This document shows positions 1-64,000 of a stretch of 64,000 bases of DNA, in pieces; the stretch's first letter is position 1, and each line of letters starts with the position of its first letter. Source of the DNA: Synechococcales cyanobacterium VAR_4_metabat_354 (lineage in GTDB: Bacteria > Cyanobacteriota > Cyanobacteriia > Cyanobacteriales > Chamaesiphonaceae); assembly GCA_031414775.1 (NCBI GenBank), contig JANOQI010000062.1:244691-308690 (forward strand), written 5' to 3'. The translations under genes and the position numbers were made by a program. The notes beneath the pieces are model-generated. The model ran no database searches and was not told where the DNA came from. It saw nothing but the letters and a program-made list of their open reading frames with translations.

Positions 1-10
1 AGTATCAGGA

Positions 11-814
11 GTGAGCAGTCCAGAATCTGGCGATAGACTGTTGCTGACCAGCACTCAAAACCCCCTCGTTAAGCAAATCCGGAGACTGCACAATGCCAAA
101 GAACGGCAGCAGGAGCAGTTGTTTTTGCTGGAGGGGACGCATTTAATTCAAGAAGCCTGCGCCACTGGTTATCCGCTACATACACTCTGTGCCACCCCTG
201 ATTGGCAGGCAGCGCACCCCGATCTATGGCAGACCGCACCAGCAGATCGTCTGGAGTTGGTAACGGATAAAGTTTTAGCAGCCATGGCTACCACCGTCAA
301 TCCGGATGGGGTAATCGCGATCGCTCCCCGTTTGAAGCTCAATCCGCCACTAATTCCGGGTAACTTGATACTAGCGATTGATCGACTCCAAGATCCTGGC
401 AATTTGGGCACGATCATGCGTACCGCCGCCGCCGCCGGGGTTGATGGCTTATGGGTTAGTGGCGATAGCGTCGCTTTAGATCATCCCAAAGTACTGAGAG
501 CTTCGGCTGGTCAGTGGTTTCGGTTAGCAATGGCCACTAGCAATAATTTACTGGCGGTAGTGGAAAACTACCAGCAGCAAGGTGTGCAAGTAGTCGCCAC
601 TGGGATGACAGCTGCTGTCGATTATTGGCAAGTAGATTTTACTAAACCCACTTTGGTATTACTGGGTAATGAAGGCGGTGGATTATCACCAGAATTAATG
701 GCTAAAGCTGATCGGGTGGTGCGTGTACCGATGCAGCCCGGGGTGGAGTCTTTAAATGTGTCGATTACAGCGGCACTCCTCCTTTACGAAGCGAAGCGTC
801 AGCAGGCCCAATAG
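11..814 (+). CDS. TrmH/SpoU family RNA methyltransferase
   Basis: SPOUT motifs DPGNLGTIMRTA, LGNEGGGL, VPM..GVESLNVS. Confidence 0.92.
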   Translation: MSSPESGDRLLLTSTQNPLVKQIRRLHNAKERQQEQLFLLEGTHLIQEACATGYPLHTLCATPDWQAAHPDLWQTAPADRLELVTDKVLAAMATTVNPDGVIAIAPRLKLNPPLIPGNLILAIDRLQDPGNLGTIMRTAAAAGVDGLWVSGDSVALDHPKVLRASAGQWFRLAMATSNNLLAVVENYQQQGVQVVATGMTAAVDYWQVDFTKPTLVLLGNEGGGLSPELMAKADRVVRVPMQPGVESLNVSITAALLLYEAKRQQAQ

Positions 815-1095
815 TCCGAAAAGCAAAGCGATAGTTGCCGACTGTAACAAAGCTTATCTTTTTCTTAATGTTCGATCGATTCCGCTCTAGGATTAACTGC
901 GGGTCTCCGGCCTGACAGTCTCGATACACTTCTTTACAAAGAAGCTATGGGTGCTGAAAACGTTTTAATCTAAAAGTTAGTTTAGTTTTTTATCTAGACA
1001 ACCTTTTTTTCGGGACTAGTAAATTTGCTAGACCCAATTTATGTAAAATCAAGATCGTTTTAGCTCCAGCAGCTAAGTCCAGCTTCACATCCTGA

Positions 1096-4431
<3,336 letters not shown>

Positions 4432-4456
4432 CACTTTCTAACAAACTGGTTTAACT

Positions 4457-4486
4457 AAAGATGGGGCGTATTGCCCCATCTTTTTT
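4457..4486 (+). terminator. Intrinsic terminator of apcE
   Basis: AAAGATGGGGC-gtatt-GCCCCATCTTT followed by a T run. Confidence 0.85.
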
Positions 4487-4545
4487 ATGTAACCTGATGT
4501 GTGAAATATGTTACAAAAATTTATGTAAGTCGGAGAATACAACAT

Positions 4546-4585
4546 ACTTTTTCTTACTGACACGTTAATTACTTAGAGTTAGTCT
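4546..4585 (+). promoter_or_regulatory. Putative promoter with the shared 17-bp element (haloperoxidase)
   Basis: ACTTTTTCTTACTGACA (16/17 match to copies at 6441 and 23908); CTGACA-N17-TAGTCT. Confidence 0.6.
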
Positions 4586-4688
4586 ATCCATATGAACTGT
4601 GTATCTACTAGATAAATTGAATGAGTATTCTTAATGTTACTGATCTAGTCATCATTGTTGATTTATGTCTTCATAGAGGTAACTGGTA

Positions 4689-6158
4689 ATGACTACCGCT
4701 ACTGCACAATTTCGCTTTTGGATCGATTTGAGCCTAGAGTGTATTCGCCGTGACCATACACCGGCGCTCAGTTCTCCCATGGGCGACCAGAGAGGTCCTT
4801 TTCTCACTGCCCGTGCTTTGGGAATGGCTTTGGCCGCTCTGAATGATGCTAACGCCCTGGCATCAGGTCGATCACCCTTGTTGAACTTAACAGCGACACC
4901 TGGATTGGCCAGCCTGACGGGTGATCGTATCAATGTTGCGAGCGGTGCCGCTTGTGCCCAAGTCCTCAGGCTGCGATATCCTGCCCAGGCCAGTCTATTA
5001 GAACCAGCTTGGACTTATTGGCTGCAGTCGAATGGCTATGGGCCAGCCGATAGCCCCGCCGAATTAGCTGGACGGGCTTTGGGCACTGGGATCGACAATT
5101 TGGGTGCTGCTGATGTCCGGAATAGAGCAAGTAACTATAATCCTTCCGGATTGCCTTACAGTCATACCGCGCCGCCCAACCAGCCAGGGCAAGGTTATGC
5201 TGGAGAAAACTGGGGTTCTTCAACACCTTTGTTGGCTAAACGGGTGGCAGATTTCCCACCACCACCGGGACGTAAATCCGCGACAAAAGTCAATCCAACG
5301 CAGCACTTCCGGGATGATTTTGCTAAAGTTCAAGCAATGGGTAGCATCGATTCTAGTACTCGCACACCAGCGCAAGAATTTGTAGGCATTGCCTGGGGGT
5401 ATGACGGCCCACCAAAGCTGGGAACACCACCAAGACTTTATATGCAGGTTGTCTTGAGCGTACTAGACGCAATTCGAGCTAAAACGCCCGATCAGCTAAC
5501 TATTGCAGACGAGTTAGCAATCATTGCTGGGGTCGGTATTGCCATGGCAGATGCCGCCATCGATGCTTGGCACTACAAGTATGCGGCAACGCACATGATG
5601 TGGCGTCCGGCAGTGGGTATCCCCAAGGCAGTATCCGGAAACGGCACCGCCGACCCCAATTTTCTCCCATTGGGACGCCCCGATACTAACGGGCGAAATC
5701 TGGCTCTAACGCCAGACTTTCCGGCCTATCCCTCAGGACATGCTACCTTTGGTGGTGCTGCTTTTCAGCTGTTGCGACTCTTTTTGAAAGAAAAAGGCGT
5801 TGCCACGTTTGATGCAAATGGGGTTGATGACGTATGCATTGATTTTGTATCAGATGAGTACAACGGTGTGAACACAGATCCCCGAACACTGGAGCCGCGT
5901 TCCCTCACGCCGGTAGTTTTATCTAGTTTGTGGGAAGCGATTACCGATAATTCGGTAAGCCGCGTATATTTGGGTGTGCACTGGCAGTTCGATGGCATTA
6001 CGAATGGCGCTACGGGCACAAATGAATTCGGCATTCCAGCAACACCTAGTGAGTTGGGTAAAACTGGTGGCGTTTGGCTAGGTGCACAGATTGCCAATCA
6101 AATCGCACCGAAGCTTGGTGTTTCACCAGAGACCATTGCCGATTCCAAGATATCGTAA
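4689..6158 (+). CDS. Vanadium-dependent haloperoxidase (PAP2 superfamily)
   Basis: Motifs KY..WRP, PAYPSGHATFGGA, SRVYLGVHWQFD. Confidence 0.85.
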   Translation: MTTATAQFRFWIDLSLECIRRDHTPALSSPMGDQRGPFLTARALGMALAALNDANALASGRSPLLNLTATPGLASLTGDRINVASGAACAQVLRLRYPAQASLLEPAWTYWLQSNGYGPADSPAELAGRALGTGIDNLGAADVRNRASNYNPSGLPYSHTAPPNQPGQGYAGENWGSSTPLLAKRVADFPPPPGRKSATKVNPTQHFRDDFAKVQAMGSIDSSTRTPAQEFVGIAWGYDGPPKLGTPPRLYMQVVLSVLDAIRAKTPDQLTIADELAIIAGVGIAMADAAIDAWHYKYAATHMMWRPAVGIPKAVSGNGTADPNFLPLGRPDTNGRNLALTPDFPAYPSGHATFGGAAFQLLRLFLKEKGVATFDANGVDDVCIDFVSDEYNGVNTDPRTLEPRSLTPVVLSSLWEAITDNSVSRVYLGVHWQFDGITNGATGTNEFGIPATPSELGKTGGVWLGAQIANQIAPKLGVSPETIADSKIS

Positions 6159-6278
6159 GTAGATGGGGGTAATTAAATATAAGACCCAGGCAAGTTGATT
6201 CAAGGTATGAAACTCAATGTCTGCCAGGGTTGTGCGATAGAATATTCTATTTTACATTTAAATCAGCCCACCTACTTA
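6156..6278. mobile_element. MITE-like element with imperfect 27-bp terminal inverted repeats
   Basis: Left TAAGTAGATGGGGGTAATTAAATATAA vs reverse complement of right end TAAGTAGGTGGGCTGATTTAAATGTAA (21/27); TA at both ends; non-coding. Confidence 0.65.
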
Positions 6279-6288
6279 AGGAAAAGCG

Positions 6289-6318
6289 CCTTGGTGGTTC
6301 AAAAATCAACCACCAAGG
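6289..6318. repeat. 11-bp perfect inverted repeat (hairpin)
   Basis: CCTTGGTGGTT-N8-AACCACCAAGG. Confidence 0.6.
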
Positions 6319-6440
6319 TTTAGTCAGAAATACGCCTGTGATTTTAGAGATTTAAGACGATCGTGTAGCGGTAACAGGGTTAACCGGCACGGCCTATATG
6401 GCATGTTACAAAAGTTTGTAAAATACTAGGATTACACCTC

Positions 6441-6481
6441 ACTTTTTCTCACTGACAATACAATAGAGTCAGATGTAGTTT
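6441..6481 (+). promoter_or_regulatory. Putative promoter with the shared 17-bp element (protease cluster)
   Basis: ACTTTTTCTCACTGACA identical to 23908-23924; CTGACA-N18-TAGTTT. Confidence 0.6.
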
Positions 6482-6865
6482 ATAGTCATCAGTCTATATT
6501 TATACAGTCTACGAATATCCTGAATGTTAATGATTACATCGATTTTAGGGATGGGTAGGCGTTGACTCGCAATCATCCACCTCGCTGCTGATATTACAAA
6601 AAATCAATTGCTACAGAAATAGCAAAGTTTTTCGATTCTAATGATGGAAGCTGTTGAAACTATCTAGCCTGTAGACATGACCAACAGGTCGCAGCTTTTG
6701 GAGTTACTGCCAGGATGAATGGCTGAAGGTGAGGAAATAGTTGGTGGTTCGATCGCCAAGAAAGTTATTGCAGCTTTTAACCAAAATCAATTTTAGATAC
6801 CTAAATAAAATACGCTCTAATTCCATCATCAAAGTGATATCGATATAAAAGTTAAGAGGTTTAAA

Positions 6866-8779
6866 ATGAAAAGTATGAGAGCATCGGTAGTTTTTTTTGA
6901 TATTGGAGATACTTTAGGAACTGCTAAGATTTCACATTTTGACTTCCATTTAGAACGAATAGACATCTATTCATACGTCCCAAATATTCTTCAGCAGTTA
7001 AAAGCTAACGGCATCAAGATGGGCATCATCTCTAATACTGGGCATGAAACAATTGATAGTATGAAAAGAGTCCTCGAAGATGCTGGAATTTATCGCTTTT
7101 TCGATCCCAATTTACTCATTTATAGCTCGGTAGTAGGAGTTAGTAAACCTTCACCAGAAATTTTTCGATTAGCTGCCCAAACAGTAGGTCATGGGATAGA
7201 ACCCCAGCATTGCCTATTTGTCGGAGAAGATAGTAAAGAGCGCAAAGTAGCACGGAATGTTGGTTTACAAGTTTTGCCACATCCGAGTTTGGTGTTGGAG
7301 ATATTAAAAGGTAGTCGGTTGAGATATATTCGGATCGCTGTTACCACAACACAAAACGATAGTGCATGGCGATCGGCGATTCGAGGCTTATCAGTCGTGC
7401 CCTTGTATATGACGGGCGAGAATGGTGATCGAATTTATGCGATCGCCACAACTACAGCTATTACTCAGCTTGACGATCTGGGGTTTCAGGTCGATCGATT
7501 GGGCAGTGAAGGCGATCCGCTGACAACAGATGTTTATCTGCTGCGGGACGATCGGCAAACTAGTACGGGTTTTCTCAATCCCCAAGGGCAATCTCAGAGC
7601 TTTTTCGTTGAGGAGGAAGAGTCAAAATGGGTGTTAGCTTCTTCGACGGAGGGAATTTTTATTGCTTTACCTGGAGATCGATCGATAGAAGAATATCATT
7701 TTGAAGAAGCATATCATGGACACAATCTTAAGCTTTTACCCGATCCGAGTTTACTCGAACCCTTTGGTGAAGGGAATAATGCTAAAACCGCAGGTTTTGT
7801 CCAGACAATATTAGTCGAGCCATCATTAAATGATACTGAAATAGAGAAATTTAAAACCATTACCCCCGATTTAATTCGTGCATATCTAGAAAGATATACC
7901 GGAGTAAAACTGCTGAATGAGTCTGCCGGAAAAATTAAGAGCCGCCATATTCAGAGTTCCGAAATTGGCTTAGTTACCGCTGCTTTAGTCCAAGATCTCG
8001 AACAAATCGGTGGTGGTAATTTCATGATCGATCTAAATCGATTCATGCATGAAGGACGCGAATTGGACAATGTAGCAGCAGAGTTACAAGGGAGTCAATC
8101 GGCAGAAATAGTCTTAGTCACTGCCCACCTAGACTCCACTGCGGCTTTTAGCGACCATCTTTACAATGCGGCCAGCGATCCCGCACCTGGAGCTGATGAT
8201 GATGCTAGTGGCGTGGCGGCTGTGTTAGTGATCGCCAGTGTTATCCAACAATTAGCCGTAGTTCAACCACCCAAACGCACAATCCGATTTGTATTATTTA
8301 ACGCCGAAGAACACGGCTTAGTCGGCAGTCAGGCTTATGCCAGGACTCAAGCGGCGGTTGCGGCACCGATCGTCGGCGTGTATCAGATGGATATGGTGGG
8401 CTACAACGTCAATCCACCCCGTTCCTTTGAAGTTCATGTGGGTTATCAGGCTTCCGCCAATGTCCAAAAGCGATCACTCGTGCTCGCCAAACGGCTGAAG
8501 CGATTAGTTTCCGTCTTATCGCCTAACTTACAATCTCCGCAAATTTATACTCAGCCAGATCCAGCTGAAGGAAGGAGCGATCATGCCAGTTTTCACCAAC
8601 GCGGCTATGCCGCTTGTGTCACCTCGGAAGACTTCTTTGCGGGGCCGTTGCCCACCTCGCCCACCGCAGAGCCTAATCCCAACTATCACAAAGATCAGGA
8701 TACTTTTGTAGATTTTGACTATGCGGCGGACATTGCCCGTTTGGTAGGCGCAGCCGCCTGGTTGACAGCTAATTTATAA
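6866..8779 (+). CDS. HAD-like hydrolase fused to an M28 family metallopeptidase
   Basis: N-terminal FFDIGDTL, ISNT, KP, FVGED; C-terminal TAHLDS, GADDDASG, NAEEHGLVGS, QMDMVG, RSDH, YH. Confidence 0.85.
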   Translation: MKSMRASVVFFDIGDTLGTAKISHFDFHLERIDIYSYVPNILQQLKANGIKMGIISNTGHETIDSMKRVLEDAGIYRFFDPNLLIYSSVVGVSKPSPEIFRLAAQTVGHGIEPQHCLFVGEDSKERKVARNVGLQVLPHPSLVLEILKGSRLRYIRIAVTTTQNDSAWRSAIRGLSVVPLYMTGENGDRIYAIATTTAITQLDDLGFQVDRLGSEGDPLTTDVYLLRDDRQTSTGFLNPQGQSQSFFVEEEESKWVLASSTEGIFIALPGDRSIEEYHFEEAYHGHNLKLLPDPSLLEPFGEGNNAKTAGFVQTILVEPSLNDTEIEKFKTITPDLIRAYLERYTGVKLLNESAGKIKSRHIQSSEIGLVTAALVQDLEQIGGGNFMIDLNRFMHEGRELDNVAAELQGSQSAEIVLVTAHLDSTAAFSDHLYNAASDPAPGADDDASGVAAVLVIASVIQQLAVVQPPKRTIRFVLFNAEEHGLVGSQAYARTQAAVAAPIVGVYQMDMVGYNVNPPRSFEVHVGYQASANVQKRSLVLAKRLKRLVSVLSPNLQSPQIYTQPDPAEGRSDHASFHQRGYAACVTSEDFFAGPLPTSPTAEPNPNYHKDQDTFVDFDYAADIARLVGAAAWLTANL

Positions 8780-8808
8780 ACAATCTTCAATTATCAGGAG
8801 AATTAAAA

Positions 8809-9888
8809 ATGATTTTTTGTAACAATCCATCTTGCCACAATCCTCTCCATTGCTTTTTGCCACCGTATATCACCACTCGTCTAGCAGAGTCTGAAGATCC
8901 AGAAATTCGTCGCTTAGGTACTGAGGCTCTTGCTAATGACGCAGCCGCGCGGGCGGTTCGATCGACGTTTGCAGGGATGCCGATGATGGCAGCGATACCC
9001 TCTCCATCAGGCACTAAGAATCGTCTCATCTACGACATGAAAAACAAAGCACCTTTTCCGATTCTTCGTCCGGGAAAGCTAGTTCGTGCTGAAGGCGCAC
9101 CGCCAGTTGGGGGTGATGAAGCTGTCAATGAAGCATACGATCATGCCGGAATTACTTACGATTTTTACAAAGATATTTTCGGTCGTAATTCTTTGAACGA
9201 TCGTGGTATGTCACTGATTTCTAGTGTTCATTATGGTCGCCGTTATAACAACGCCTTTTGGGATGGAAAACAAATGGCATATGGAGATGGTGACGGACAA
9301 CTTTTTATCAGATTTACTAAGGCTTTAGATGTAGTTGCTCACGAGCTAACCCATGGCGTAGTTTCATTCACCAGTAACTTAGACTATGAGGACGAGTCTG
9401 GAGCATTAAACGAGCATTTTGCCGATGCATTTGGGGCGATGGTTAAGCAATGGCATCTCCAACAAGATGTGAATGCAGCTAACTGGTTAAATGGTGACAC
9501 CATTATGGGTTCAGGTACTACCGCCAAATGTATTCGCACCTTTAAAAAAGGAAAAGCCTACGAAAACGATCCCTTACTAGGTACCGATCCGCAGCCCAAA
9601 CACATCCACGATAAATACACTGGCGCTGATGATAATGGCGGCGTACATATTAACTCTGGCATTCCCAACCATGCTTTCTACCAAGTGGCGATGAAAATCG
9701 GCGGTAATTCTTGGGAGAAGACTGGCAAAATCTGGTATCAAACTCTCAAAAATCTCAATTCCCAAAGCCAGTTCCGAGAAGCAGCCAGTATGACTTATAT
9801 GGTCGCAGGTTCGCTATTTGGGGCTGGGAGTTCAGAACAGCAAGCCGTCAAAGATGGCTGGGGTGCTGTAGGAATTACTATTTCGTAG
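8809..9888 (+). CDS. M4 family protealysin-like metalloprotease
   Basis: Short propeptide with CFLPPYI; NNAFW, HELTH, LNEHFAD, GGVHINSGIPN. Confidence 0.92.
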   Translation: MIFCNNPSCHNPLHCFLPPYITTRLAESEDPEIRRLGTEALANDAAARAVRSTFAGMPMMAAIPSPSGTKNRLIYDMKNKAPFPILRPGKLVRAEGAPPVGGDEAVNEAYDHAGITYDFYKDIFGRNSLNDRGMSLISSVHYGRRYNNAFWDGKQMAYGDGDGQLFIRFTKALDVVAHELTHGVVSFTSNLDYEDESGALNEHFADAFGAMVKQWHLQQDVNAANWLNGDTIMGSGTTAKCIRTFKKGKAYENDPLLGTDPQPKHIHDKYTGADDNGGVHINSGIPNHAFYQVAMKIGGNSWEKTGKIWYQTLKNLNSQSQFREAASMTYMVAGSLFGAGSSEQQAVKDGWGAVGITIS

Positions 9889-10020
9889 GTTGGGTTGAAA
9901 AATGTTGCCATGGCATCGCCTGTGGCGACACAGAGCGAAGCAATTCAATATCCCCAGTGTTAAAGAATCCGTCACCAAAGTTAGTTTGGTGACGGCATAC
10001 CATCCAGAGGAAAAATCATC

Positions 10021-11244
10021 ATGGCAACCGACAAAAGTAAAAAGCAACTTTCCGATAAAGGAAAAGTTCGATTAGTAGCAGAAGCAATGGTTCAACTGCC
10101 CCCAGCAGTCGATCCGCCGATCTTAGGTTCCCGCACGCGGATTTGGAAACAAGACCCCTCGGTTAAAGAACTTGCCGTACCCAGAGATGTCTACATCCAC
10201 GCTCCAGTCAAAGAAGGCCCCAGTGACTCCCAAATTGTCATCAGAGGTTTATCACCAGTACCTCCAGACTTGAATCAAGATTTTCTGATCGATCCGGCTA
10301 GCGATGAAAAAGCTTTCGATGCGGTACATACTTACACCATCGTTCGCCAAGTGCTAACAATGTACCAGCGAGTTTTAGATCGTAAAATTCAGTGGCAATG
10401 GAATACAGCTACTAATCAAGAGCCAATATCAGTTCATCCCCAGGCAGGCAGAGCTGCCAATGCATACTATAGTCGTGATGAAAAAGTTTTAAAGTTCTTC
10501 TTTTTTAAACCTCGTAGTCAGCCAGTTGGCAGTCCTGATGTGTTTACCTGTCGCTCTCTAGACATAGTTGCTCACGAGACAGGGCACGCTATCTTAGATG
10601 CCCTAAAACCAAACTGGATTTTGAATAATACGCCAGCTCAAACAGGTGGATTGCATGAGTCTTTTGGGGATATAACTTCGATTTTCACGATCTTATCTCA
10701 ACTAGATTTAGTCGAATATATCATCACAGAAACCAAAGCCGATTTACATCGTCGCAATATCCTTGCCGTACTAGCAGAGCAATTTGGAAATGCGTTTGGG
10801 ATGCCAGAAGGTTTACGCAATGCTGATAATGACTTAAAACTCAGTCAGGTTAGTGACGAAGTTCATGATATTTCGCAGGTATTTACTGGGGCTGTTTATG
10901 ATATTCTGGCCGATATATTTACAGCTAATCGCAATCCTCGCGAACGGGATGATGCAGTTACTTTATATGAAACTGGTCAATATATGGCTGGTTTGATCAT
11001 TCGATCGATCGAAAAAGCTCCAGCTAATAATGCTATTTATGCAGATGTTGCCAAAGCAGCAATCGAGATTGCCACAGCTGATGGACATCCCAATTATGCC
11101 ATTTTCATTGAAAAGCATTTTACCTTGCGAGAAGTATTAGGTCCACAAGCCTTTGCGGAACATCCAAATTTGTCTCATCTGGGTATATATCCTAGTCGGC
11201 ATGGCTGTTGTGGCACTATGCAGCATCCAGAATATCAATCTTAA
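10021..11244 (+). CDS. Gluzincin zinc metalloprotease (M4/M36-like)
   Basis: NAYY, DIVAHETGHA, GLHESFGD, EVH. Confidence 0.75.
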   Translation: MATDKSKKQLSDKGKVRLVAEAMVQLPPAVDPPILGSRTRIWKQDPSVKELAVPRDVYIHAPVKEGPSDSQIVIRGLSPVPPDLNQDFLIDPASDEKAFDAVHTYTIVRQVLTMYQRVLDRKIQWQWNTATNQEPISVHPQAGRAANAYYSRDEKVLKFFFFKPRSQPVGSPDVFTCRSLDIVAHETGHAILDALKPNWILNNTPAQTGGLHESFGDITSIFTILSQLDLVEYIITETKADLHRRNILAVLAEQFGNAFGMPEGLRNADNDLKLSQVSDEVHDISQVFTGAVYDILADIFTANRNPRERDDAVTLYETGQYMAGLIIRSIEKAPANNAIYADVAKAAIEIATADGHPNYAIFIEKHFTLREVLGPQAFAEHPNLSHLGIYPSRHGCCGTMQHPEYQS

Positions 11245-11517
11245 TAGTTTCATTAAACTTCACCAGCAATAGTCGTGTTACCAGTAAAAACGATTGTTTT
11301 GACCTTTGCCATAGTTAGTGTGACTTTATTGACACAATTATTCCCTATGCTTAATCAATCTAGTTTAGGGAATATTTTTTCTTTCTCCCCAATATATAGG
11401 ACAAATTTAATTCAAGAAACTGAGAATGTGACATTTAATCGATCAAATGAAAATTTAGAATATTTGTCTCGTCTATCATTAAAGCAAAAATCGCCAATTA
11501 ATAAAGTGAAAAAGCAT

Positions 11518-11814
11518 ATGAAAATCAAGTTTCGTCAATCGGGAGGATATGCCGGGTTGCGGATGGGTTGCGATCTGGATACTAACTCATTAAGCATTGC
11601 TGAATCTACTCAATTAGAATCTTTAGTGGAAACTAGTGGTATTTTGCGAGCGAATAGCAGTCGTTCTAAAAATGCAGCAGATTTGATTAGTTACGAGATT
11701 ACGATCGAGACTAACGAGGGAATTCATCAGGTACAGCTTGATGATTCAACGTTACCTGAAAGTGTTTTTCCTTTGCTGGATTATCTGCAAAATCAAGCGA
11801 AGCCGCTGCAATAA
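11518..11814 (+). CDS. Emfourin-like protealysin inhibitor
   Basis: MKIKFRQSGGYAGL...ADLISYEITIE...LPES.PLLDYL; downstream of a protealysin-like gene; ATG 11518 preferred over ORF start 11275. Confidence 0.8.
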   Translation: MKIKFRQSGGYAGLRMGCDLDTNSLSIAESTQLESLVETSGILRANSSRSKNAADLISYEITIETNEGIHQVQLDDSTLPESVFPLLDYLQNQAKPLQ

Positions 11815-11882
11815 ATATGCTGATTGCCTATCGTTAAGGGTTCACGCTTTCTCTTAGAGATATGGCGGTAGCTAAATCCGTG

Positions 11883-12002
11883 GGGAGCATCTCAACCTTT
11901 TCGGTAGAAAAATCGAGACCCTGAAACAGGCACTGTCACTGGAGACAAATTTCCCGAATTCATTGGCTTTTAATTTTCTCTAGAAAAAGATGACGTGCTC
12001 CC
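11883..12002. mobile_element. 120-bp MITE with an 8-bp target-site duplication
   Basis: TIRs GGGAGCATCTCAACCTTTTC / GAAAAAGATGACGTGCTCCC (16/20); flanked by AATCCGTG at 11875-11882 and 12003-12010. Confidence 0.85.
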
Positions 12003-12207
12003 AATCCGTGCCTAATGGTATCGTTGAGGCATTTATTATTCTATTCCCTGCAAGGGTAACGAAAGCCCCTGATATGTATGTCAATTTAATAGAATAGCTG
12101 ATCATCGATCTGTGTTGCCATCCCAAGTCTGTAAAAGGATGACACTGATTTTAGATCGTTGATTTTGTGCTGTTTTTGCTGCTTTATAAGGTCGATCGAC
12201 CCCAGAC

Positions 12208-12348
12208 ATCGAACCATTATGGAAAAAAGAACCAGTTATCACTCTCAGCAGTTCAGTAAAACTCGTCGCAGAAGTAGTCAGTACCAATTGGCAAAATGAC
12301 TACGCTCGTAAAGTCGAAGAATACGAAGCATTGGTTATTCCAGAATAG
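12208..12348 (+). pseudogene. Uma2 (DUF820) endonuclease fragment
   Basis: Reads IEPLWKKEPVITLSSSVKLVAEVVSTNWQNDYARKVEEYEALVIPE*; N-terminus missing and stop before the YWIVD motif. Confidence 0.75.
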
Positions 12349-12542
12349 CGATAATTGGGGATGGATCGATCATGTCCAAAGGACTGCTCAATTTCATCTG
12401 ACAAAGCCAGCGACGTAAAAAATTATCGATCGTAACCACTCAACAATATGAATTAGATGAAGTGTTCCCGAAAAACTAGCATCTACCCTATGCCAAAGGC
12501 TAGAATCATTGTGTAGTTACAGTCTCAACCAACTGAATATTT

Positions 12543-12791
12543 ATGAATGTCTATAAAGTTGATACGATCGTAATGGCAGATGGTTCCATTATCCTGAAGG
12601 GACTACCTGTGAGTGTTGGTAAGTTGGTAGAAGTTATCGTTTTAGACAGTACATCCGATCGGACAGTCGATGACGATTCAGCCAGCTTGATGATTGACGA
12701 GCGCTGGAAATCTTTACAAGGCTCAGTCACCCGCTACGACGATCCATTTGAACCAGCTATTCCCCCATCAAACTGGGACGTGCTGCAATGA
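12543..12791 (+). CDS. Putative antitoxin
   Basis: 82 aa, 4-nt overlap with downstream PIN gene; ends DDPFEPAIPPSNWDVLQ. Confidence 0.7.
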   Translation: MNVYKVDTIVMADGSIILKGLPVSVGKLVEVIVLDSTSDRTVDDDSASLMIDERWKSLQGSVTRYDDPFEPAIPPSNWDVLQ

Positions 12792-13174
12792 TTTTGCTGG
12801 ATACCCACATTGTAATTTGGTGGATCGATAACAATTCTAGATTATCTCAACGCCATCGACAAATTATTCGAGAGCAACAAAATGATGGATTGGGTATTAG
12901 CATTTACTCTTGTTGGGAAATAGCCAAGTTGGTAGAGTACGGAAAATTAGAATTGAAATTTTCGATTGACGACTGGCTAGAAATTGCTTTATCTCATCCG
13001 AACTTGCGATTGTTTGATCTAACCATCCCAATTGTTATCAGATCAACAAAATTAACCGGCTTTCACAAAGATCCAGCAGATCAAATTATTGTAGCAACTT
13101 CCATAATTTCAGAAATTCCTTTGTTAACACCAGATGATAAAATCATTGCCTATCCTGATGTCATCACCCTGTAG
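12788..13174 (+). CDS. PIN domain (VapC-type) toxin
   Basis: ILLDTHIVIWW, SCWEIA, HKDPADQIIVAT, LLTPD. Confidence 0.9.
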   Translation: MILLDTHIVIWWIDNNSRLSQRHRQIIREQQNDGLGISIYSCWEIAKLVEYGKLELKFSIDDWLEIALSHPNLRLFDLTIPIVIRSTKLTGFHKDPADQIIVATSIISEIPLLTPDDKIIAYPDVITL

Positions 13175-13279
13175 TTAGCAAGATCGTCCTCCAATGCAGC
13201 GCCGACCAAATATTTGCAGCTGGCTGCTAAAGCGCAGAACAAGCGATAATCGAGGATGGTTCTTTGGAGTACTAGAAAT

Positions 13280-14698
13280 ATGAGTCAGCCCCAAGCTTGG
13301 AGTAAACGGTTCGATGGCACCCTCCATCCCGCCATCGTCGAATTCAACGCCAGTATTGGCTTTGATATCCAGCTGATTGAATACGACCTGGATGGTTCGA
13401 TCGCCCACGCCCAAATGCTAGCCCATACTGGCATCATCACCAACGACGAAGCCCACCAACTCACTACTGGCCTAGAACAAATCCGTCAAGAACATCGCCA
13501 GGGTCAACTGCCGATCAGCATTGACCTCGAAGACGTACATTTTGCCGTCGAAAAAAGACTGATTGTGATCGTCGGCGATGTCGGCAAAAAACTCCATACC
13601 GCCCGCTCCCGCAACGACCAAGTCGGCACCGATACCCGCCTTTATCTCCGTGCCCAGATTGACACCATTCGGCAACAGCTCCGCGATTGGCAAAAAACCT
13701 TGTTGAAACTCGCCGAGAGTAACGTCGAAACCTTAATTCCGGGCTATACCCATCTACAACGGGCACAGCCAATTAGTCTGGCACATCATTTGTTGGCTTA
13801 TTTTGAAATGGCACAACGAGACTGGGAGCGGCTCGGCGATGTCCGCAAGCGAGTCAATATTTCGCCTTTGGGCTGTGGAGCCTTAGCCGGTACCACCTTG
13901 AAGATCGATCGATCTTTCACTGCCGAAAAATTAGGTTTTGCCAGTATTTACGCCAATAGCTTGGACGGAGTGAGCGATCGAGATTTTGCGATCGAGTTTC
14001 TAGCCGCTGCTAGTCTAATCATGGTGCATCTCAGTCGGCTAGCCGAGGAAGTGATTTTTTGGGCAACCCAAGAAGCCGGATTTATTAAATTAACCGATCG
14101 CTGTGCCACCGGTTCCAGCATTATGCCCCAAAAGAAAAACCCGGATGTGGCGGAGCTAGTACGAGGCAAAACTGGGCGGGTATTTGGCAACTTGCAAGCG
14201 ATGCTGACGATTATGAAGGGCTTGCCCTTGGCCTACAACAAAGATTTACAAGAAGACAAAGAAGGACTGTTTGACACGGTGAAAACCGTGCAGGTTTGTT
14301 TGACGGCCATGATCGTGCTGTTCCAAGAGGGGCTAGAATTTCAGCCGGAGCGGTTAGAGCAAGCCGTGAATGAGGATTTCTCTAACGCCACCGATGTAGC
14401 CGATTATTTGGTGACCAAGAATGTACCCTTTCGAGAAGCCTACAACATGGTTGGGCCAGTGGTGAAGACTTGTTTGCAAGCTAATAAACTGCTCAAGGAT
14501 TTAACCTTGGCCGAATGGCAGGTAATCCACCCAGCATTTGAGATGGATATTTATCAGGCGATCGAACCCCGGCAAGTGGTAGCCGCCCGAAATAGTTATG
14601 GGGGGACGGGGTTTGAACAGGTAAGAGCCATGATCGACAGGTCGCAGCAATTGCTAGCTGTACCGAATGAATCGACTACCAACATAACGGATATCTAA
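13280..14698 (+). CDS. argH: Argininosuccinate lyase
   Basis: [35 protein letters not shown] 13280 follows GGAG. Confidence 0.97.
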
Positions 14699-14740
14699 AT
14701 CTAAGACCCAAAGTACAAGATTGGTGACTAAATCTCGCAG

Positions 14741-15607
14741 TTACCTTACTACTGGTTGATGAAAACGGATTAACTGCGCCAACGTCTGGCGCAGCTTCGG
14801 ACGCGACACAATCATATCCACAAATCCGTGCTCAAAATAATATTCAGAAGTCTGGAAATTATCGGGCAACTTTTCACGCACCGTTTGCTCAATCACCCGC
14901 CGACCCGAAAAGCCGATCGTCGCCTTTGGCTCGGCCACAATAATATCACCCAGCATTGCAAAGCTAGCAATTACCCCGCCCGTGGTGGGATTAGTCAAAA
15001 CTGGAATATACAACAACTTCGCTTCTTGATGACGCGCCAGCGCCGCCGAAATCTTGGCCATTTGCATCAGGCTGAGCATTCCTTCCTGCATCCGAGCACC
15101 GCCCGAAGCACAAACAATGATTGCTGGTATTTGCAGTTGAGTACACTGCTCCAGCATTCGCGCTAGCTTTTCGCCCACCACCGAACCCATACTACCGCCC
15201 ATAAAGCGGAAATCCATTACTCCCAAGCCAACTTTTTGACCCTCCATCTCACCAAGGCCAGTGGTCACAGCATCAATCAAACCGGTTTTTTCTTGATTTT
15301 CCTTGAGTTGCTCGCTATAAGCTTTGCGGGCAAAAAACTTGAGAGGGTCGGTGGGGTGGATTTGTTCATCCAAGGATTGCCAAGTACCGCCATCAATTAA
15401 CTGATGAACTCGCTCTTCGCTGGTAATTCGCTGGTGATGTCCGCATTCGAGGCAAACCATCTGATTGGCTTTTAAGTCTTTGCTGTAGGCGATCGCCGCG
15501 CAACTGCCACATTTAGCCCACAGTCCATCAGCAATTTCTCGTTCTTGCTGCGGTTGAATTGCGGGGTCAGTTTTTTGGCGATTGGCGAACCAGTCAATGA
15601 GGGTCAT
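14741..15607 (-). CDS. accD: Acetyl-CoA carboxylase carboxyltransferase beta subunit
   Basis: Zn finger CxxC..Cxx[23 protein letters not shown]. Confidence 0.97.
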
Positions 15608-15680
15608 AAGCTTTCAATTTGAATGCGGTGGAGTGAAAACAGACTGTCAAATATTATCGCTTGTTTCGCAACTTCCTGGA

Positions 15681-17150
15681 TCAAGATCGTTTTGGAGCTG
15701 TGCTGCTGGCGGTGAGGTGATGAAAACGCCAAACAAATGCCAGGGCGGCAATCGCTACTCCGATCGATTGGCCCATCCATAAACCAACGCCCCCTAAAGG
15801 AGTGTGAAAACCCAGCAGATAGCCGCTGGTGAGACCCACTCCCCAAAAAGCGACTAAGCTCAACAGCGTTGGTATTTTGGTATCTTGCAACCCGTAGAGC
15901 GCCCCGATCGCGATTTTTTGTAGCCCATCAATGATTTGCGCTACAGCAGCGATTTGCAATATTGGTTTGGTTGCCGCGATCACCGCAGCGTTCTGGGGAT
16001 TGGACAAGTCGAGATAAAAGCCAATAATTTGACCGGGGAAAACTAGGAAAGCGATCGCGAGGATGGTCATACATCCAGCGCCCATCACTAAGCTAACCCG
16101 ACCAGCCCGTCTGATTCCACGACGATCATGTTTTCCCCACCATTGCGCGACGCGGATAGTAGCAGATTGAGACATTCCTAAGGGCACCATGAAAGTGATC
16201 GTCACCGTTTGAAAAACAATTTGGTGGGCAGCCAACAGGTTAGTGCCCAACAGTCCCATCAGGTAAGTGATGGTCGTAAATAAACCAAATTCTAAGGTGA
16301 TGGATAAGCCGATCGGTAGACCCAGCCAAAATATTTCTTTAAAAACTGGGAAATGCAGTGGTGGCCAAGCATGGAGCAGTCGATATTTTTGTAATGCTTG
16401 ATTTTTCCATATGTAGACCAAGAGTGCTAGAAACATCATCCAGAGTGCAAACACACTAGAGATGGCCAAGCCAGCAATTTCTAGTCGGGGAAACCCCAAC
16501 TTACCAAAGCCTAGAACATAGTTACCTAGTACATTAAGAATGGTGCCGCCGCCCATAATCATCATCACCGGGCGCACTTCAGACAGAGCTGATATCACAC
16601 TGCGCAACAGGGCAAATCCCAAGGCTGGGAATAAACCCCACTGCATAATATCGAGATAAGTATTACCTAAAACCACGGTGTTTTCGGCCTGTCCCCACTG
16701 GAGCATCAACACTTCTACATGGGCAACACACCACATGTTCGGAATAGTGAGACCCAAAACTAACCAATAGCCTTGACCCACTACTTGGGTAATTCGATCT
16801 TTTTGACCAGCGCCGTCAGCGGCAGCCACGATCGGACTAACACCGATCACCACGCCGACTGCTGTAAACAAAAAGATGGTGAAAGTCATAGAGGCCAGCC
16901 CACCTGCTGCCAATGTTTCTGGTCCCAGCCGCCCCATCATTAGGGTATCAGCCAAGCCGATCGCCGATTGGGCTAGTTGGGCGCTAATTAAGGGAATCGC
17001 TAGTTTTAGAAACTCCTGGATTTCGATTTTAATTTCTTTGGGGAGATGTGAGCGAGACCAGCCAAAATTCATGAAAACTCGTGGAGGCGGATTGTTTGTT
17101 GAGCTTGAAAATGCATCACCCAGATTCCCGGTGTATTCTAGTAGAGACAT
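15681..17150 (-). CDS. MATE family efflux transporter
   Basis: FLKLAIP, DTLMMGRLG..LAAGGL, multiple TM helices; start may be ATG 17072. Confidence 0.9.
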   Translation of the reverse strand: MSLLEYTGNLGDAFSSSTNNPPPRVFMNFGWSRSHLPKEIKIEIQEFLKLAIPLISAQLAQSAIGLADTLMMGRLGPETLAAGGLASMTFTIFLFTAVGVVIGVSPIVAAADGAGQKDRITQVVGQGYWLVLGLTIPNMWCVAHVEVLMLQWGQAENTVVLGNTYLDIMQWGLFPALGFALLRSVISALSEVRPVMMIMGGGTILNVLGNYVLGFGKLGFPRLEIAGLAISSVFALWMMFLALLVYIWKNQALQKYRLLHAWPPLHFPVFKEIFWLGLPIGLSITLEFGLFTTITYLMGLLGTNLLAAHQIVFQTVTITFMVPLGMSQSATIRVAQWWGKHDRRGIRRAGRVSLVMGAGCMTILAIAFLVFPGQIIGFYLDLSNPQNAAVIAATKPILQIAAVAQIIDGLQKIAIGALYGLQDTKIPTLLSLVAFWGVGLTSGYLLGFHTPLGGVGLWMGQSIGVAIAALAFVWRFHHLTASSTAPKRS

Positions 17151-17197
17151 GGGCTGTGCATCCGGCCTTTACAATGAATCACTAATGAGCCGAGTTC

Positions 17198-18610
17198 ATG
17201 AATCCAGAAACATTGGCGAAATTACGAGACTACTGTCGAGATGACGCAGCTTTTGAGCAGCTCACTCAGGCTTTGCAGGCTGAGTTTCAACCGCTTCAGC
17301 AAGCGATCGATCAAGCTGGGCAGCAGCAAACGCTGTTTCGGGTAATTGGTCGCATTCGGGAATCTTTAGACTTAGAAACGATTTTTCAGACCACTGCGAT
17401 CGAAGTGCGTCAGCTTTTACAGGCTGATCGAGTAGGAATGTTTCGGTTCCATCCAGATACGGGCTGGGATGATGGCGAATTTGTGTCTGAAGACGTTGAT
17501 TCAGCCTTCTCATCGGCCATTGCCCACAAAATCCATGATCATTGCTTTGGTGATCAGTTTGCCGTTCATTACGAGCAAGGACGGATTCAGGCAGTAGCTG
17601 ATATTCACCATGCCGGTTTAAGCGAATGTCACATTCAGATTCTATCGCAATTTCAGGTGCGTGCTAACTTGGCGGTGCCTCTCTTACAAGGCCGAAAATT
17701 GTGGGGACTACTTTGTATTCATCAATGTTCTGCGCCTCGGCAGTGGCAGCCGATCGAGATTGAATTTGTTGGTCAGATCGCCAACCACCTCGGAGCTGCC
17801 CTCCAACACGCCGAACTGCTGACCGAGCTGCGGATCGAAGTGGCTGAGAGGAAACAAGCTCAAGAGCAAGCCCAAGCCCTGAATCAAGGACTGCGCCAAG
17901 CGGTCATTGAACTTAAGGCTGTCAACCACGAACTAGAATCTTTTAGCTATTCTGTTTCCCATGATTTGCGCGCACCTTTACGCAGCGTTGATGGTTTTAG
18001 TCAGGCACTGTTAGAAGACTGCTCCGAGCAATTGGATGCCTCTGGCCAAAACTATCTCCAGCGCATTCGCGCCGCCACTCAGCGGATGGGTAATTTAATC
18101 GACGATTTGCTGACCCTCTCGCGGGTGATTCGCAGCGATATTCGGATTGAATCGGTTAATCTCAGCCGGTTAGCCAGCAATATCTGTGCCGAGTTTCAGC
18201 GGACTCAGATCGATCGACAGATCGAGTTTGTAATTAAACCAGGCTTACTGGCCAGCGGCGATGAACGGTTACTACAAGTAGTACTAGAAAATTTATTGAA
18301 CAACGCTGTCAAATTTACCTCCAAGCATTCTCAGGCTAGAATTGAACTGGGTACGATCGTTCAGGAAGACGGCAGTTTGGTTTACTTCGTGCGGGATGAT
18401 GGGGTCGGATTCGATATGAACTATGCTGATAAATTGTTTAGCCCCTTTCAGCGCTTGCACGGGATGCAAGAATTTCAGGGTAATGGCATTGGACTGGCTA
18501 CCGTCCAGCGAGTGATCAGGCGGCATGGTGGCCGGGTTTGGGCAGAAAGTGCTGTCGAGGGTGGGGCAACGTTTTACTTTACGTTGGCCGCCGAGGAAAT
18601 AAACTCATGA
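17198..18610 (+). CDS. Cyanobacteriochrome (DXCF GAF) sensor histidine kinase
   Basis: GAF with DHCF and CH motifs; SHDLRAPLR H-box; HATPase boxes. Confidence 0.85.
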   Translation: MNPETLAKLRDYCRDDAAFEQLTQALQAEFQPLQQAIDQAGQQQTLFRVIGRIRESLDLETIFQTTAIEVRQLLQADRVGMFRFHPDTGWDDGEFVSEDVDSAFSSAIAHKIHDHCFGDQFAVHYEQGRIQAVADIHHAGLSECHIQILSQFQVRANLAVPLLQGRKLWGLLCIHQCSAPRQWQPIEIEFVGQIANHLGAALQHAELLTELRIEVAERKQAQEQAQALNQGLRQAVIELKAVNHELESFSYSVSHDLRAPLRSVDGFSQALLEDCSEQLDASGQNYLQRIRAATQRMGNLIDDLLTLSRVIRSDIRIESVNLSRLASNICAEFQRTQIDRQIEFVIKPGLLASGDERLLQVVLENLLNNAVKFTSKHSQARIELGTIVQEDGSLVYFVRDDGVGFDMNYADKLFSPFQRLHGMQEFQGNGIGLATVQRVIRRHGGRVWAESAVEGGATFYFTLAAEEINS

Positions 18611-19056
18611 GCGACAGCATTAACACCAAAAGTATTTTGTTGGTAGAAGACAATCCTGATGACGAAGCTTTGGCGATTCGGGCGCTCAAACGCCATCATA
18701 TCAGTAATGAGATTGTGGTAGCGCGAGATGGCGTTGAAGCCCTAGACTATCTGTTTGCTAGAGGCGTACATACTGGACGCGATACCAGTAGCAAGCCCAC
18801 TGTAGTGTTACTCGATCTCAAGCTGCCCCGAGTCGATGGCTTAGAGGTGCTGCGTCAGTTACGGGCAGACGATCGTACCCGCTTGTTACCAGTAGTGGTA
18901 TTGACCACCTCTAGTGAAGAACAAGATATGCTAAGTAGTTATAGTCTTGGTTGTAATAGTTATATTCGTAAGCCAGTAGATTTCATCCAGTTTTCGGAGG
19001 CAATTCGGCAACTAGGAATGTATTGGCTATTAATCAATGAAGCACCACCACTTTAG
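18607..19056 (+). CDS. Single-domain response regulator (Rcp1-like)
   Basis: LLVEDN, LLDLKLP, VVLTTS, YIRKP; ATG 18607 overlaps the kinase stop. Confidence 0.9.
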   Translation: MSDSINTKSILLVEDNPDDEALAIRALKRHHISNEIVVARDGVEALDYLFARGVHTGRDTSSKPTVVLLDLKLPRVDGLEVLRQLRADDRTRLLPVVVLTTSSEEQDMLSSYSLGCNSYIRKPVDFIQFSEAIRQLGMYWLLINEAPPL

Positions 19057-19083
19057 CCAAAAGTCTATAGGAGACGACTTAAG

Positions 19084-21021
19084 ATGAATCTTCGTGATCT
19101 GCGAGTTTTGATTGTTGAGGATTCGGAAGACGATATGTTTCTGACCCTGCGCGCCTTGCGGCGGGGTGGCTATAATCCAGACTATGTGAGGGTGGATACG
19201 CCATTGGCGATGCAGACGGCTCTTGAACAAGAATCGTGGGATGTCGTAATTGCTGACTACACCTTGCCAGCTTTTAGTGCCCCTGATGCTCTAAAGCTGT
19301 TGCAAAGCCAGCAGCAAGATTTGCCTTTTATTATTGTTTCGGGCACCATCGGCGAAGAAGTAGCCGTGGCGGCCATGAAATCTGGCGCTCATGATTATTT
19401 AATTAAAGGTCATTTGGCTCGCTTAGTACCGGCAGTGGAGCGAGAATTACGAGAGGCTGCCGAACGGCAAAAACAACGCCAAACTCTACAGGCTCTACTA
19501 GATACTGAGCAAAAAATTCGGGAACAAGCGGCGCTCATCAATATTGCTTCGGATGCGATTTTTGTCTGTGATTTGGCCAACAATATTATCTTTTGGAATC
19601 ACGGCGCTCAGCGGCTGTACGGTTGGACGGCTGAGGAAGTTTTAGGGAAGAATGCATCTTCTCTTTTATACCGAGAACTACTGCCGCCAGGAGCTGCAAT
19701 TCCGCCAGCGGTGTTTGCCGTCGGGGAATGGCAAGGAGAATTGCACAAAATCAACAAAAATGATCTGCGGGTGATTGTGGCAACTCGGTTAACTCTGGTG
19801 CGGGATGGTGCTGGAGAACCCTATCAGGTTCTTTCCGTTGATACTGATATCACTGAGAAAAAACAACTAGAAGCTCAATTCTTACGGGTGCAAAGGCTAG
19901 AAAGCCTGGGTACCTTGGCCAGCGGCATTGCCCACGATTTCAACAATATTTTGACCCCGATTTTAGCGATCGCCCAAACGATGTCGGTAAAATCCGATTA
20001 CAGCAATGACCAACGCCGACATCTGTTAAAAGTGATTGAAGACAGTGCCAAACGCGGCGCTGGATTGGTCAAGCAAATTTTGGCCTTTGCCCAAGGAGCT
20101 GAAGGGGAACGAGCACCTTTGCAAGTCCGTCACTTGTTATCGGAGATGGTACAGGTGGCGCGTCAGACTTTTCCGAAAACTATAGAAATTAGTACTGATA
20201 TTCCCACTAATGATCTGTGGACAGTGGCGGCTGATGCTACTCAGCTACATCAAGTGTTGATGAATCTCTGTGTCAATGCCCGGGATGCGATGCCGAAGGG
20301 TGGGACACTCAGTCTAGCCGTGGAAAATAAACTAATCGATGAGTCCTATGCTCGTTTGAATTTGGAAGCGCACACTGGTGCCCATGTGGTGATCACGATT
20401 ATGGATACAGGTATGGGTATTGCGGCTGAATTGCTCGATCGCATTTTTGATCCTTTTTTCACAACCAAGGCACTGGGCAAAGGAACGGGGCTAGGTCTTT
20501 CCACAGTTTTGGGGATTGTGAAAAATCATGGTGGTTTTGTCAAAGTTTATAGTGAAATTGGTAATGGTACTCAATTCAAAGTGTATCTACCAGCGATCGA
20601 AGATAATATTATTACAGCCCTTGACGATCGATCATTAGTGAGTGGCCACCAAGAGTTGATTTTAATTGTGGACGATGAGCCACTAATTCAGCAAGTGACT
20701 CAAGTGGCTTTAGAACTCAGCAACTATCGCACTTTGTTGGCCAGTGATGGCCGGGAGGCGATCGAACTCTATCGTCAACACCACGATGAAATCAGCTTGG
20801 TGTTAATGGATAGCATGATGCCATCAATGGATGGTTTGACGGCTTGCTACGCTTTGCAGCAGCTGAATCCACTCGTGCGGATCGTGGCCACTAGTGGTTT
20901 GACTTCTAATAGTTTATTTACCCAAGGAGCTAATATTGGGGTGCAGGCATTTTTAGCTAAGCCTTATTCGATCGAAGATTTGTTGGACACACTTCAGCAA
21001 GTTCTCCAGACCATTGACTAA
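19084..21021 (+). CDS. Hybrid histidine kinase (REC-PAS-HisKA-HATPase-REC)
   Basis: N-terminal REC, PAS (FWNHGAQRLYGW), AHDFNNIL, C-terminal REC. Confidence 0.9.
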   Translation: MNLRDLRVLIVEDSEDDMFLTLRALRRGGYNPDYVRVDTPLAMQTALEQESWDVVIADYTLPAFSAPDALKLLQSQQQDLPFIIVSGTIGEEVAVAAMKSGAHDYLIKGHLARLVPAVERELREAAERQKQRQTLQALLDTEQKIREQAALINIASDAIFVCDLANNIIFWNHGAQRLYGWTAEEVLGKNASSLLYRELLPPGAAIPPAVFAVGEWQGELHKINKNDLRVIVATRLTLVRDGAGEPYQVLSVDTDITEKKQLEAQFLRVQRLESLGTLASGIAHDFNNILTPILAIAQTMSVKSDYSNDQRRHLLKVIEDSAKRGAGLVKQILAFAQGAEGERAPLQVRHLLSEMVQVARQTFPKTIEISTDIPTNDLWTVAADATQLHQVLMNLCVNARDAMPKGGTLSLAVENKLIDESYARLNLEAHTGAHVVITIMDTGMGIAAELLDRIFDPFFTTKALGKGTGLGLSTVLGIVKNHGGFVKVYSEIGNGTQFKVYLPAIEDNIITALDDRSLVSGHQELILIVDDEPLIQQVTQVALELSNYRTLLASDGREAIELYRQHHDEISLVLMDSMMPSMDGLTACYALQQLNPLVRIVATSGLTSNSLFTQGANIGVQAFLAKPYSIEDLLDTLQQVLQTID

Positions 21022-21038
21022 CAGCCTATAATTTCCAG

Positions 21039-21464
21039 ATGATGACAACTCTAGCCGCCGAAGAAATCCTGTGGGACTTGAAAGATCTCGATCAAACAGC
21101 CACCACCCAGCAACGTACTGAAATTCAGGCCGCTCTGCAAACTCTTACCGCTGCCGCCGACTATCACATTTTTGGCGTGTGTGCTGAGCAGCAATCAGCT
21201 GGACTACAAGCATTGCAGGGCTACGCCCAGTATTTTGGCTATGTGCTGACTACGGCGATGGGGCAAGAGCTACCGCAGATCGCTGGCGCGGTATATCTAA
21301 AATTCAATCCTCGATCGCAACGTCTTTACGTTGATACTTACAATGGCAACTATCGTGGTGTGTTAGTTTCTTTTCAGTCCGATGTAGCTGATGGCTATGG
21401 CGGTACTCACGGTCATTTCCCCTTAGACCTATTCGCTGGCAAAAGAGAAAGCTCTGCCATCTAA
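21039..21464 (+). CDS. DUF1824-like cyanobacterial protein
   Basis: GVCA..., VYLKFN, Y.G.YRGVLVSFQ, GTHGHFPLDLF. Confidence 0.75.
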   Translation: MMTTLAAEEILWDLKDLDQTATTQQRTEIQAALQTLTAAADYHIFGVCAEQQSAGLQALQGYAQYFGYVLTTAMGQELPQIAGAVYLKFNPRSQRLYVDTYNGNYRGVLVSFQSDVADGYGGTHGHFPLDLFAGKRESSAI

Positions 21465-21509
21465 TAGCAGAGCCTTTCCTAGTATCAACAAATCAAAATA
21501 CTACTAAAT

Positions 21510-23684
21510 CTATTTGATAAATAGCATTTCTTGATAAGTTGGTAGCGGCCAAGCCTGGTCGGAGACTTCCCCTTCCAAAGCATCCACAGATTGCCGCAAT
21601 TCGTCCATCGCCGGCCGAATCACTTGGGCACAGTGCTGCATATGCTCCTCCACCGAGGCAAAGTCGTGTTGATGAGTAGCAGTGCTGAGTTTATCAACAG
21701 CCTGATTCATCACATTGGTCAAACCAGCAATCTTTTCAGCGCTGCTTTTGTCCAACTCAATCCCCACATCTTTTAGGTGTTTGATAGTGCCAGCTAGTTC
21801 AGACAAATACTCCACAGCTGCGGGGTAGACCACGGTCTTGGCTAGGCTAGTTGCGAGCCGCGATTCTACTTCGATCGATAGAATGTACTGCTCGGCATAA
21901 GTCTCAAAGCGACTAGCCAATTCAACAGCTGACAGTACTCCAGTCTTAGTGAATAGGTCTTGAATGTAGCCTTCCTTCAAGACTGGTAAAGCATCCGCCG
22001 TAGTGCGTAAGTTAGCCAAACCTCGTTCTTCCACGGCCATTTTGTGCCATTCTGCCGAATAACCATTGCCGTTGAAAATTATGGCATCATGATTGTCCAT
22101 GACTTCCTTAAGGATTTGGTGAACAGCCGTATTGATGCTTGCTCCACCAGACAAGGCACTAGATAGCTTGTCTGCCATCCATTCCAACGAATCGGCCAAG
22201 ATCGTGTTCATGGCCACCAAGGGACCTGCTACCGACTGATTGGAGCCGACTGCCCGGAACTCAAAGCGGTTGCCAGTAAAAGCAAAGGGTGAAGTCCGGT
22301 TGCGATCGCCAGCATCTTTGAGTAATAGAGGTAGAGCATCAACACCCAAGTGCATGGAGCCGCTGGTCTGGGAGCTAGTTACGTCGCCACGCTTTAGCTG
22401 TTGGAATACATCATCTATTTGTGAACCCAAATAAATAGACATGATGGCCGGCGGTGCTTCGTTAGCACCCAAGCGGTGGTCGTTACCAGCTGTCGCAATT
22501 ACCGCCCGCAAGAGTGATCCATACTTGTGAATGCCCCGAATGACCGCCCCACAAAATACCAGAAACTGCAAGTTGGTATGCGGCTCATCGCCGGGATCGA
22601 GCAAGTTGCCCTGGGTGGAGTTGCCCACCGACCAGTTGACATGTTTACCGGAGCCGTTGATGCCAGCAAAGGGTTTTTCATGGAGCAAGCAAGCCATACC
22701 GTGTTTTTTGGCAGTTACCCGCAGAACGGTCATAATCATCTGCTGGTGGTCGGTAGCTACGTTGGCCGCTTCATAATACGGAGCGATTTCAAACTGGCCA
22801 GGTGCTACTTCGTTATGTCTGGTTTTGGCTGGAATGCCGAGTCGATAAAGTTGTTCTTCGACATCTTGCATATACACCTGCACCCGCTCTGGAATTACGC
22901 CAAAGTAGTGGTCATCAAACTGTTGACCCTTGGCTGGTGCTTTGCCAAATAGCGTTCTGCCGGCCAGCATTAAATCTGGGCGACTGGTGATAAAACTAGC
23001 ATCTACTAAGAAGTACTCTTGTTCGGCACCACAGCTGGAGTTGACTGTCGCTACTTCGGTGTTGCCTAGCAGTTTCAAGACCTTAATCGCTGCCTTGCTC
23101 ATGGTTGCATTGGAGCGCAACAAAGGTGTTTTCTTGTCGAGAGCTTCACCAGTCCAAGAGATAAAGACGGTGGGAATGCAAAGGGTGACACCATTATCAG
23201 TGCGCATCACATAAGCTGGACTGCTCACATCCCAAGCCGTGTAGCCCCGAGCTTCAAAGGTCGATCGAATGCCGCCATTCGGGAAAGATGACCCATCTGG
23301 TTCACCCTGTACCAACAGTTTGCCCGCAAATTCGGAAATAGCGGTGCCATCACTTTGTACCGAAATAAAACCATCATGCTTCTCGGCGGTGGCGTTAGTT
23401 AAAGGGTAGAAAACGTGAGCGTAATAAAGTGCGCCCTTGGACATTGCCCAGTCTTTCATCGCTGATGCCACCACATCAGCGATGGAGTGGTCGAGCTGCT
23501 CGCCATTCTGGATCGTCTTCTTCAGAGATTTAAAGACATCCTTGGGCAGACGCTCTTGCATTTTGGCGAGACCGAAGACGTCTGTTGCCCAAATATTTTC
23601 CAGCTTGGCTGGCTTTTTCGGAGGCATCGGTGCTCTCTGTGAGATCTGATAAATTGCCTGAAGGCGAGACTTATTTCCACTCAT
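21510..23684 (-). CDS. glnN: Glutamine synthetase type III
   Basis: AEKHD, GEPDGSSFPNGGIRSTFEARGYT, HEKPFAGINGSGKH, DRNRTSPFAFTGNRFEFR. Confidence 0.95.
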   Translation of the reverse strand: MSGNKSRLQAIYQISQRAPMPPKKPAKLENIWATDVFGLAKMQERLPKDVFKSLKKTIQNGEQLDHSIADVVASAMKDWAMSKGALYYAHVFYPLTNATAEKHDGFISVQSDGTAISEFAGKLLVQGEPDGSSFPNGGIRSTFEARGYTAWDVSSPAYVMRTDNGVTLCIPTVFISWTGEALDKKTPLLRSNATMSKAAIKVLKLLGNTEVATVNSSCGAEQEYFLVDASFITSRPDLMLAGRTLFGKAPAKGQQFDDHYFGVIPERVQVYMQDVEEQLYRLGIPAKTRHNEVAPGQFEIAPYYEAANVATDHQQMIMTVLRVTAKKHGMACLLHEKPFAGINGSGKHVNWSVGNSTQGNLLDPGDEPHTNLQFLVFCGAVIRGIHKYGSLLRAVIATAGNDHRLGANEAPPAIMSIYLGSQIDDVFQQLKRGDVTSSQTSGSMHLGVDALPLLLKDAGDRNRTSPFAFTGNRFEFRAVGSNQSVAGPLVAMNTILADSLEWMADKLSSALSGGASINTAVHQILKEVMDNHDAIIFNGNGYSAEWHKMAVEERGLANLRTTADALPVLKEGYIQDLFTKTGVLSAVELASRFETYAEQYILSIEVESRLATSLAKTVVYPAAVEYLSELAGTIKHLKDVGIELDKSSAEKIAGLTNVMNQAVDKLSTATHQHDFASVEEHMQHCAQVIRPAMDELRQSVDALEGEVSDQAWPLPTYQEMLFIK

Positions 23685-23724
23685 TGCTTTTTTTAAATAC
23701 GTGTTGATACATGAACTCTACATG

Positions 23725-23778
23725 ATCGTATTGACAATTCAGACTAGCATTCCGTATCTTCCGATACGGAATGCTAGT
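23725..23778 (-). promoter_or_regulatory. NtcA-type promoter of glnN inside a 36-bp inverted repeat
   Basis: GTA-N8-TAC at 23754-23767; TACGAT -10 (minus strand, 23725-23730) 23 nt downstream; 16-bp perfect arms 23743-23778. Confidence 0.75.
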
Positions 23779-23907
23779 AGCTGACTATTTCTTAATTCTT
23801 CCTTAAGTGTTTTAAAACTAGTCTGGGCTATCAACTCACCTAAAAAATTAACTTGTTAAAAATAGCTATTTCGTTCTAGTTGGAGTGAGATCATGCGGAA
23901 ATTACTG

Positions 23908-23947
23908 ACTTTTTCTCACTGACAGATGAAATTTATCACATTATTGT
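23908..23947 (+). promoter_or_regulatory. Putative promoter with the shared 17-bp element (HTH/exporter operon)
   Basis: ACTTTTTCTCACTGACA; CTGACA-N17-TATTGT. Confidence 0.6.
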
Positions 23948-24053
23948 TACTTCCATATTGCATCCTCATCCTTTTTGCTAGATGTACAATTCTAGCGGTT
24001 GTGTCGGGTGTGAGGGTAAATCATCATTTAAGTAAAAATAAAGTGTTGAAGAG

Positions 24054-24788
24054 ATGAATACAAGTTCTGAGGGACTCTACCTGACGCTATTTCAGCGTCA
24101 ACTGCTACAGGAGAACATCCAAAAAGATTTGCCCAGATCCTATCGGCAACGACTGGAAATAATATTGCTGACTGATAACGGCAAAACTCAAGCAGAAATC
24201 TGCCGCATGATTGGGTGTTGCACATCGACAGCTAGTCGTTGGATTCAGCTAACCAAAGCGGGCTTGGCTCATAACTATTTAGATTGTCCGGTGGGTCGCC
24301 CCAAAATTGTGACTGATGAATACATCGAACTACTGCGAGAGTTGCTCCAGCACAGTCCTAGAGATTATGGTTACCCTTTTAGAACTTGGACAGTGAGTTG
24401 GCTAGGTAAACATATCACCAAAGTAATGGGCATTGAAGTCAGTGAGAGCCACCTGAAGCGGGTGATGCGCGATTTAGGATTGTCTACTCGATTACCGAAA
24501 TCACAGCCAGAGAAGTATAAACAACCGGGAGCCAACATCTTTATTGCTGATTTACCCCAGACTGCTGATGTGCCCAGACTCATTTCTGGCGATCCAGCAA
24601 GATCTACTGATGGCGATAATCACAGATCCATCTGCGATGAACGAGCAGAAAGCGAATTATCAGAATCCAACTTGCGTCAAATTAGAACAGAGCACCAGAT
24701 TTATGGCTCAGCATCATCTTTCACAACTTATTTCTTCCCAGCAGCTCGAAGAGGTTTTTCATATTACGCTCACCCCTGCCGAGTATAA
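24054..24788 (+). CDS. Helix-turn-helix protein (IS630-like winged HTH, no DDE domain), putative regulator
   Basis: TQAEICRMIGCCTSTASRW, GRPKIV, SPRDYGYPF.TWT..WL; heads the exporter operon. Confidence 0.75.
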   Translation: MNTSSEGLYLTLFQRQLLQENIQKDLPRSYRQRLEIILLTDNGKTQAEICRMIGCCTSTASRWIQLTKAGLAHNYLDCPVGRPKIVTDEYIELLRELLQHSPRDYGYPFRTWTVSWLGKHITKVMGIEVSESHLKRVMRDLGLSTRLPKSQPEKYKQPGANIFIADLPQTADVPRLISGDPARSTDGDNHRSICDERAESELSESNLRQIRTEHQIYGSASSFTTYFFPAARRGFSYYAHPCRV

Positions 24789-27420
24789 AAATTGTCTGAA
24801 TAAAGCTCAGTTAATTAGTCCTGATGTGGGTCAATTGTGGACAGTGCCGGATATTCAAACCGGCTTGTATATTGTCCTGAGCGGCAAGATCCGGCTATTA
24901 GATCATGATGATGAAATGATCGCGGCGCTCACCGCCGGACAGTATTTTGGAGAGTATACTTTTTTTGCGGCAGAAAACTTAGCTGTGTATACAGCGAGAG
25001 CCGGAGTGAATGTGCAGCTCTGTTGGGTACCGCCGGAAGTTCTGACATCATTGATCGACAAATATCCAATTATTCGCCAACAGCTGTGGGAAACTGCCCA
25101 AAAACGTTGTGAGCCTGGTAGCTCAGTCCCAGCGCAGCGCGTTGTCAACTCATCAGTTTTACCTAATTTGCCAGTATTGGAGTTGCCACCCGATCGATCG
25201 AGTAAAAAAATTAGTAAAGCCTACTTCCCCAATCCCCAACAAAGGGTTGGACACCTGTGGCAAAGGGTTACTCGCCGTTATCCTTTTTATGCTCAGCAGA
25301 GCGCTTCCGATTGTGGGGCAGCCTGTTTGGTCATGGTTGCTCGTTATTGGGGCAAGAAATTCAGTGTGAATCGGCTGCGGGAAATTGCCCATGTCGATCG
25401 CAATGGATCATCGCTCAAAGGTTTATCGGTAGCAGCAGAAAGTGTTGGTTTTACCACTCGTCCGATTAAAATCAGTCTCGACAGGCTAGCTCAACAGCCC
25501 TTGCCCGCGATCGTTCATTGGGAAGGTAAACATTACATTGTGGTGTATGCGGTGACTGCTAAACAGGTAATCGTAGCCGACCCAGCGCTGGGTCAACGTG
25601 CTCTTGGTCATGCAGAATTCAAAAAAGATTGGACGGGTTATGCCCTCATATTGCAACCTACTGCTCTACTCAAGGAAGCGGCAGAAAGTTCGACACCGTT
25701 TTGGCAGTTCTTTGAACTCCTCAAGCCCCACAGTGTGGTGGTAATTGAGATTTTTGTGGCTTCTTTATTCATTCAAATCTTTGGTTTGATTACGCCCCTA
25801 TTTACCCAGCTGATTTTGGATCAAGTGGTGGTGCAAAAATCGGAGTTGACCCTTTTCACCGTGGGCTTGGGGCTATTTATTTTCAGTATGTTTCGAGTCG
25901 CAATGATGGGTTTGCGCCAGTACTTGCTCGATCACACAGCCAATAAGTTAGATTTAGCGTTAATAGTGGCCTTCATTCGGCACACTATGCGACTGCCCCT
26001 GGGCTTTTTTGAATCACGATATGTGGGCGATATCATGTCTCGTGTGCAAGAAAATCAGAAAATTCAACGGCTATTATCTGGTGAAGCTACTACTATTTTG
26101 TTGGATCTGCTCACCGTCTTTGTTTATGTGGGACTGATGTTTTGGTATAGCTGGCAAATGGCTTTGGTGTCGTTGTTGATTGTACCGCCGTTCTTATTGT
26201 TGCCAATTATTGCCACTCCTTTTTTACGACGAATTTCACGAGAAATTTTCAGTGCCTATGCTGAGGAAAATAGCTATTTAATCCAAGCTTTGACTGGGAT
26301 TAAAACCGTGAAATCCACGGCAGTAGAACAAAACGTGCGCTGGAATTGGGAAGAGTTGTTTCATAAGGCAATTAAGACCAACTTTTCTGGACAGGTTATT
26401 AGTAACCGCCTGCAAATTTTCAGCAATACGATCAATGCCACTATTACCAGTGCCATGCTGTGTTTTGGAGCCTATCAAGTTATTCATAACCAACTGACGA
26501 TCGGACAGCTAGTAGCTTTCAACATGTTGCTTGGTAACATCATTCAACCTTTTCAACGTTTGACGGTGCTATGGAATCAACTGCAAGAGGTCGTGATTGC
26601 GGTGGAAAGGATTAATGATGTATTAGATGCTGAACCAGAGGAAGATCTACAACTACAGGCTCGCCAAACTCTGCCACCAATGCGGGGGCATATTCGCTTT
26701 GACAATGTGACTTTTCGCTATCATCCAGAAGGTGATGAAAATGTCTTGGAAAATCTGTCCTTTGAAGTCCAACCGGGTCAGATGGTGGCTTTAATTGGTC
26801 GGAGTGGCTCGGGGAAAACTACTATTTCCAAGTTAGCTCTGGGACTCTATCCAGCTACGGATGGGCGGATTCTGGTGGATGGTTACGATCTAGCCAGCTT
26901 GTCGCTACGCTCCCTCCGGCAACAAACCGGGGTGGTAGATCAAGATACCTTTATGTTTGGGGGCACTATTCGGGAGAATATTAGCCTCAGTCATCCCGGT
27001 GCCCCTCAATCTGCTGTCATCGAAGCTGCTAATCTGGCTGGTGCTGATGAATTCATCCGCAAATTACCGATGGGCTACGAAACCCAAATCGGTGAAGGTG
27101 GAGGTCTATTATCAGGCGGTCAACGCCAACGAATCGCGATCGCTCGTGCCTTAATGGGCAATCCGCCATTATTGATTATGGATGAAGCCACTTCTCATCT
27201 AGACCCGGAATCGGAACGGATTATTCAGCAAAGTTTAAGCACTATTTTAAAAGGGCGAACCACGCTAGTGATTGCCCATCGCCTCTCCACCATTCGTCAT
27301 GCTGACCAAATTTTGGTGATCGATCGAGGCATTTTGGTGGAGCAAGGTAGCCATCACGAGCTAATGAGCAAACGTGGTCATTACTACTATTTTAATCAGC
27401 AACAATTAGAGCCAGCCTAA
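24703..27420 (+). CDS. Peptidase-containing ABC transporter (cNMP-C39-TMD-NBD)
   Basis: QQSASDCGAACL, HWEGKHYIVV, VADPA; GRSGSGKT, LSGGQRQR, DEATSHLD; ATG 24703 preferred over ORF start 24544. Confidence 0.93.
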   Translation: MAQHHLSQLISSQQLEEVFHITLTPAEYKNCLNKAQLISPDVGQLWTVPDIQTGLYIVLSGKIRLLDHDDEMIAALTAGQYFGEYTFFAAENLAVYTARAGVNVQLCWVPPEVLTSLIDKYPIIRQQLWETAQKRCEPGSSVPAQRVVNSSVLPNLPVLELPPDRSSKKISKAYFPNPQQRVGHLWQRVTRRYPFYAQQSASDCGAACLVMVARYWGKKFSVNRLREIAHVDRNGSSLKGLSVAAESVGFTTRPIKISLDRLAQQPLPAIVHWEGKHYIVVYAVTAKQVIVADPALGQRALGHAEFKKDWTGYALILQPTALLKEAAESSTPFWQFFELLKPHSVVVIEIFVASLFIQIFGLITPLFTQLILDQVVVQKSELTLFTVGLGLFIFSMFRVAMMGLRQYLLDHTANKLDLALIVAFIRHTMRLPLGFFESRYVGDIMSRVQENQKIQRLLSGEATTILLDLLTVFVYVGLMFWYSWQMALVSLLIVPPFLLLPIIATPFLRRISREIFSAYAEENSYLIQALTGIKTVKSTAVEQNVRWNWEELFHKAIKTNFSGQVISNRLQIFSNTINATITSAMLCFGAYQVIHNQLTIGQLVAFNMLLGNIIQPFQRLTVLWNQLQEVVIAVERINDVLDAEPEEDLQLQARQTLPPMRGHIRFDNVTFRYHPEGDENVLENLSFEVQPGQMVALIGRSGSGKTTISKLALGLYPATDGRILVDGYDLASLSLRSLRQQTGVVDQDTFMFGGTIRENISLSHPGAPQSAVIEAANLAGADEFIRKLPMGYETQIGEGGGLLSGGQRQRIAIARALMGNPPLLIMDEATSHLDPESERIIQQSLSTILKGRTTLVIAHRLSTIRHADQILVIDRGILVEQGSHHELMSKRGHYYYFNQQQLEPA

Positions 27421-27433
27421 GGAAGGAATAGCC

Positions 27434-29125
27434 ATGTCTGATGCATTTTTTAATGGTCATCAAGTAGTCGATCGATCAATACCAGCAGAACCAGCCGAGA
27501 GCAATCAGCCCACCGCAGAAGACCCGCCACCAGCAATCGTTGAGGTGGTGGCTGACGATTGGTCAGACACTGCCAAAGAGGCGATGGAATCCTTGCCCCA
27601 AGTTTGGACACGGGGTTTACTCTATTTTTTGGTGATTTTTACCAGTATCATTCTGCCTTGGGTAATGTTATCAAAAGTGGATGAAACAGGTGCCGGACGA
27701 GGTCGAATTGAAACTAAGGGATCCTCTAATCGACTAGAAGCTGCCACTTCTGGGGCAGTGGTTGCGGTGCGGGTGCAAGAAGGCCAGTCGGTCAAGCAGG
27801 GACAGATTTTGTTAGAGCTAGAATCCGATGCCGTACGAGCCGAGCTTCAGCAAGCTAAAACCAAACTAGAAGGACAGATGAATCGGTTCTCGCAATTTGC
27901 CATTGCCAAGAATCAGGTAACGATTGCGATCGCTACTCAGCAGCAACAAAATAAAGCCCAATCAGTTGAAAAACTGGCGCAAGCGGAACAAGCCCAGCAA
28001 AGTTTGGCAGACAAGCAATCGAATGCTCCGTTGTCGGCCAATCTCAAGCTGACTCAAATAGACCAAGCTGGTAAGACCCTCAAGGATAGTAAAACCAACT
28101 TACTAATTCAACAAACCGAAAAAGCCGCCCAACTACGTCAAGCGCGTCAAAAATTAGCGGCGGCTCAAACCGCTTTAATTATCACAACTAGCAAACATGA
28201 ACAGAACCTGAAAGAAGTCCAACGCTATCAAGATCTAGCCGCAGAGGGTGGTATTCCAGAAGTGAAATTGGTAGAGATTAAAGGCATTGCTAAAGAGAGT
28301 GAACGTTTGGTGGCGCAGGCTAATGCGGAAGTGCAATTAGCGGCGACGGGGATTAAGGAACAAGAGGGTAACTACAATAAGGTGATTCACCAGCTGCAAG
28401 CGGATATTCGGCAAGCGGAATCGAAAACCCAGGAACAAGATCGGGAATATCGACAAATTAAAGAAAAACAAAAATGGGAGATTCGGCAGGCCGAATCACG
28501 GTTAAAGGAGCAGCAGGGAAATCGGGCTAGTTTGACGGAAGGGGGCAAGCTGGCGATTTTGAAAAGTGAAGAACAACTGAAAGATTTACAAACACAGATT
28601 AGTACTTTGAATACGGAAGCGGCACAGACGCGGCAGCAAATTGCCGAGTTAGAGCGGCAACTAGCACAAAAAGTAGTCAGGGCACCGGTGAGTGGAACTG
28701 TTTTGCAGTTGCCGTTTAAGCAACCGAAGTCTTTTGTGCAGACCGGCCAGTTAGTGGCACAGATTGCACCCCAGGGAGCTAGCACAATTCTGAAGGTGCA
28801 GATGCCGAGCCAGAGCACGGGGTTTTTGCGGGTGGGAATGCCGGTAAAGGTGAAGTTTGATGCTTACCCTTTCCAAGATTATGGGGTGGTGGAAGGTAAA
28901 GTGCAGTGGGTGTCCCCGGATTCTAAATTGGTGGAGGTGGGGACTGGCAAAATTGAGGCTTTTGAGGTGAATGTGGTGTTGGATAGAGATTATATCCAGT
29001 CACAGGGCAAGAAAATTGCTTTGACTTTGGGGCAGACAGGCACAGCGGAGGTGATTGTGCGGCAGCGACAGACGATCGATCTAATTCTTGATCCATTTAA
29101 GAAGTTGCAGCAGGGTGGGAAGTAA
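27434..29125 (+). CDS. HlyD family membrane fusion protein
   Basis: N-terminal TM, long coiled coil, VRAPVSGTV, KFDAYPFQDYG. Confidence 0.92.
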   Translation: MSDAFFNGHQVVDRSIPAEPAESNQPTAEDPPPAIVEVVADDWSDTAKEAMESLPQVWTRGLLYFLVIFTSIILPWVMLSKVDETGAGRGRIETKGSSNRLEAATSGAVVAVRVQEGQSVKQGQILLELESDAVRAELQQAKTKLEGQMNRFSQFAIAKNQVTIAIATQQQQNKAQSVEKLAQAEQAQQSLADKQSNAPLSANLKLTQIDQAGKTLKDSKTNLLIQQTEKAAQLRQARQKLAAAQTALIITTSKHEQNLKEVQRYQDLAAEGGIPEVKLVEIKGIAKESERLVAQANAEVQLAATGIKEQEGNYNKVIHQLQADIRQAESKTQEQDREYRQIKEKQKWEIRQAESRLKEQQGNRASLTEGGKLAILKSEEQLKDLQTQISTLNTEAAQTRQQIAELERQLAQKVVRAPVSGTVLQLPFKQPKSFVQTGQLVAQIAPQGASTILKVQMPSQSTGFLRVGMPVKVKFDAYPFQDYGVVEGKVQWVSPDSKLVEVGTGKIEAFEVNVVLDRDYIQSQGKKIALTLGQTGTAEVIVRQRQTIDLILDPFKKLQQGGK

Positions 29126-29176
29126 GTGCTGTCACATCTAGCTAATTGAATTAAACAAACCCAGGGACAATTTACG

Positions 29177-29914
29177 ATGACTATTAATACTGAAATTAGC
29201 AATGAAGATATTCTGGAGCAACTTAAGCTATCTTGCCGAATCCCAGAAATTACTGAACAGATTGTGGTGAGACGGATTATTCAGGAGGAGGCAGAAAAAG
29301 CCGAGATTAAGTTAGAGGTTAGTGAATTACAAGCGGCAGCGGATGATTTTCGAGCTAGGAATGGATTGACGAGTGCGAAGAGTACTCAAATGTGGTTGAG
29401 TATGAATCAACTTTCGCTAGATGAGTTTGAAAATATTGTGCGGTTGGAGCTGCTCGGCAACAAGCTCAAGGATGTGGTGCTTGCTGATCAGGTGGAAAAA
29501 TATTTTTATCAACATCAGTTGGAGTTCGATCGGGTGGCCTTGTCTGAGGTGATTTTAGAAAATAAGGAATTGGCGATGGAGTTGTACTATGCGGTGCGGG
29601 AGGGAGAGATAAGATTCCAAGATATTGCTGGTCAATATATTAAGGATGTGGATCTGCGCCGGAAGGGGGGATATTTAGGAGAAAGGCAGCGTAAAGATCT
29701 AAGTCCCGAGATGTTTTCGGTATTCTCGGTGGCAAATACACCGCAAATAATAAAGCCGATCGCCAGTGCTCAGGGATTTCGTTTGTTGTGGGTGGAGGAA
29801 GTTATTAAGGCGGAATTGGATGAAAAGATGTATGGAGAAATTAGGAACCAGCTTTTTGTGGAATATTTACGAAATAAGATCAAGGAATATAGTCAATCTC
29901 AGCCTCAATGGTAA
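29177..29914 (+). CDS. PpiC-type peptidylprolyl isomerase / export chaperone
   Basis: ELQAAADDFR, GGYLG...R.DL.PE; follows PCAT-HlyD. Confidence 0.8.
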   Translation: MTINTEISNEDILEQLKLSCRIPEITEQIVVRRIIQEEAEKAEIKLEVSELQAAADDFRARNGLTSAKSTQMWLSMNQLSLDEFENIVRLELLGNKLKDVVLADQVEKYFYQHQLEFDRVALSEVILENKELAMELYYAVREGEIRFQDIAGQYIKDVDLRRKGGYLGERQRKDLSPEMFSVFSVANTPQIIKPIASAQGFRLLWVEEVIKAELDEKMYGEIRNQLFVEYLRNKIKEYSQSQPQW

Positions 29915-30143
29915 AAGTGTAAATCTTTGAACAACTGTATCTGATTGTTGGAAGGTAGACAGACTCAAGCAGTTCGATCGCTATTGAGTGAGTTGTTAGT
30001 GAGTTGTTAGTGAGTGACAGGCTTATTATCCGTCCAGAAACAGAACTGGATTTGGAGTTGGTTTAGGTTCTAAATTTGTGAGGGCGATCGATAGTTGCAT
30101 CTCGGGAATCGGGCGTAATCCAATGACTTACGGCACTATCTAC

Positions 30144-30174
30144 AAAAAAGCCCGTCTGTTTGGATGAGCTTTTT
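30144..30174 (-). terminator. Terminator-like hairpin after precursor P1
   Basis: AAAAAGCCCGTCT-gtt-TGGATGAGCTTTTT; related hairpins at 30610, 31207, 31686, 32213. Confidence 0.6.
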
Positions 30175-30207
30175 AAGACAATTAGGTTGATAATGATTGT
30201 TACGTCG

Positions 30208-30423
30208 TTAGTCGTCGCCAGGTTTCATTAAGCCGTCACGATCATATGGTGGTTCTGGATCTGGGAAAAATATATTGATAATTGCCCTACCTGCCGCAAC
30301 AATTCTGTCTACTATTCCTCCTCCTAAAATATTTTCAGCATCATCAGTGATGTCTATCAGGAAACTCTCTGAGTTGTTGAATGAATCAGAACCAGAAAGG
30401 TTGTTGATATTAATGTTAGCCAT
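30208..30423 (-). CDS. Double-glycine precursor peptide P1 (core lacks Ser/Thr/Cys)
   Basis: 35-aa leader MANININNLSGSDSFNNSESFLIDITDDAENILGG shared with four paralogs. Confidence 0.85.
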   Translation of the reverse strand: MANININNLSGSDSFNNSESFLIDITDDAENILGGGIVDRIVAAGRAIINIFFPDPEPPYDRDGLMKPGDD

Positions 30424-30803
30424 TCGATCGAACCTCTAAATTTATATTGTTTATTTTGAGGATAAAATTTAGCCCGTAATACAATGTAATCTCTGAGCTT
30501 AATTATGTCTATGGTTTTCGTTAAATTATAGGGTGCATAATTAGTGCATTTTTAATTCGTTTAAAAAGATATGTATTTTTTATTTTTTCATAGTTATTTA
30601 AAATAAGAGAATAGCCCATCTATCTAGATGAGCTATTTAAGTTAAGTGAATTGAGAATTATTGCTACTTTATGTCTTTGGGCAAGTACTTATTCTACTTT
30701 AAAGTTAGTGGGTCAGTTTAGCGGTAATGGCGGGGGACGCTGTCCACTTAATGGGTGATAAAGTTGCAAAACCTTATGATGTAAAGCTGTCGGCTTCAAT
30801 ATA

Positions 30804-31031
30804 TTAACTACATGGGACGACCTTACCATCACTACTACAGACTGGTGGACCTACAACAAGGTCTCGAGAGCCGAAAAGTGTCTTGATTAATTTAACAGAT
30901 GCATCAACAATCGTTTCGACTATTCCTCCTCCTAAAACATCTTCAGCATCATCAGTGATGTCTATTATGTAGCTCTCTGAGTTCTTGAATGAATCAGAAC
31001 CAGAAAGGCTATTGATGTTAATGTTAGCCAT
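30804..31031 (-). CDS. Double-glycine precursor peptide P2
   Basis: Same 35-aa leader family; core has 5 Ser, 2 Thr, 2 Cys. Confidence 0.85.
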   Translation of the reverse strand: MANININSLSGSDSFKNSESYIIDITDDAEDVLGGGIVETIVDASVKLIKTLFGSRDLVVGPPVCSSDGKVVPCS

Positions 31032-31328
31032 TTGATCGAACCTCTAAAATTTGTATTGTTTATTTTGGGGATAAAATTCAGCCTGTAATACAATGTAACT
31101 TCTGAGCTTAGCTATGTCTATCTTTTTCATTAAATTATATGGTGCATAATTGCTATATTTTTGATTCTTTTTAAATAAAGATAAGAATTTTCTTGTTCAT
31201 AATAATAAAAAAGCCCGTCTATTCAGATAGGCTTTTTAGGCAAGTAGGTTAATAACTATTATCGGTAGACAGTGCCCACTCTACTTTGAAGCTTAAATTA
31301 CAAATAAGTCTACTAATCAAAGTTTAGA

Positions 31329-31493
31329 TTAATAAGCTTTATTAGGCCATAGTAATAGAATAGCTCCAATTACAAGTGCTGGCGTGAGTCCTCCTTTTAC
31401 TGTAAGCTCTTCTTCTGATAAATTACTCATGAAACTTTCTGAATCATTAAATAAATCAGAGCCGGAAATATTATCAATTTTAATGTTAGCCAT
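31329..31493 (-). CDS. Double-glycine precursor peptide P3 (short hydrophobic core)
   Basis: ATG 31493: MANIKIDNISGSDLFNDSESFMSNLSEEELTVKGG|LTPALVIGAILLLWPNKAY. Confidence 0.85.
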   Translation of the reverse strand: MANIKIDNISGSDLFNDSESFMSNLSEEELTVKGGLTPALVIGAILLLWPNKAY

Positions 31494-31830
31494 TTGACTG
31501 AACCTCTGGGGTATATATTGTCTAATTTTCAATAGAATCAATCTGTTTCGATTCATCAGTACAATATAAACTCTGAACTTAATCGTGTCTATATTATTTG
31601 ATAAATTGCAGAGTGTATAATTCATGTATTTTTGATACGTTAATAAATGCATTTATTCTTCAGTAATTTTATTGTTTTAAACAACAAAATAACCCATGCA
31701 GATAGGCTGTTTCATCAAGTAAGTTGATAATCATCATTACTGTGAGTTTTATCTGTAGACATTGTCCACCCTAATTTAAAGTTCAACTTAAATACAGCCA
31801 GTAATAAATTACTACTGGCTATATTCACTA

Positions 31831-32034
31831 CTATACCGCGTAGATAATAATTACAGTTCCACTGCCAACGGCACCAGTATTGTAACAAGTCGGCCGTAAA
31901 CAACCTACGATGATGTCTGAATTTTTAGCTCCACCCATCACTTGTTCACTTTCATCGCTTAACTCCATCATAAAGCTTTCTGAATCAGAAAATAAGTCAT
32001 TTCCAGAAAGATTGCTAATTTTAATGTCAGCCAT
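31831..32034 (-). CDS. Double-glycine precursor peptide P4
   Basis: ATG 32034: MADIKISNLSGNDLFSDSESFMMELSDESEQVMGG|AKNSDIIVGCLRPTCYNTGAVGSGTVIIIYAV. Confidence 0.85.
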   Translation of the reverse strand: MADIKISNLSGNDLFSDSESFMMELSDESEQVMGGAKNSDIIVGCLRPTCYNTGAVGSGTVIIIYAV

Positions 32035-32270
32035 TTTATTTACTTCCTTTGTGTGTATGTTAGTTATGAATGGATAGGAGAGGAATATATTTCTCAATCC
32101 ATAAATACAATATAAATCACTGTCTTTCAGATATCTACTTATTATAAATTTTATATGCTAGATAATTAACACATTTTTAATCTCTATTAGCTACTAATTA
32201 ATTCAATAAAACAGCTCATCTTTAAAGATGAGCTAATAAGCTATAAACAGCTATTAAATATTAGATACTG

Positions 32271-32498
32271 TTATTTAGGACGAACAGTAACATATCCACA
32301 ACCAATATTAGTGACTACACAAGCAACAACAGTAACATATCCACAGGTATTGACTTCACAGTTGGTTTTAGTATTACGACAAGTAATCACCGCGCCGCCG
32401 ATTACAGCGACTGAATCATCACTGATTTCAGATATGAAACTTTCAGCATCATCGAATAAATTAGAACCAGATAGATTGATAATTTTAATATCAGCCAT
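32271..32498 (-). CDS. Double-glycine precursor peptide P5 (lanthipeptide-like core)
   Basis: Core AVITCRNTKTNCEVNTCGYVTVVACVVTNIGCGYVTVRPK: 7 Thr, 5 Cys. Confidence 0.88.
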   Translation of the reverse strand: MADIKIINLSGSNLFDDAESFISEISDDSVAVIGGAVITCRNTKTNCEVNTCGYVTVVACVVTNIGCGYVTVRPK

Positions 32499-32654
32499 TT
32501 TGTTTATTTCCTTTATGTAAATATTAGTTATGGATTAATATTTCACATCCATGAACACAATCATGAATCAACACTTTTCAAAAATCCATACCTTCCTGGA
32601 ATTTATTCGATGGATAATTTATATAATTTTGATCCGTTTCATCGTAAATTTACC

Positions 32655-35573
32655 TTATTCCCACAAAAGCACAGAAGGGATAGCATTAGGATCAGCTAGA
32701 CGCAACAATTGATAGCCCACCCCCGCAGCACCCTTATAAAAACTAGGACTATGCACATTGTCAGATAAATGCGATTGCAAACCATAGCTCCCATTTTGAA
32801 TCGCCGCCTTCACCACCTTAGTCCCATGTTGACGAGCAATTGTTAATAGTCGATCGTCCCCTAACTTTTCGGCAGCAACCAGCAACAGTTCAATTCTGCC
32901 CATATTGCCACAACATAAATGATCGAGCCAACCATCACTAACACCATTCTTCTGACTAGTCCGCAAGGCAATATCAATTTCTGCCTGAACCTCAGACAGC
33001 GGTAAAATCGGTAAACTGCCCAACCGCCCCAAACCAATCCCCGGACTACCATGACACCAAGTATTCCAACAAACCACTTCACCACCTGACGGTGAAGCGC
33101 CAAAATGGGGCCAATTTTGAGCTGTTCGATCGAACACACTCCGCTCATAAGCTATCCCTTCTTCAGCCGCCGCCCGAAATCCTTCATTTCCGCTAGCCGC
33201 ATAGAGTTGCAGCAGAGCAAAAGACATCCCCGCCGCCCCATGCGAAAAACCCGTTAGGGGTCGAGAACTTTCACCTTTGTGCATCAGCCATGCCCTCGGC
33301 AAAGCATCAGTACGATTAGCCAGTAAATGTTGACCACAACCGATCGCTATATCCAAAACAGTAGTATCTTGAGTAGCTTGATACAGCTGAAGCAAACCCA
33401 GCAACGCCCCTGTTGCCCCAAACACCACATCTAGCTTCCGATCGACAGCAATAATTGCTGGTGAAATCAGCCGAGCCGCTTGCAAAGCATCTGCTAATAG
33501 TGTCGGTTCATCTAAAAATTGACTGACCTTAACCATGGCATAGATAATGCCGCCTAATCCCAACAGTCCAATCTCCGCCTTAGCGAGTTCCGGTGGGATC
33601 TGGCCAGCCCGGATCGACGAGCGAAAAGGATGGAGCGCCGCCAGAGCCGTGCGTCGAAACTGGTTATCACCAGAAATTTGCGCCAAAGCTGCCAAAAATA
33701 GACTGACTCCGGCTCTCCCTGTAAAAAGAGAATCATTCAGGATGCTTAATTGATAGCGATTAGCAGCATACATATATTCGATCGATCGCCAGTTGCAACC
33801 ATCCCCCACCCAAATAGCCGACGCCACCATTTCCTGACCAATATCCAGAGCAGCGGCCTGGAATTCTACGGGCAACAGACAATTACCTAGAGGGAAATGT
33901 CCCTGGAGAGCAGTATCAATCTGTTTGAGATGTGCAAATTTGGCGATTGAGTTAGAGCTAATCAGCTGTAATTGCCGAGCTAGATCGGTTTCATCGAGTT
34001 GTTGCAATCGATCGATCATTTGCTGATCACCAACAGAAGCCCAGAAATGATTGATGGTAGTTTTTTGATCGATCGCCAGACTATCTTGACTACAGACTGC
34101 CATAAAGCGGGGGAAATCTTGTTTTTGGAGCGCCGCAATTTCGGCAGCAAAAATTTTTTTAGCTGCTGGATGGTTGGCCAGCGGCCAATAACTAGGAGCA
34201 TGTTCCTTGATTAGATAACTAATCAGACTCTCATAAGTATCGTTATCCCTTAAGTAATCTGGTTTGAGACTCTGCCGACAGATCGTTTGGTAAGCATGAC
34301 GTGGCCTTAGATAACAACCAAATGTGAGCTGAGAGAAACTCGCGAGGGGACTATTTAACCCGACCAGAGTTGCTCGATGCTGGATGAGTAGTCGATAAAT
34401 TTCTTGGAAACCAACTGCGATCGCATTGGTATAATCTTTTGCTGAAACCGTTTCACCATCAAAAATCACGGCGTTTTTACCCGCTGGCACTATTACCGAT
34501 GTCCGCACCAAATTCATGCGATCGGTATTAATAAATTGCCACTCCTGAGCCGCTCCATTTTGCTTGGGCAAAACATTGCCCAATACGCTGGTATCCCAAG
34601 CATTCCGAGCTTCCAGCTGGCCACTCCAACGCGGTAGAATCCCCGTTTTTAGCACCGAGTCATGAAACCATCGCTGCTCCTTTTCTATGGCAATGAATTC
34701 TGGATTCATCAACGCAGCCGCATTGATCAACAGCGGGTGTTCACCAGCAGCAACTACATGATCATGCTCGCAATCTTTCGTTCCCAGCACCCATAATAGT
34801 GCCGACAACATGCCTGCTCTCTGATAAAAGTGCTGTACATGCGATCGGGTTTCACAGGCTTGTTGTTTAATTAACTCCTGCCAACCATAACCCTCGCCAG
34901 CTAACATTTTTAATGGCTGGAATGGCAGTGAAATACTTTGCTGATTGCACCAGGCCAATAATTCCTGGAAAGCTATATCCAGACTCAAATTCTTGGGTTT
35001 GTATACCAGCTCTATCCCCGAGGTAAACGTGAGAGTCAAGATCGATCGACATCCTGATGATTGATCGGATAGATTGGTAGCAATCCCAATGACTTTTCCT
35101 AAACTATGGCCATCATTAAAAGTCTCCTCCAATTTGAGAAAATCAGCAGCGAGACGTTCTAAAAATTCAGCGGTAGATTCCACCCACAAATCAATAGTGG
35201 TATTTATCAGATTTTCTAAAACTGGATAGTCCCGAAATAAGGCAATCCTTCCATCCAATAACCCGTCTATAAAGCTGTTATACAGAGAATAATCTGGGAG
35301 ATCAGTGTCTGGTAATTGCCCACAGCGCAGCCGATCAAATTCATACAATAAGACCTCCGCACCCAATCCTACCAATGTTTCTAATAAATTACGCTCTAAG
35401 GCTACATAGGCTTCTTCCGTCAATAATTTGATTTGAGTAGCAGAGAGTAAATCATGCAAATTGCGTCGGCCTGTTTGCACAAATGATAGATAAAAATTTT
35501 CAAATGGCAAAGGTTGATCTAGGTTGATCAGCGATATCTTTGCTAGCAAAGTTTCCAGCTTTTTTGTTTCCAT
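32655..35573 (-). CDS. lanM: LanM-type lanthipeptide synthetase with degenerate dehydratase and intact LanC-like cyclase
   Basis: LVYKPK, GYGW, FYQRAGML; cyclase motifs GFSHGAAG, WCHGSPG, HLCCGNMG. Confidence 0.9.
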   Translation of the reverse strand: METKKLETLLAKISLINLDQPLPFENFYLSFVQTGRRNLHDLLSATQIKLLTEEAYVALERNLLETLVGLGAEVLLYEFDRLRCGQLPDTDLPDYSLYNSFIDGLLDGRIALFRDYPVLENLINTTIDLWVESTAEFLERLAADFLKLEETFNDGHSLGKVIGIATNLSDQSSGCRSILTLTFTSGIELVYKPKNLSLDIAFQELLAWCNQQSISLPFQPLKMLAGEGYGWQELIKQQACETRSHVQHFYQRAGMLSALLWVLGTKDCEHDHVVAAGEHPLLINAAALMNPEFIAIEKEQRWFHDSVLKTGILPRWSGQLEARNAWDTSVLGNVLPKQNGAAQEWQFINTDRMNLVRTSVIVPAGKNAVIFDGETVSAKDYTNAIAVGFQEIYRLLIQHRATLVGLNSPLASFSQLTFGCYLRPRHAYQTICRQSLKPDYLRDNDTYESLISYLIKEHAPSYWPLANHPAAKKIFAAEIAALQKQDFPRFMAVCSQDSLAIDQKTTINHFWASVGDQQMIDRLQQLDETDLARQLQLISSNSIAKFAHLKQIDTALQGHFPLGNCLLPVEFQAAALDIGQEMVASAIWVGDGCNWRSIEYMYAANRYQLSILNDSLFTGRAGVSLFLAALAQISGDNQFRRTALAALHPFRSSIRAGQIPPELAKAEIGLLGLGGIIYAMVKVSQFLDEPTLLADALQAARLISPAIIAVDRKLDVVFGATGALLGLLQLYQATQDTTVLDIAIGCGQHLLANRTDALPRAWLMHKGESSRPLTGFSHGAAGMSFALLQLYAASGNEGFRAAAEEGIAYERSVFDRTAQNWPHFGASPSGGEVVCWNTWCHGSPGIGLGRLGSLPILPLSEVQAEIDIALRTSQKNGVSDGWLDHLCCGNMGRIELLLVAAEKLGDDRLLTIARQHGTKVVKAAIQNGSYGLQSHLSDNVHSPSFYKGAAGVGYQLLRLADPNAIPSVLLWE

Positions 35574-35592
35574 GATTTATTTTGGTGTATCC

Positions 35593-36696
35593 TCAGCCGA
35601 TCACCCGATAAATATCTTTAGAACCACTATTAAGATGTGGATGCTGCAAATCTATTCCTACCAAGGAGAACTGCTCTGAAATCGCGTTTATCCTCTCTCT
35701 ATAAGAGTTTCGACCTTGATGAAATAACTCCAGCAACCCATTAGCCACAATTTGACAACGATTCATCCCGAAACTTTCCCGCTCCGCAAACTTCTGATCT
35801 GGCTCCTCCGCCAGTCCTAAACCAAGTGCCAGTTGCTTAGTGAACAAAGGAATCTTCGGGATAAAATGCGACTGGTGTTCTATATAAATACCATCTAAAA
35901 CGCGTAGCACAACTTCATAATCTTGCCAGTCAAAATACAGCACCCCCGAATCAAAACGATTGTAGTCTTTTGGGTTATACAAAACCTTGAAACTAAAAGG
36001 AATACCGACTGCATTTAACTCCTGGGTCACACTCTTCATCACAGCGATCGATCCCGCTGCCGTCACATTAAAATAAATCCGCACCAAAGCATCCCCTGGC
36101 TGCGGACGACTAAAACCCAAATTACCGACAGCCATATAGAACCCATTCTGCATCCGGTTTTTGGGCATCTTAATTGCCACCAAATCCCCCACCGACACTT
36201 GCTGCTCTGTTTCTTTTAAATGCTTGTCCTGCCTAATATGTAGCCGTAAACTACCATTTTTGATAGCCAAACTACCATCTTCCTCTTCCTTCAACACCGT
36301 CCAGCCCCCATCAAAATAACCCTCCCCGCAGTTACTATCATGCAATTGCTGGAAAAAAGCCGTATCAATGCCCATGACTGTATTATTTTCTAAATCTAGC
36401 TGCACCGGCTGATCTGGTGCATCCAAAGCCAATGAACTGCGCATCGCACCGTTATAGTAAATGCCATACAAAAAACTGCGTAACTGCAAACTCAAAAACT
36501 TTTGTTGCATCTGCTCCGGCATCTTTTGAAACCGCTCCACCGCCTCCGCTGGAATCTCCAGCGGCTTATAACTAGGGTGATGAATCGAAAAATCATCCCG
36601 AATTTCCACATTCCGAGCAATATCCTCCAACACCGTCATCAGCTCAGTATAAGCCGCAGTATCAGACTTGGTTGAAATAGCATCTAGTGTTTGCAT
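35593..36696 (-). CDS. HopA1-family protein (putative phospho-Ser/Thr lyase, LanY/TvaD-like)
   Basis: VRIYFN, FSFKVL, RFDSGVLYF, PLFTK.LA.GLGLAEEP, ESFGMNRC; adjacent to a phosphotransferase. Confidence 0.82.
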   Translation of the reverse strand: MQTLDAISTKSDTAAYTELMTVLEDIARNVEIRDDFSIHHPSYKPLEIPAEAVERFQKMPEQMQQKFLSLQLRSFLYGIYYNGAMRSSLALDAPDQPVQLDLENNTVMGIDTAFFQQLHDSNCGEGYFDGGWTVLKEEEDGSLAIKNGSLRLHIRQDKHLKETEQQVSVGDLVAIKMPKNRMQNGFYMAVGNLGFSRPQPGDALVRIYFNVTAAGSIAVMKSVTQELNAVGIPFSFKVLYNPKDYNRFDSGVLYFDWQDYEVVLRVLDGIYIEHQSHFIPKIPLFTKQLALGLGLAEEPDQKFAERESFGMNRCQIVANGLLELFHQGRNSYRERINAISEQFSLVGIDLQHPHLNSGSKDIYRVIG

Positions 36697-36800
36697 AGTT
36701 TTAGTAGTTATTAATAATTAATGTAAGAGCCAAAGCTAGAATCTAATAATTTTGGCAACTTCAAGATTGACCGTAAAATAGCGGCCAGAAAACCCCAACC

Positions 36801-37949
36801 TCAAACCGTTACCAGCACTTGAGGTACCATCAATTGCCCCCCAAACACCGTCGGCATCGACTGCACCGGACGACACAACAACGACTTCGCCACCTGCAAC
36901 TGAGCAATTCCCGCATTTCCCAACGTCTTTTGGTATTGAATCGCCGCCTCAATCCCCTGAATCAAAGCCAACCCGGCAAACTGCACCGTCCTTTCCAAAA
37001 AATCAGGTCGATCGATCAAAATCTGTGGAAAAGCTTGCAAATAAGCTTGAGTCAAAACCGCGATCGAAGGTTGTACCTGATCTAATGGAGTCATCGCCAA
37101 AGCTAAAGACTCCTCGATCGACAGCGACTTACTGACCACCAAACTCCCCAACCATATTTGCAAATAACTACCAATTAAAGTCCCCAAATCAAATGCCGGA
37201 TCGCCCCAAGCCGATCGCTCCCAATCAATCAGCCGCGCCATCCCACTCGTCGGTTGTTCCCAATCATTGTGCAGCAGGACATTATTCAGCTTGAGGTCGT
37301 TATGAGTCAAACAATCCGCCGTAAAAGCCTCGCCCAGCTCTACCAAGGCCTGACCCAAACTGTCGTAGCGCTGATACAAAGCATAAAACTTCAAACCATC
37401 ATCTGGCACCGCACCAAAGATCTCTGGAGTTAAACGCTCCAATCCCCGAATCATTCTTTGGACAATGCTTGTTTCGGATCGGAGCGGGTTTCGATCGATC
37501 GCTTCCTGATAGTCCGATCGCTGATAGGTATCCCGATGGAAAGTAGCCAACAAAGCCCCCAGTTTTTGGGCGATGCGATCGGAAAAGGTATTTTCCTTGG
37601 CATAAAAGCTCATCAAGTCCTGATATTCATTCAGATATTTAAATATCAGAATCGAGTTCTCGGCATCAAAATGGAGTACTTCCGAAACAAAAGGTTGCCA
37701 GTGCTGCAATGATGAAAAATTTCGCATCAATTCCTGCACTTGCCATTCTGACAAAAACTCCCCGATGGCTTTTCCTTCTTGGTTGTGGCGTTCCTGCTTT
37801 ACTAGAAGCTTTGAGTCTTGAGCTAACGTAATTAACAAGTTAAAGTTCTTTGCCGACACTGGTTCGATATTATCAGTGGTGCTTTCTGAGTGGTAGCCCA
37901 GATCGGCCAAGTACTCAAAGACATTCGTTTGATTTAGTAGAAATACCAT
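36801..37949 (-). CDS. APH-like phosphotransferase (LanK/TvaC-like peptide kinase)
   Basis: KNFNLL, LLVKQE, LTHNDLKLNNVL, LIDWE...WGDPAFDLG. Confidence 0.85.
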   Translation of the reverse strand: MVFLLNQTNVFEYLADLGYHSESTTDNIEPVSAKNFNLLITLAQDSKLLVKQERHNQEGKAIGEFLSEWQVQELMRNFSSLQHWQPFVSEVLHFDAENSILIFKYLNEYQDLMSFYAKENTFSDRIAQKLGALLATFHRDTYQRSDYQEAIDRNPLRSETSIVQRMIRGLERLTPEIFGAVPDDGLKFYALYQRYDSLGQALVELGEAFTADCLTHNDLKLNNVLLHNDWEQPTSGMARLIDWERSAWGDPAFDLGTLIGSYLQIWLGSLVVSKSLSIEESLALAMTPLDQVQPSIAVLTQAYLQAFPQILIDRPDFLERTVQFAGLALIQGIEAAIQYQKTLGNAGIAQLQVAKSLLCRPVQSMPTVFGGQLMVPQVLVTV

Positions 37950-38334
37950 AGTTGATTTTGGAAACCTTTAAGATAGCTCGGTAACTCGTGAGTCACTTGT
38001 CTTACCCGTTGTCGGTAGTATCAAAGTTGCAAGTGAGTTGAATTTTCTCCACTCCGATTTACCTTGTCCCTAATTCTAGACAAATCAAGTTCTACATATA
38101 CAAAAAGAAGTGATCTTAAACGGTGGTAAATTACAACTATTTTGATCCTTTTGCAATCGCAAAAAAGTAACCTCCTTGTCTAAATAAAGAATAAGCCAAG
38201 ATTTTGTCAGCTGATTTATTAAGATCGAATAACCTATCTCAACATCAATCTGGAGAGCTTAGTGAAATGGACGCTAGCAATTGGATTGGCTAAGATGGCA
38301 ATGAAGGTCAATTGCTTATCCGGAGAAAAAACCT

Positions 38335-38805
38335 ATGAAAATTGATATTGGCATTGATACAGCAGCTCGCAAAGAGATCGCGGATGGTTTATCGAAGCTC
38401 TTGGCCGATACCTACAGTTTGTACTTGAAAACTCACTATTTTCACTGGAACGTTACCGGGCCAATGTTTCAAACCCTACACCTCATGTTTGAAACCCAGT
38501 ATACCGAGTTGGCTTTGGCCGTAGATTTAATTGCTGAGCGCATTCGGGCGTTGGGCTTTACGGCTCCGGGTAGCTACAGTGTTTATGCTCAGCTCAGTTC
38601 GATTCCGGAAACCACTGATGTCCCCACAGCCACTGACATGATCCGGTTGTTGGTAGAAGGACAAGAAACTGTTTGCCGCACTGCTCGATCGATCTTCCCC
38701 ATTATCGAAAAAGTTAGTGACGAACCTACCGCCGATCTTTTAACCCAAAGATTACAACTTCACGAAAAAACTGCATGGATGCTACGCAGTTTGTTAGATA
38801 ATTAA
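38335..38805 (+). CDS. dps: Dps family ferritin-like protein
   Basis: [39 protein letters not shown]. Confidence 0.93.
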
Positions 38806-38866
38806 GGTTCCTTTAGTAATCGATGGGAGTGCCTTGGCTGACAAGACACTCTTTTTTTGTGTTTTT

Positions 38867-39439
38867 ATGGGTGAAAATTCTTTGGAAATCGTGTTGTGCG
38901 AGCTAATGGTGACAGCGCAGATCCCTAACTGGCAGCAGCTTAGTCACCAGACGGGGATTTCTGCTAAGCGGTTGCGAAAATTGCGGCACGGTCAGAGTGA
39001 GCATTTGAAACTATCTGAACTAATTAATCTCAGTCAATCGCTGCAAATTTCGCTGTTAGGGTTACTAGAGCGATGTGGTCTGCAATCTAGCCCGGAGCCA
39101 ACTAGTCCGCCAGCTTCTTCCCTGACAGAATTTCAACTGACTAGTATTCAAACCATTGAATCTTTTTTAACCTATTGGCCAGCGGCCGCCTATCAAGTCC
39201 AGATCAATCCAGATTTTCCGGCCAGCAAACTGTTACCGCTGGTGAAGCCGATCGAACGTCTCCTGGCTAACTGGGATGTTGTCCAAATTGGTGCAGTGGG
39301 CGCAGTAATGCCTTTTAATCCGCAGCAGCATCAGGCCATTGATGGCCATATTCAGTCAGGTGAAATGGTGATGGTGCGTTATCCCGGCTATCAGCAGGGT
39401 GAAAAACTATTGTGGCGTGCCCAAGTCAGTCGCTCCTAA
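38867..39439 (+). CDS. XRE-type HTH protein with C-terminal GrpE-like domain
   Basis: N-terminal HTH (QLSHQTGIS..RLRKLR); C-terminal FNPQQHQ, VRYPGY.QGEKLLWRAQVS. Confidence 0.7.
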   Translation: MGENSLEIVLCELMVTAQIPNWQQLSHQTGISAKRLRKLRHGQSEHLKLSELINLSQSLQISLLGLLERCGLQSSPEPTSPPASSLTEFQLTSIQTIESFLTYWPAAAYQVQINPDFPASKLLPLVKPIERLLANWDVVQIGAVGAVMPFNPQQHQAIDGHIQSGEMVMVRYPGYQQGEKLLWRAQVSRS

Positions 39440-39549
39440 AGAATTTGTTGAGATTTCTAGCCTAGGTGCATAACCGGGGCAATTGATCGGCAATAATAGG
39501 GAGCGTACTGCCTTGCGCTTTGGTGCAGGCTCTCCACCCGCCATTGGTT

Positions 39550-41523
39550 ATGTCAGACACAAATATTGAATCAGTTCTTCAAGAAAATCGGCTATTTCCC
39601 CCGTCTCCGGAGTTTTCCCAAGGGGCACATATTAAGAGCATGGCTGAATATGAAGCGCTCTGTGCCAAAGCAGCGGCAGATCCGGCCAAATTCTGGGCAG
39701 ACTTAGCGATGCAAGAGTTACATTGGTTTAAGCCTTGGGATCAAGTCTTAGACTGGAGTAATCCCCCTTTTGCGAAATGGTTTGTTGGTGGTCAGCTGAA
39801 TATTTCCTATAACTGTCTCGATCGACACTTGGAAACCGAGCGGCGAAATAAACCGGCCTTGATCTGGGAAGGTGAACCGGGCGATACCCGCACCTTAACT
39901 TATTTTCAGCTACATCAAGAAGTGTGCCAGATGGCCAATGTCCTGAAAAAGTTGGGCGTAACCAAAGGCGATCGAGTGGGCATCTACATGCCAATGATTC
40001 CAGAAGCGGCGATGGCCATGTTGGCCTGTGCTCGCATTGGGGCGGTGCATACGATTGTCTTTGGGGGTTTTAGTGCCGAGGCTTTACGCGATCGATTGGT
40101 AGCTGGTGAAGTCAAGTTAGTAATTACTGCTGATGGCGGTTGGCGCAAGGATGCCATCGTCCCCCTCAAGCAGCAGGTAGATTTGGCGATCGAAGGCAAT
40201 GCTTGTCCAACGGTGCAAAAAACTCTAGTGGTGCAGCGCACTAAGCAAGACACTGCGATGGAAGCAGGGCGAGATCATTGGTGGCACGAAGAACAGGCGA
40301 TCGCCTCTACGGATTGTCCGGCAGTAGCGATGGATGCCGAAGACATGCTGTTTATTCTGTACACCTCGGGCAGCACCGGCAAACCAAAGGGCGTAGTGCA
40401 CACAACCGGCGGCTATAATCTCTATTCCCACATCACGACTAAATGGATTTTCGACCTCAAAGATAGCGATATTTATTGGTGTACCGCCGATGTCGGCTGG
40501 ATTACTGGTCATAGCTACATTGTCTATGGCCCGCTCTCCAATGGAGCCACTACCGTGATCTACGAAGGCGCTCCCCGAGCCAGCAATCCGGGTTGTTTCT
40601 GGGATGTAATCGCCAAGCACAAGGTCACGATTTTCTACACCGCCCCCACAGCGATTCGCGCCTTTATCAAAATGGGCGAAGAAATCCCGAATACCCGCGA
40701 TCTGTCTACGCTGCGGTTGTTGGGTACCGTGGGTGAACCAATTAACCCCGAAGCTTGGATGTGGTATCACCGGGTAATTGGTGGTGGTCGTTGTCCAATC
40801 GTCGATACCTGGTGGCAAACTGAAACTGGTGGGATTATGATTACGGCGTTGCCGGGGGCAATTCCGACTAAACCGGGTTCAGCTACTCGTCCCTTCCCCG
40901 GCATTTTGGCCGAGGTGGTGGATATGACTGGCCAGCCAGTACCGATTAATACTGGAGGATATTTGGTGATCAAACATCCCTGGCCAGGAATGCTCCGGAA
41001 TGTTTATGGCGATCCCGAGCGCTTCTGCAAAACCTATTGGGAAGAAATTCCACCCCAAGATGGTAAGTACCTATACTTCGCTGGGGATGGGGCGCGTCAG
41101 GATGCCGATGGCTATTTCTGGGTGATGGGGCGGGTTGATGATGTGATCAACGTTTCTGGGCACCGTTTGGGCACGATGGAAGTGGAGTCGGCGCTGGTAT
41201 CCCACCCCGCAGTGGCCGAAGCGGCGGTGGTAGGCAAGCCTGATGAGCTAAAGGGCGAAGAAATTGTGGCCTTTGTAACCCTGGAACATACTTTTACGGC
41301 TAGTGATGCCATGATGAAGGAGTTGAAACTGCACGTCGGCAAGGAGATCGGAGCAATCGCCCGCCCCGGTGAAATCCGGTTTACGGATTCTTTACCTAAA
41401 ACGAGGTCAGGTAAGATTATGCGCCGGTTGCTGAGATCTTTGGCGGCAGGTGAGGAGGTGACTGGGGATACTTCGACTTTGGAAGATCGATCGGTACTCG
41501 ATCGGCTACGTCAGGATGCCTAA
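39550..41523 (+). CDS. acs: Acetyl-CoA synthetase
   Basis: [33 protein letters not shown]. Confidence 0.96.
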
Positions 41524-41525
41524 TG

Positions 41526-42230
41526 CTATTTTTGATTGAATTGCACTTGATACATCTGAAATAACTTACCAGTTTTGGTGGCTGTCACTCGGCCACCAGC
41601 TTCTTTTACTAGCGCAGTTATTTGCGCCAAAGGCGATAGATATACTTCGGCGCCCAGGTACATTTCTAAAATTGACCAGTTCTCGGCCAGCTCTGTTGCT
41701 GGATCGATCGCATCAAACACAAAAAGTCCATCAGGTTTTAATACTCGTTTGACTTCTTGCAACACTAGCTCCCAATATTCGGGGGGGTAGTAGCAGCTAA
41801 AGCCGGTGGCAACCACTCGATCAAACATCGCATCTTCGTACTTTAATTGGTGCGCCGCGCCCGCTTGTACTCCTTTAAACAGCTTGGAGTTGAGTTGAGA
41901 ACCGCGTGAATTCAGCGCAGCCTGCGCCACGGTGCTGATTTCCTGGCCATAGAAATAGGTTTGCCAATCGCGCCAATCGTAGATCAAAAAACTCACACCG
42001 CAGCCGATATCTAAACAACGGTGATTTTTGCTAAATTTACTCAGTTTCCAAAAGGGCGAAGTGGTCTCCAGTGCCAAATCACGACTCACCCATTGCCGGA
42101 AGATGGGCATGGCTTCTACTTCCGGGGGTAAATCGAAGGATTCTTGGCGAAACTCTTTATCGAATCTTTGCCGGACTCGATCGATGTGGCTGGACCAATC
42201 TTGGGGCGGTGAAGGAATGGAGGTATACAT
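41526..42230 (-). CDS. Class I SAM-dependent methyltransferase
   Basis: CLDIGCG, FDRVVA, VKRVLKPDG. Confidence 0.85.
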   Translation of the reverse strand: MYTSIPSPPQDWSSHIDRVRQRFDKEFRQESFDLPPEVEAMPIFRQWVSRDLALETTSPFWKLSKFSKNHRCLDIGCGVSFLIYDWRDWQTYFYGQEISTVAQAALNSRGSQLNSKLFKGVQAGAAHQLKYEDAMFDRVVATGFSCYYPPEYWELVLQEVKRVLKPDGLFVFDAIDPATELAENWSILEMYLGAEVYLSPLAQITALVKEAGGRVTATKTGKLFQMYQVQFNQK

Positions 42231-42313
42231 TAAGTCGGAGTCCGATCGAATGATCCCTATGGGGTTTTGGATAGGAACAGCTTACGCTATTTGTTGACTA
42301 GATCTACCATACT

Positions 42314-42937
42314 TTAACGACGTAATAACTTACCTTGTGCTTGTGCCGATCGAATCACTTGAATATTACTAGTGAATACTTGGATATTTGGGACAGTAGC
42401 ATAATCCATATCGTCGGTGATGACTTGGATTTTACCTGTTCCGGCCCGACTAATTGCTTCAAGAATTAGCAGATCGTAACCATCGACTGATTGGGTTTGA
42501 AAACGGTTGAGAGCAGCTTTAGCAATCTCATCATTAATTGTCAGATCGGCAGAAATTGCGATCGATTCCACTTGACTCCATGCCGCCTGAACTTCTGAGA
42601 CCACCTTAGCTCGTTCGTTAGGGTAATTGTGTCGATAGTCTTTGGACTTTAAGCTAGAGTTGTTATTTTGGTTGTATATATCTCGCTCAATCCTTTCGAT
42701 CACGCTGGCCAGTTCGGCCAAGGTTAGCACCGAATAACTAAGTGTTGTGCCTTGTTCAAGTGCACTATCTAGATAATAAGGATAATCCTTAAGCTGATAT
42801 GGTTTTGCGGTGAAACTAGCATTTCTGTAAGTCTGCCATAGCCAAACATTGGTGTCCACCAAAAAAATATCGCTTTTTTGGGGTGTATCATTCTGGATAT
42901 CGATAATATCAGCCCGGACAGTAAGACTAATATTCAT
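42314..42937 (-). CDS. PIN domain-containing protein
   Basis: FLVDTNVW, LAE, DGYDLLI, ITDDMDY acidic tetrad. Confidence 0.8.
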   Translation of the reverse strand: MNISLTVRADIIDIQNDTPQKSDIFLVDTNVWLWQTYRNASFTAKPYQLKDYPYYLDSALEQGTTLSYSVLTLAELASVIERIERDIYNQNNNSSLKSKDYRHNYPNERAKVVSEVQAAWSQVESIAISADLTINDEIAKAALNRFQTQSVDGYDLLILEAISRAGTGKIQVITDDMDYATVPNIQVFTSNIQVIRSAQAQGKLLRR

Positions 42938-42940
42938 TGA

Positions 42941-43288
42941 TTAGCAGTTAGCGGCGTATTCTTGCATGACGTTATCCACTGCTCGTCGATAACTTGCATC
43001 ATTGTAATAGTGTTCGGCATTGTCCATGACTCGTTGCAAGATATGCTGACCATCATTAGTCAACCCAGTAATACAAATCTGACGATTTAAGTCATCGCGT
43101 GAGAAGTCTTTCAAAAGCTGACCAGTAGCAACATTGAAGAATGCAGTGGCAAAAACTTTAACTTCGCTAAAATCTAGTTCAACAACTTGTCCTAAGCTAA
43201 GAAGTTGGTAAATTAGATCGTAAATTTTTTGTCCTTTGTTGGGGGAGATAGCGTATTGCCCAGTGATTTCGTGAATATTATATTTCAT
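42941..43288 (-). CDS. STAS-like (DUF4325-type) protein
   Basis: VELDFSEVKVFATAFFNVATGQL; ATG 43288. Confidence 0.75.
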   Translation of the reverse strand: MKYNIHEITGQYAISPNKGQKIYDLIYQLLSLGQVVELDFSEVKVFATAFFNVATGQLLKDFSRDDLNRQICITGLTNDGQHILQRVMDNAEHYYNDASYRRAVDNVMQEYAANC

Positions 43289-43305
43289 AACTTCTCTCCG
43301 GAATT

Positions 43306-44196
43306 TTAAAACCACAATTTATTAATGTCTTGAACCTCTAAGGGCAGATGGTAATGGGATTCATCACACTTTAGAGCAATATTAACTAATGTTTCCCTAA
43401 AGTTAATCGATCTTATCTCGGATATAACCTTATTATCCTTGATGTTGACGTATCCGTCATTACTGAAGATCTTAAGATTTCCTTGGTTCTTGGCGATGAA
43501 ATCTTGTAGAAAATCAAGTCCCATCCCTCTACTAACTCCAGTCGCCGCAGTAGTATTTCCGGGTTTTAATGCCCATTCCAGGGACTGAGCGGAATCTAAT
43601 GAAGCATTTTGTGGCATGGATATTACATTGCTGGGAATTCCTCGTCCAAAGTCAACGATAGCAAGGTGTAGTTCTTTTTTATTGGGGTAGTACTGACCAC
43701 AACTAAATACTCCGATCAGAGACTGACTATGTTCAAAGGCATTAGCATAAATTTCCTAAACCTTTCCTGCAATCGCATCGCGTAAACATGAGCTGATATT
43801 AATCCAGCCTTTTCCTAACCACCGATTGAGGAGATAATCCATAATTGCATCTTCATCTTGATTGTTATCTTGACGATAAGGAACAGAATTTCCATCCCAA
43901 GGATTTGAATTTTCTTTAAAGCTATCCAAGAAACCATTTTGGGCAAGATTCGTATGAATCCTATCAGTCAAGGTACTCCACTCAAAGGTTAGTTGGCCTC
44001 CCTGCTGTTGGATATAGTACGAAAGTCCTCCTAAAAATGCAACGCCTAGATGGCTGAGAAAGTTGCAGTCCTGAAAGTCAATTACTAAATGTTGGTGTTT
44101 TTCAAGATGTTGATTGGCTTTCTGCCATATATCCAACAAAGCACGGCAGTCATCGGAAGCATGATAAATCTTGGGAATCTTTAGTGTGACTGTCAC
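43306..44196 (-). pseudogene. STAS-like + HATPase protein interrupted by an in-frame TAG
   Basis: ORFs 43756-44286 and 43306-43617 are in frame; read-through gives GKV*EIYANAFEHS...VDFGRGIP...RGMGL; probable start GTG 44196. Confidence 0.8.
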
Positions 44197-44505
44197 TTGG
44201 CTGGTTTGATGCTCTCTATGCCGTTTGTTACAATTCGGCGCATTTCCAGGCAGTACTGGATTCTTCGCAGTGGATGATAAGGCCAAACTATTCTAATCGA
44301 TCAAGATTCTCAGTAATAGCATCTGGGTTTTTCTGAGTATTATGCCCAGTAAGTTGTTTGGCTGACCTTGCCTTAATAAGAAGGTCAGAATTATTATTCT
44401 AAAGGTATTATAAAATTGAAGGTGCTTTTTTAGATATTTGTGATCGATCGACAACTTTGGGGGAAAGCTATAATTAAAGTACAGCTTGACCCCTCAACTC
44501 CTCAG

Positions 44506-44757
44506 ATGAATCACTCAGACTTTCTATACCACCGTCAGCACTATTCCGGCAAATTTCAGCCAGAAAATCTGGTATTTAATGCTAACTTGCAAGAATTTGC
44601 CATCAAAGTTAGTTATATAACAGGTCTGGAAACAGCTGGTAAAATGACACCAGAAGACTCCTATCACCAAATCAAAAAACTATGGAAGGAATTAAAAAGT
44701 AGTAAAAAGCAATTAGGAATTGGTGAAAATCCCTCGACGCTTGGTGAATTTGGGTAA
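44506..44757 (+). CDS. Conserved small cyanobacterial hypothetical protein
   Basis: FLY...Y.GKF.PENLVFNANLQEFA.KV.YI..LET.GK pattern. Confidence 0.75.
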   Translation: MNHSDFLYHRQHYSGKFQPENLVFNANLQEFAIKVSYITGLETAGKMTPEDSYHQIKKLWKELKSSKKQLGIGENPSTLGEFG

Positions 44758-44760
44758 TAC

Positions 44761-45195
44761 TTAACTAACCGTCGGCAACTTTTGGACATATTCATCAGGG
44801 TTTGTAGTTCTTATCAGCACATACACCGCATCTGCCGCCGCCGTCCAACCAGCTACGGCATCTTGGAGGGTTTCGATCAAAGTAGGGCTAGTGCATTTTT
44901 CCCAGTGATCGAACAACAGCACACAGTGCGTAGCATCTTCATCTAGCCAGACTACATCGCCCAAGCAATCGCGGAGAGCGTCCCAATTGCTGCCAAAATA
45001 ATCCGGGAAATTTAGTACTGCGGCAAACTCTTGCATCAGTTGATTTTTATCCGCCATTTCCGCACCGTCCAAATAGAACAATTCCCCGTTTTGTTCTTGG
45101 AGGCTGGCGGCTAATTCTTCTGGCGCAACATCGCTATCGAGACGATAAATTTGAGAAATAGTTTGTCCGGAAATAATCAAATCAATTGTGGCCAT
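44761..45195 (-). CDS. Barstar family protein
   Basis: FPDYFGSNWDALRDCL. Confidence 0.85.
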   Translation of the reverse strand: MATIDLIISGQTISQIYRLDSDVAPEELAASLQEQNGELFYLDGAEMADKNQLMQEFAAVLNFPDYFGSNWDALRDCLGDVVWLDEDATHCVLLFDHWEKCTSPTLIETLQDAVAGWTAAADAVYVLIRTTNPDEYVQKLPTVS

Positions 45196-45374
45196 TATTC
45201 TTGCACCTGTTGAAAAGAGCGGTAGTGATCGGGGGTGTAGTACTTAATATTTTGACCGGCAATGATTCGGCGAGCACCGCGATCTCTAGCTCCGGGAGTG
45301 GGGACGGTGTATTAAAATTCATCATGCCTTTTGACTATGCTAAAAATCCCCCTGAGTAGGGGGATAAGGTTAGT

Positions 45375-46541
45375 TTAGGTGGTTTTCATAGATTTGATTA
45401 GCTCGGCAGCTACTTCTGGTCGCGAAAACTCTGGTGGTGGGAGTTCGCCCTGACGCAACAAATCTCGTACCTTCGTACCGGAGAGATGCACTCGTTGCTC
45501 AGGAGTACTAGGGCTAGTCTTGGTGGTAGCCATCGACTTGGTAACTTTGCAATAAAAAGCATGTTCAAACTTCATCGGCACAATGCCCAATTCGTCTGGC
45601 TCAAACTCATCAAAGATGTATTGAGCATCGTAGGTACCATAGTAGTCACCGACTCCAGCGTGGTCGCGACCGACAATAAAGTGGGTACAACCATAGTTCT
45701 TCCGAATCAAGGCATGAAAAATGGCTTCGCGGGGACCAGCGTAACGCATGGCGGCGGGGTTAATGCCTAAAATCACTCGATCGGCTGGATAGTAATTTTC
45801 TAAGATAATTTCATAGCAGCGCATCCGCACATCTGCCGGAATGTCATCTTCCTTAGTGGCTCCGACGAGGGGATGCAAAAACAGACCATCGACTGTTTCC
45901 ATGGCACATTTTTGAATGTACTCATGAGCACGATGAATGGGGTTACGGGTTTGGAAACCGACGATGGTGTGCCAGCCTTTGTCTTGAAACATTTGACGGG
46001 AGACGATCGGATCGAGCTGATAGGTCGGAAACAATGGATGGGGTTCTCGATCGAGCAACCATACCGCGCCTGCTAAATTCACTTCGCCTTGGTCATAGAC
46101 TACTTTTACCCCAGGATGCTTGGCATCTGCGGTGAGATAGACTTTGGCGGCTTCATGCTGCTTGTCGTAGGTATACTTTTCGGTTAGTTCAAGTACGCCC
46201 ACAAACCGACCAGTGGGGTCATCAAGCCGCACTAAGTTACCAGCGGTGAGCGGTTCTGCCACGGCGGTGGTGACGGAGAGGGTAATGGGAATCGACCAAG
46301 GTAAGCCGTTGGCTAGGCGCATGGTGTCTACGACTGGAGCGTAGTCGGCTTTGGTCATAAAACCAGTGAGGGGACTGAAGGCTCCGATTGCAATCATTAC
46401 TAGGTCGGAGTAGGCGCGTTCATCGAGAGCGACACAGGGTAGGGAATCGGCTTTACTCAAAAATTCGGTTTTTTGGGCAGTGCTGGCAATGCGGTTGATG
46501 AGGGTGCCGCCGTGGGGGGCAATGCTGGGATGTTGGCTCAA
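45375..46541 (-). CDS. sat: Sulfate adenylyltransferase
   Basis: [30 protein letters not shown] start. Confidence 0.96.
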
Positions 46542-46592
46542 AATTATTGGTTCCTCTATAAATTTTATGCTTAATGAAAATTTTGACCGATT

Positions 46593-47294
46593 TTACATTT
46601 CTTTAATCACTACTTTGCCATCTTGAACTTCGCCGACTAAAACTAGATCGGTCACGCCTACAAATAAACCGTTTTCTAGTACACCAGGAATGTTGTTCAA
46701 GGTTTTTTCTAACTCGGCGGGGTTATCGATCGATTGAAACTTCACATCAATTACTAAGTTACCTTGGTCAGTCACAACTGGGCCAGCTTTGCGTACGCCC
46801 ATCCGCAGTTGGGGTTCACCGCCAAGCTTGGTGATTGCTCGCATCACTGGTGTCACCGCCATCGGCAAGACTTCGACCGGTAACAAGAAGGTCGAACCCA
46901 GTTTGTCTACTAATTTACTGCTGTCTACTACTACGATGAATTGTTCGGCTAGGGCATCGACAACTTTTTCTTGGGTGTGGGCAGCACCGCCGCCTTTAAT
47001 TAAATTTTTGTGAGGATCAACTTCGTCGGCACCATCGATCGCAATATCGATCCGATCAACTTCATCCAAGGTAGTCAGCGGAATTCCAAACTGTTTTGCT
47101 AACACCCGCGCCTGAAAAGAAGTAGGAATCCCCACCACGTTAGTTAATTCGCCAGATTTTAAACGTGCCCCAATGTATTCGATCGCAAAAGCAGTAGTCG
47201 AGCCGGTGCCTAAACCCACCACTGAATTAGATTTAACCCGAGCAGCAGCGGCTTTACCTACTTCTTGTTTCATTAAGTCTTGAGGGGAGGTCAT
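46593..47294 (-). CDS. rpiA: Ribose-5-phosphate isomerase A
   Basis: GLGTGST, DGADEVD, IKGGG. Confidence 0.96.
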
Positions 47295-47428
47295 CTTAAA
47301 AATTTTCTTTACTAATACTCAGCTCAGAATACAAGAAAGCTGGACATGACGGCTAGCTGCTGGCAGATTGACTACTCCCATCGACCAAAGGTATGATGAT
47401 TCATCATACCTTTATTATGCAATCCATT

Positions 47429-47671
47429 ATGTCTACCAGTAAAGTCGCCATCACTATTGATACTGATCTGCTTTTAGAAGTTGATCGACTGGTTGCTCAA
47501 CAGGTTTTCCCCAATCGCAGTAAAGCGATTCAAGAAGCCGTAATTGATACGTTAGCCAGGTTGCGCCAAACTCGATTGGCTCGTGAATGTGCCAAGCTCG
47601 ATCGACAGTCTGAACAACACTTAGCAGAGGAAGGAATTGAACAGGAGCTAGCTACATGGCCGACATATTAA
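47429..47671 (+). CDS. Ribbon-helix-helix antitoxin
   Basis: KVAITID..LL.EVD.LV....FPNRS.AIQEA; overlaps the toxin gene. Confidence 0.85.
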
Positions 47672-47991
47672 GAGGAGATATCTGGTGGGCTGATTTAAAC
47701 CCCACCCGAGGACGCGAGCAATCGGGGGTGCGGCCAGTATTGATTATCAGTCAAGATGTTTTCAATCAGCGCTCGGGGACAGTAATTGCTTTAGCTCTGA
47801 CTAGTCAATCGCCCCCAGCCTCATTTCCTTTAACTTTACTAATTGAGTCAGCGTCTTTACCAAAGCAGTCTTGGGTAAAAATCAGTCAGATCCGGACATT
47901 ATCAGTCGATCGACTGAGTACCAAAATCAGCCAAGTTGCTCCAGAAGAGTTAGCTATAGTGATTAATGGGCTGAACGAAATTGTCGGGTGA
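47656..47991 (+). CDS. PemK/MazF family toxin
   Basis: [31 protein letters not shown]. Confidence 0.92.
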
Positions 47992-48102
47992 GTTATGACC
48001 ACAAAAAGCCGCTGGCGTACTTTACACCAGCGACAAGATAACCTGGAAAAACACAGTCACCAAAATATTTGATTTTTTGAGCTGTGGGCAACTAATTCAA
48101 AG

Positions 48103-48603
48103 TTAGGGTTTAACTTCCGCAAGCTGCTCTTTGAGAGCTTCCAATTGAGCTGCCCAACGTGGATCCGGCTGGAAACCAGTATTGTCGCCACCAGTGAAAA
48201 CTTGGGGAGCACCGCCACCACCAGATTTGCCCCCACGATTACCGCTGCCACTTTTCTTACCGCCGCGTTTCTGGCCATCACCGGAACGATCTGGTCGATC
48301 GCCAACCCGCTCAGGGCGGCTAGTAGTAGCTTTGGGTGCTTCATCTTCTTCGGCTTTCGGTAAAGCTTTTTCTAGCTTAATCTCCATTTCTTGGAACATC
48401 ACGCCATTGTACTTAGCAATGATTTCATCGGCTTGCTCATCAGTTTCGACAGTCAGGAAACCAAAACCACGGCATTTACCGGTTTTGCGGTCTTTGATAA
48501 CCTTAGCGACAACAGTTTCGCCGGCTTCTGCAAATACATCTTGCAGATCTTGGCGTTCGACATCAGACTTAGGTAAATTACCAATATAAAGACGAATGGA
48601 CAT
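48103..48603 (-). CDS. RRM RNA-binding protein
   Basis: RNP2 LYIGNL, RNP1 RGFGFL; C-terminal QPDPRWA. Confidence 0.9.
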   Translation of the reverse strand: MSIRLYIGNLPKSDVERQDLQDVFAEAGETVVAKVIKDRKTGKCRGFGFLTVETDEQADEIIAKYNGVMFQEMEIKLEKALPKAEEDEAPKATTSRPERVGDRPDRSGDGQKRGGKKSGSGNRGGKSGGGGAPQVFTGGDNTGFQPDPRWAAQLEALKEQLAEVKP

Positions 48604-48877
48604 AGAGTTTTCTCCAGGTTAATGGTGAGAGTAGGCTAGCTGACAATATTAAGCAGTGAATCTTAAAAAAGGTCGATGGTTGAATACTAACTTTATAAAA
48701 ATGTTAGGAATTATTTTAAATTCTTCAGCTCCGGCGAAGATTCTGAATTCGCCAAAAGCGCATTCATCACTAAAGAGTTTATTTTAAGGTCTTTTCGGGA
48801 ACTTTGTCAGTACTTGGCTGGGATTTCAGCAAAGTTGCCTTTAGGAAAACCAAAATGCTGATGCCACGCCACCCAGC

Positions 48878-49336
48878 TTAGAACGGGATTTCTTCGTCAT
48901 TATCGTAGGTATCTACTGAGGGGACAGCCTTGGCTGAACTGCTGCTGGGCGGTGGAGTAGTCTCGATCGATCTTGCCGCCGCCGGAGGACTAGACAAGGC
49001 CGCTGGTGCTGACATGTTAGCAGCCATATCAGCTGCACCCAAGGGGTGAATGCGGGAGGCGATTAGCTGAGCACGTTTTTCTTTATAGCCTTCGGGCTTA
49101 TCGATCGTATTCATTTCTAGTCGTCCTTCAATAACGACTTTATCGCCTTGCCGATATTTTTCTTTGATTTCGCGGGCGAGGTTATTCCAACCGACTACTT
49201 TAATCAGTGCGGGTGGGTTTTCGGGTTTGGCATTGATGAACTGCACAAACATTTCAGCAATTTCCATCTGATTATCAGCAGTAGAACGCAACTCAGGGTT
49301 CTGCGTAATTTCGGCCATCAGGATACAACTATTCAT
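48878..49336 (-). CDS. Single-stranded DNA-binding family protein
   Basis: PELR, GDKVVIEGRL, acidic tail DEEIPF. Confidence 0.85.
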   Translation of the reverse strand: MNSCILMAEITQNPELRSTADNQMEIAEMFVQFINAKPENPPALIKVVGWNNLAREIKEKYRQGDKVVIEGRLEMNTIDKPEGYKEKRAQLIASRIHPLGAADMAANMSAPAALSSPPAAARSIETTPPPSSSSAKAVPSVDTYDNDEEIPF

Positions 49337-49441
49337 GGGTTCTTAAGATACAAAACATTAGTACTATTGTAGCCGAATCAATGGCTGGATATCATTAGGG
49401 TCAAAGAAATATCGCCACAGTAGTTCACTACTGATCCTAAC

Positions 49442-50215
49442 CTAGATTGTGGCGGCGAGCTTGTGAGCAGTGCGCAAGATTTGGCCAGCTAGCATAGCCG
49501 CCCCAAAGCCATTATCAATGTTCACTACGCCCACTCCCGTAGCGCAGGAATTGATCATGGTGAGTAAAGGGGCTAAGCCTTGGAAATGAGCACCATAACC
49601 AACACTGGTGGGCACGGCAATCACCGGACAATCGGCTAATCCTGCCACCACACTGGGTAAGGCTCCTTCCATCCCGGCAACCACAATTAATACGTTAGCT
49701 CTATCGATCACCTGGCGATTGCTTAATAAGCGTTGAATACCGGCTACGCCGACATCCCAGAGTCTTTCGACCTGGAAGCCGCAGAGGGTGGCGGTACAGG
49801 CGGCTTCTTCGGCTACTGGAATATCGGCCGTACCGGCGGTAAGAATGGAAATTCGCCCGGGATATTTGATGGGAATTGGCATGGTGTGCAGGGCGCTAAT
49901 TCGGGCTGGGGAGTAATAGATCAAATCGGGGATAGCTAGCTGCAACTCGGCTTGCACTGCTGGCTCGATGCGGGTGGCGATCACGATGGGATGATCGAGG
50001 CGCATCCGCTCCATGATTTTGGTGATTTGCTCGACGGTTTTACCCTGGCCAAAAATCACTTCAGGGAAGCCGGTACGGGTTTGGCGCTGCCGATCAATCT
50101 TGGCAAAGTCTTCGATCGGATCGTAGGCCAATAATTGTTCTAGGGCTTGCTCTGGATGGAGCTGGCCACTAGCAACAGCTTGGAGCAGTGGCTGCAAAAA
50201 TTCAGTCTGTGTCAT
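49442..50215 (-). CDS. larB: LarB/CpmA family (AIR carboxylase-like) protein
   Basis: RTGFPEVIFGQGKT, AGTADIPVAEEA, AGMEGALPSVV, VVNIDNGFGA. Confidence 0.88.
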   Translation of the reverse strand: MTQTEFLQPLLQAVASGQLHPEQALEQLLAYDPIEDFAKIDRQRQTRTGFPEVIFGQGKTVEQITKIMERMRLDHPIVIATRIEPAVQAELQLAIPDLIYYSPARISALHTMPIPIKYPGRISILTAGTADIPVAEEAACTATLCGFQVERLWDVGVAGIQRLLSNRQVIDRANVLIVVAGMEGALPSVVAGLADCPVIAVPTSVGYGAHFQGLAPLLTMINSCATGVGVVNIDNGFGAAMLAGQILRTAHKLAATI

Positions 50216-51975
50216 GGCTTATCTTGAATTTTCAGCTCTGGTAAATTCCATAACACTCCAGCGGAGTGGGTGGCCGAAGGCACCACGCCTTTGATCCGAT
50301 TGCGGACTGCCGATAGATACAGCGGATTCACCAGAAAAATACAAGGTACATGGGCTTGAGTAACTGTTTGCACCTGAGAATATAACTCTTTGCGCTTGGT
50401 TTCATCCAATTCCCGGGCGGCATCGATATACAGTCGATCGAGTTCTTTTTCCCAGTCCGAGACTTCCTGGCCGGTCAGGGGTTCTTGCTGGGGGCTAGGC
50501 TTTTGATTAAACATGTGTGACCGACCACTGCTCAACCACAGATTGGCTCCACCGTTTGGTTCTACCCCGCCAGTAAAACCAATAATCAGTGCGTCCCAAT
50601 CCAACGTATTGTCAATTTTATCGACTAGGATGCTGAAATCGAGGGGCGATAAATTTACATCCATTCCTAACTTGGCTAGGTCTTGCTGGATTTGAGCACC
50701 GATGGCGGTAATGGTAGCACTGCCAGCGGGTACTAGGAGGGTAAACCGCACGCGGTTGTTTTGACTGTCGAAGAGCTGATTATTTTTTTTATATTTAAAT
50801 CCAGCTTCTTGCAAGAGCTGTTTGGCTTTGGCTAGATCGTAGTCATAGATTTCGGACTTTTGGGGGAGGCGATAGTAGGGAGTACCTACCGAAATCGCTG
50901 AATTTTGCGGTGCCCCCAGTCCCCGATAAATATTGTTGATCATGCGCTGTCGATCGAGCGCGTAGGCAGTGGCTTGTCTAAATTTGACATTATTGAACCA
51001 GGCCGATTTGTAGGGATCTACGAGTGGGTCGCCCTTACGGCTGCCTTTATTTAAGTTAAAAGCCATAAAGGATGTACCAGAATCTGCGCCCACATTGCGA
51101 ATCGTGAAATCACCTTTTTTTTCTTCTTTCTTTAGCAATGAGAAAAAGGCTGGCGAAACACCATAAGAATCAGTGTTCTTCGTCCGAAACTGCATTAAAG
51201 CGGCATCGGTACCTTCCACAATTTGCCACACTAATCTTTCAATGTAGGGTAACTGCTGACCCTGAGCATCTTTGCGCCAATAATAAGGGTTTCTTTTAAA
51301 CACCAGCCGCTCACCGGGTAAATAGCTGGCAATCTGATACATGCCATTGCTCACAATCTCTTTGGGCGGCGTATCGGTACCCCAGGTGCTCAGGAACTTC
51401 GATTTACCACTCTGATCCTTAGTTTGCACCGCGCTGCGTAGTTTGTGTGCTGGTAGAATAGCTGTCCCGCCAAAGGTGCGTACCGCTGGGGCAAATGGCT
51501 CTGGAGTCGTAAATTCCACTGTTCGATCGCCAGTCTTTTTCAGGGTAGGCAGCTTTTGCTCTAGCCCAATCCGTAAACCATCCCGAGCATCAGTCGGAAT
51601 ATCTTCGTTCAGATAGACTTCGTTAAAAGAAAACAATACGTCGTCTACGGTCAGCGGTTTACCATCAGACCACTTCAGATTGGGTCGCAAAGTAAAACTA
51701 ACGTCGTTACCACTTATTTTCCAAGATTCTGCTAAAGCTGGTTCTAGCTCACCTTGACCATTTTCACCGACCAGACCCTCGCTGGTATAAATATCAACGC
51801 TGGGGCGGGAATTGACCAGCGCCGGATTGAAAGTCTTCGGGGCACTGGTGACACTAACGGCAATCTGGTTACGAATTTGAGCAGGCGGAGTCAAGCTACA
51901 GCTGCCCAGCATGATGATGACTGCTACCACCAGAACTAGTAATTTCTGAAACACACCCGTTGTCGATCTATTCAT
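50212..51975 (-). CDS. ABC transporter substrate-binding lipoprotein (family 5)
   Basis: Lipobox LGSC, PKTFN, LAESW, KWSDG.PLT.DDV.F. Confidence 0.88.
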   Translation of the reverse strand: MNRSTTGVFQKLLVLVVAVIIMLGSCSLTPPAQIRNQIAVSVTSAPKTFNPALVNSRPSVDIYTSEGLVGENGQGELEPALAESWKISGNDVSFTLRPNLKWSDGKPLTVDDVLFSFNEVYLNEDIPTDARDGLRIGLEQKLPTLKKTGDRTVEFTTPEPFAPAVRTFGGTAILPAHKLRSAVQTKDQSGKSKFLSTWGTDTPPKEIVSNGMYQIASYLPGERLVFKRNPYYWRKDAQGQQLPYIERLVWQIVEGTDAALMQFRTKNTDSYGVSPAFFSLLKKEEKKGDFTIRNVGADSGTSFMAFNLNKGSRKGDPLVDPYKSAWFNNVKFRQATAYALDRQRMINNIYRGLGAPQNSAISVGTPYYRLPQKSEIYDYDLAKAKQLLQEAGFKYKKNNQLFDSQNNRVRFTLLVPAGSATITAIGAQIQQDLAKLGMDVNLSPLDFSILVDKIDNTLDWDALIIGFTGGVEPNGGANLWLSSGRSHMFNQKPSPQQEPLTGQEVSDWEKELDRLYIDAARELDETKRKELYSQVQTVTQAHVPCIFLVNPLYLSAVRNRIKGVVPSATHSAGVLWNLPELKIQDKP

Positions 51976-51982
51976 GATTCCC

Positions 51983-52468
51983 TCACTTCCCATCAGTCTG
52001 TAGCAATACTACCGCATAAGCACAAATCCCTTCTTCTCGCCCCACTGGTCCCAGTTGTTCGTTGGTAGTGGCCTTTACGCCCACCTGATCCGGTGCTAAA
52101 TTCAAAACCGCCGCTAACTTGTCGCGCATCGCCATAATATGAGGCTTCAGCTTCGGCCTTTCCGCCACAATCACCGTATCAATATTGGTAATTTGCCACT
52201 GTCGATCGAGAATTAACTGATGCACTTGTGCCAATAACTGTAAACTATCGGCTCCCGCCCACTGCGGGTCGGTCGGCGGAAAATAATGGCCAATATCACC
52301 CAGGCTTAAAGCGCCCAGCAGAGCATCCATAATGGCATGGGTCAGTACATCGGCATCGCTGTGCCCCAGCAAACCCAGTTCGTGTTCAATTTTTACGCCC
52401 CCCAAGATCAGCGACCTGTCTGGTACTAAGCGATGGATATCGTAACCATTACCAATTCTGATTTGCAT
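51983..52468 (-). CDS. ispF: 2-C-methyl-D-erythritol 2,4-cyclodiphosphate synthase
   Basis: [21 protein letters not shown]. Confidence 0.96.
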
Positions 52469-52473
52469 GTTTC

Positions 52474-53523
52474 TTAAGCTGATGGCGGGTCTAACAGACG
52501 ATTGATGGTGCGCAGCTGGTCAGCAGTCCCCATACAGATTAGCGTATCACCACCCATAATAATTGCTTCCCCGGTCGGTCCCACAATTAGCTCATTATCC
52601 TGACGACGCACCCCCAGCACCAAGGCTCCCGATTGCGATCGCAGCTTAGCTTCTCGCAGTGACAAACCAGCCACTGGGCAAGTCCGGGCGTTCACCAAAA
52701 ACTCTTCCATATAAAAAGAGCCGCCGGAGCTGGTCATAATCCCATCCATGAAGTCTAAAACCTGAGGACGGAGCGCCGCCGCGGCCATCCGCCGCGCACC
52801 AGTAATATAGGGCGAAATTACCATGCTAGCGCCCGCTCTTTGCAGCTTCAGCACTGCTTCTTCGTTACTGGCGCGGGCAATTGCTCGCAAGCCCGGATTT
52901 AGAGTTTTGGCCGACAGGATAATGTACAAATTTTCGGCATCGGAGGGCAAAGCCGCCACTAAGCAAGTTGCCTTCGCAATCCCCATCTTAATGAGGGTTT
53001 CATCGAGAGTGGCATCGGCTTGAATGGCGGTATAGCCAGATTCTTGAGCCACTAATACCTGTTCAGCACTAGAATCGACGATAATAAAAGGGGCTTTTTC
53101 GACGGCAAATTCTTCGGCAATTTGTTGCCCAATCCGGCCAAAGCCACAAATTAAATAATGGTTAGTCAAAGATTCCATGAGGTTACGCTGGAGGCGACGT
53201 TTTCTACCTTCTACAAAGTATCCCCCAATCAAGGCTTCGGTAAAAGTATTCACAATATAGCCGATCGTCACCAACCCCATTAAAATTAGGGCGATGGTAA
53301 ACATCCGCCCCCGCTCCCCCAGGGGATGGGTTTCCCCGAATCCTACAGTTGCCAGGGTAATGACGGTCATGTACAAAGCATCTAGCCACGTCCAGCCCTC
53401 AATCAAATGATACCAAGAGGTACCCATAAAAAAGAGGAGGCTCAACGCCAAGGCGGCGCGTTGTAATTCAACTTTAATTTCTTGATATTTCTTTTCGGTT
53501 GCTGAATTCACGGTAGTTGGCAA
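52474..53523 (-). CDS. Potassium channel protein with RCK (TrkA-N/C) domains
   Basis: Selectivity filter TVGFG; CGFGRIG. Confidence 0.9.
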
Positions 53524-53601
53524 GAACGGCTAAGTTGAATTGTGCAGCCCCAAAAAGTCGTAATATTTTTGTCCCAGTAACAGCTGCTAACGTAGCATAC
53601 T

Positions 53602-54240
53602 ATGCTGAAATCTCAACTAACTATCACCAACTACTACGAACTAATCATCCGCCAGCAACCGCTCGCTGGTGTGGATGAAGTCGGACGAGGGGCTTTGTAT
53701 GGACCAGTCGTGGCCGCTGCCGTGATCCTCAATCCAGAATTTTATAGTTTGTTGATTGAAGCTGGCGTGCGCGATAGCAAAAAGCTGTCGGCCACAGAGC
53801 GAGAAGAATTGGTGCCCAAAATTCAGGCGGCTGCTCATAGTTACCACATCGCTTTAGCCACCGCTGCCGAGATCGATCGAATGGGTATTAGTAAAGCCAA
53901 CTTTTTGGCGATGGCCAGAGCCATTGAAGGCTTAGTAGTTACACCGGAAGTCTGTCTGGTCGATGGCAAATACTCAGTACCAGGTATTACTATCCCCCAA
54001 AAATGTCTAATTAAAGGCGATGATCGATCGGTTTCCATTGCCGCTGCCAGTATTGTAGCTAAAGTACACCGGGATCAAATGATGCGGGAACTATCGATCG
54101 ATCATCCAGAATATGATTTCGTCAATAACAAAGGTTATGGCACTCCCAAACATCGATCAGCCTTGGAAAAACACGGCGCAACAACAGAACATCGCCAGTC
54201 TTTTCTTGAGGGCATCGCACTCCCCCAGAGAAGGAAGTGA
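53602..54240 (+). CDS. rnhB: Ribonuclease HII
   Basis: GVDEVGRG, DSKKL, IAAASIVAKV.RD, NKGYGT. Confidence 0.95.
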   Translation: MLKSQLTITNYYELIIRQQPLAGVDEVGRGALYGPVVAAAVILNPEFYSLLIEAGVRDSKKLSATEREELVPKIQAAAHSYHIALATAAEIDRMGISKANFLAMARAIEGLVVTPEVCLVDGKYSVPGITIPQKCLIKGDDRSVSIAAASIVAKVHRDQMMRELSIDHPEYDFVNNKGYGTPKHRSALEKHGATTEHRQSFLEGIALPQRRK

Positions 54241-54255
54241 AATTAGCGCTACTCC

Positions 54256-55734
54256 CTAATATCGATCGATCTTCTTAAACTCCGGTTGACCCCGACCAGC
54301 CTCCCCGCAAGTACGCGGTGTCGGAATAATCTTTCCCGGATTCGCCAACTCCTTTGGATTAAACACCAGCCGCACCCACTGCATACTCTCCAAATCCGTC
54401 TCATTAAACATTTCTGACATATAACAACGCTTATCGGCCCCAATGCCATGCTCACCCGAAATACTGCCCCCCACCTGCACACAAAGCTTCAGGATTTCGC
54501 CGCCTAACTTTTCCACCTGCTCCAAAGCACCTTCATTAGCTTGGTTGTACAAAATCAGCGGATGTAAATTGCCATCGCCAGCATGAAATACATTGGCCAC
54601 ATAGTAACCATACTCCTCCCCCAACCGGGCAATCTCCTTCAATACATAAGGCAACTGGGTTCTGGGAATTACCCCATCTTGAACATAATAGTTGGGGCTA
54701 ATCTTGCCCATCGCCGCAAACGCTGCCTTGCGTCCCTTCCATAGCTTCAGGCGAGTTTCTAGATCACTGGCGCTGGTGACATCTCGCGCCCCATTATTAC
54801 GACAAATTTGCTCCACCAGCTTTTTATTGGTCTGAACTTCAATATCCAAGCCATCAATCTCCACCAACAAAATCGCTGCCGCATCGCGGGGATAACAACC
54901 AGTGGCTACCACATCTTCCACGGCGTTGATGCTGAAGTTATCCATCATTTCAATGCCACCGGGAATAATCCCAGAGCTAATAATGTCGGAAACCGCACTG
55001 CCCGCCGCTTCTACACTATCAAAATCGGCCAGCAACACACAGATCGATTCTGGAGTTTTCAAGATCTTGAGGGTGATTTCAGTCGCGACTCCCAGCGTCC
55101 CTTCCGAGCCTACAAACAAGCCAGTTAAGTCATAACCTGGCATTTCGCCAACTTCGCCGCCGGTATCTACGATCGATCCATCCGGCAATACTAATTTTAA
55201 GCCCAGTACATGATTGACAGTCACTCCGTATTTCAGGCAATGCACCCCGCCAGAATTTTCGGCGACATTGCCGCCCACTGAGCAAATAATCTGACTGGAA
55301 GGATCGGGCGCATAGTAAAAACCTGCGCCGCTCACGGCCTGAGTCACCCAGTTATTAATCACCCCCGGTTGTACCACCACCCGCTGATTTTCCAGATCGA
55401 TTTTGAGAATGGCATTCATCCGCGCCGTCCCGATCAGCAAACAATTTTCCACCGGCAAAGCCCCACCAGACAAACCAGTGCCTGCGCCTCTCGCCACCCA
55501 CGAAATATTCATTCGATCGCACTCTTTCACCACCGCCGCCACTTCTGCGGTAGTTTTGGGCAATACCACCAAGTGGGGACGCTCTCGGTAGCTGGTCAGA
55601 CCATCACACTCGTAAGTCAGCAGCTCCGATCGCTTTTGGATGACATGCCGTGCCCCCACGATCGCGCTCATGGTGATGGCAATGGCCGACCAGTTGATTT
55701 GATTAGTCTGTAGAGTCGGAGTGGCGACAGTCAT
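54256..55734 (-). CDS. glcD: Glycolate dehydrogenase FAD subunit
   Basis: RGAGTGLSGGA, APDPSSQ, HAGDGNLHP, GEHGIG. Confidence 0.9.
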   Translation of the reverse strand: MTVATPTLQTNQINWSAIAITMSAIVGARHVIQKRSELLTYECDGLTSYRERPHLVVLPKTTAEVAAVVKECDRMNISWVARGAGTGLSGGALPVENCLLIGTARMNAILKIDLENQRVVVQPGVINNWVTQAVSGAGFYYAPDPSSQIICSVGGNVAENSGGVHCLKYGVTVNHVLGLKLVLPDGSIVDTGGEVGEMPGYDLTGLFVGSEGTLGVATEITLKILKTPESICVLLADFDSVEAAGSAVSDIISSGIIPGGIEMMDNFSINAVEDVVATGCYPRDAAAILLVEIDGLDIEVQTNKKLVEQICRNNGARDVTSASDLETRLKLWKGRKAAFAAMGKISPNYYVQDGVIPRTQLPYVLKEIARLGEEYGYYVANVFHAGDGNLHPLILYNQANEGALEQVEKLGGEILKLCVQVGGSISGEHGIGADKRCYMSEMFNETDLESMQWVRLVFNPKELANPGKIIPTPRTCGEAGRGQPEFKKIDRY

Positions 55735-55783
55735 AAAAGAAAAACCGGGCAGTGGAGAGTCTTTTAATTCTAGATCAATAAAT

Positions 55784-57142
55784 CTAAATCAATAAACTCA
55801 TCACGGTTCTGTTACCACTCAGCTTGGCGATATCGGCCGCCGTGACACCGCCCTGATTCTTGAGAGATCGATCGGCTCCAGCTGCTAATAACAACTTGAC
55901 AATTTCAATCCGCCTTTGGTTCGCCGCCCACATCAGCGCGGTCGCCCCAGTTTTATCTTGATAATTCAAATCAACTTTAGCGGCAATCAGCAACTGTACC
56001 AGCTGCACATTGTCGCGTTTTACCGCCACCATGAGCAAAGACTGTTCATCATAAACCAAAATATTAGGGTTTACTCCAGCCTGGAGCAACAGCACCACCA
56101 CTGGATAGTGACTGGCCAGACCAGAGACGGTGAGGGCTTTGTCTCCCTGACGTTGGTAGCTTAAGTCTACATAAGTCAGTAATTCTTGAGTCGCCTCCAC
56201 GTGACCATGCAAAGCCGCCAATAGCAAGGGGGTATCCCCTAAAGCATTGCCCACATTGGGATTGGTACTCTTTAAAGCTGCCACCACGCTGCCATGCCCT
56301 TCGACAGCGGCCAGATGGAGAGCGGTATCACCTTCTTGGGTTTGATGGTCAACATTAGCTCCGGCGGCCACTAACAGCTGTACAATCGGGGCGTAGCCAG
56401 CTGCCGCTGCGGCCAAGAGCGGTGTCCAGCCTTCGGCATTGGGCAGATTGACCATTGCTCCCGCCTGTAACAAGATGGGAATGAGTTGTTGATATCCTTG
56501 CTCGGCCACTGTCAACAATGGGGTATTGCCATCAGCATCCGGAATATTAATTTCAGCGCCCGCTGCCAATAGCATTTCTAACAGCGCCACCTCGCCAGGG
56601 GCGGGGATTAGCATTACTGGTGTGCGGCCATCTTTACCCACCCGATTAACATCCGCTCCGGCTGGGAGCAGCTGCCTGACCACCAGTGACTTATTTTTCA
56701 AAATGGCAATATTAAGAGCCGTATCATCGGCTTTGTCGATCGCATTAACATCCGCCCCAGCCGCAATTAAATCAGCCACCATCTCGCTGTCACCGGCCAA
56801 AGCAGCAGCCATCAAAGCCGTGCTGCCATCAATGTTTACTGCCTGCACATTAGCACCAGCTGCCAATAACTTTTGGATGATCGATCGGTGTCCACTAGAG
56901 GCCGCTAGCATCAAAGCCGTCACCCCTAGTTTGCCCCGCCCCATATTCACATTAGCCCCGCGATCTATCAACATATCGACAATATCGGCCAACCCCTGCT
57001 TGGCGGCAAACATCAAAGCCGTCGTACCGTTTATGTCCTGACTATCTAGATCAATACCCGATTCGATCGCCACCATCACCCGACTAGCCTGCCCAAAGCG
57101 GACGGCCTCAATTAACTCTTGCTGAAGCTTATTAGTAACCAT
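55784..57142 (-). CDS. Ankyrin repeat protein
   Basis: About 12 G.T(A/P)L..A...G....V..L repeats. Confidence 0.92.
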   Translation of the reverse strand: MVTNKLQQELIEAVRFGQASRVMVAIESGIDLDSQDINGTTALMFAAKQGLADIVDMLIDRGANVNMGRGKLGVTALMLAASSGHRSIIQKLLAAGANVQAVNIDGSTALMAAALAGDSEMVADLIAAGADVNAIDKADDTALNIAILKNKSLVVRQLLPAGADVNRVGKDGRTPVMLIPAPGEVALLEMLLAAGAEINIPDADGNTPLLTVAEQGYQQLIPILLQAGAMVNLPNAEGWTPLLAAAAAGYAPIVQLLVAAGANVDHQTQEGDTALHLAAVEGHGSVVAALKSTNPNVGNALGDTPLLLAALHGHVEATQELLTYVDLSYQRQGDKALTVSGLASHYPVVVLLLQAGVNPNILVYDEQSLLMVAVKRDNVQLVQLLIAAKVDLNYQDKTGATALMWAANQRRIEIVKLLLAAGADRSLKNQGGVTAADIAKLSGNRTVMSLLI

Positions 57143-57222
57143 GCTGTTGCCAATCCATATGAGGAAAAGAGGAAAATATGCTAGTTTCTATAAAGAAATA
57201 TTAACTAATCGTTAGAGAGCCA

Positions 57223-57690
57223 ATGGATTTCTTTCCTGCCGAGGTCAAACCCTACCTCAACTTCATTCACCCACCATTGATGTGGATTTTATTTGGTTTA
57301 TGTTTGTATGCCATGTACTTGGGCCTTCAACTACGCCGCACCCGTTCTGCCGATGCAAAACTCAGAAAAGAATTGATCAAAGGTAAATATAACATTCGCC
57401 ATCACCAAATCGGCTCCATCATCTTGGCGTTGATGGTAGCTGGCTCCCTCGGAGGTATGACTGTCACTTACATCAATAATGGCAAGCTATTTGTAGGCCC
57501 ACATCTGTTAGCTGGCATGGGTATGACGGCGCTAATTGCCTTCTCTGCTGCCCTTACTCCTTACATGCAAAAGGGTAAGGAATGGGCGAGATACGGTCAC
57601 ATTACGATTAATGTTGGTATTGTTGGTCTCTTCGGTTGGCAAGCTTTTAGCGGCCTAGAGATTTTGCAGCGAATTATCAGCAAAATGTAG
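57223..57690 (+). CDS. DUF4079-like membrane protein
   Basis: FIHP..MW, HHQIGS, NNGKLFVGPHL. Confidence 0.75.
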   Translation: MDFFPAEVKPYLNFIHPPLMWILFGLCLYAMYLGLQLRRTRSADAKLRKELIKGKYNIRHHQIGSIILALMVAGSLGGMTVTYINNGKLFVGPHLLAGMGMTALIAFSAALTPYMQKGKEWARYGHITINVGIVGLFGWQAFSGLEILQRIISKM

Positions 57691-57805
57691 TCGGTGACTG
57701 ATGTCCAGGGATAGGCATAGTTATCGGGATCAAAAAAACAAACCATGTCTATCCCTGATCCCACTGATCCCATAGAAATTATGTGGAATTGATTTGTGTG
57801 AAGTT

Positions 57806-58669
57806 ATGTGGAAAGAAATTGCCGATCGAATTAGTCAGGCTAAAGGCAAACTCTTTCAGGTCAAAGAATCTCGATCGGTTGGTGGGGGCTGCATCAATGA
57901 TAGCTATGTAGTTGGGGATCAAGGCGATCGATATTTCGTTAAACTTAATCAGCCAAATCTACTAGAAATGTTTACGGCAGAAGCCGCTGGGCTAGAAGAA
58001 ATCAGCAAAACCAAAACAATTCTCGTTCCCCAACCAGTTTGTTCTGGCATAATTTCTAGTCATTCTTACCTAGTGCTGACTTATCTAGATTTAGGAAATA
58101 GTAATGCAGCCAACTGGTCACAGCTCGGTCAACAACTAGCTGCCTTACATCAGGCGGCTGCTCCAACGCAGTTTGGTTGGCATCGTCAGAACAATATCGG
58201 TTCCACGCCCCAGATCAATGAGGGGAGCGATGACTGGGCAAAGTTTTTTAGTGAACAGCGGTTGGGATATCAATTGCAACTAGCTGGCCATCGTAATTTC
58301 CCCCAAGGGCAACACCTACTGGAGGCACTACCCAAGCTGTTAAATCACCAACCTGCTGTTTCGCTGGTGCATGGCGATCTGTGGGGTGGCAATGCTGGTT
58401 TTACAACGAACGGTCAACCCGTAATTTTTGATCCAGCTACTTACTATGCCGATCGAGAAGTAGATTTGGCCATGACGGAGTTATTTAGTGGTTTTCCAGC
58501 CGCTTTTTATCAGGGCTATGAAGCTGTTTATCCCTTGGCAGCGGGCTACCAGCAACGGCAGGTGATCTACAACCTCTACCATCTTTTAAATCACTACAAT
58601 CTTTTTGGCGGCAGTTATCTCAATCAAGCTAATAGTTCGATCGCTAAGATTCTGAGCTGGGTGGCTTAG
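57806..58669 (+). CDS. Fructosamine kinase family protein
   Basis: GGGCIN, FVKLN, HGDLWGGN, FDPA.YY.DREVDLAM. Confidence 0.9.
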   Translation: MWKEIADRISQAKGKLFQVKESRSVGGGCINDSYVVGDQGDRYFVKLNQPNLLEMFTAEAAGLEEISKTKTILVPQPVCSGIISSHSYLVLTYLDLGNSNAANWSQLGQQLAALHQAAAPTQFGWHRQNNIGSTPQINEGSDDWAKFFSEQRLGYQLQLAGHRNFPQGQHLLEALPKLLNHQPAVSLVHGDLWGGNAGFTTNGQPVIFDPATYYADREVDLAMTELFSGFPAAFYQGYEAVYPLAAGYQQRQVIYNLYHLLNHYNLFGGSYLNQANSSIAKILSWVA

Positions 58670-59495
58670 GTTTTGATTTAGCCAGGGTTTGATGAGCCAG
58701 ATCAACAACTTCTCTGATTTTTTTCAAGGTTGGAGAAATTTCGAGACTTTCCATATTCAGCCACAGCAGATATTCAATATTGCCAGCTGGACCCGTGAGA
58801 GGCGAGAAAGTTAAGCCCTGATATTGCCAGCCCAGGCTTTGTGCTGCGGAGAGGACTTGTTCGATCGCCCCCGCCTGCGCTAACGGATCGCGCACGACAC
58901 CTTTTTTGCCGATCGCTTCCCGACCGACTTCAAACTGGGGCTTTACTAGTAACACTATTTCGCGCGGCGCAATCAGTAACTCCCATAAAGCTGGTAGAAC
59001 CTTATCCAAAGAAATAAACGAGACATCGACTACGCCTAAATCGGGGCGGACGGCATCGGCGGCATATAAATCAGCAGGAGTGAGATGGCGCAAATTAACT
59101 CGTTCGCGCAGTACCAGCCGCTCGTCGGTGCGAATCTTCCAATCTACTTGGCCGTAACCCACATCAATGCCATAAACTTGCTTGGCTCCGGCTTGGAATA
59201 AGCAATCGGTAAAGCCACCGGTGGAAATGCCGCCATCTAGGCAGATGCGACCTGTCGCCGATATGCCAAATTCGGTAAGTGCCTTGATTAATTTCTCACC
59301 GCCGCGCGAGACATAAGGTGGTCGGTATTGCAGTTCAATCAATGCATCTAGGGCAACTTCGGTGCCAACTTTATCGATCACCTGATGATTGACCTGTACT
59401 TCCCCCGCTTGAATAAGTCGCTGTGCTAGTTGCCGAGAGGGACAGAGATTGAGTTCTACCAACAGTTTATCTAGGCGTTGCTTTTTCACGGGCAC
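58644..59495 (-). CDS. tlyA: TlyA family RNA methyltransferase
   Basis: S4 domain RLD, YVSRGGEKL, STGGFTD, DVSFIS, KPQFE. Confidence 0.93.
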   Translation of the reverse strand: MPVKKQRLDKLLVELNLCPSRQLAQRLIQAGEVQVNHQVIDKVGTEVALDALIELQYRPPYVSRGGEKLIKALTEFGISATGRICLDGGISTGGFTDCLFQAGAKQVYGIDVGYGQVDWKIRTDERLVLRERVNLRHLTPADLYAADAVRPDLGVVDVSFISLDKVLPALWELLIAPREIVLLVKPQFEVGREAIGKKGVVRDPLAQAGAIEQVLSAAQSLGWQYQGLTFSPLTGPAGNIEYLLWLNMESLEISPTLKKIREVVDLAHQTLAKSKPKPPSSES

Positions 59496-59563
59496 TAAAA
59501 ATTTTGAGTTAAAATAACGGCATATCCGCTGTTCTTGATCTCTAGCTTATATGAGGCGCGGCC

Positions 59564-59812
59564 ATGTGTATTTGTATTAACTGTGAATATGTCGATCGAT
59601 GTTCCACTTACCATGCGGTGGAAGGGCAGCATGAGCAGGCACATTTGACAGAAAACCCTGATTTTGAAGCGAATGAACCCAGTATCAATGTCAATATTCG
59701 GCCAGTGTCTGATTATGTAGAGATGGAATGGGATGTGGTGGGGTGTTTGAGTTTTAAGCAGGATCAGGGGAGATGGGCGCGGCTAAAACCGGGTGAACTT
59801 ATTCCAACTTGA
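59564..59812 (+). CDS. ycf34: Ycf34 family protein
   Basis: MCICINC.YVDRC.TYHAVE.QH...EWDVVGC. Confidence 0.9.
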   Translation: MCICINCEYVDRCSTYHAVEGQHEQAHLTENPDFEANEPSINVNIRPVSDYVEMEWDVVGCLSFKQDQGRWARLKPGELIPT

Positions 59813-59854
59813 GTGATTGCTATATTGGAACGACTTGGTGTTGTAGAAAAATAT

Positions 59855-60286
59855 ATCTGAATGGAGCCGGAAATAGTACCACGATTAAGCTGCTTCTAGG
59901 TCTATCACAACCTTCCAGTGGCGTAGGCACAATTTTTGGTAAAAACATCGTCAATGACAGTCTTGCAATTCGGGAGCGCGTCGGATTTCTAGCTCAATCG
60001 TATAGCTTTTATGGCCACTTAACTGCTCGTGAGACTCTCCAGTTTGCTGCTTACGCAGTTTGCATTGTGCTGCTGGTGATAGAGGCACCTAGTATCGACT
60101 CTGCAATCTAATTCCAATTTACGCTGGATTGAACCCTATAGTGTTTGGGCATTACAACACAATTCTCATGAAACAATGATTGGCCAGTTTCCGCTAGTTG
60201 CTTGGGTAGCAATGGTCAGCACAGTGATCTTGATTGTGTTGTTTCTGGCGATTTCAATTTGGCGGATGAAGCGATATGAATTTTGA
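59855..60286 (+). pseudogene. Deleted remnant of an ABC transporter ATPase plus permease
   Basis: LNGAGNSTTIKLLLGL (Walker A K to N) to TARETLQF, then breaks; ends in permease-like FLAISIWRMKRYEF*. Confidence 0.65.
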
Positions 60287-60356
60287 TAGGCTGAAATAGT
60301 GATTCTGTGTTTTACTCAGTCTTGCTGAGTTCTTCCATATTTTTAAAGCCGATAAC

Positions 60357-61595
60357 ATGTTCGCTACCATAAAACGCTTTATCAATCAGTTTTTCAGGAA
60401 ATCAAGATCTGTTAACAACAAGCCCCTCAACCCCCTCAGCCTGATTGTTGTTATTGCGATCGATCTCTTTATTTTATTCAATGTCTTTGCCGGGTTAGAG
60501 AATATTAGTCGGTGGCATATTAGTCCCGCTGAGGCTTATCCCTGTATCTCAGAGTGGAAGAGTTACCGCGATACCAAAAACCCCAATGACAAAGACTATC
60601 AGGCTCTTTCCTCAGTTTTAAATAGAGATTCTAACCAGTTTCATCTTCAACAAGATTATCCAAATACGGAAAAAGATCGGATCGGGCAGGTTGCTCCCAT
60701 TTGCTCGAACTACACTGAACTCAAAAATCAAGTTAACCTGCCAGTCAATCGCAAGATTCAACAGAGCATCAAGCAAAAACAAGGCAAGATTTCTAAATTA
60801 GAGCAAGACAATAGCAGCATTCGATCGCAATACGACTCCACCTTGCTCGAAAAGATTGCTGGCCAAGGTGCTAACCAGTCGATCAATACGATCAGTGCTG
60901 AAAAAGCAAAGCAGACCTTAGAACAGAACAAGACTACTATTTCTCAGCTAAAAACAGAAATTTCAGCTCTCAAAGATAATTTAATCAAGAAACCAGAAAG
61001 CATTGGCCTGATCAACTTAATCAAAGATGATGCCAAATATCAAACGCTGAATAAAGGTTATGAGCATTCATCTTTTTGGTATCCCAGTATTCAGTTGGGT
61101 TTCCAAGCTTTATTTCTGTTGCCACTAATTGCGATCGCACTATTCGTCCATCAATTTTCTCTGCGCAGAGGAGCCGGATTGATTGCCTTAATCAGCTGGC
61201 ATTTGCTGGTGATTTTCTTTATTCCACTGCTGCTCAAAATATTTGAATTTCTGCAAGTTGGGGCGCTCTTTCAATTCCTACTAAATATAGTTACTCGGCT
61301 CTTTGGTGGCTTATTATTTCTCGTCAACTATCTCTATATTTTGCTAATTCCGTTAGTTGGCTTCGGGATTATCAAAATCATACAAAGACTAACTCCTAGC
61401 CATAAATCTCTAGAAACTATCAGATTTCAAAACCAACTATGTTTGAGCTGTGCCAAGAAGATTCGCCCTCAAGACCCCCACTGTCCGCACTGTGGCTACA
61501 ATCAGTACATTGAATGTCAAAACTGTCACGAACTTACCTACAAACATTTATCTCACTGTAAGCAGTGTGGACATCAACAAAGCCCTATTTCATAA
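60357..61595 (+). CDS. Membrane protein with coiled coil and C-terminal double zinc ribbon
   Basis: TM segments; four CxxC motifs at the C-terminus. Confidence 0.75.
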   Translation: MFATIKRFINQFFRKSRSVNNKPLNPLSLIVVIAIDLFILFNVFAGLENISRWHISPAEAYPCISEWKSYRDTKNPNDKDYQALSSVLNRDSNQFHLQQDYPNTEKDRIGQVAPICSNYTELKNQVNLPVNRKIQQSIKQKQGKISKLEQDNSSIRSQYDSTLLEKIAGQGANQSINTISAEKAKQTLEQNKTTISQLKTEISALKDNLIKKPESIGLINLIKDDAKYQTLNKGYEHSSFWYPSIQLGFQALFLLPLIAIALFVHQFSLRRGAGLIALISWHLLVIFFIPLLLKIFEFLQVGALFQFLLNIVTRLFGGLLFLVNYLYILLIPLVGFGIIKIIQRLTPSHKSLETIRFQNQLCLSCAKKIRPQDPHCPHCGYNQYIECQNCHELTYKHLSHCKQCGHQQSPIS

Positions 61596-61748
61596 CTATT
61601 CATGGTTTTTGCAACAGTGGTCATAGGCTCCACCCGAAAATGTAGCGAATATCAAATAATAAGTTAAGAGTTAGGTCAGGCATAGCTCTTAACTTATTGC
61701 TTATAACTCAGGGAATTATATAGCAATCAATTATTTCAAGATCGAGCT

Positions 61749-61973
61749 GTGAATGTGACAACAGTGATAAATAAAAGAAAGTTGCCGATCAAGGTTTATT
61801 GGCTAAATTATCAAGGTAAGCGTCAATATTATTTTGATTTAGAGGCTGGAAAAAAGCGCAATCAAAAAACTTTTGTCAGCCATCCATGGCTTATTACGGA
61901 TGAGCAAGGCAATCAACATTGCTTAGGAATATTTTTTCCAACCAGTAAGTTAGGACTTGCAATATTAGAGTAG
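61749..61973 (+). CDS. VHL beta-domain-like protein (possibly truncated)
   Basis: IKVYWLNYQG.RQ.Y..L..G....Q.TFVSHPWLI. Confidence 0.6.
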   Translation: MNVTTVINKRKLPIKVYWLNYQGKRQYYFDLEAGKKRNQKTFVSHPWLITDEQGNQHCLGIFFPTSKLGLAILE

Positions 61974-62038
61974 TGATGAATTATAGTGGTAAAAGAAATA
62001 CCAGACAACACTAGCACTTGTTTGCCGAAAGACCGAAA

Positions 62039-62818
62039 TTATACATAGCGAGTGAGATTAATCCGGTACCGCTCTTTTTTAGTCACGGCTATTTCGCCGA
62101 TCTCTAATCTCCCCTTGCCCCGCACTGCGATCATATCGCCTGCTTTCAGTTGATGAGCTGGTTGGGTAATATCCTTCCAGTTCACCCGCACATCGCCACT
62201 CGATACAAAGTCCACCATTTTGCTGCGCGACATCCCAAAACCAGCCGAAGCGATCGCATCCAACCGCAATGAAGCTTCGGTGGTGGTTATTTCTTTCTTT
62301 TTTGGTTCTCTAATTCGTAGCTCACTTAGTTCGATCGGCTGGATACTGACAGGAACTGATCGCACTTGAGTTAAAGCTGCCTGTAAATAGTCCAGTAACT
62401 CCGGCACAATAATAGCCTGAGCGCCTTGCTCACCTAATACAATTATATCACCAGTTTTCTCGCGGACAATGCCACAACCCAACATAGCACCTAGAAAGTC
62501 GCGATGGGTAGCGGAGTCAAACAAAAAATTTCCGGCAATCTTAATGGCCATCAAGGGTACACCGGTTTCGTCTAGAGGAAGTTCCGATCGGCAAATGCCC
62601 ACCCGTTGCCGTTCGGCTTGCGGATAACCGCCAGCCGCAAAAAGCTGTACTTCAGTCAGGCGGCTAAACAGGGTTTGTACTTCCATTAGTTCTGGTGGTG
62701 AGAGAAAATCGCTCACCACCATTTCCCAGTTTTTAATGGCTTGTTCGGCTAGGTCAATGACTCGCGCTACAGTTTCACGGTTTTCAACAGATTTGAGGAG
62801 GTCTTCGCGAGGCAGCAT
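62039..62818 (-). CDS. Photosystem II S4-domain (YlmH-like) protein
   Basis: MLPREDLL, DFLSPPE, GGYPQAER, HRDFLGA, SLRLDAIAS. Confidence 0.9.
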   Translation of the reverse strand: MLPREDLLKSVENRETVARVIDLAEQAIKNWEMVVSDFLSPPELMEVQTLFSRLTEVQLFAAGGYPQAERQRVGICRSELPLDETGVPLMAIKIAGNFLFDSATHRDFLGAMLGCGIVREKTGDIIVLGEQGAQAIIVPELLDYLQAALTQVRSVPVSIQPIELSELRIREPKKKEITTTEASLRLDAIASAGFGMSRSKMVDFVSSGDVRVNWKDITQPAHQLKAGDMIAVRGKGRLEIGEIAVTKKERYRINLTRYV

Positions 62819-63002
62819 ATAGAAACTAATGAACTATGGAATCTTATTTTAACGTGAGTTCGGGTTAAGAAGAAGCCAGTAAACCGTTTCGACAACAGCT
62901 CGTTTACGGGGTAAATATCAACCGCTAATAGGAAATGTACTATTACTAATGGCAGTGCGCGGGGATATGAGAGAAGGTTTGAGATTACTAGATAAACTTG
63001 AT

Positions 63003-63862
63003 TAGACCTGTCCGAAAATTTGCAGCCCATGCAGTGACTGGAGTTGAGGGTATTTTGAATCCCACTCACGTCAGCCCAGCCTAACGCTAAATCAGAGTTA
63101 GAGATGTATAGTTGTTGACTATTCTCTATAAAATAGAGCTTTCTAATTCATGGCACACCTGAAAATTAACTCTGTGTTGAAACAGACAAATCAATCATTC
63201 CTAATCGCAGCCTAACCAACCCACAAACGACTAAAATTATTTGTTCATAGGTGCTAGGATGAAGACGGAATCGCTCTTTTGCAACTCGGAAAATTCGCAG
63301 CAATCGAATCACATGTTCAACAAAGATACGGCGAGTACTAGAGAATTCTTTATTTTCTACCTTTTGTTGCTCAGTCAATTCTCCTCCTCGGGGCTTTTTA
63401 TGAGGTGTTTGAACATTTTCTGCGCCGATGTATCCTTTATCTCCAGCAAATCCTTGTCCAGTAGCAAACTTCGACTCTTGAGTACGAAATAGAGAAATGT
63501 CGCTAGTTGGCCCTTTCACTCCTGCTATTACATCAACAATATCTTTGCCCTCTGGTAAGGTCACAATTTGAGATTTGTAGGTGTGCTGTTTCTTTTTGCC
63601 GGAGTAGTAGCTGCGCTGTTCTTCATTATCTTCAGGTCTTTCTCTGGCTTGTTCCAGGCTGTCCACAATTAGCTCAAATTCTGACAACCATTCTTGCACA
63701 ATCGCAAAATCACTGTTGTTTGATTCTTTCTCTTCTATCAAACTGGCAGGTAGTAATACGCGCAATAGTTTTAGCCAATAATGGACTGTATCATTGGCCT
63801 CAGTTTTTGAGATATCAAACTGAAGCCCTAATATTTCAAAAGTGGGATAGTGTCTTAAGCAA
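63003..63862 (-). mobile_element. IS5-family (ISL2-like) element with 5'-truncated transposase (CDS remnant 63166 to about 63862)
   Basis: LRHYPTFEILGLQF HTH, IVDSLEQ.RERP, YYSGKKK.H, GDKGY, RIFVEH; candidate terminal repeat TAGACCTGTCCGAAAA at 63003. Confidence 0.8.
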
Positions 63863-64000
63863 TAGTCCGGACAGATTTACAACGACAATGTGCCAAATAT
63901 CGACGAAAAGCGATTCATCGCGTAAGGTACAAGTATCAACAAAGCACCAGAAGAATCGCCGTATGAACGATATTATACAGACCCTCCTTGCAAAAGCGGG

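What the first reader, a model, noticed from the sequence alone, without database searches (positions are those of the whole stretch)
32655..37949. Hybrid lanthipeptide machinery: LanM with a dead dehydratase paired with a stand-alone kinase and HopA1 lyase
Seen: in the LanM N-domain the usual SDxH reads SDQS (about 35060), DxHxEN reads DCEHDH (34758-34775), IDxET reads INAAA (34713-34727) and the elimination motif RxxxRxT reads GCYLRPR (about 34300-34320). The frame is intact, and the cyclase keeps GFSHG, WCHG and the ProcM-type CCG ligands. Directly upstream on the same strand are an intact APH-like kinase (HNDLKLNN, DWE) and a HopA1-family protein. Knowledge: those LanM residues mediate phosphorylation and elimination in LctM/CylM, and kinase plus HopA1-lyase pairs are the split dehydratase of class V lanthipeptides and thioamitides. 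No HFCD decarboxylase or YcaO gene is in the window. Inference: dehydration is outsourced to LanK/LanY-like enzymes and LanM serves as a zinc cyclase with a pseudo-enzyme (perhaps leader-binding) domain. That fits none of classes I-V cleanly. I cannot verify that it is unpublished.
Basis: partly seen in the sequence, partly recalled or inferred. Interest (0 to 1): 0.9.

Follow-up and report, generated by a model that had tools for sequence, protein, structure and literature searches.

The report
Lanthipeptide enzyme reduced to ring-closer
In this cyanobacterial peptide gene cluster, an enzyme that normally both dehydrates and cyclises peptides has lost its dehydrating chemistry and most likely now only closes the sulfur rings, while a neighbouring kinase and lyase take over dehydration, an arrangement shared by a whole branch of related enzymes.

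Summary
Observation confirmed. The LanM (32655-35573, minus strand) keeps 3 of 10 dehydratase residues mapped from CylM, but keeps its zinc-cyclase motifs. The upstream kinase and HopA1-family lyase have intact catalytic motifs, and the lyase model matches LxmY. This is not strain-specific decay. The LanM belongs to a cyanobacterial clade in which 2 of 48 dereplicated members keep both catalytic residue sets, against 124 of 131 other LanMs; zinc ligands are near-invariant. The altered domain is under purifying selection (dN/dS 0.16-0.23). 21 of 26 clade loci have kinase+lyase within 10 kb, against 0 of 51 other LanMs in a phylum sample. Precursor cores there are Cys-rich (47 of 57 with two or more Cys, against 19 of 150 at kinase+lyase loci without LanM). 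Best reading: class Vb logic (LanK/LanY dehydrate, a zinc cyclase closes rings), with a LanM-derived pseudo-dehydratase-cyclase in place of LanC. Not found described in ten literature searches. No activity was tested, and the role of the dead domain is unresolved. New variant; interest 0.62.

The parts
36801..37949 (-). LanK-like stand-alone Ser/Thr kinase, 382 aa (K51, H216-x-D218-x-K220-x-x-N223, D242-W-E244)
   Evidence: PF01636 E=3e-11; best NCBIfam hit LxmK NF038156 at 103 bits, below its cut-off of 315; best PDB hit LxmK 9DK1_A, E=9e-4; motif residues conserved in 90-94 of 94 homologues
35593..36696 (-). LanY-like HopA1-family phospho-Ser/Thr lyase, 367 aa (R206, K237, R247, Y254)
   Evidence: PF17914 E=2e-57; PDB LxmY 9DK1_B E=6e-7; model pLDDT 87.5 matches LxmY at Foldseek E=1e-18; residue spacing matches CaoY R187/K219/R229/Y236 (inferred from spacing, CaoY not aligned); conserved in 92-97 of 98 homologues
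33894..35573 (-). LanM N-terminal pseudo-dehydratase domain (residues 1-560), 3 of 10 catalytic residues kept, about 100 N-terminal residues shorter than longer clade members
   Evidence: PF13575 E=1e-101; alignment to CylM and LicM2; dN/dS 0.16-0.23
32655..33893 (-). LanM C-terminal LanC-like zinc cyclase domain (H778, C840, C887, C888); the only LanC domain in the genome
   Evidence: PF05147 E=2e-56; full-length model pLDDT 91.4, best fold matches LicM2 and CylM
32271..32498 (-). Precursor P5: 35-aa GG leader, 40-aa core with 5 Cys and 7 Thr; main candidate substrate
   Evidence: core identical in L081, all 5 Cys kept in L082
31831..32034 (-). Precursor P4: core with 2 Cys, 2 Ser, 3 Thr
   Evidence: similar cores in L085, L090, L200
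31329..31493 (-). Precursor P3: hydrophobic 19-aa core, no Cys, 1 Thr
30804..31031 (-). Precursor P2: core with 2 Cys, 5 Ser, 2 Thr
30208..30423 (-). Precursor P1: core with no Cys, Ser or Thr, so not a substrate for this chemistry
24544..27420 (+). cNMP-binding/C39-peptidase ABC exporter (PCAT), likely cleaves the GG leader and exports the peptide
   Evidence: PF00027, PF03412, PF00664, PF00005; putative catalytic C257 and H330 present (motif recalled)
27434..29125 (+). HlyD-family adaptor
29177..29914 (+). PpiC-type rotamase-like protein, usual companion of these clusters
   Evidence: PF00639; TIGR04500 at 86 bits, below cut-off; present in most related loci
24054..24788 (+). HTH protein in front of the exporter, recurring in related clusters; possible regulator

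Best explanation
A cyanobacterial lanthipeptide pathway with class Vb logic and a repurposed class II enzyme. (1) GG-leader precursors are made in a small array (shown: genes). (2) The LanK-like kinase phosphorylates core Ser/Thr and the LanY-like lyase eliminates phosphate, giving Dha/Dhb (inferred from homology, fold and intact catalytic residues; shown experimentally for CaoK/CaoY and LxmK/LxmY). (3) The LanM zinc cyclase domain adds core Cys to Dha/Dhb, up to five methyllanthionines in P5 (inferred from conserved ligands and Cys-rich cores). (4) The LanM dehydratase domain no longer phosphorylates or eliminates in this copy (inferred from CylM mutagenesis). It is kept as a folded non-catalytic module: leader recognition (my estimate about 45%), structural support of the cyclase (about 40%) or docking on the kinase-lyase pair (about 15%). 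(5) The C39 exporter removes the leader and exports the peptide (inferred). Historically, a LanM joined the widespread kinase+lyase cassette, its dehydratase became redundant and then eroded by different substitutions in different lineages.
For: Six residues that PMC4550811 names for phosphorylation or elimination are changed, including N352, D364 and T512, whose Ala mutants gave no dehydration or no elimination (passages read). The clade is resolved in the N-domain tree (61 of 203 rows, FastTree support 1.0) and nearly so in the cyclase tree (56 rows at 0.95, with L087 as sister at 1.0). After 90% dereplication both catalytic sets are intact in 2 of 48 clade members against 124 of 131 others. 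Of 53 N-domain columns conserved outside the clade, the 43 non-catalytic ones are retained at 92% on average and the 10 catalytic ones at 56%. H778, C840, C887 and C888 are kept in 45/45, 45/45, 46/46 and 45/46. dN/dS of the N-domain is 0.16-0.23 and of the cyclase 0.12-0.15 among the three closest orthologues. Kinase+lyase lie within 10 kb at 21 of 26 clade loci, against 0 of 51 non-clade LanMs in a phylum sample, 44 of them with 5 kb or more upstream held. Cores with two or more Cys: 47 of 57 at clade loci against 19 of 150 at kinase+lyase loci without LanM. The genome has no other LanM or LanC domain.
Against: No activity was measured. Erosion is graded: P0021 and P0022 keep 9 of 10 residues and 5 of 48 members keep all five phosphorylation residues, so part of the clade may still dehydrate. 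L087 carries a clade LanM but neither kinase nor HopA1 was found in its assembly (contig ends 1.3 kb upstream, completeness not given). At L095 and L140 the pair is not adjacent, only elsewhere in the genome. Most kinase+lyase loci have no LanM: 3 of 111 HopA1 matches lie beside one. 12 of 65 LanM-free loci still have a core with two or more Cys and two or more Ser/Thr. Class Va rings can form without a cyclase. LanM remnants at L009 and L020 and frameshifts at L085 show the gene is dispensable in some lineages. The genomes are related, so the counts are not independent. The loss of most capping helices weakens the leader-binding step.
Confidence: 0.74

Rival explanations
1. Kinase+lyase make the product alone (linear dehydro-peptides, or rings that close spontaneously as in class Va). 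The LanM is a passenger or acts on something else.
For: Most cyanobacterial kinase+HopA1 loci lack LanM. Substrate-controlled cyclisation is described for class Va. LanM fragments at L009, L020 and L085.
Against: Purifying selection on both domains, near-invariant zinc ligands, and Cys enrichment that tracks the LanM.
Confidence: 0.11
2. This LanM is still a (weak or partial) dehydratase using altered residues; the kinase+lyase are redundant or serve other precursors.
For: D170, K192 and D267 are kept. The fold is intact. Some clade members keep 8-9 of 10 residues. Intact LanMs do occur 3 kb from kinase+lyase at L064 and L073.
Against: Both metal ligands (N352, D364) and three of four elimination residues are gone. 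The replacements differ among the closest orthologues, so they do not form a new conserved site. The L064/L073 LanMs lie outside the clade and each follows its own precursor with a different leader.
Confidence: 0.06
3. The cyclase domain is active, but it adds thiols in another way (free thiol or intermolecular addition to Dha/Dhb, as LanC-like proteins can; recalled), or the Cys-rich cores end up as disulfides or metal binders.
For: Several clade cores have adjacent Cys pairs and few Ser/Thr. LanCL proteins are among the fold matches.
Against: At 21 of 21 clade loci with a detectable precursor, at least one core has two or more Cys and two or more Ser/Thr. The domain is a regular LanM cyclase by sequence.
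Confidence: 0.07
4. Recent, strain-specific decay of an ordinary class II LanM.
For: The window's copy is among the most eroded and is N-terminally shortened.
Against: An open frame of the same length in orthologues at dS 0.5-0.6, dN/dS far below 1, and the same pattern across a 48-member clade.
Confidence: 0.02

Closest known systems
Class Vb lanthipeptide system (SmoA with LanK/LanY/LanC; Pei et al. 2022, known here only through PMC12291118 and PMC12328550)
   Same: Stand-alone kinase (PF01636) and lyase (PF17914) plus a zinc LanC-type cyclase; no Cys decarboxylase in the cluster.
   Different: The cyclase is the C-domain of a 972-aa LanM with a 560-aa pseudo-dehydratase attached, not a stand-alone LanC. 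The host is a cyanobacterium; the review says class V products have been found only in actinobacteria. GG leaders, multiple precursors, C39 exporter.
Class II LanM (CylM 5DZT, LicM2 6ST5; ProcM-type CCG ligands, recalled)
   Same: DUF4135+LANC architecture, TIGR03897 at 787 bits against a cut-off of 304, same fold.
   Different: 7 of 10 dehydratase residues changed and most capping helices missing; it travels with LanK/LanY, which the 51 ordinary LanMs sampled did not.
Class Va lanthipeptides and thioamitides (LxmK/LxmY, CaoK/CaoY, TsaC/TsaD)
   Same: Same split dehydratase; the lyase fold matches LxmY.
   Different: No LanD, LanX or YcaO in the cluster; rings are presumably enzyme-made by a zinc cyclase.
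Cyanobacterial 'Family 1A' (Eyles 2021, PMC8153245) / 'type-B' (Liang 2022, PMC9486802) kinase+HopA1 clusters
   Same: Kinase+HopA1 pair, multiple precursors with a conserved GG leader and variable cores.
   Different: [quoted passage not shown] They do not mention a LanM with an eroded dehydratase. Products uncharacterised.
Dehydratase-only LanMs (for example the Pseudanabaena LanM lacking zinc ligands, PMC11356792)
   Same: Half-active LanM.
   Different: Mirror image: there the cyclase is lost and the precursor has no Cys.

Membership tests
Class II lanthipeptide synthetase (LanM) | Fused DUF4135 dehydratase + LanC-like cyclase architecture | tested here: met
Class II lanthipeptide synthetase (LanM) | Phosphorylation residues K274, D347, H349, N352, D364 (CylM) | tested here: not met
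   K and D347 kept; H349, N352, D364 replaced by E, H, N
Class II lanthipeptide synthetase (LanM) | Elimination residues D252, H254, R506, T512 (CylM) | tested here: not met
   D252 kept; others S, G, R
Class II lanthipeptide synthetase (LanM) | Zinc ligands of the cyclase | tested here: met
   C840, C887, C888 and H778; Cys in place of the CylM His ligand, as in 89 of 125 non-clade homologues
Class II lanthipeptide synthetase (LanM) | One enzyme suffices for dehydration and cyclisation | not testable with these tools
   needs an assay
Class V lanthipeptide system | Stand-alone LanK kinase (PF01636) with catalytic residues | tested here: met
   note NF038156 (LxmK equivalog) 103 bits is below its cut-off of 315
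Class V lanthipeptide system | Stand-alone LanY lyase (PF17914) with catalytic Arg/Lys/Arg/Tyr | tested here: met
   equivalence to CaoY residues inferred from spacing; CaoY H57 equivalent not mapped
Class V lanthipeptide system | LanK-LanY heterodimer | not tested
Class V lanthipeptide system | (Methyl)lanthionine in the product | not testable with these tools
   P5, P4 and P2 have Cys and Ser/Thr; chemistry not shown
Class Va / thioamitide | LanD flavoprotein, LanX, or YcaO in the cluster | tested here: not met
Class Vb | Stand-alone LanC cyclase | tested here: not met
   the only LANC_like match in the genome is the LanM C-domain
Cyanobacterial Family 1A / type-B clusters | Kinase+HopA1 with multiple GG-leader precursors | tested here: inconclusive
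   matches the text description; their sequence logos and lists were not seen (supplement search gave no hits)

The most novel reading that the evidence does not exclude
An undescribed clade of cyclase-only pseudo-LanMs defines a cyanobacterial branch of class V lanthipeptides. It shows a hand-over in progress: members range from 9 of 10 to 2 of 10 catalytic residues, and the dead kinase-fold domain is kept under selection to recognise the leader or dock on the LanK-LanY pair. It would be the mirror image of dehydratase-only LanMs and would supply the missing ring-forming enzyme for the Cys-rich subset of the widespread cyanobacterial kinase+HopA1 clusters.
Probability: 0.55. Interest if true: 0.75.

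Novelty: new variant of a known kind. Interest (0 to 1): 0.62.

Why it matters
Annotation pipelines call these genes ordinary class II LanMs, so expressing LanM with a precursor would probably give nothing and the clusters would be written off. If the reading holds, it predicts how to make the first cyanobacterial class V-type lanthipeptides. It offers a natural zinc cyclase uncoupled from dehydration, which is useful for peptide engineering and for asking what the LanM dehydratase domain contributes to cyclisation. It also gives a graded natural series for pseudo-enzyme evolution. The chemistry itself is not new.

Tried and rejected
Complex prediction of LanM residues 1-560 with P5 residues 1-45 gave no answer (score 0.01, mark 0.32); not used either way. 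No RNA holder was listed. The promoter scan was at chance level (23 found, 22 expected). No Pfam or NCBIfam family matched the precursors, and the Atlas gave only hits under 0.9 for P5. A single-sequence locus search with the LanM N-domain found only one locus; the alignment search was needed. My first residue score took R423 for CylM R506; corrected to position 419 from then on, so the window scores 3 of 10, not 4. L064 and L073 were considered as counter-examples and set aside because their LanMs lie outside the clade and follow their own different-leader precursor. MppM of Moorena is active alone but has a Nif11-type leader and no kinase/lyase is named among its cluster genes; its sequence was not compared. 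The HopA1 tree is a quick tree only. Pei et al. 2022 is not held in the library, so I could not check whether it mentions LanM-containing clusters. Rows dropped: sequences with under 300 aligned N-domain columns; L153-L155, short divergent DUF4135 proteins without a cyclase, from the outgroup (they score 1 of 10); nine of the first 80 loci with LanM or LanM fragments from the 'no LanM' group.
Full report
1. What is there. The window is cyanobacterial (phylum search). On the minus strand lie a kinase (36801-37949), a HopA1-family protein (35593-36696), a LanM (32655-35573, starting 19 bases after the HopA1 stop) and five short genes with a shared 35-residue leader ending in Gly-Gly (P5 to P1, 32498-30208). 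Converging on them from the plus strand are an HTH gene, a C39-peptidase ABC exporter, HlyD and a PpiC-like gene (24054-29914). The LanM is the only LanM and the only LanC-like domain in the genome. There is no YcaO match, and the two flavoprotein matches are on other contigs.

2. The observation. Every motif is at the stated place. PMC4550811 (passages) names K274, D347, H349, N352 and D364 of CylM for phosphorylation and D252, H254, R506 and T512 for elimination. Ala mutants of D347, N352 and D364 gave no dehydration, and T512A no elimination. Counting along the alignment to CylM, the window protein keeps D252, K274 and D347 and has S, E, H, N, G and R at H254, H349, N352, D364, R506 and T512, plus A at E366. 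The model is confident (pLDDT 91.4) and its best fold matches are LicM2 and CylM, so the fold is kept while the active site is not. It also lacks about 100 N-terminal residues that longer clade members have (YKPK at 191 against about 295). These correspond to most of the CylM capping helices, residues 5-131.

3. The partners look active. The kinase keeps K51, D218, N223, D242 and E244, each conserved in 90-94 of 94 homologues; its best PDB hit is LxmK, weakly. The HopA1 model matches LxmY at E=1e-18, TM 0.63-0.73. R206, K237, R247 and Y254 have the spacing of CaoY R187, K219, R229 and Y236 (31-10-7 against 32-10-7). CaoY R187, K219 and R229 were tested by mutagenesis (PMC9486802, passages). 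This equivalence is inferred from spacing; CaoY itself was not aligned.

4. A clade, not a broken gene. Among 120 homologues and LanMs from fetched loci, the window protein falls in a clade of 61 of 203 rows (support 1.0, long stem). After dereplication at 90% identity, and dropping three short cyclase-less outgroup rows, both catalytic sets are complete in 2 of 48 clade members and 124 of 131 others (Ser accepted for T512). Clade members keep 2 to 9 of the 10 residues, with different replacements in different branches. Non-catalytic conserved columns of the same domain are retained at 92% on average (43 columns) against 56% for the catalytic ones (10). The cyclase ligands are better kept inside the clade (45/45, 46/46, 45/46) than outside (111/124, 115/125, 89/125). 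Codon counts among the three closest orthologues give dN/dS 0.16-0.23 for the N-domain and 0.12-0.15 for the cyclase; six other pairs give 0.22-0.37 and 0.18-0.43 (simple counting method). The domain is therefore maintained as a protein.

5. It travels with kinase and lyase. All clade loci were retrieved with LanM queries. Counting repeats once and including the window, 21 of 26 have both genes within 10 kb. This count includes one locus split over two contigs of one assembly (L001+L081), one with the kinase cut by the contig end (L039) and one with frameshifts in HopA1 and LanM (L085). Of the other five, L094 has HopA1 at a contig end. L095 and L140 have the pair elsewhere in the genome. L098 ends 1.3 kb upstream and its genome has six HopA1 matches. 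In the assembly holding L087 neither gene was found, which counts against my reading unless the assembly is incomplete. In a 401-genome phylum sample, 0 of 51 non-clade LanM genes had a kinase or HopA1 hit in the stretch fetched (about 8 kb each side; 44 had at least 5 kb upstream), while 2 of 3 clade genes did. The reverse link is loose: 3 of 111 HopA1 matches lie beside a LanM, so LanM is an accessory module. On a quick HopA1 tree the LanM-bearing loci need 9 changes, at least 5 forced by well-supported branches, which implies repeated loss or gain. Related genomes are not independent, so no P value is claimed.

6. The substrates change with the LanM. With a profile of the shared leader, 47 of 57 distinct cores at clade loci (22 loci given, 21 with precursors) have two or more Cys, against 19 of 150 at kinase+lyase loci without LanM (73 given, 65 with precursors); Cys content is 8.2% against 2.3%. 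The clade set includes one mis-split and one run-on core, and some 'no LanM' loci are short contigs. P5 has 5 Cys and 7 Thr; all five Cys are kept in the L082 orthologue. P1 has no Cys, Ser or Thr, and P3 no Cys.

7. Mechanism. Kinase and lyase make Dha/Dhb, the LanM cyclase closes thioether rings, and the exporter cleaves the leader and secretes (0.74; all catalytic steps inferred). Why the dead domain stays is open. In HalM2 the dehydratase domain is the principal leader-binding site (PMC12537861, passages), which favours leader recognition. But that paper places one leader contact next to the capping helices, most of which this copy lacks, and in class V the kinase binds the leader. A structural role is about as likely.

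8. Comparison with what is known. LanK + LanY + LanC is class Vb (PMC12291118 and PMC12328550, passages; the primary paper was not available). The system therefore works like class Vb, but fails its stand-alone LanC criterion, and its LanM fails the class II catalytic criteria. Cyanobacterial kinase+HopA1 clusters were catalogued as Family 1A (PMC8153245, passages and section 16) and type-B. Those passages mention LanC-like neighbours for 20% of HopA1 proteins, but no LanM with an eroded dehydratase. Ten full-text searches listed no paper describing this clade. The library lacks most subscription papers, and the Eyles supplement search found no hits in the two files held, so supplements I could not see may bear on novelty. 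Other papers seen as passages only: PMC12141560 (also section 10), PMC11791876, PMC11356792, PMC10880069, PMC12599244 (42, not relevant), PMC11667668 (88, one reference line). The label 'ProcM-type CCG' is recalled. An earlier AI note from another genome reached the same idea (e1-7819649); it is not independent evidence.

9. Verdict. A real, conserved feature. A new variant of a known kind: class Vb logic with a pseudo-LanM cyclase in cyanobacteria. Interest 0.62; directly testable with one co-expression series.

Noticed in passing
window 31566-32700 vs L081:2789-3923: The stretch holding P5 and P4 is 95.9% identical over 1135 bases between the two genomes, although their LanM genes differ at dS about 0.5. 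This suggests recent exchange of the precursor cassette.
   Followed up: partly
window 31831-32034; L085:7818-8048, L090:13322-13549, L200:4592-4816: The P4 core type (Cys-x-x-Pro/Asn-Thr-Cys ... Gly-Ser/Gln-x-Thr-Val/Ile-Ile) recurs at several clade loci, unlike the usually variable cores.
   Followed up: no
window 24054-24788: The HTH gene scores only with the N-terminal part of IS630 transposases, but recurs in front of the exporter in many related clusters; more likely a cluster regulator than a mobile element.
   Followed up: partly
L156:8448-17298 (G000 contig C16): A second kinase+HopA1+exporter cluster in the same genome, without LanM, with a divergent lyase and a Gly/Lys/Ser-rich precursor; a similar precursor at L158.
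   Followed up: partly
L209, L199, L200 (G533) and L201, L202 (G559): Expanded clusters with three and two clade LanMs behind one kinase+lyase pair, many precursors and interspersed PpiC fragments.
   Followed up: partly
L097:7385-9526: Two TenA/heme-oxygenase-like genes inserted between HopA1 and LanM behind their own precursor; possible extra tailoring enzymes.
   Followed up: partly
L157:8754-11255: An 834-aa natural kinase-HopA1 fusion.
   Followed up: no
L153:7640-9499, L154:8791-10674, L155:2241-3488: Short (about 620 aa) DUF4135 proteins without a cyclase and with 1 of 10 catalytic residues: a second, separate kind of pseudo-dehydratase.
   Followed up: no
L009:7931-8586, L020:12082-12471, L085:2910-7535: LanM remnants or frameshifts behind kinase+HopA1, pointing to repeated loss of the module.
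   Followed up: partly
L082:7608-15951: The closest orthologous cluster has six precursors, different flanking genes and no exporter within the DNA held; 2 of 9 same-genus genomes sampled carry the LanM.
   Followed up: partly
window 4689-11814: A run of PAP2-superfamily protein (haloperoxidase-like motif, recalled), HAD-M28 peptidase fusion, M4 peptidase, an unassigned metallopeptidase-like gene and an emfourin inhibitor.
   Followed up: no
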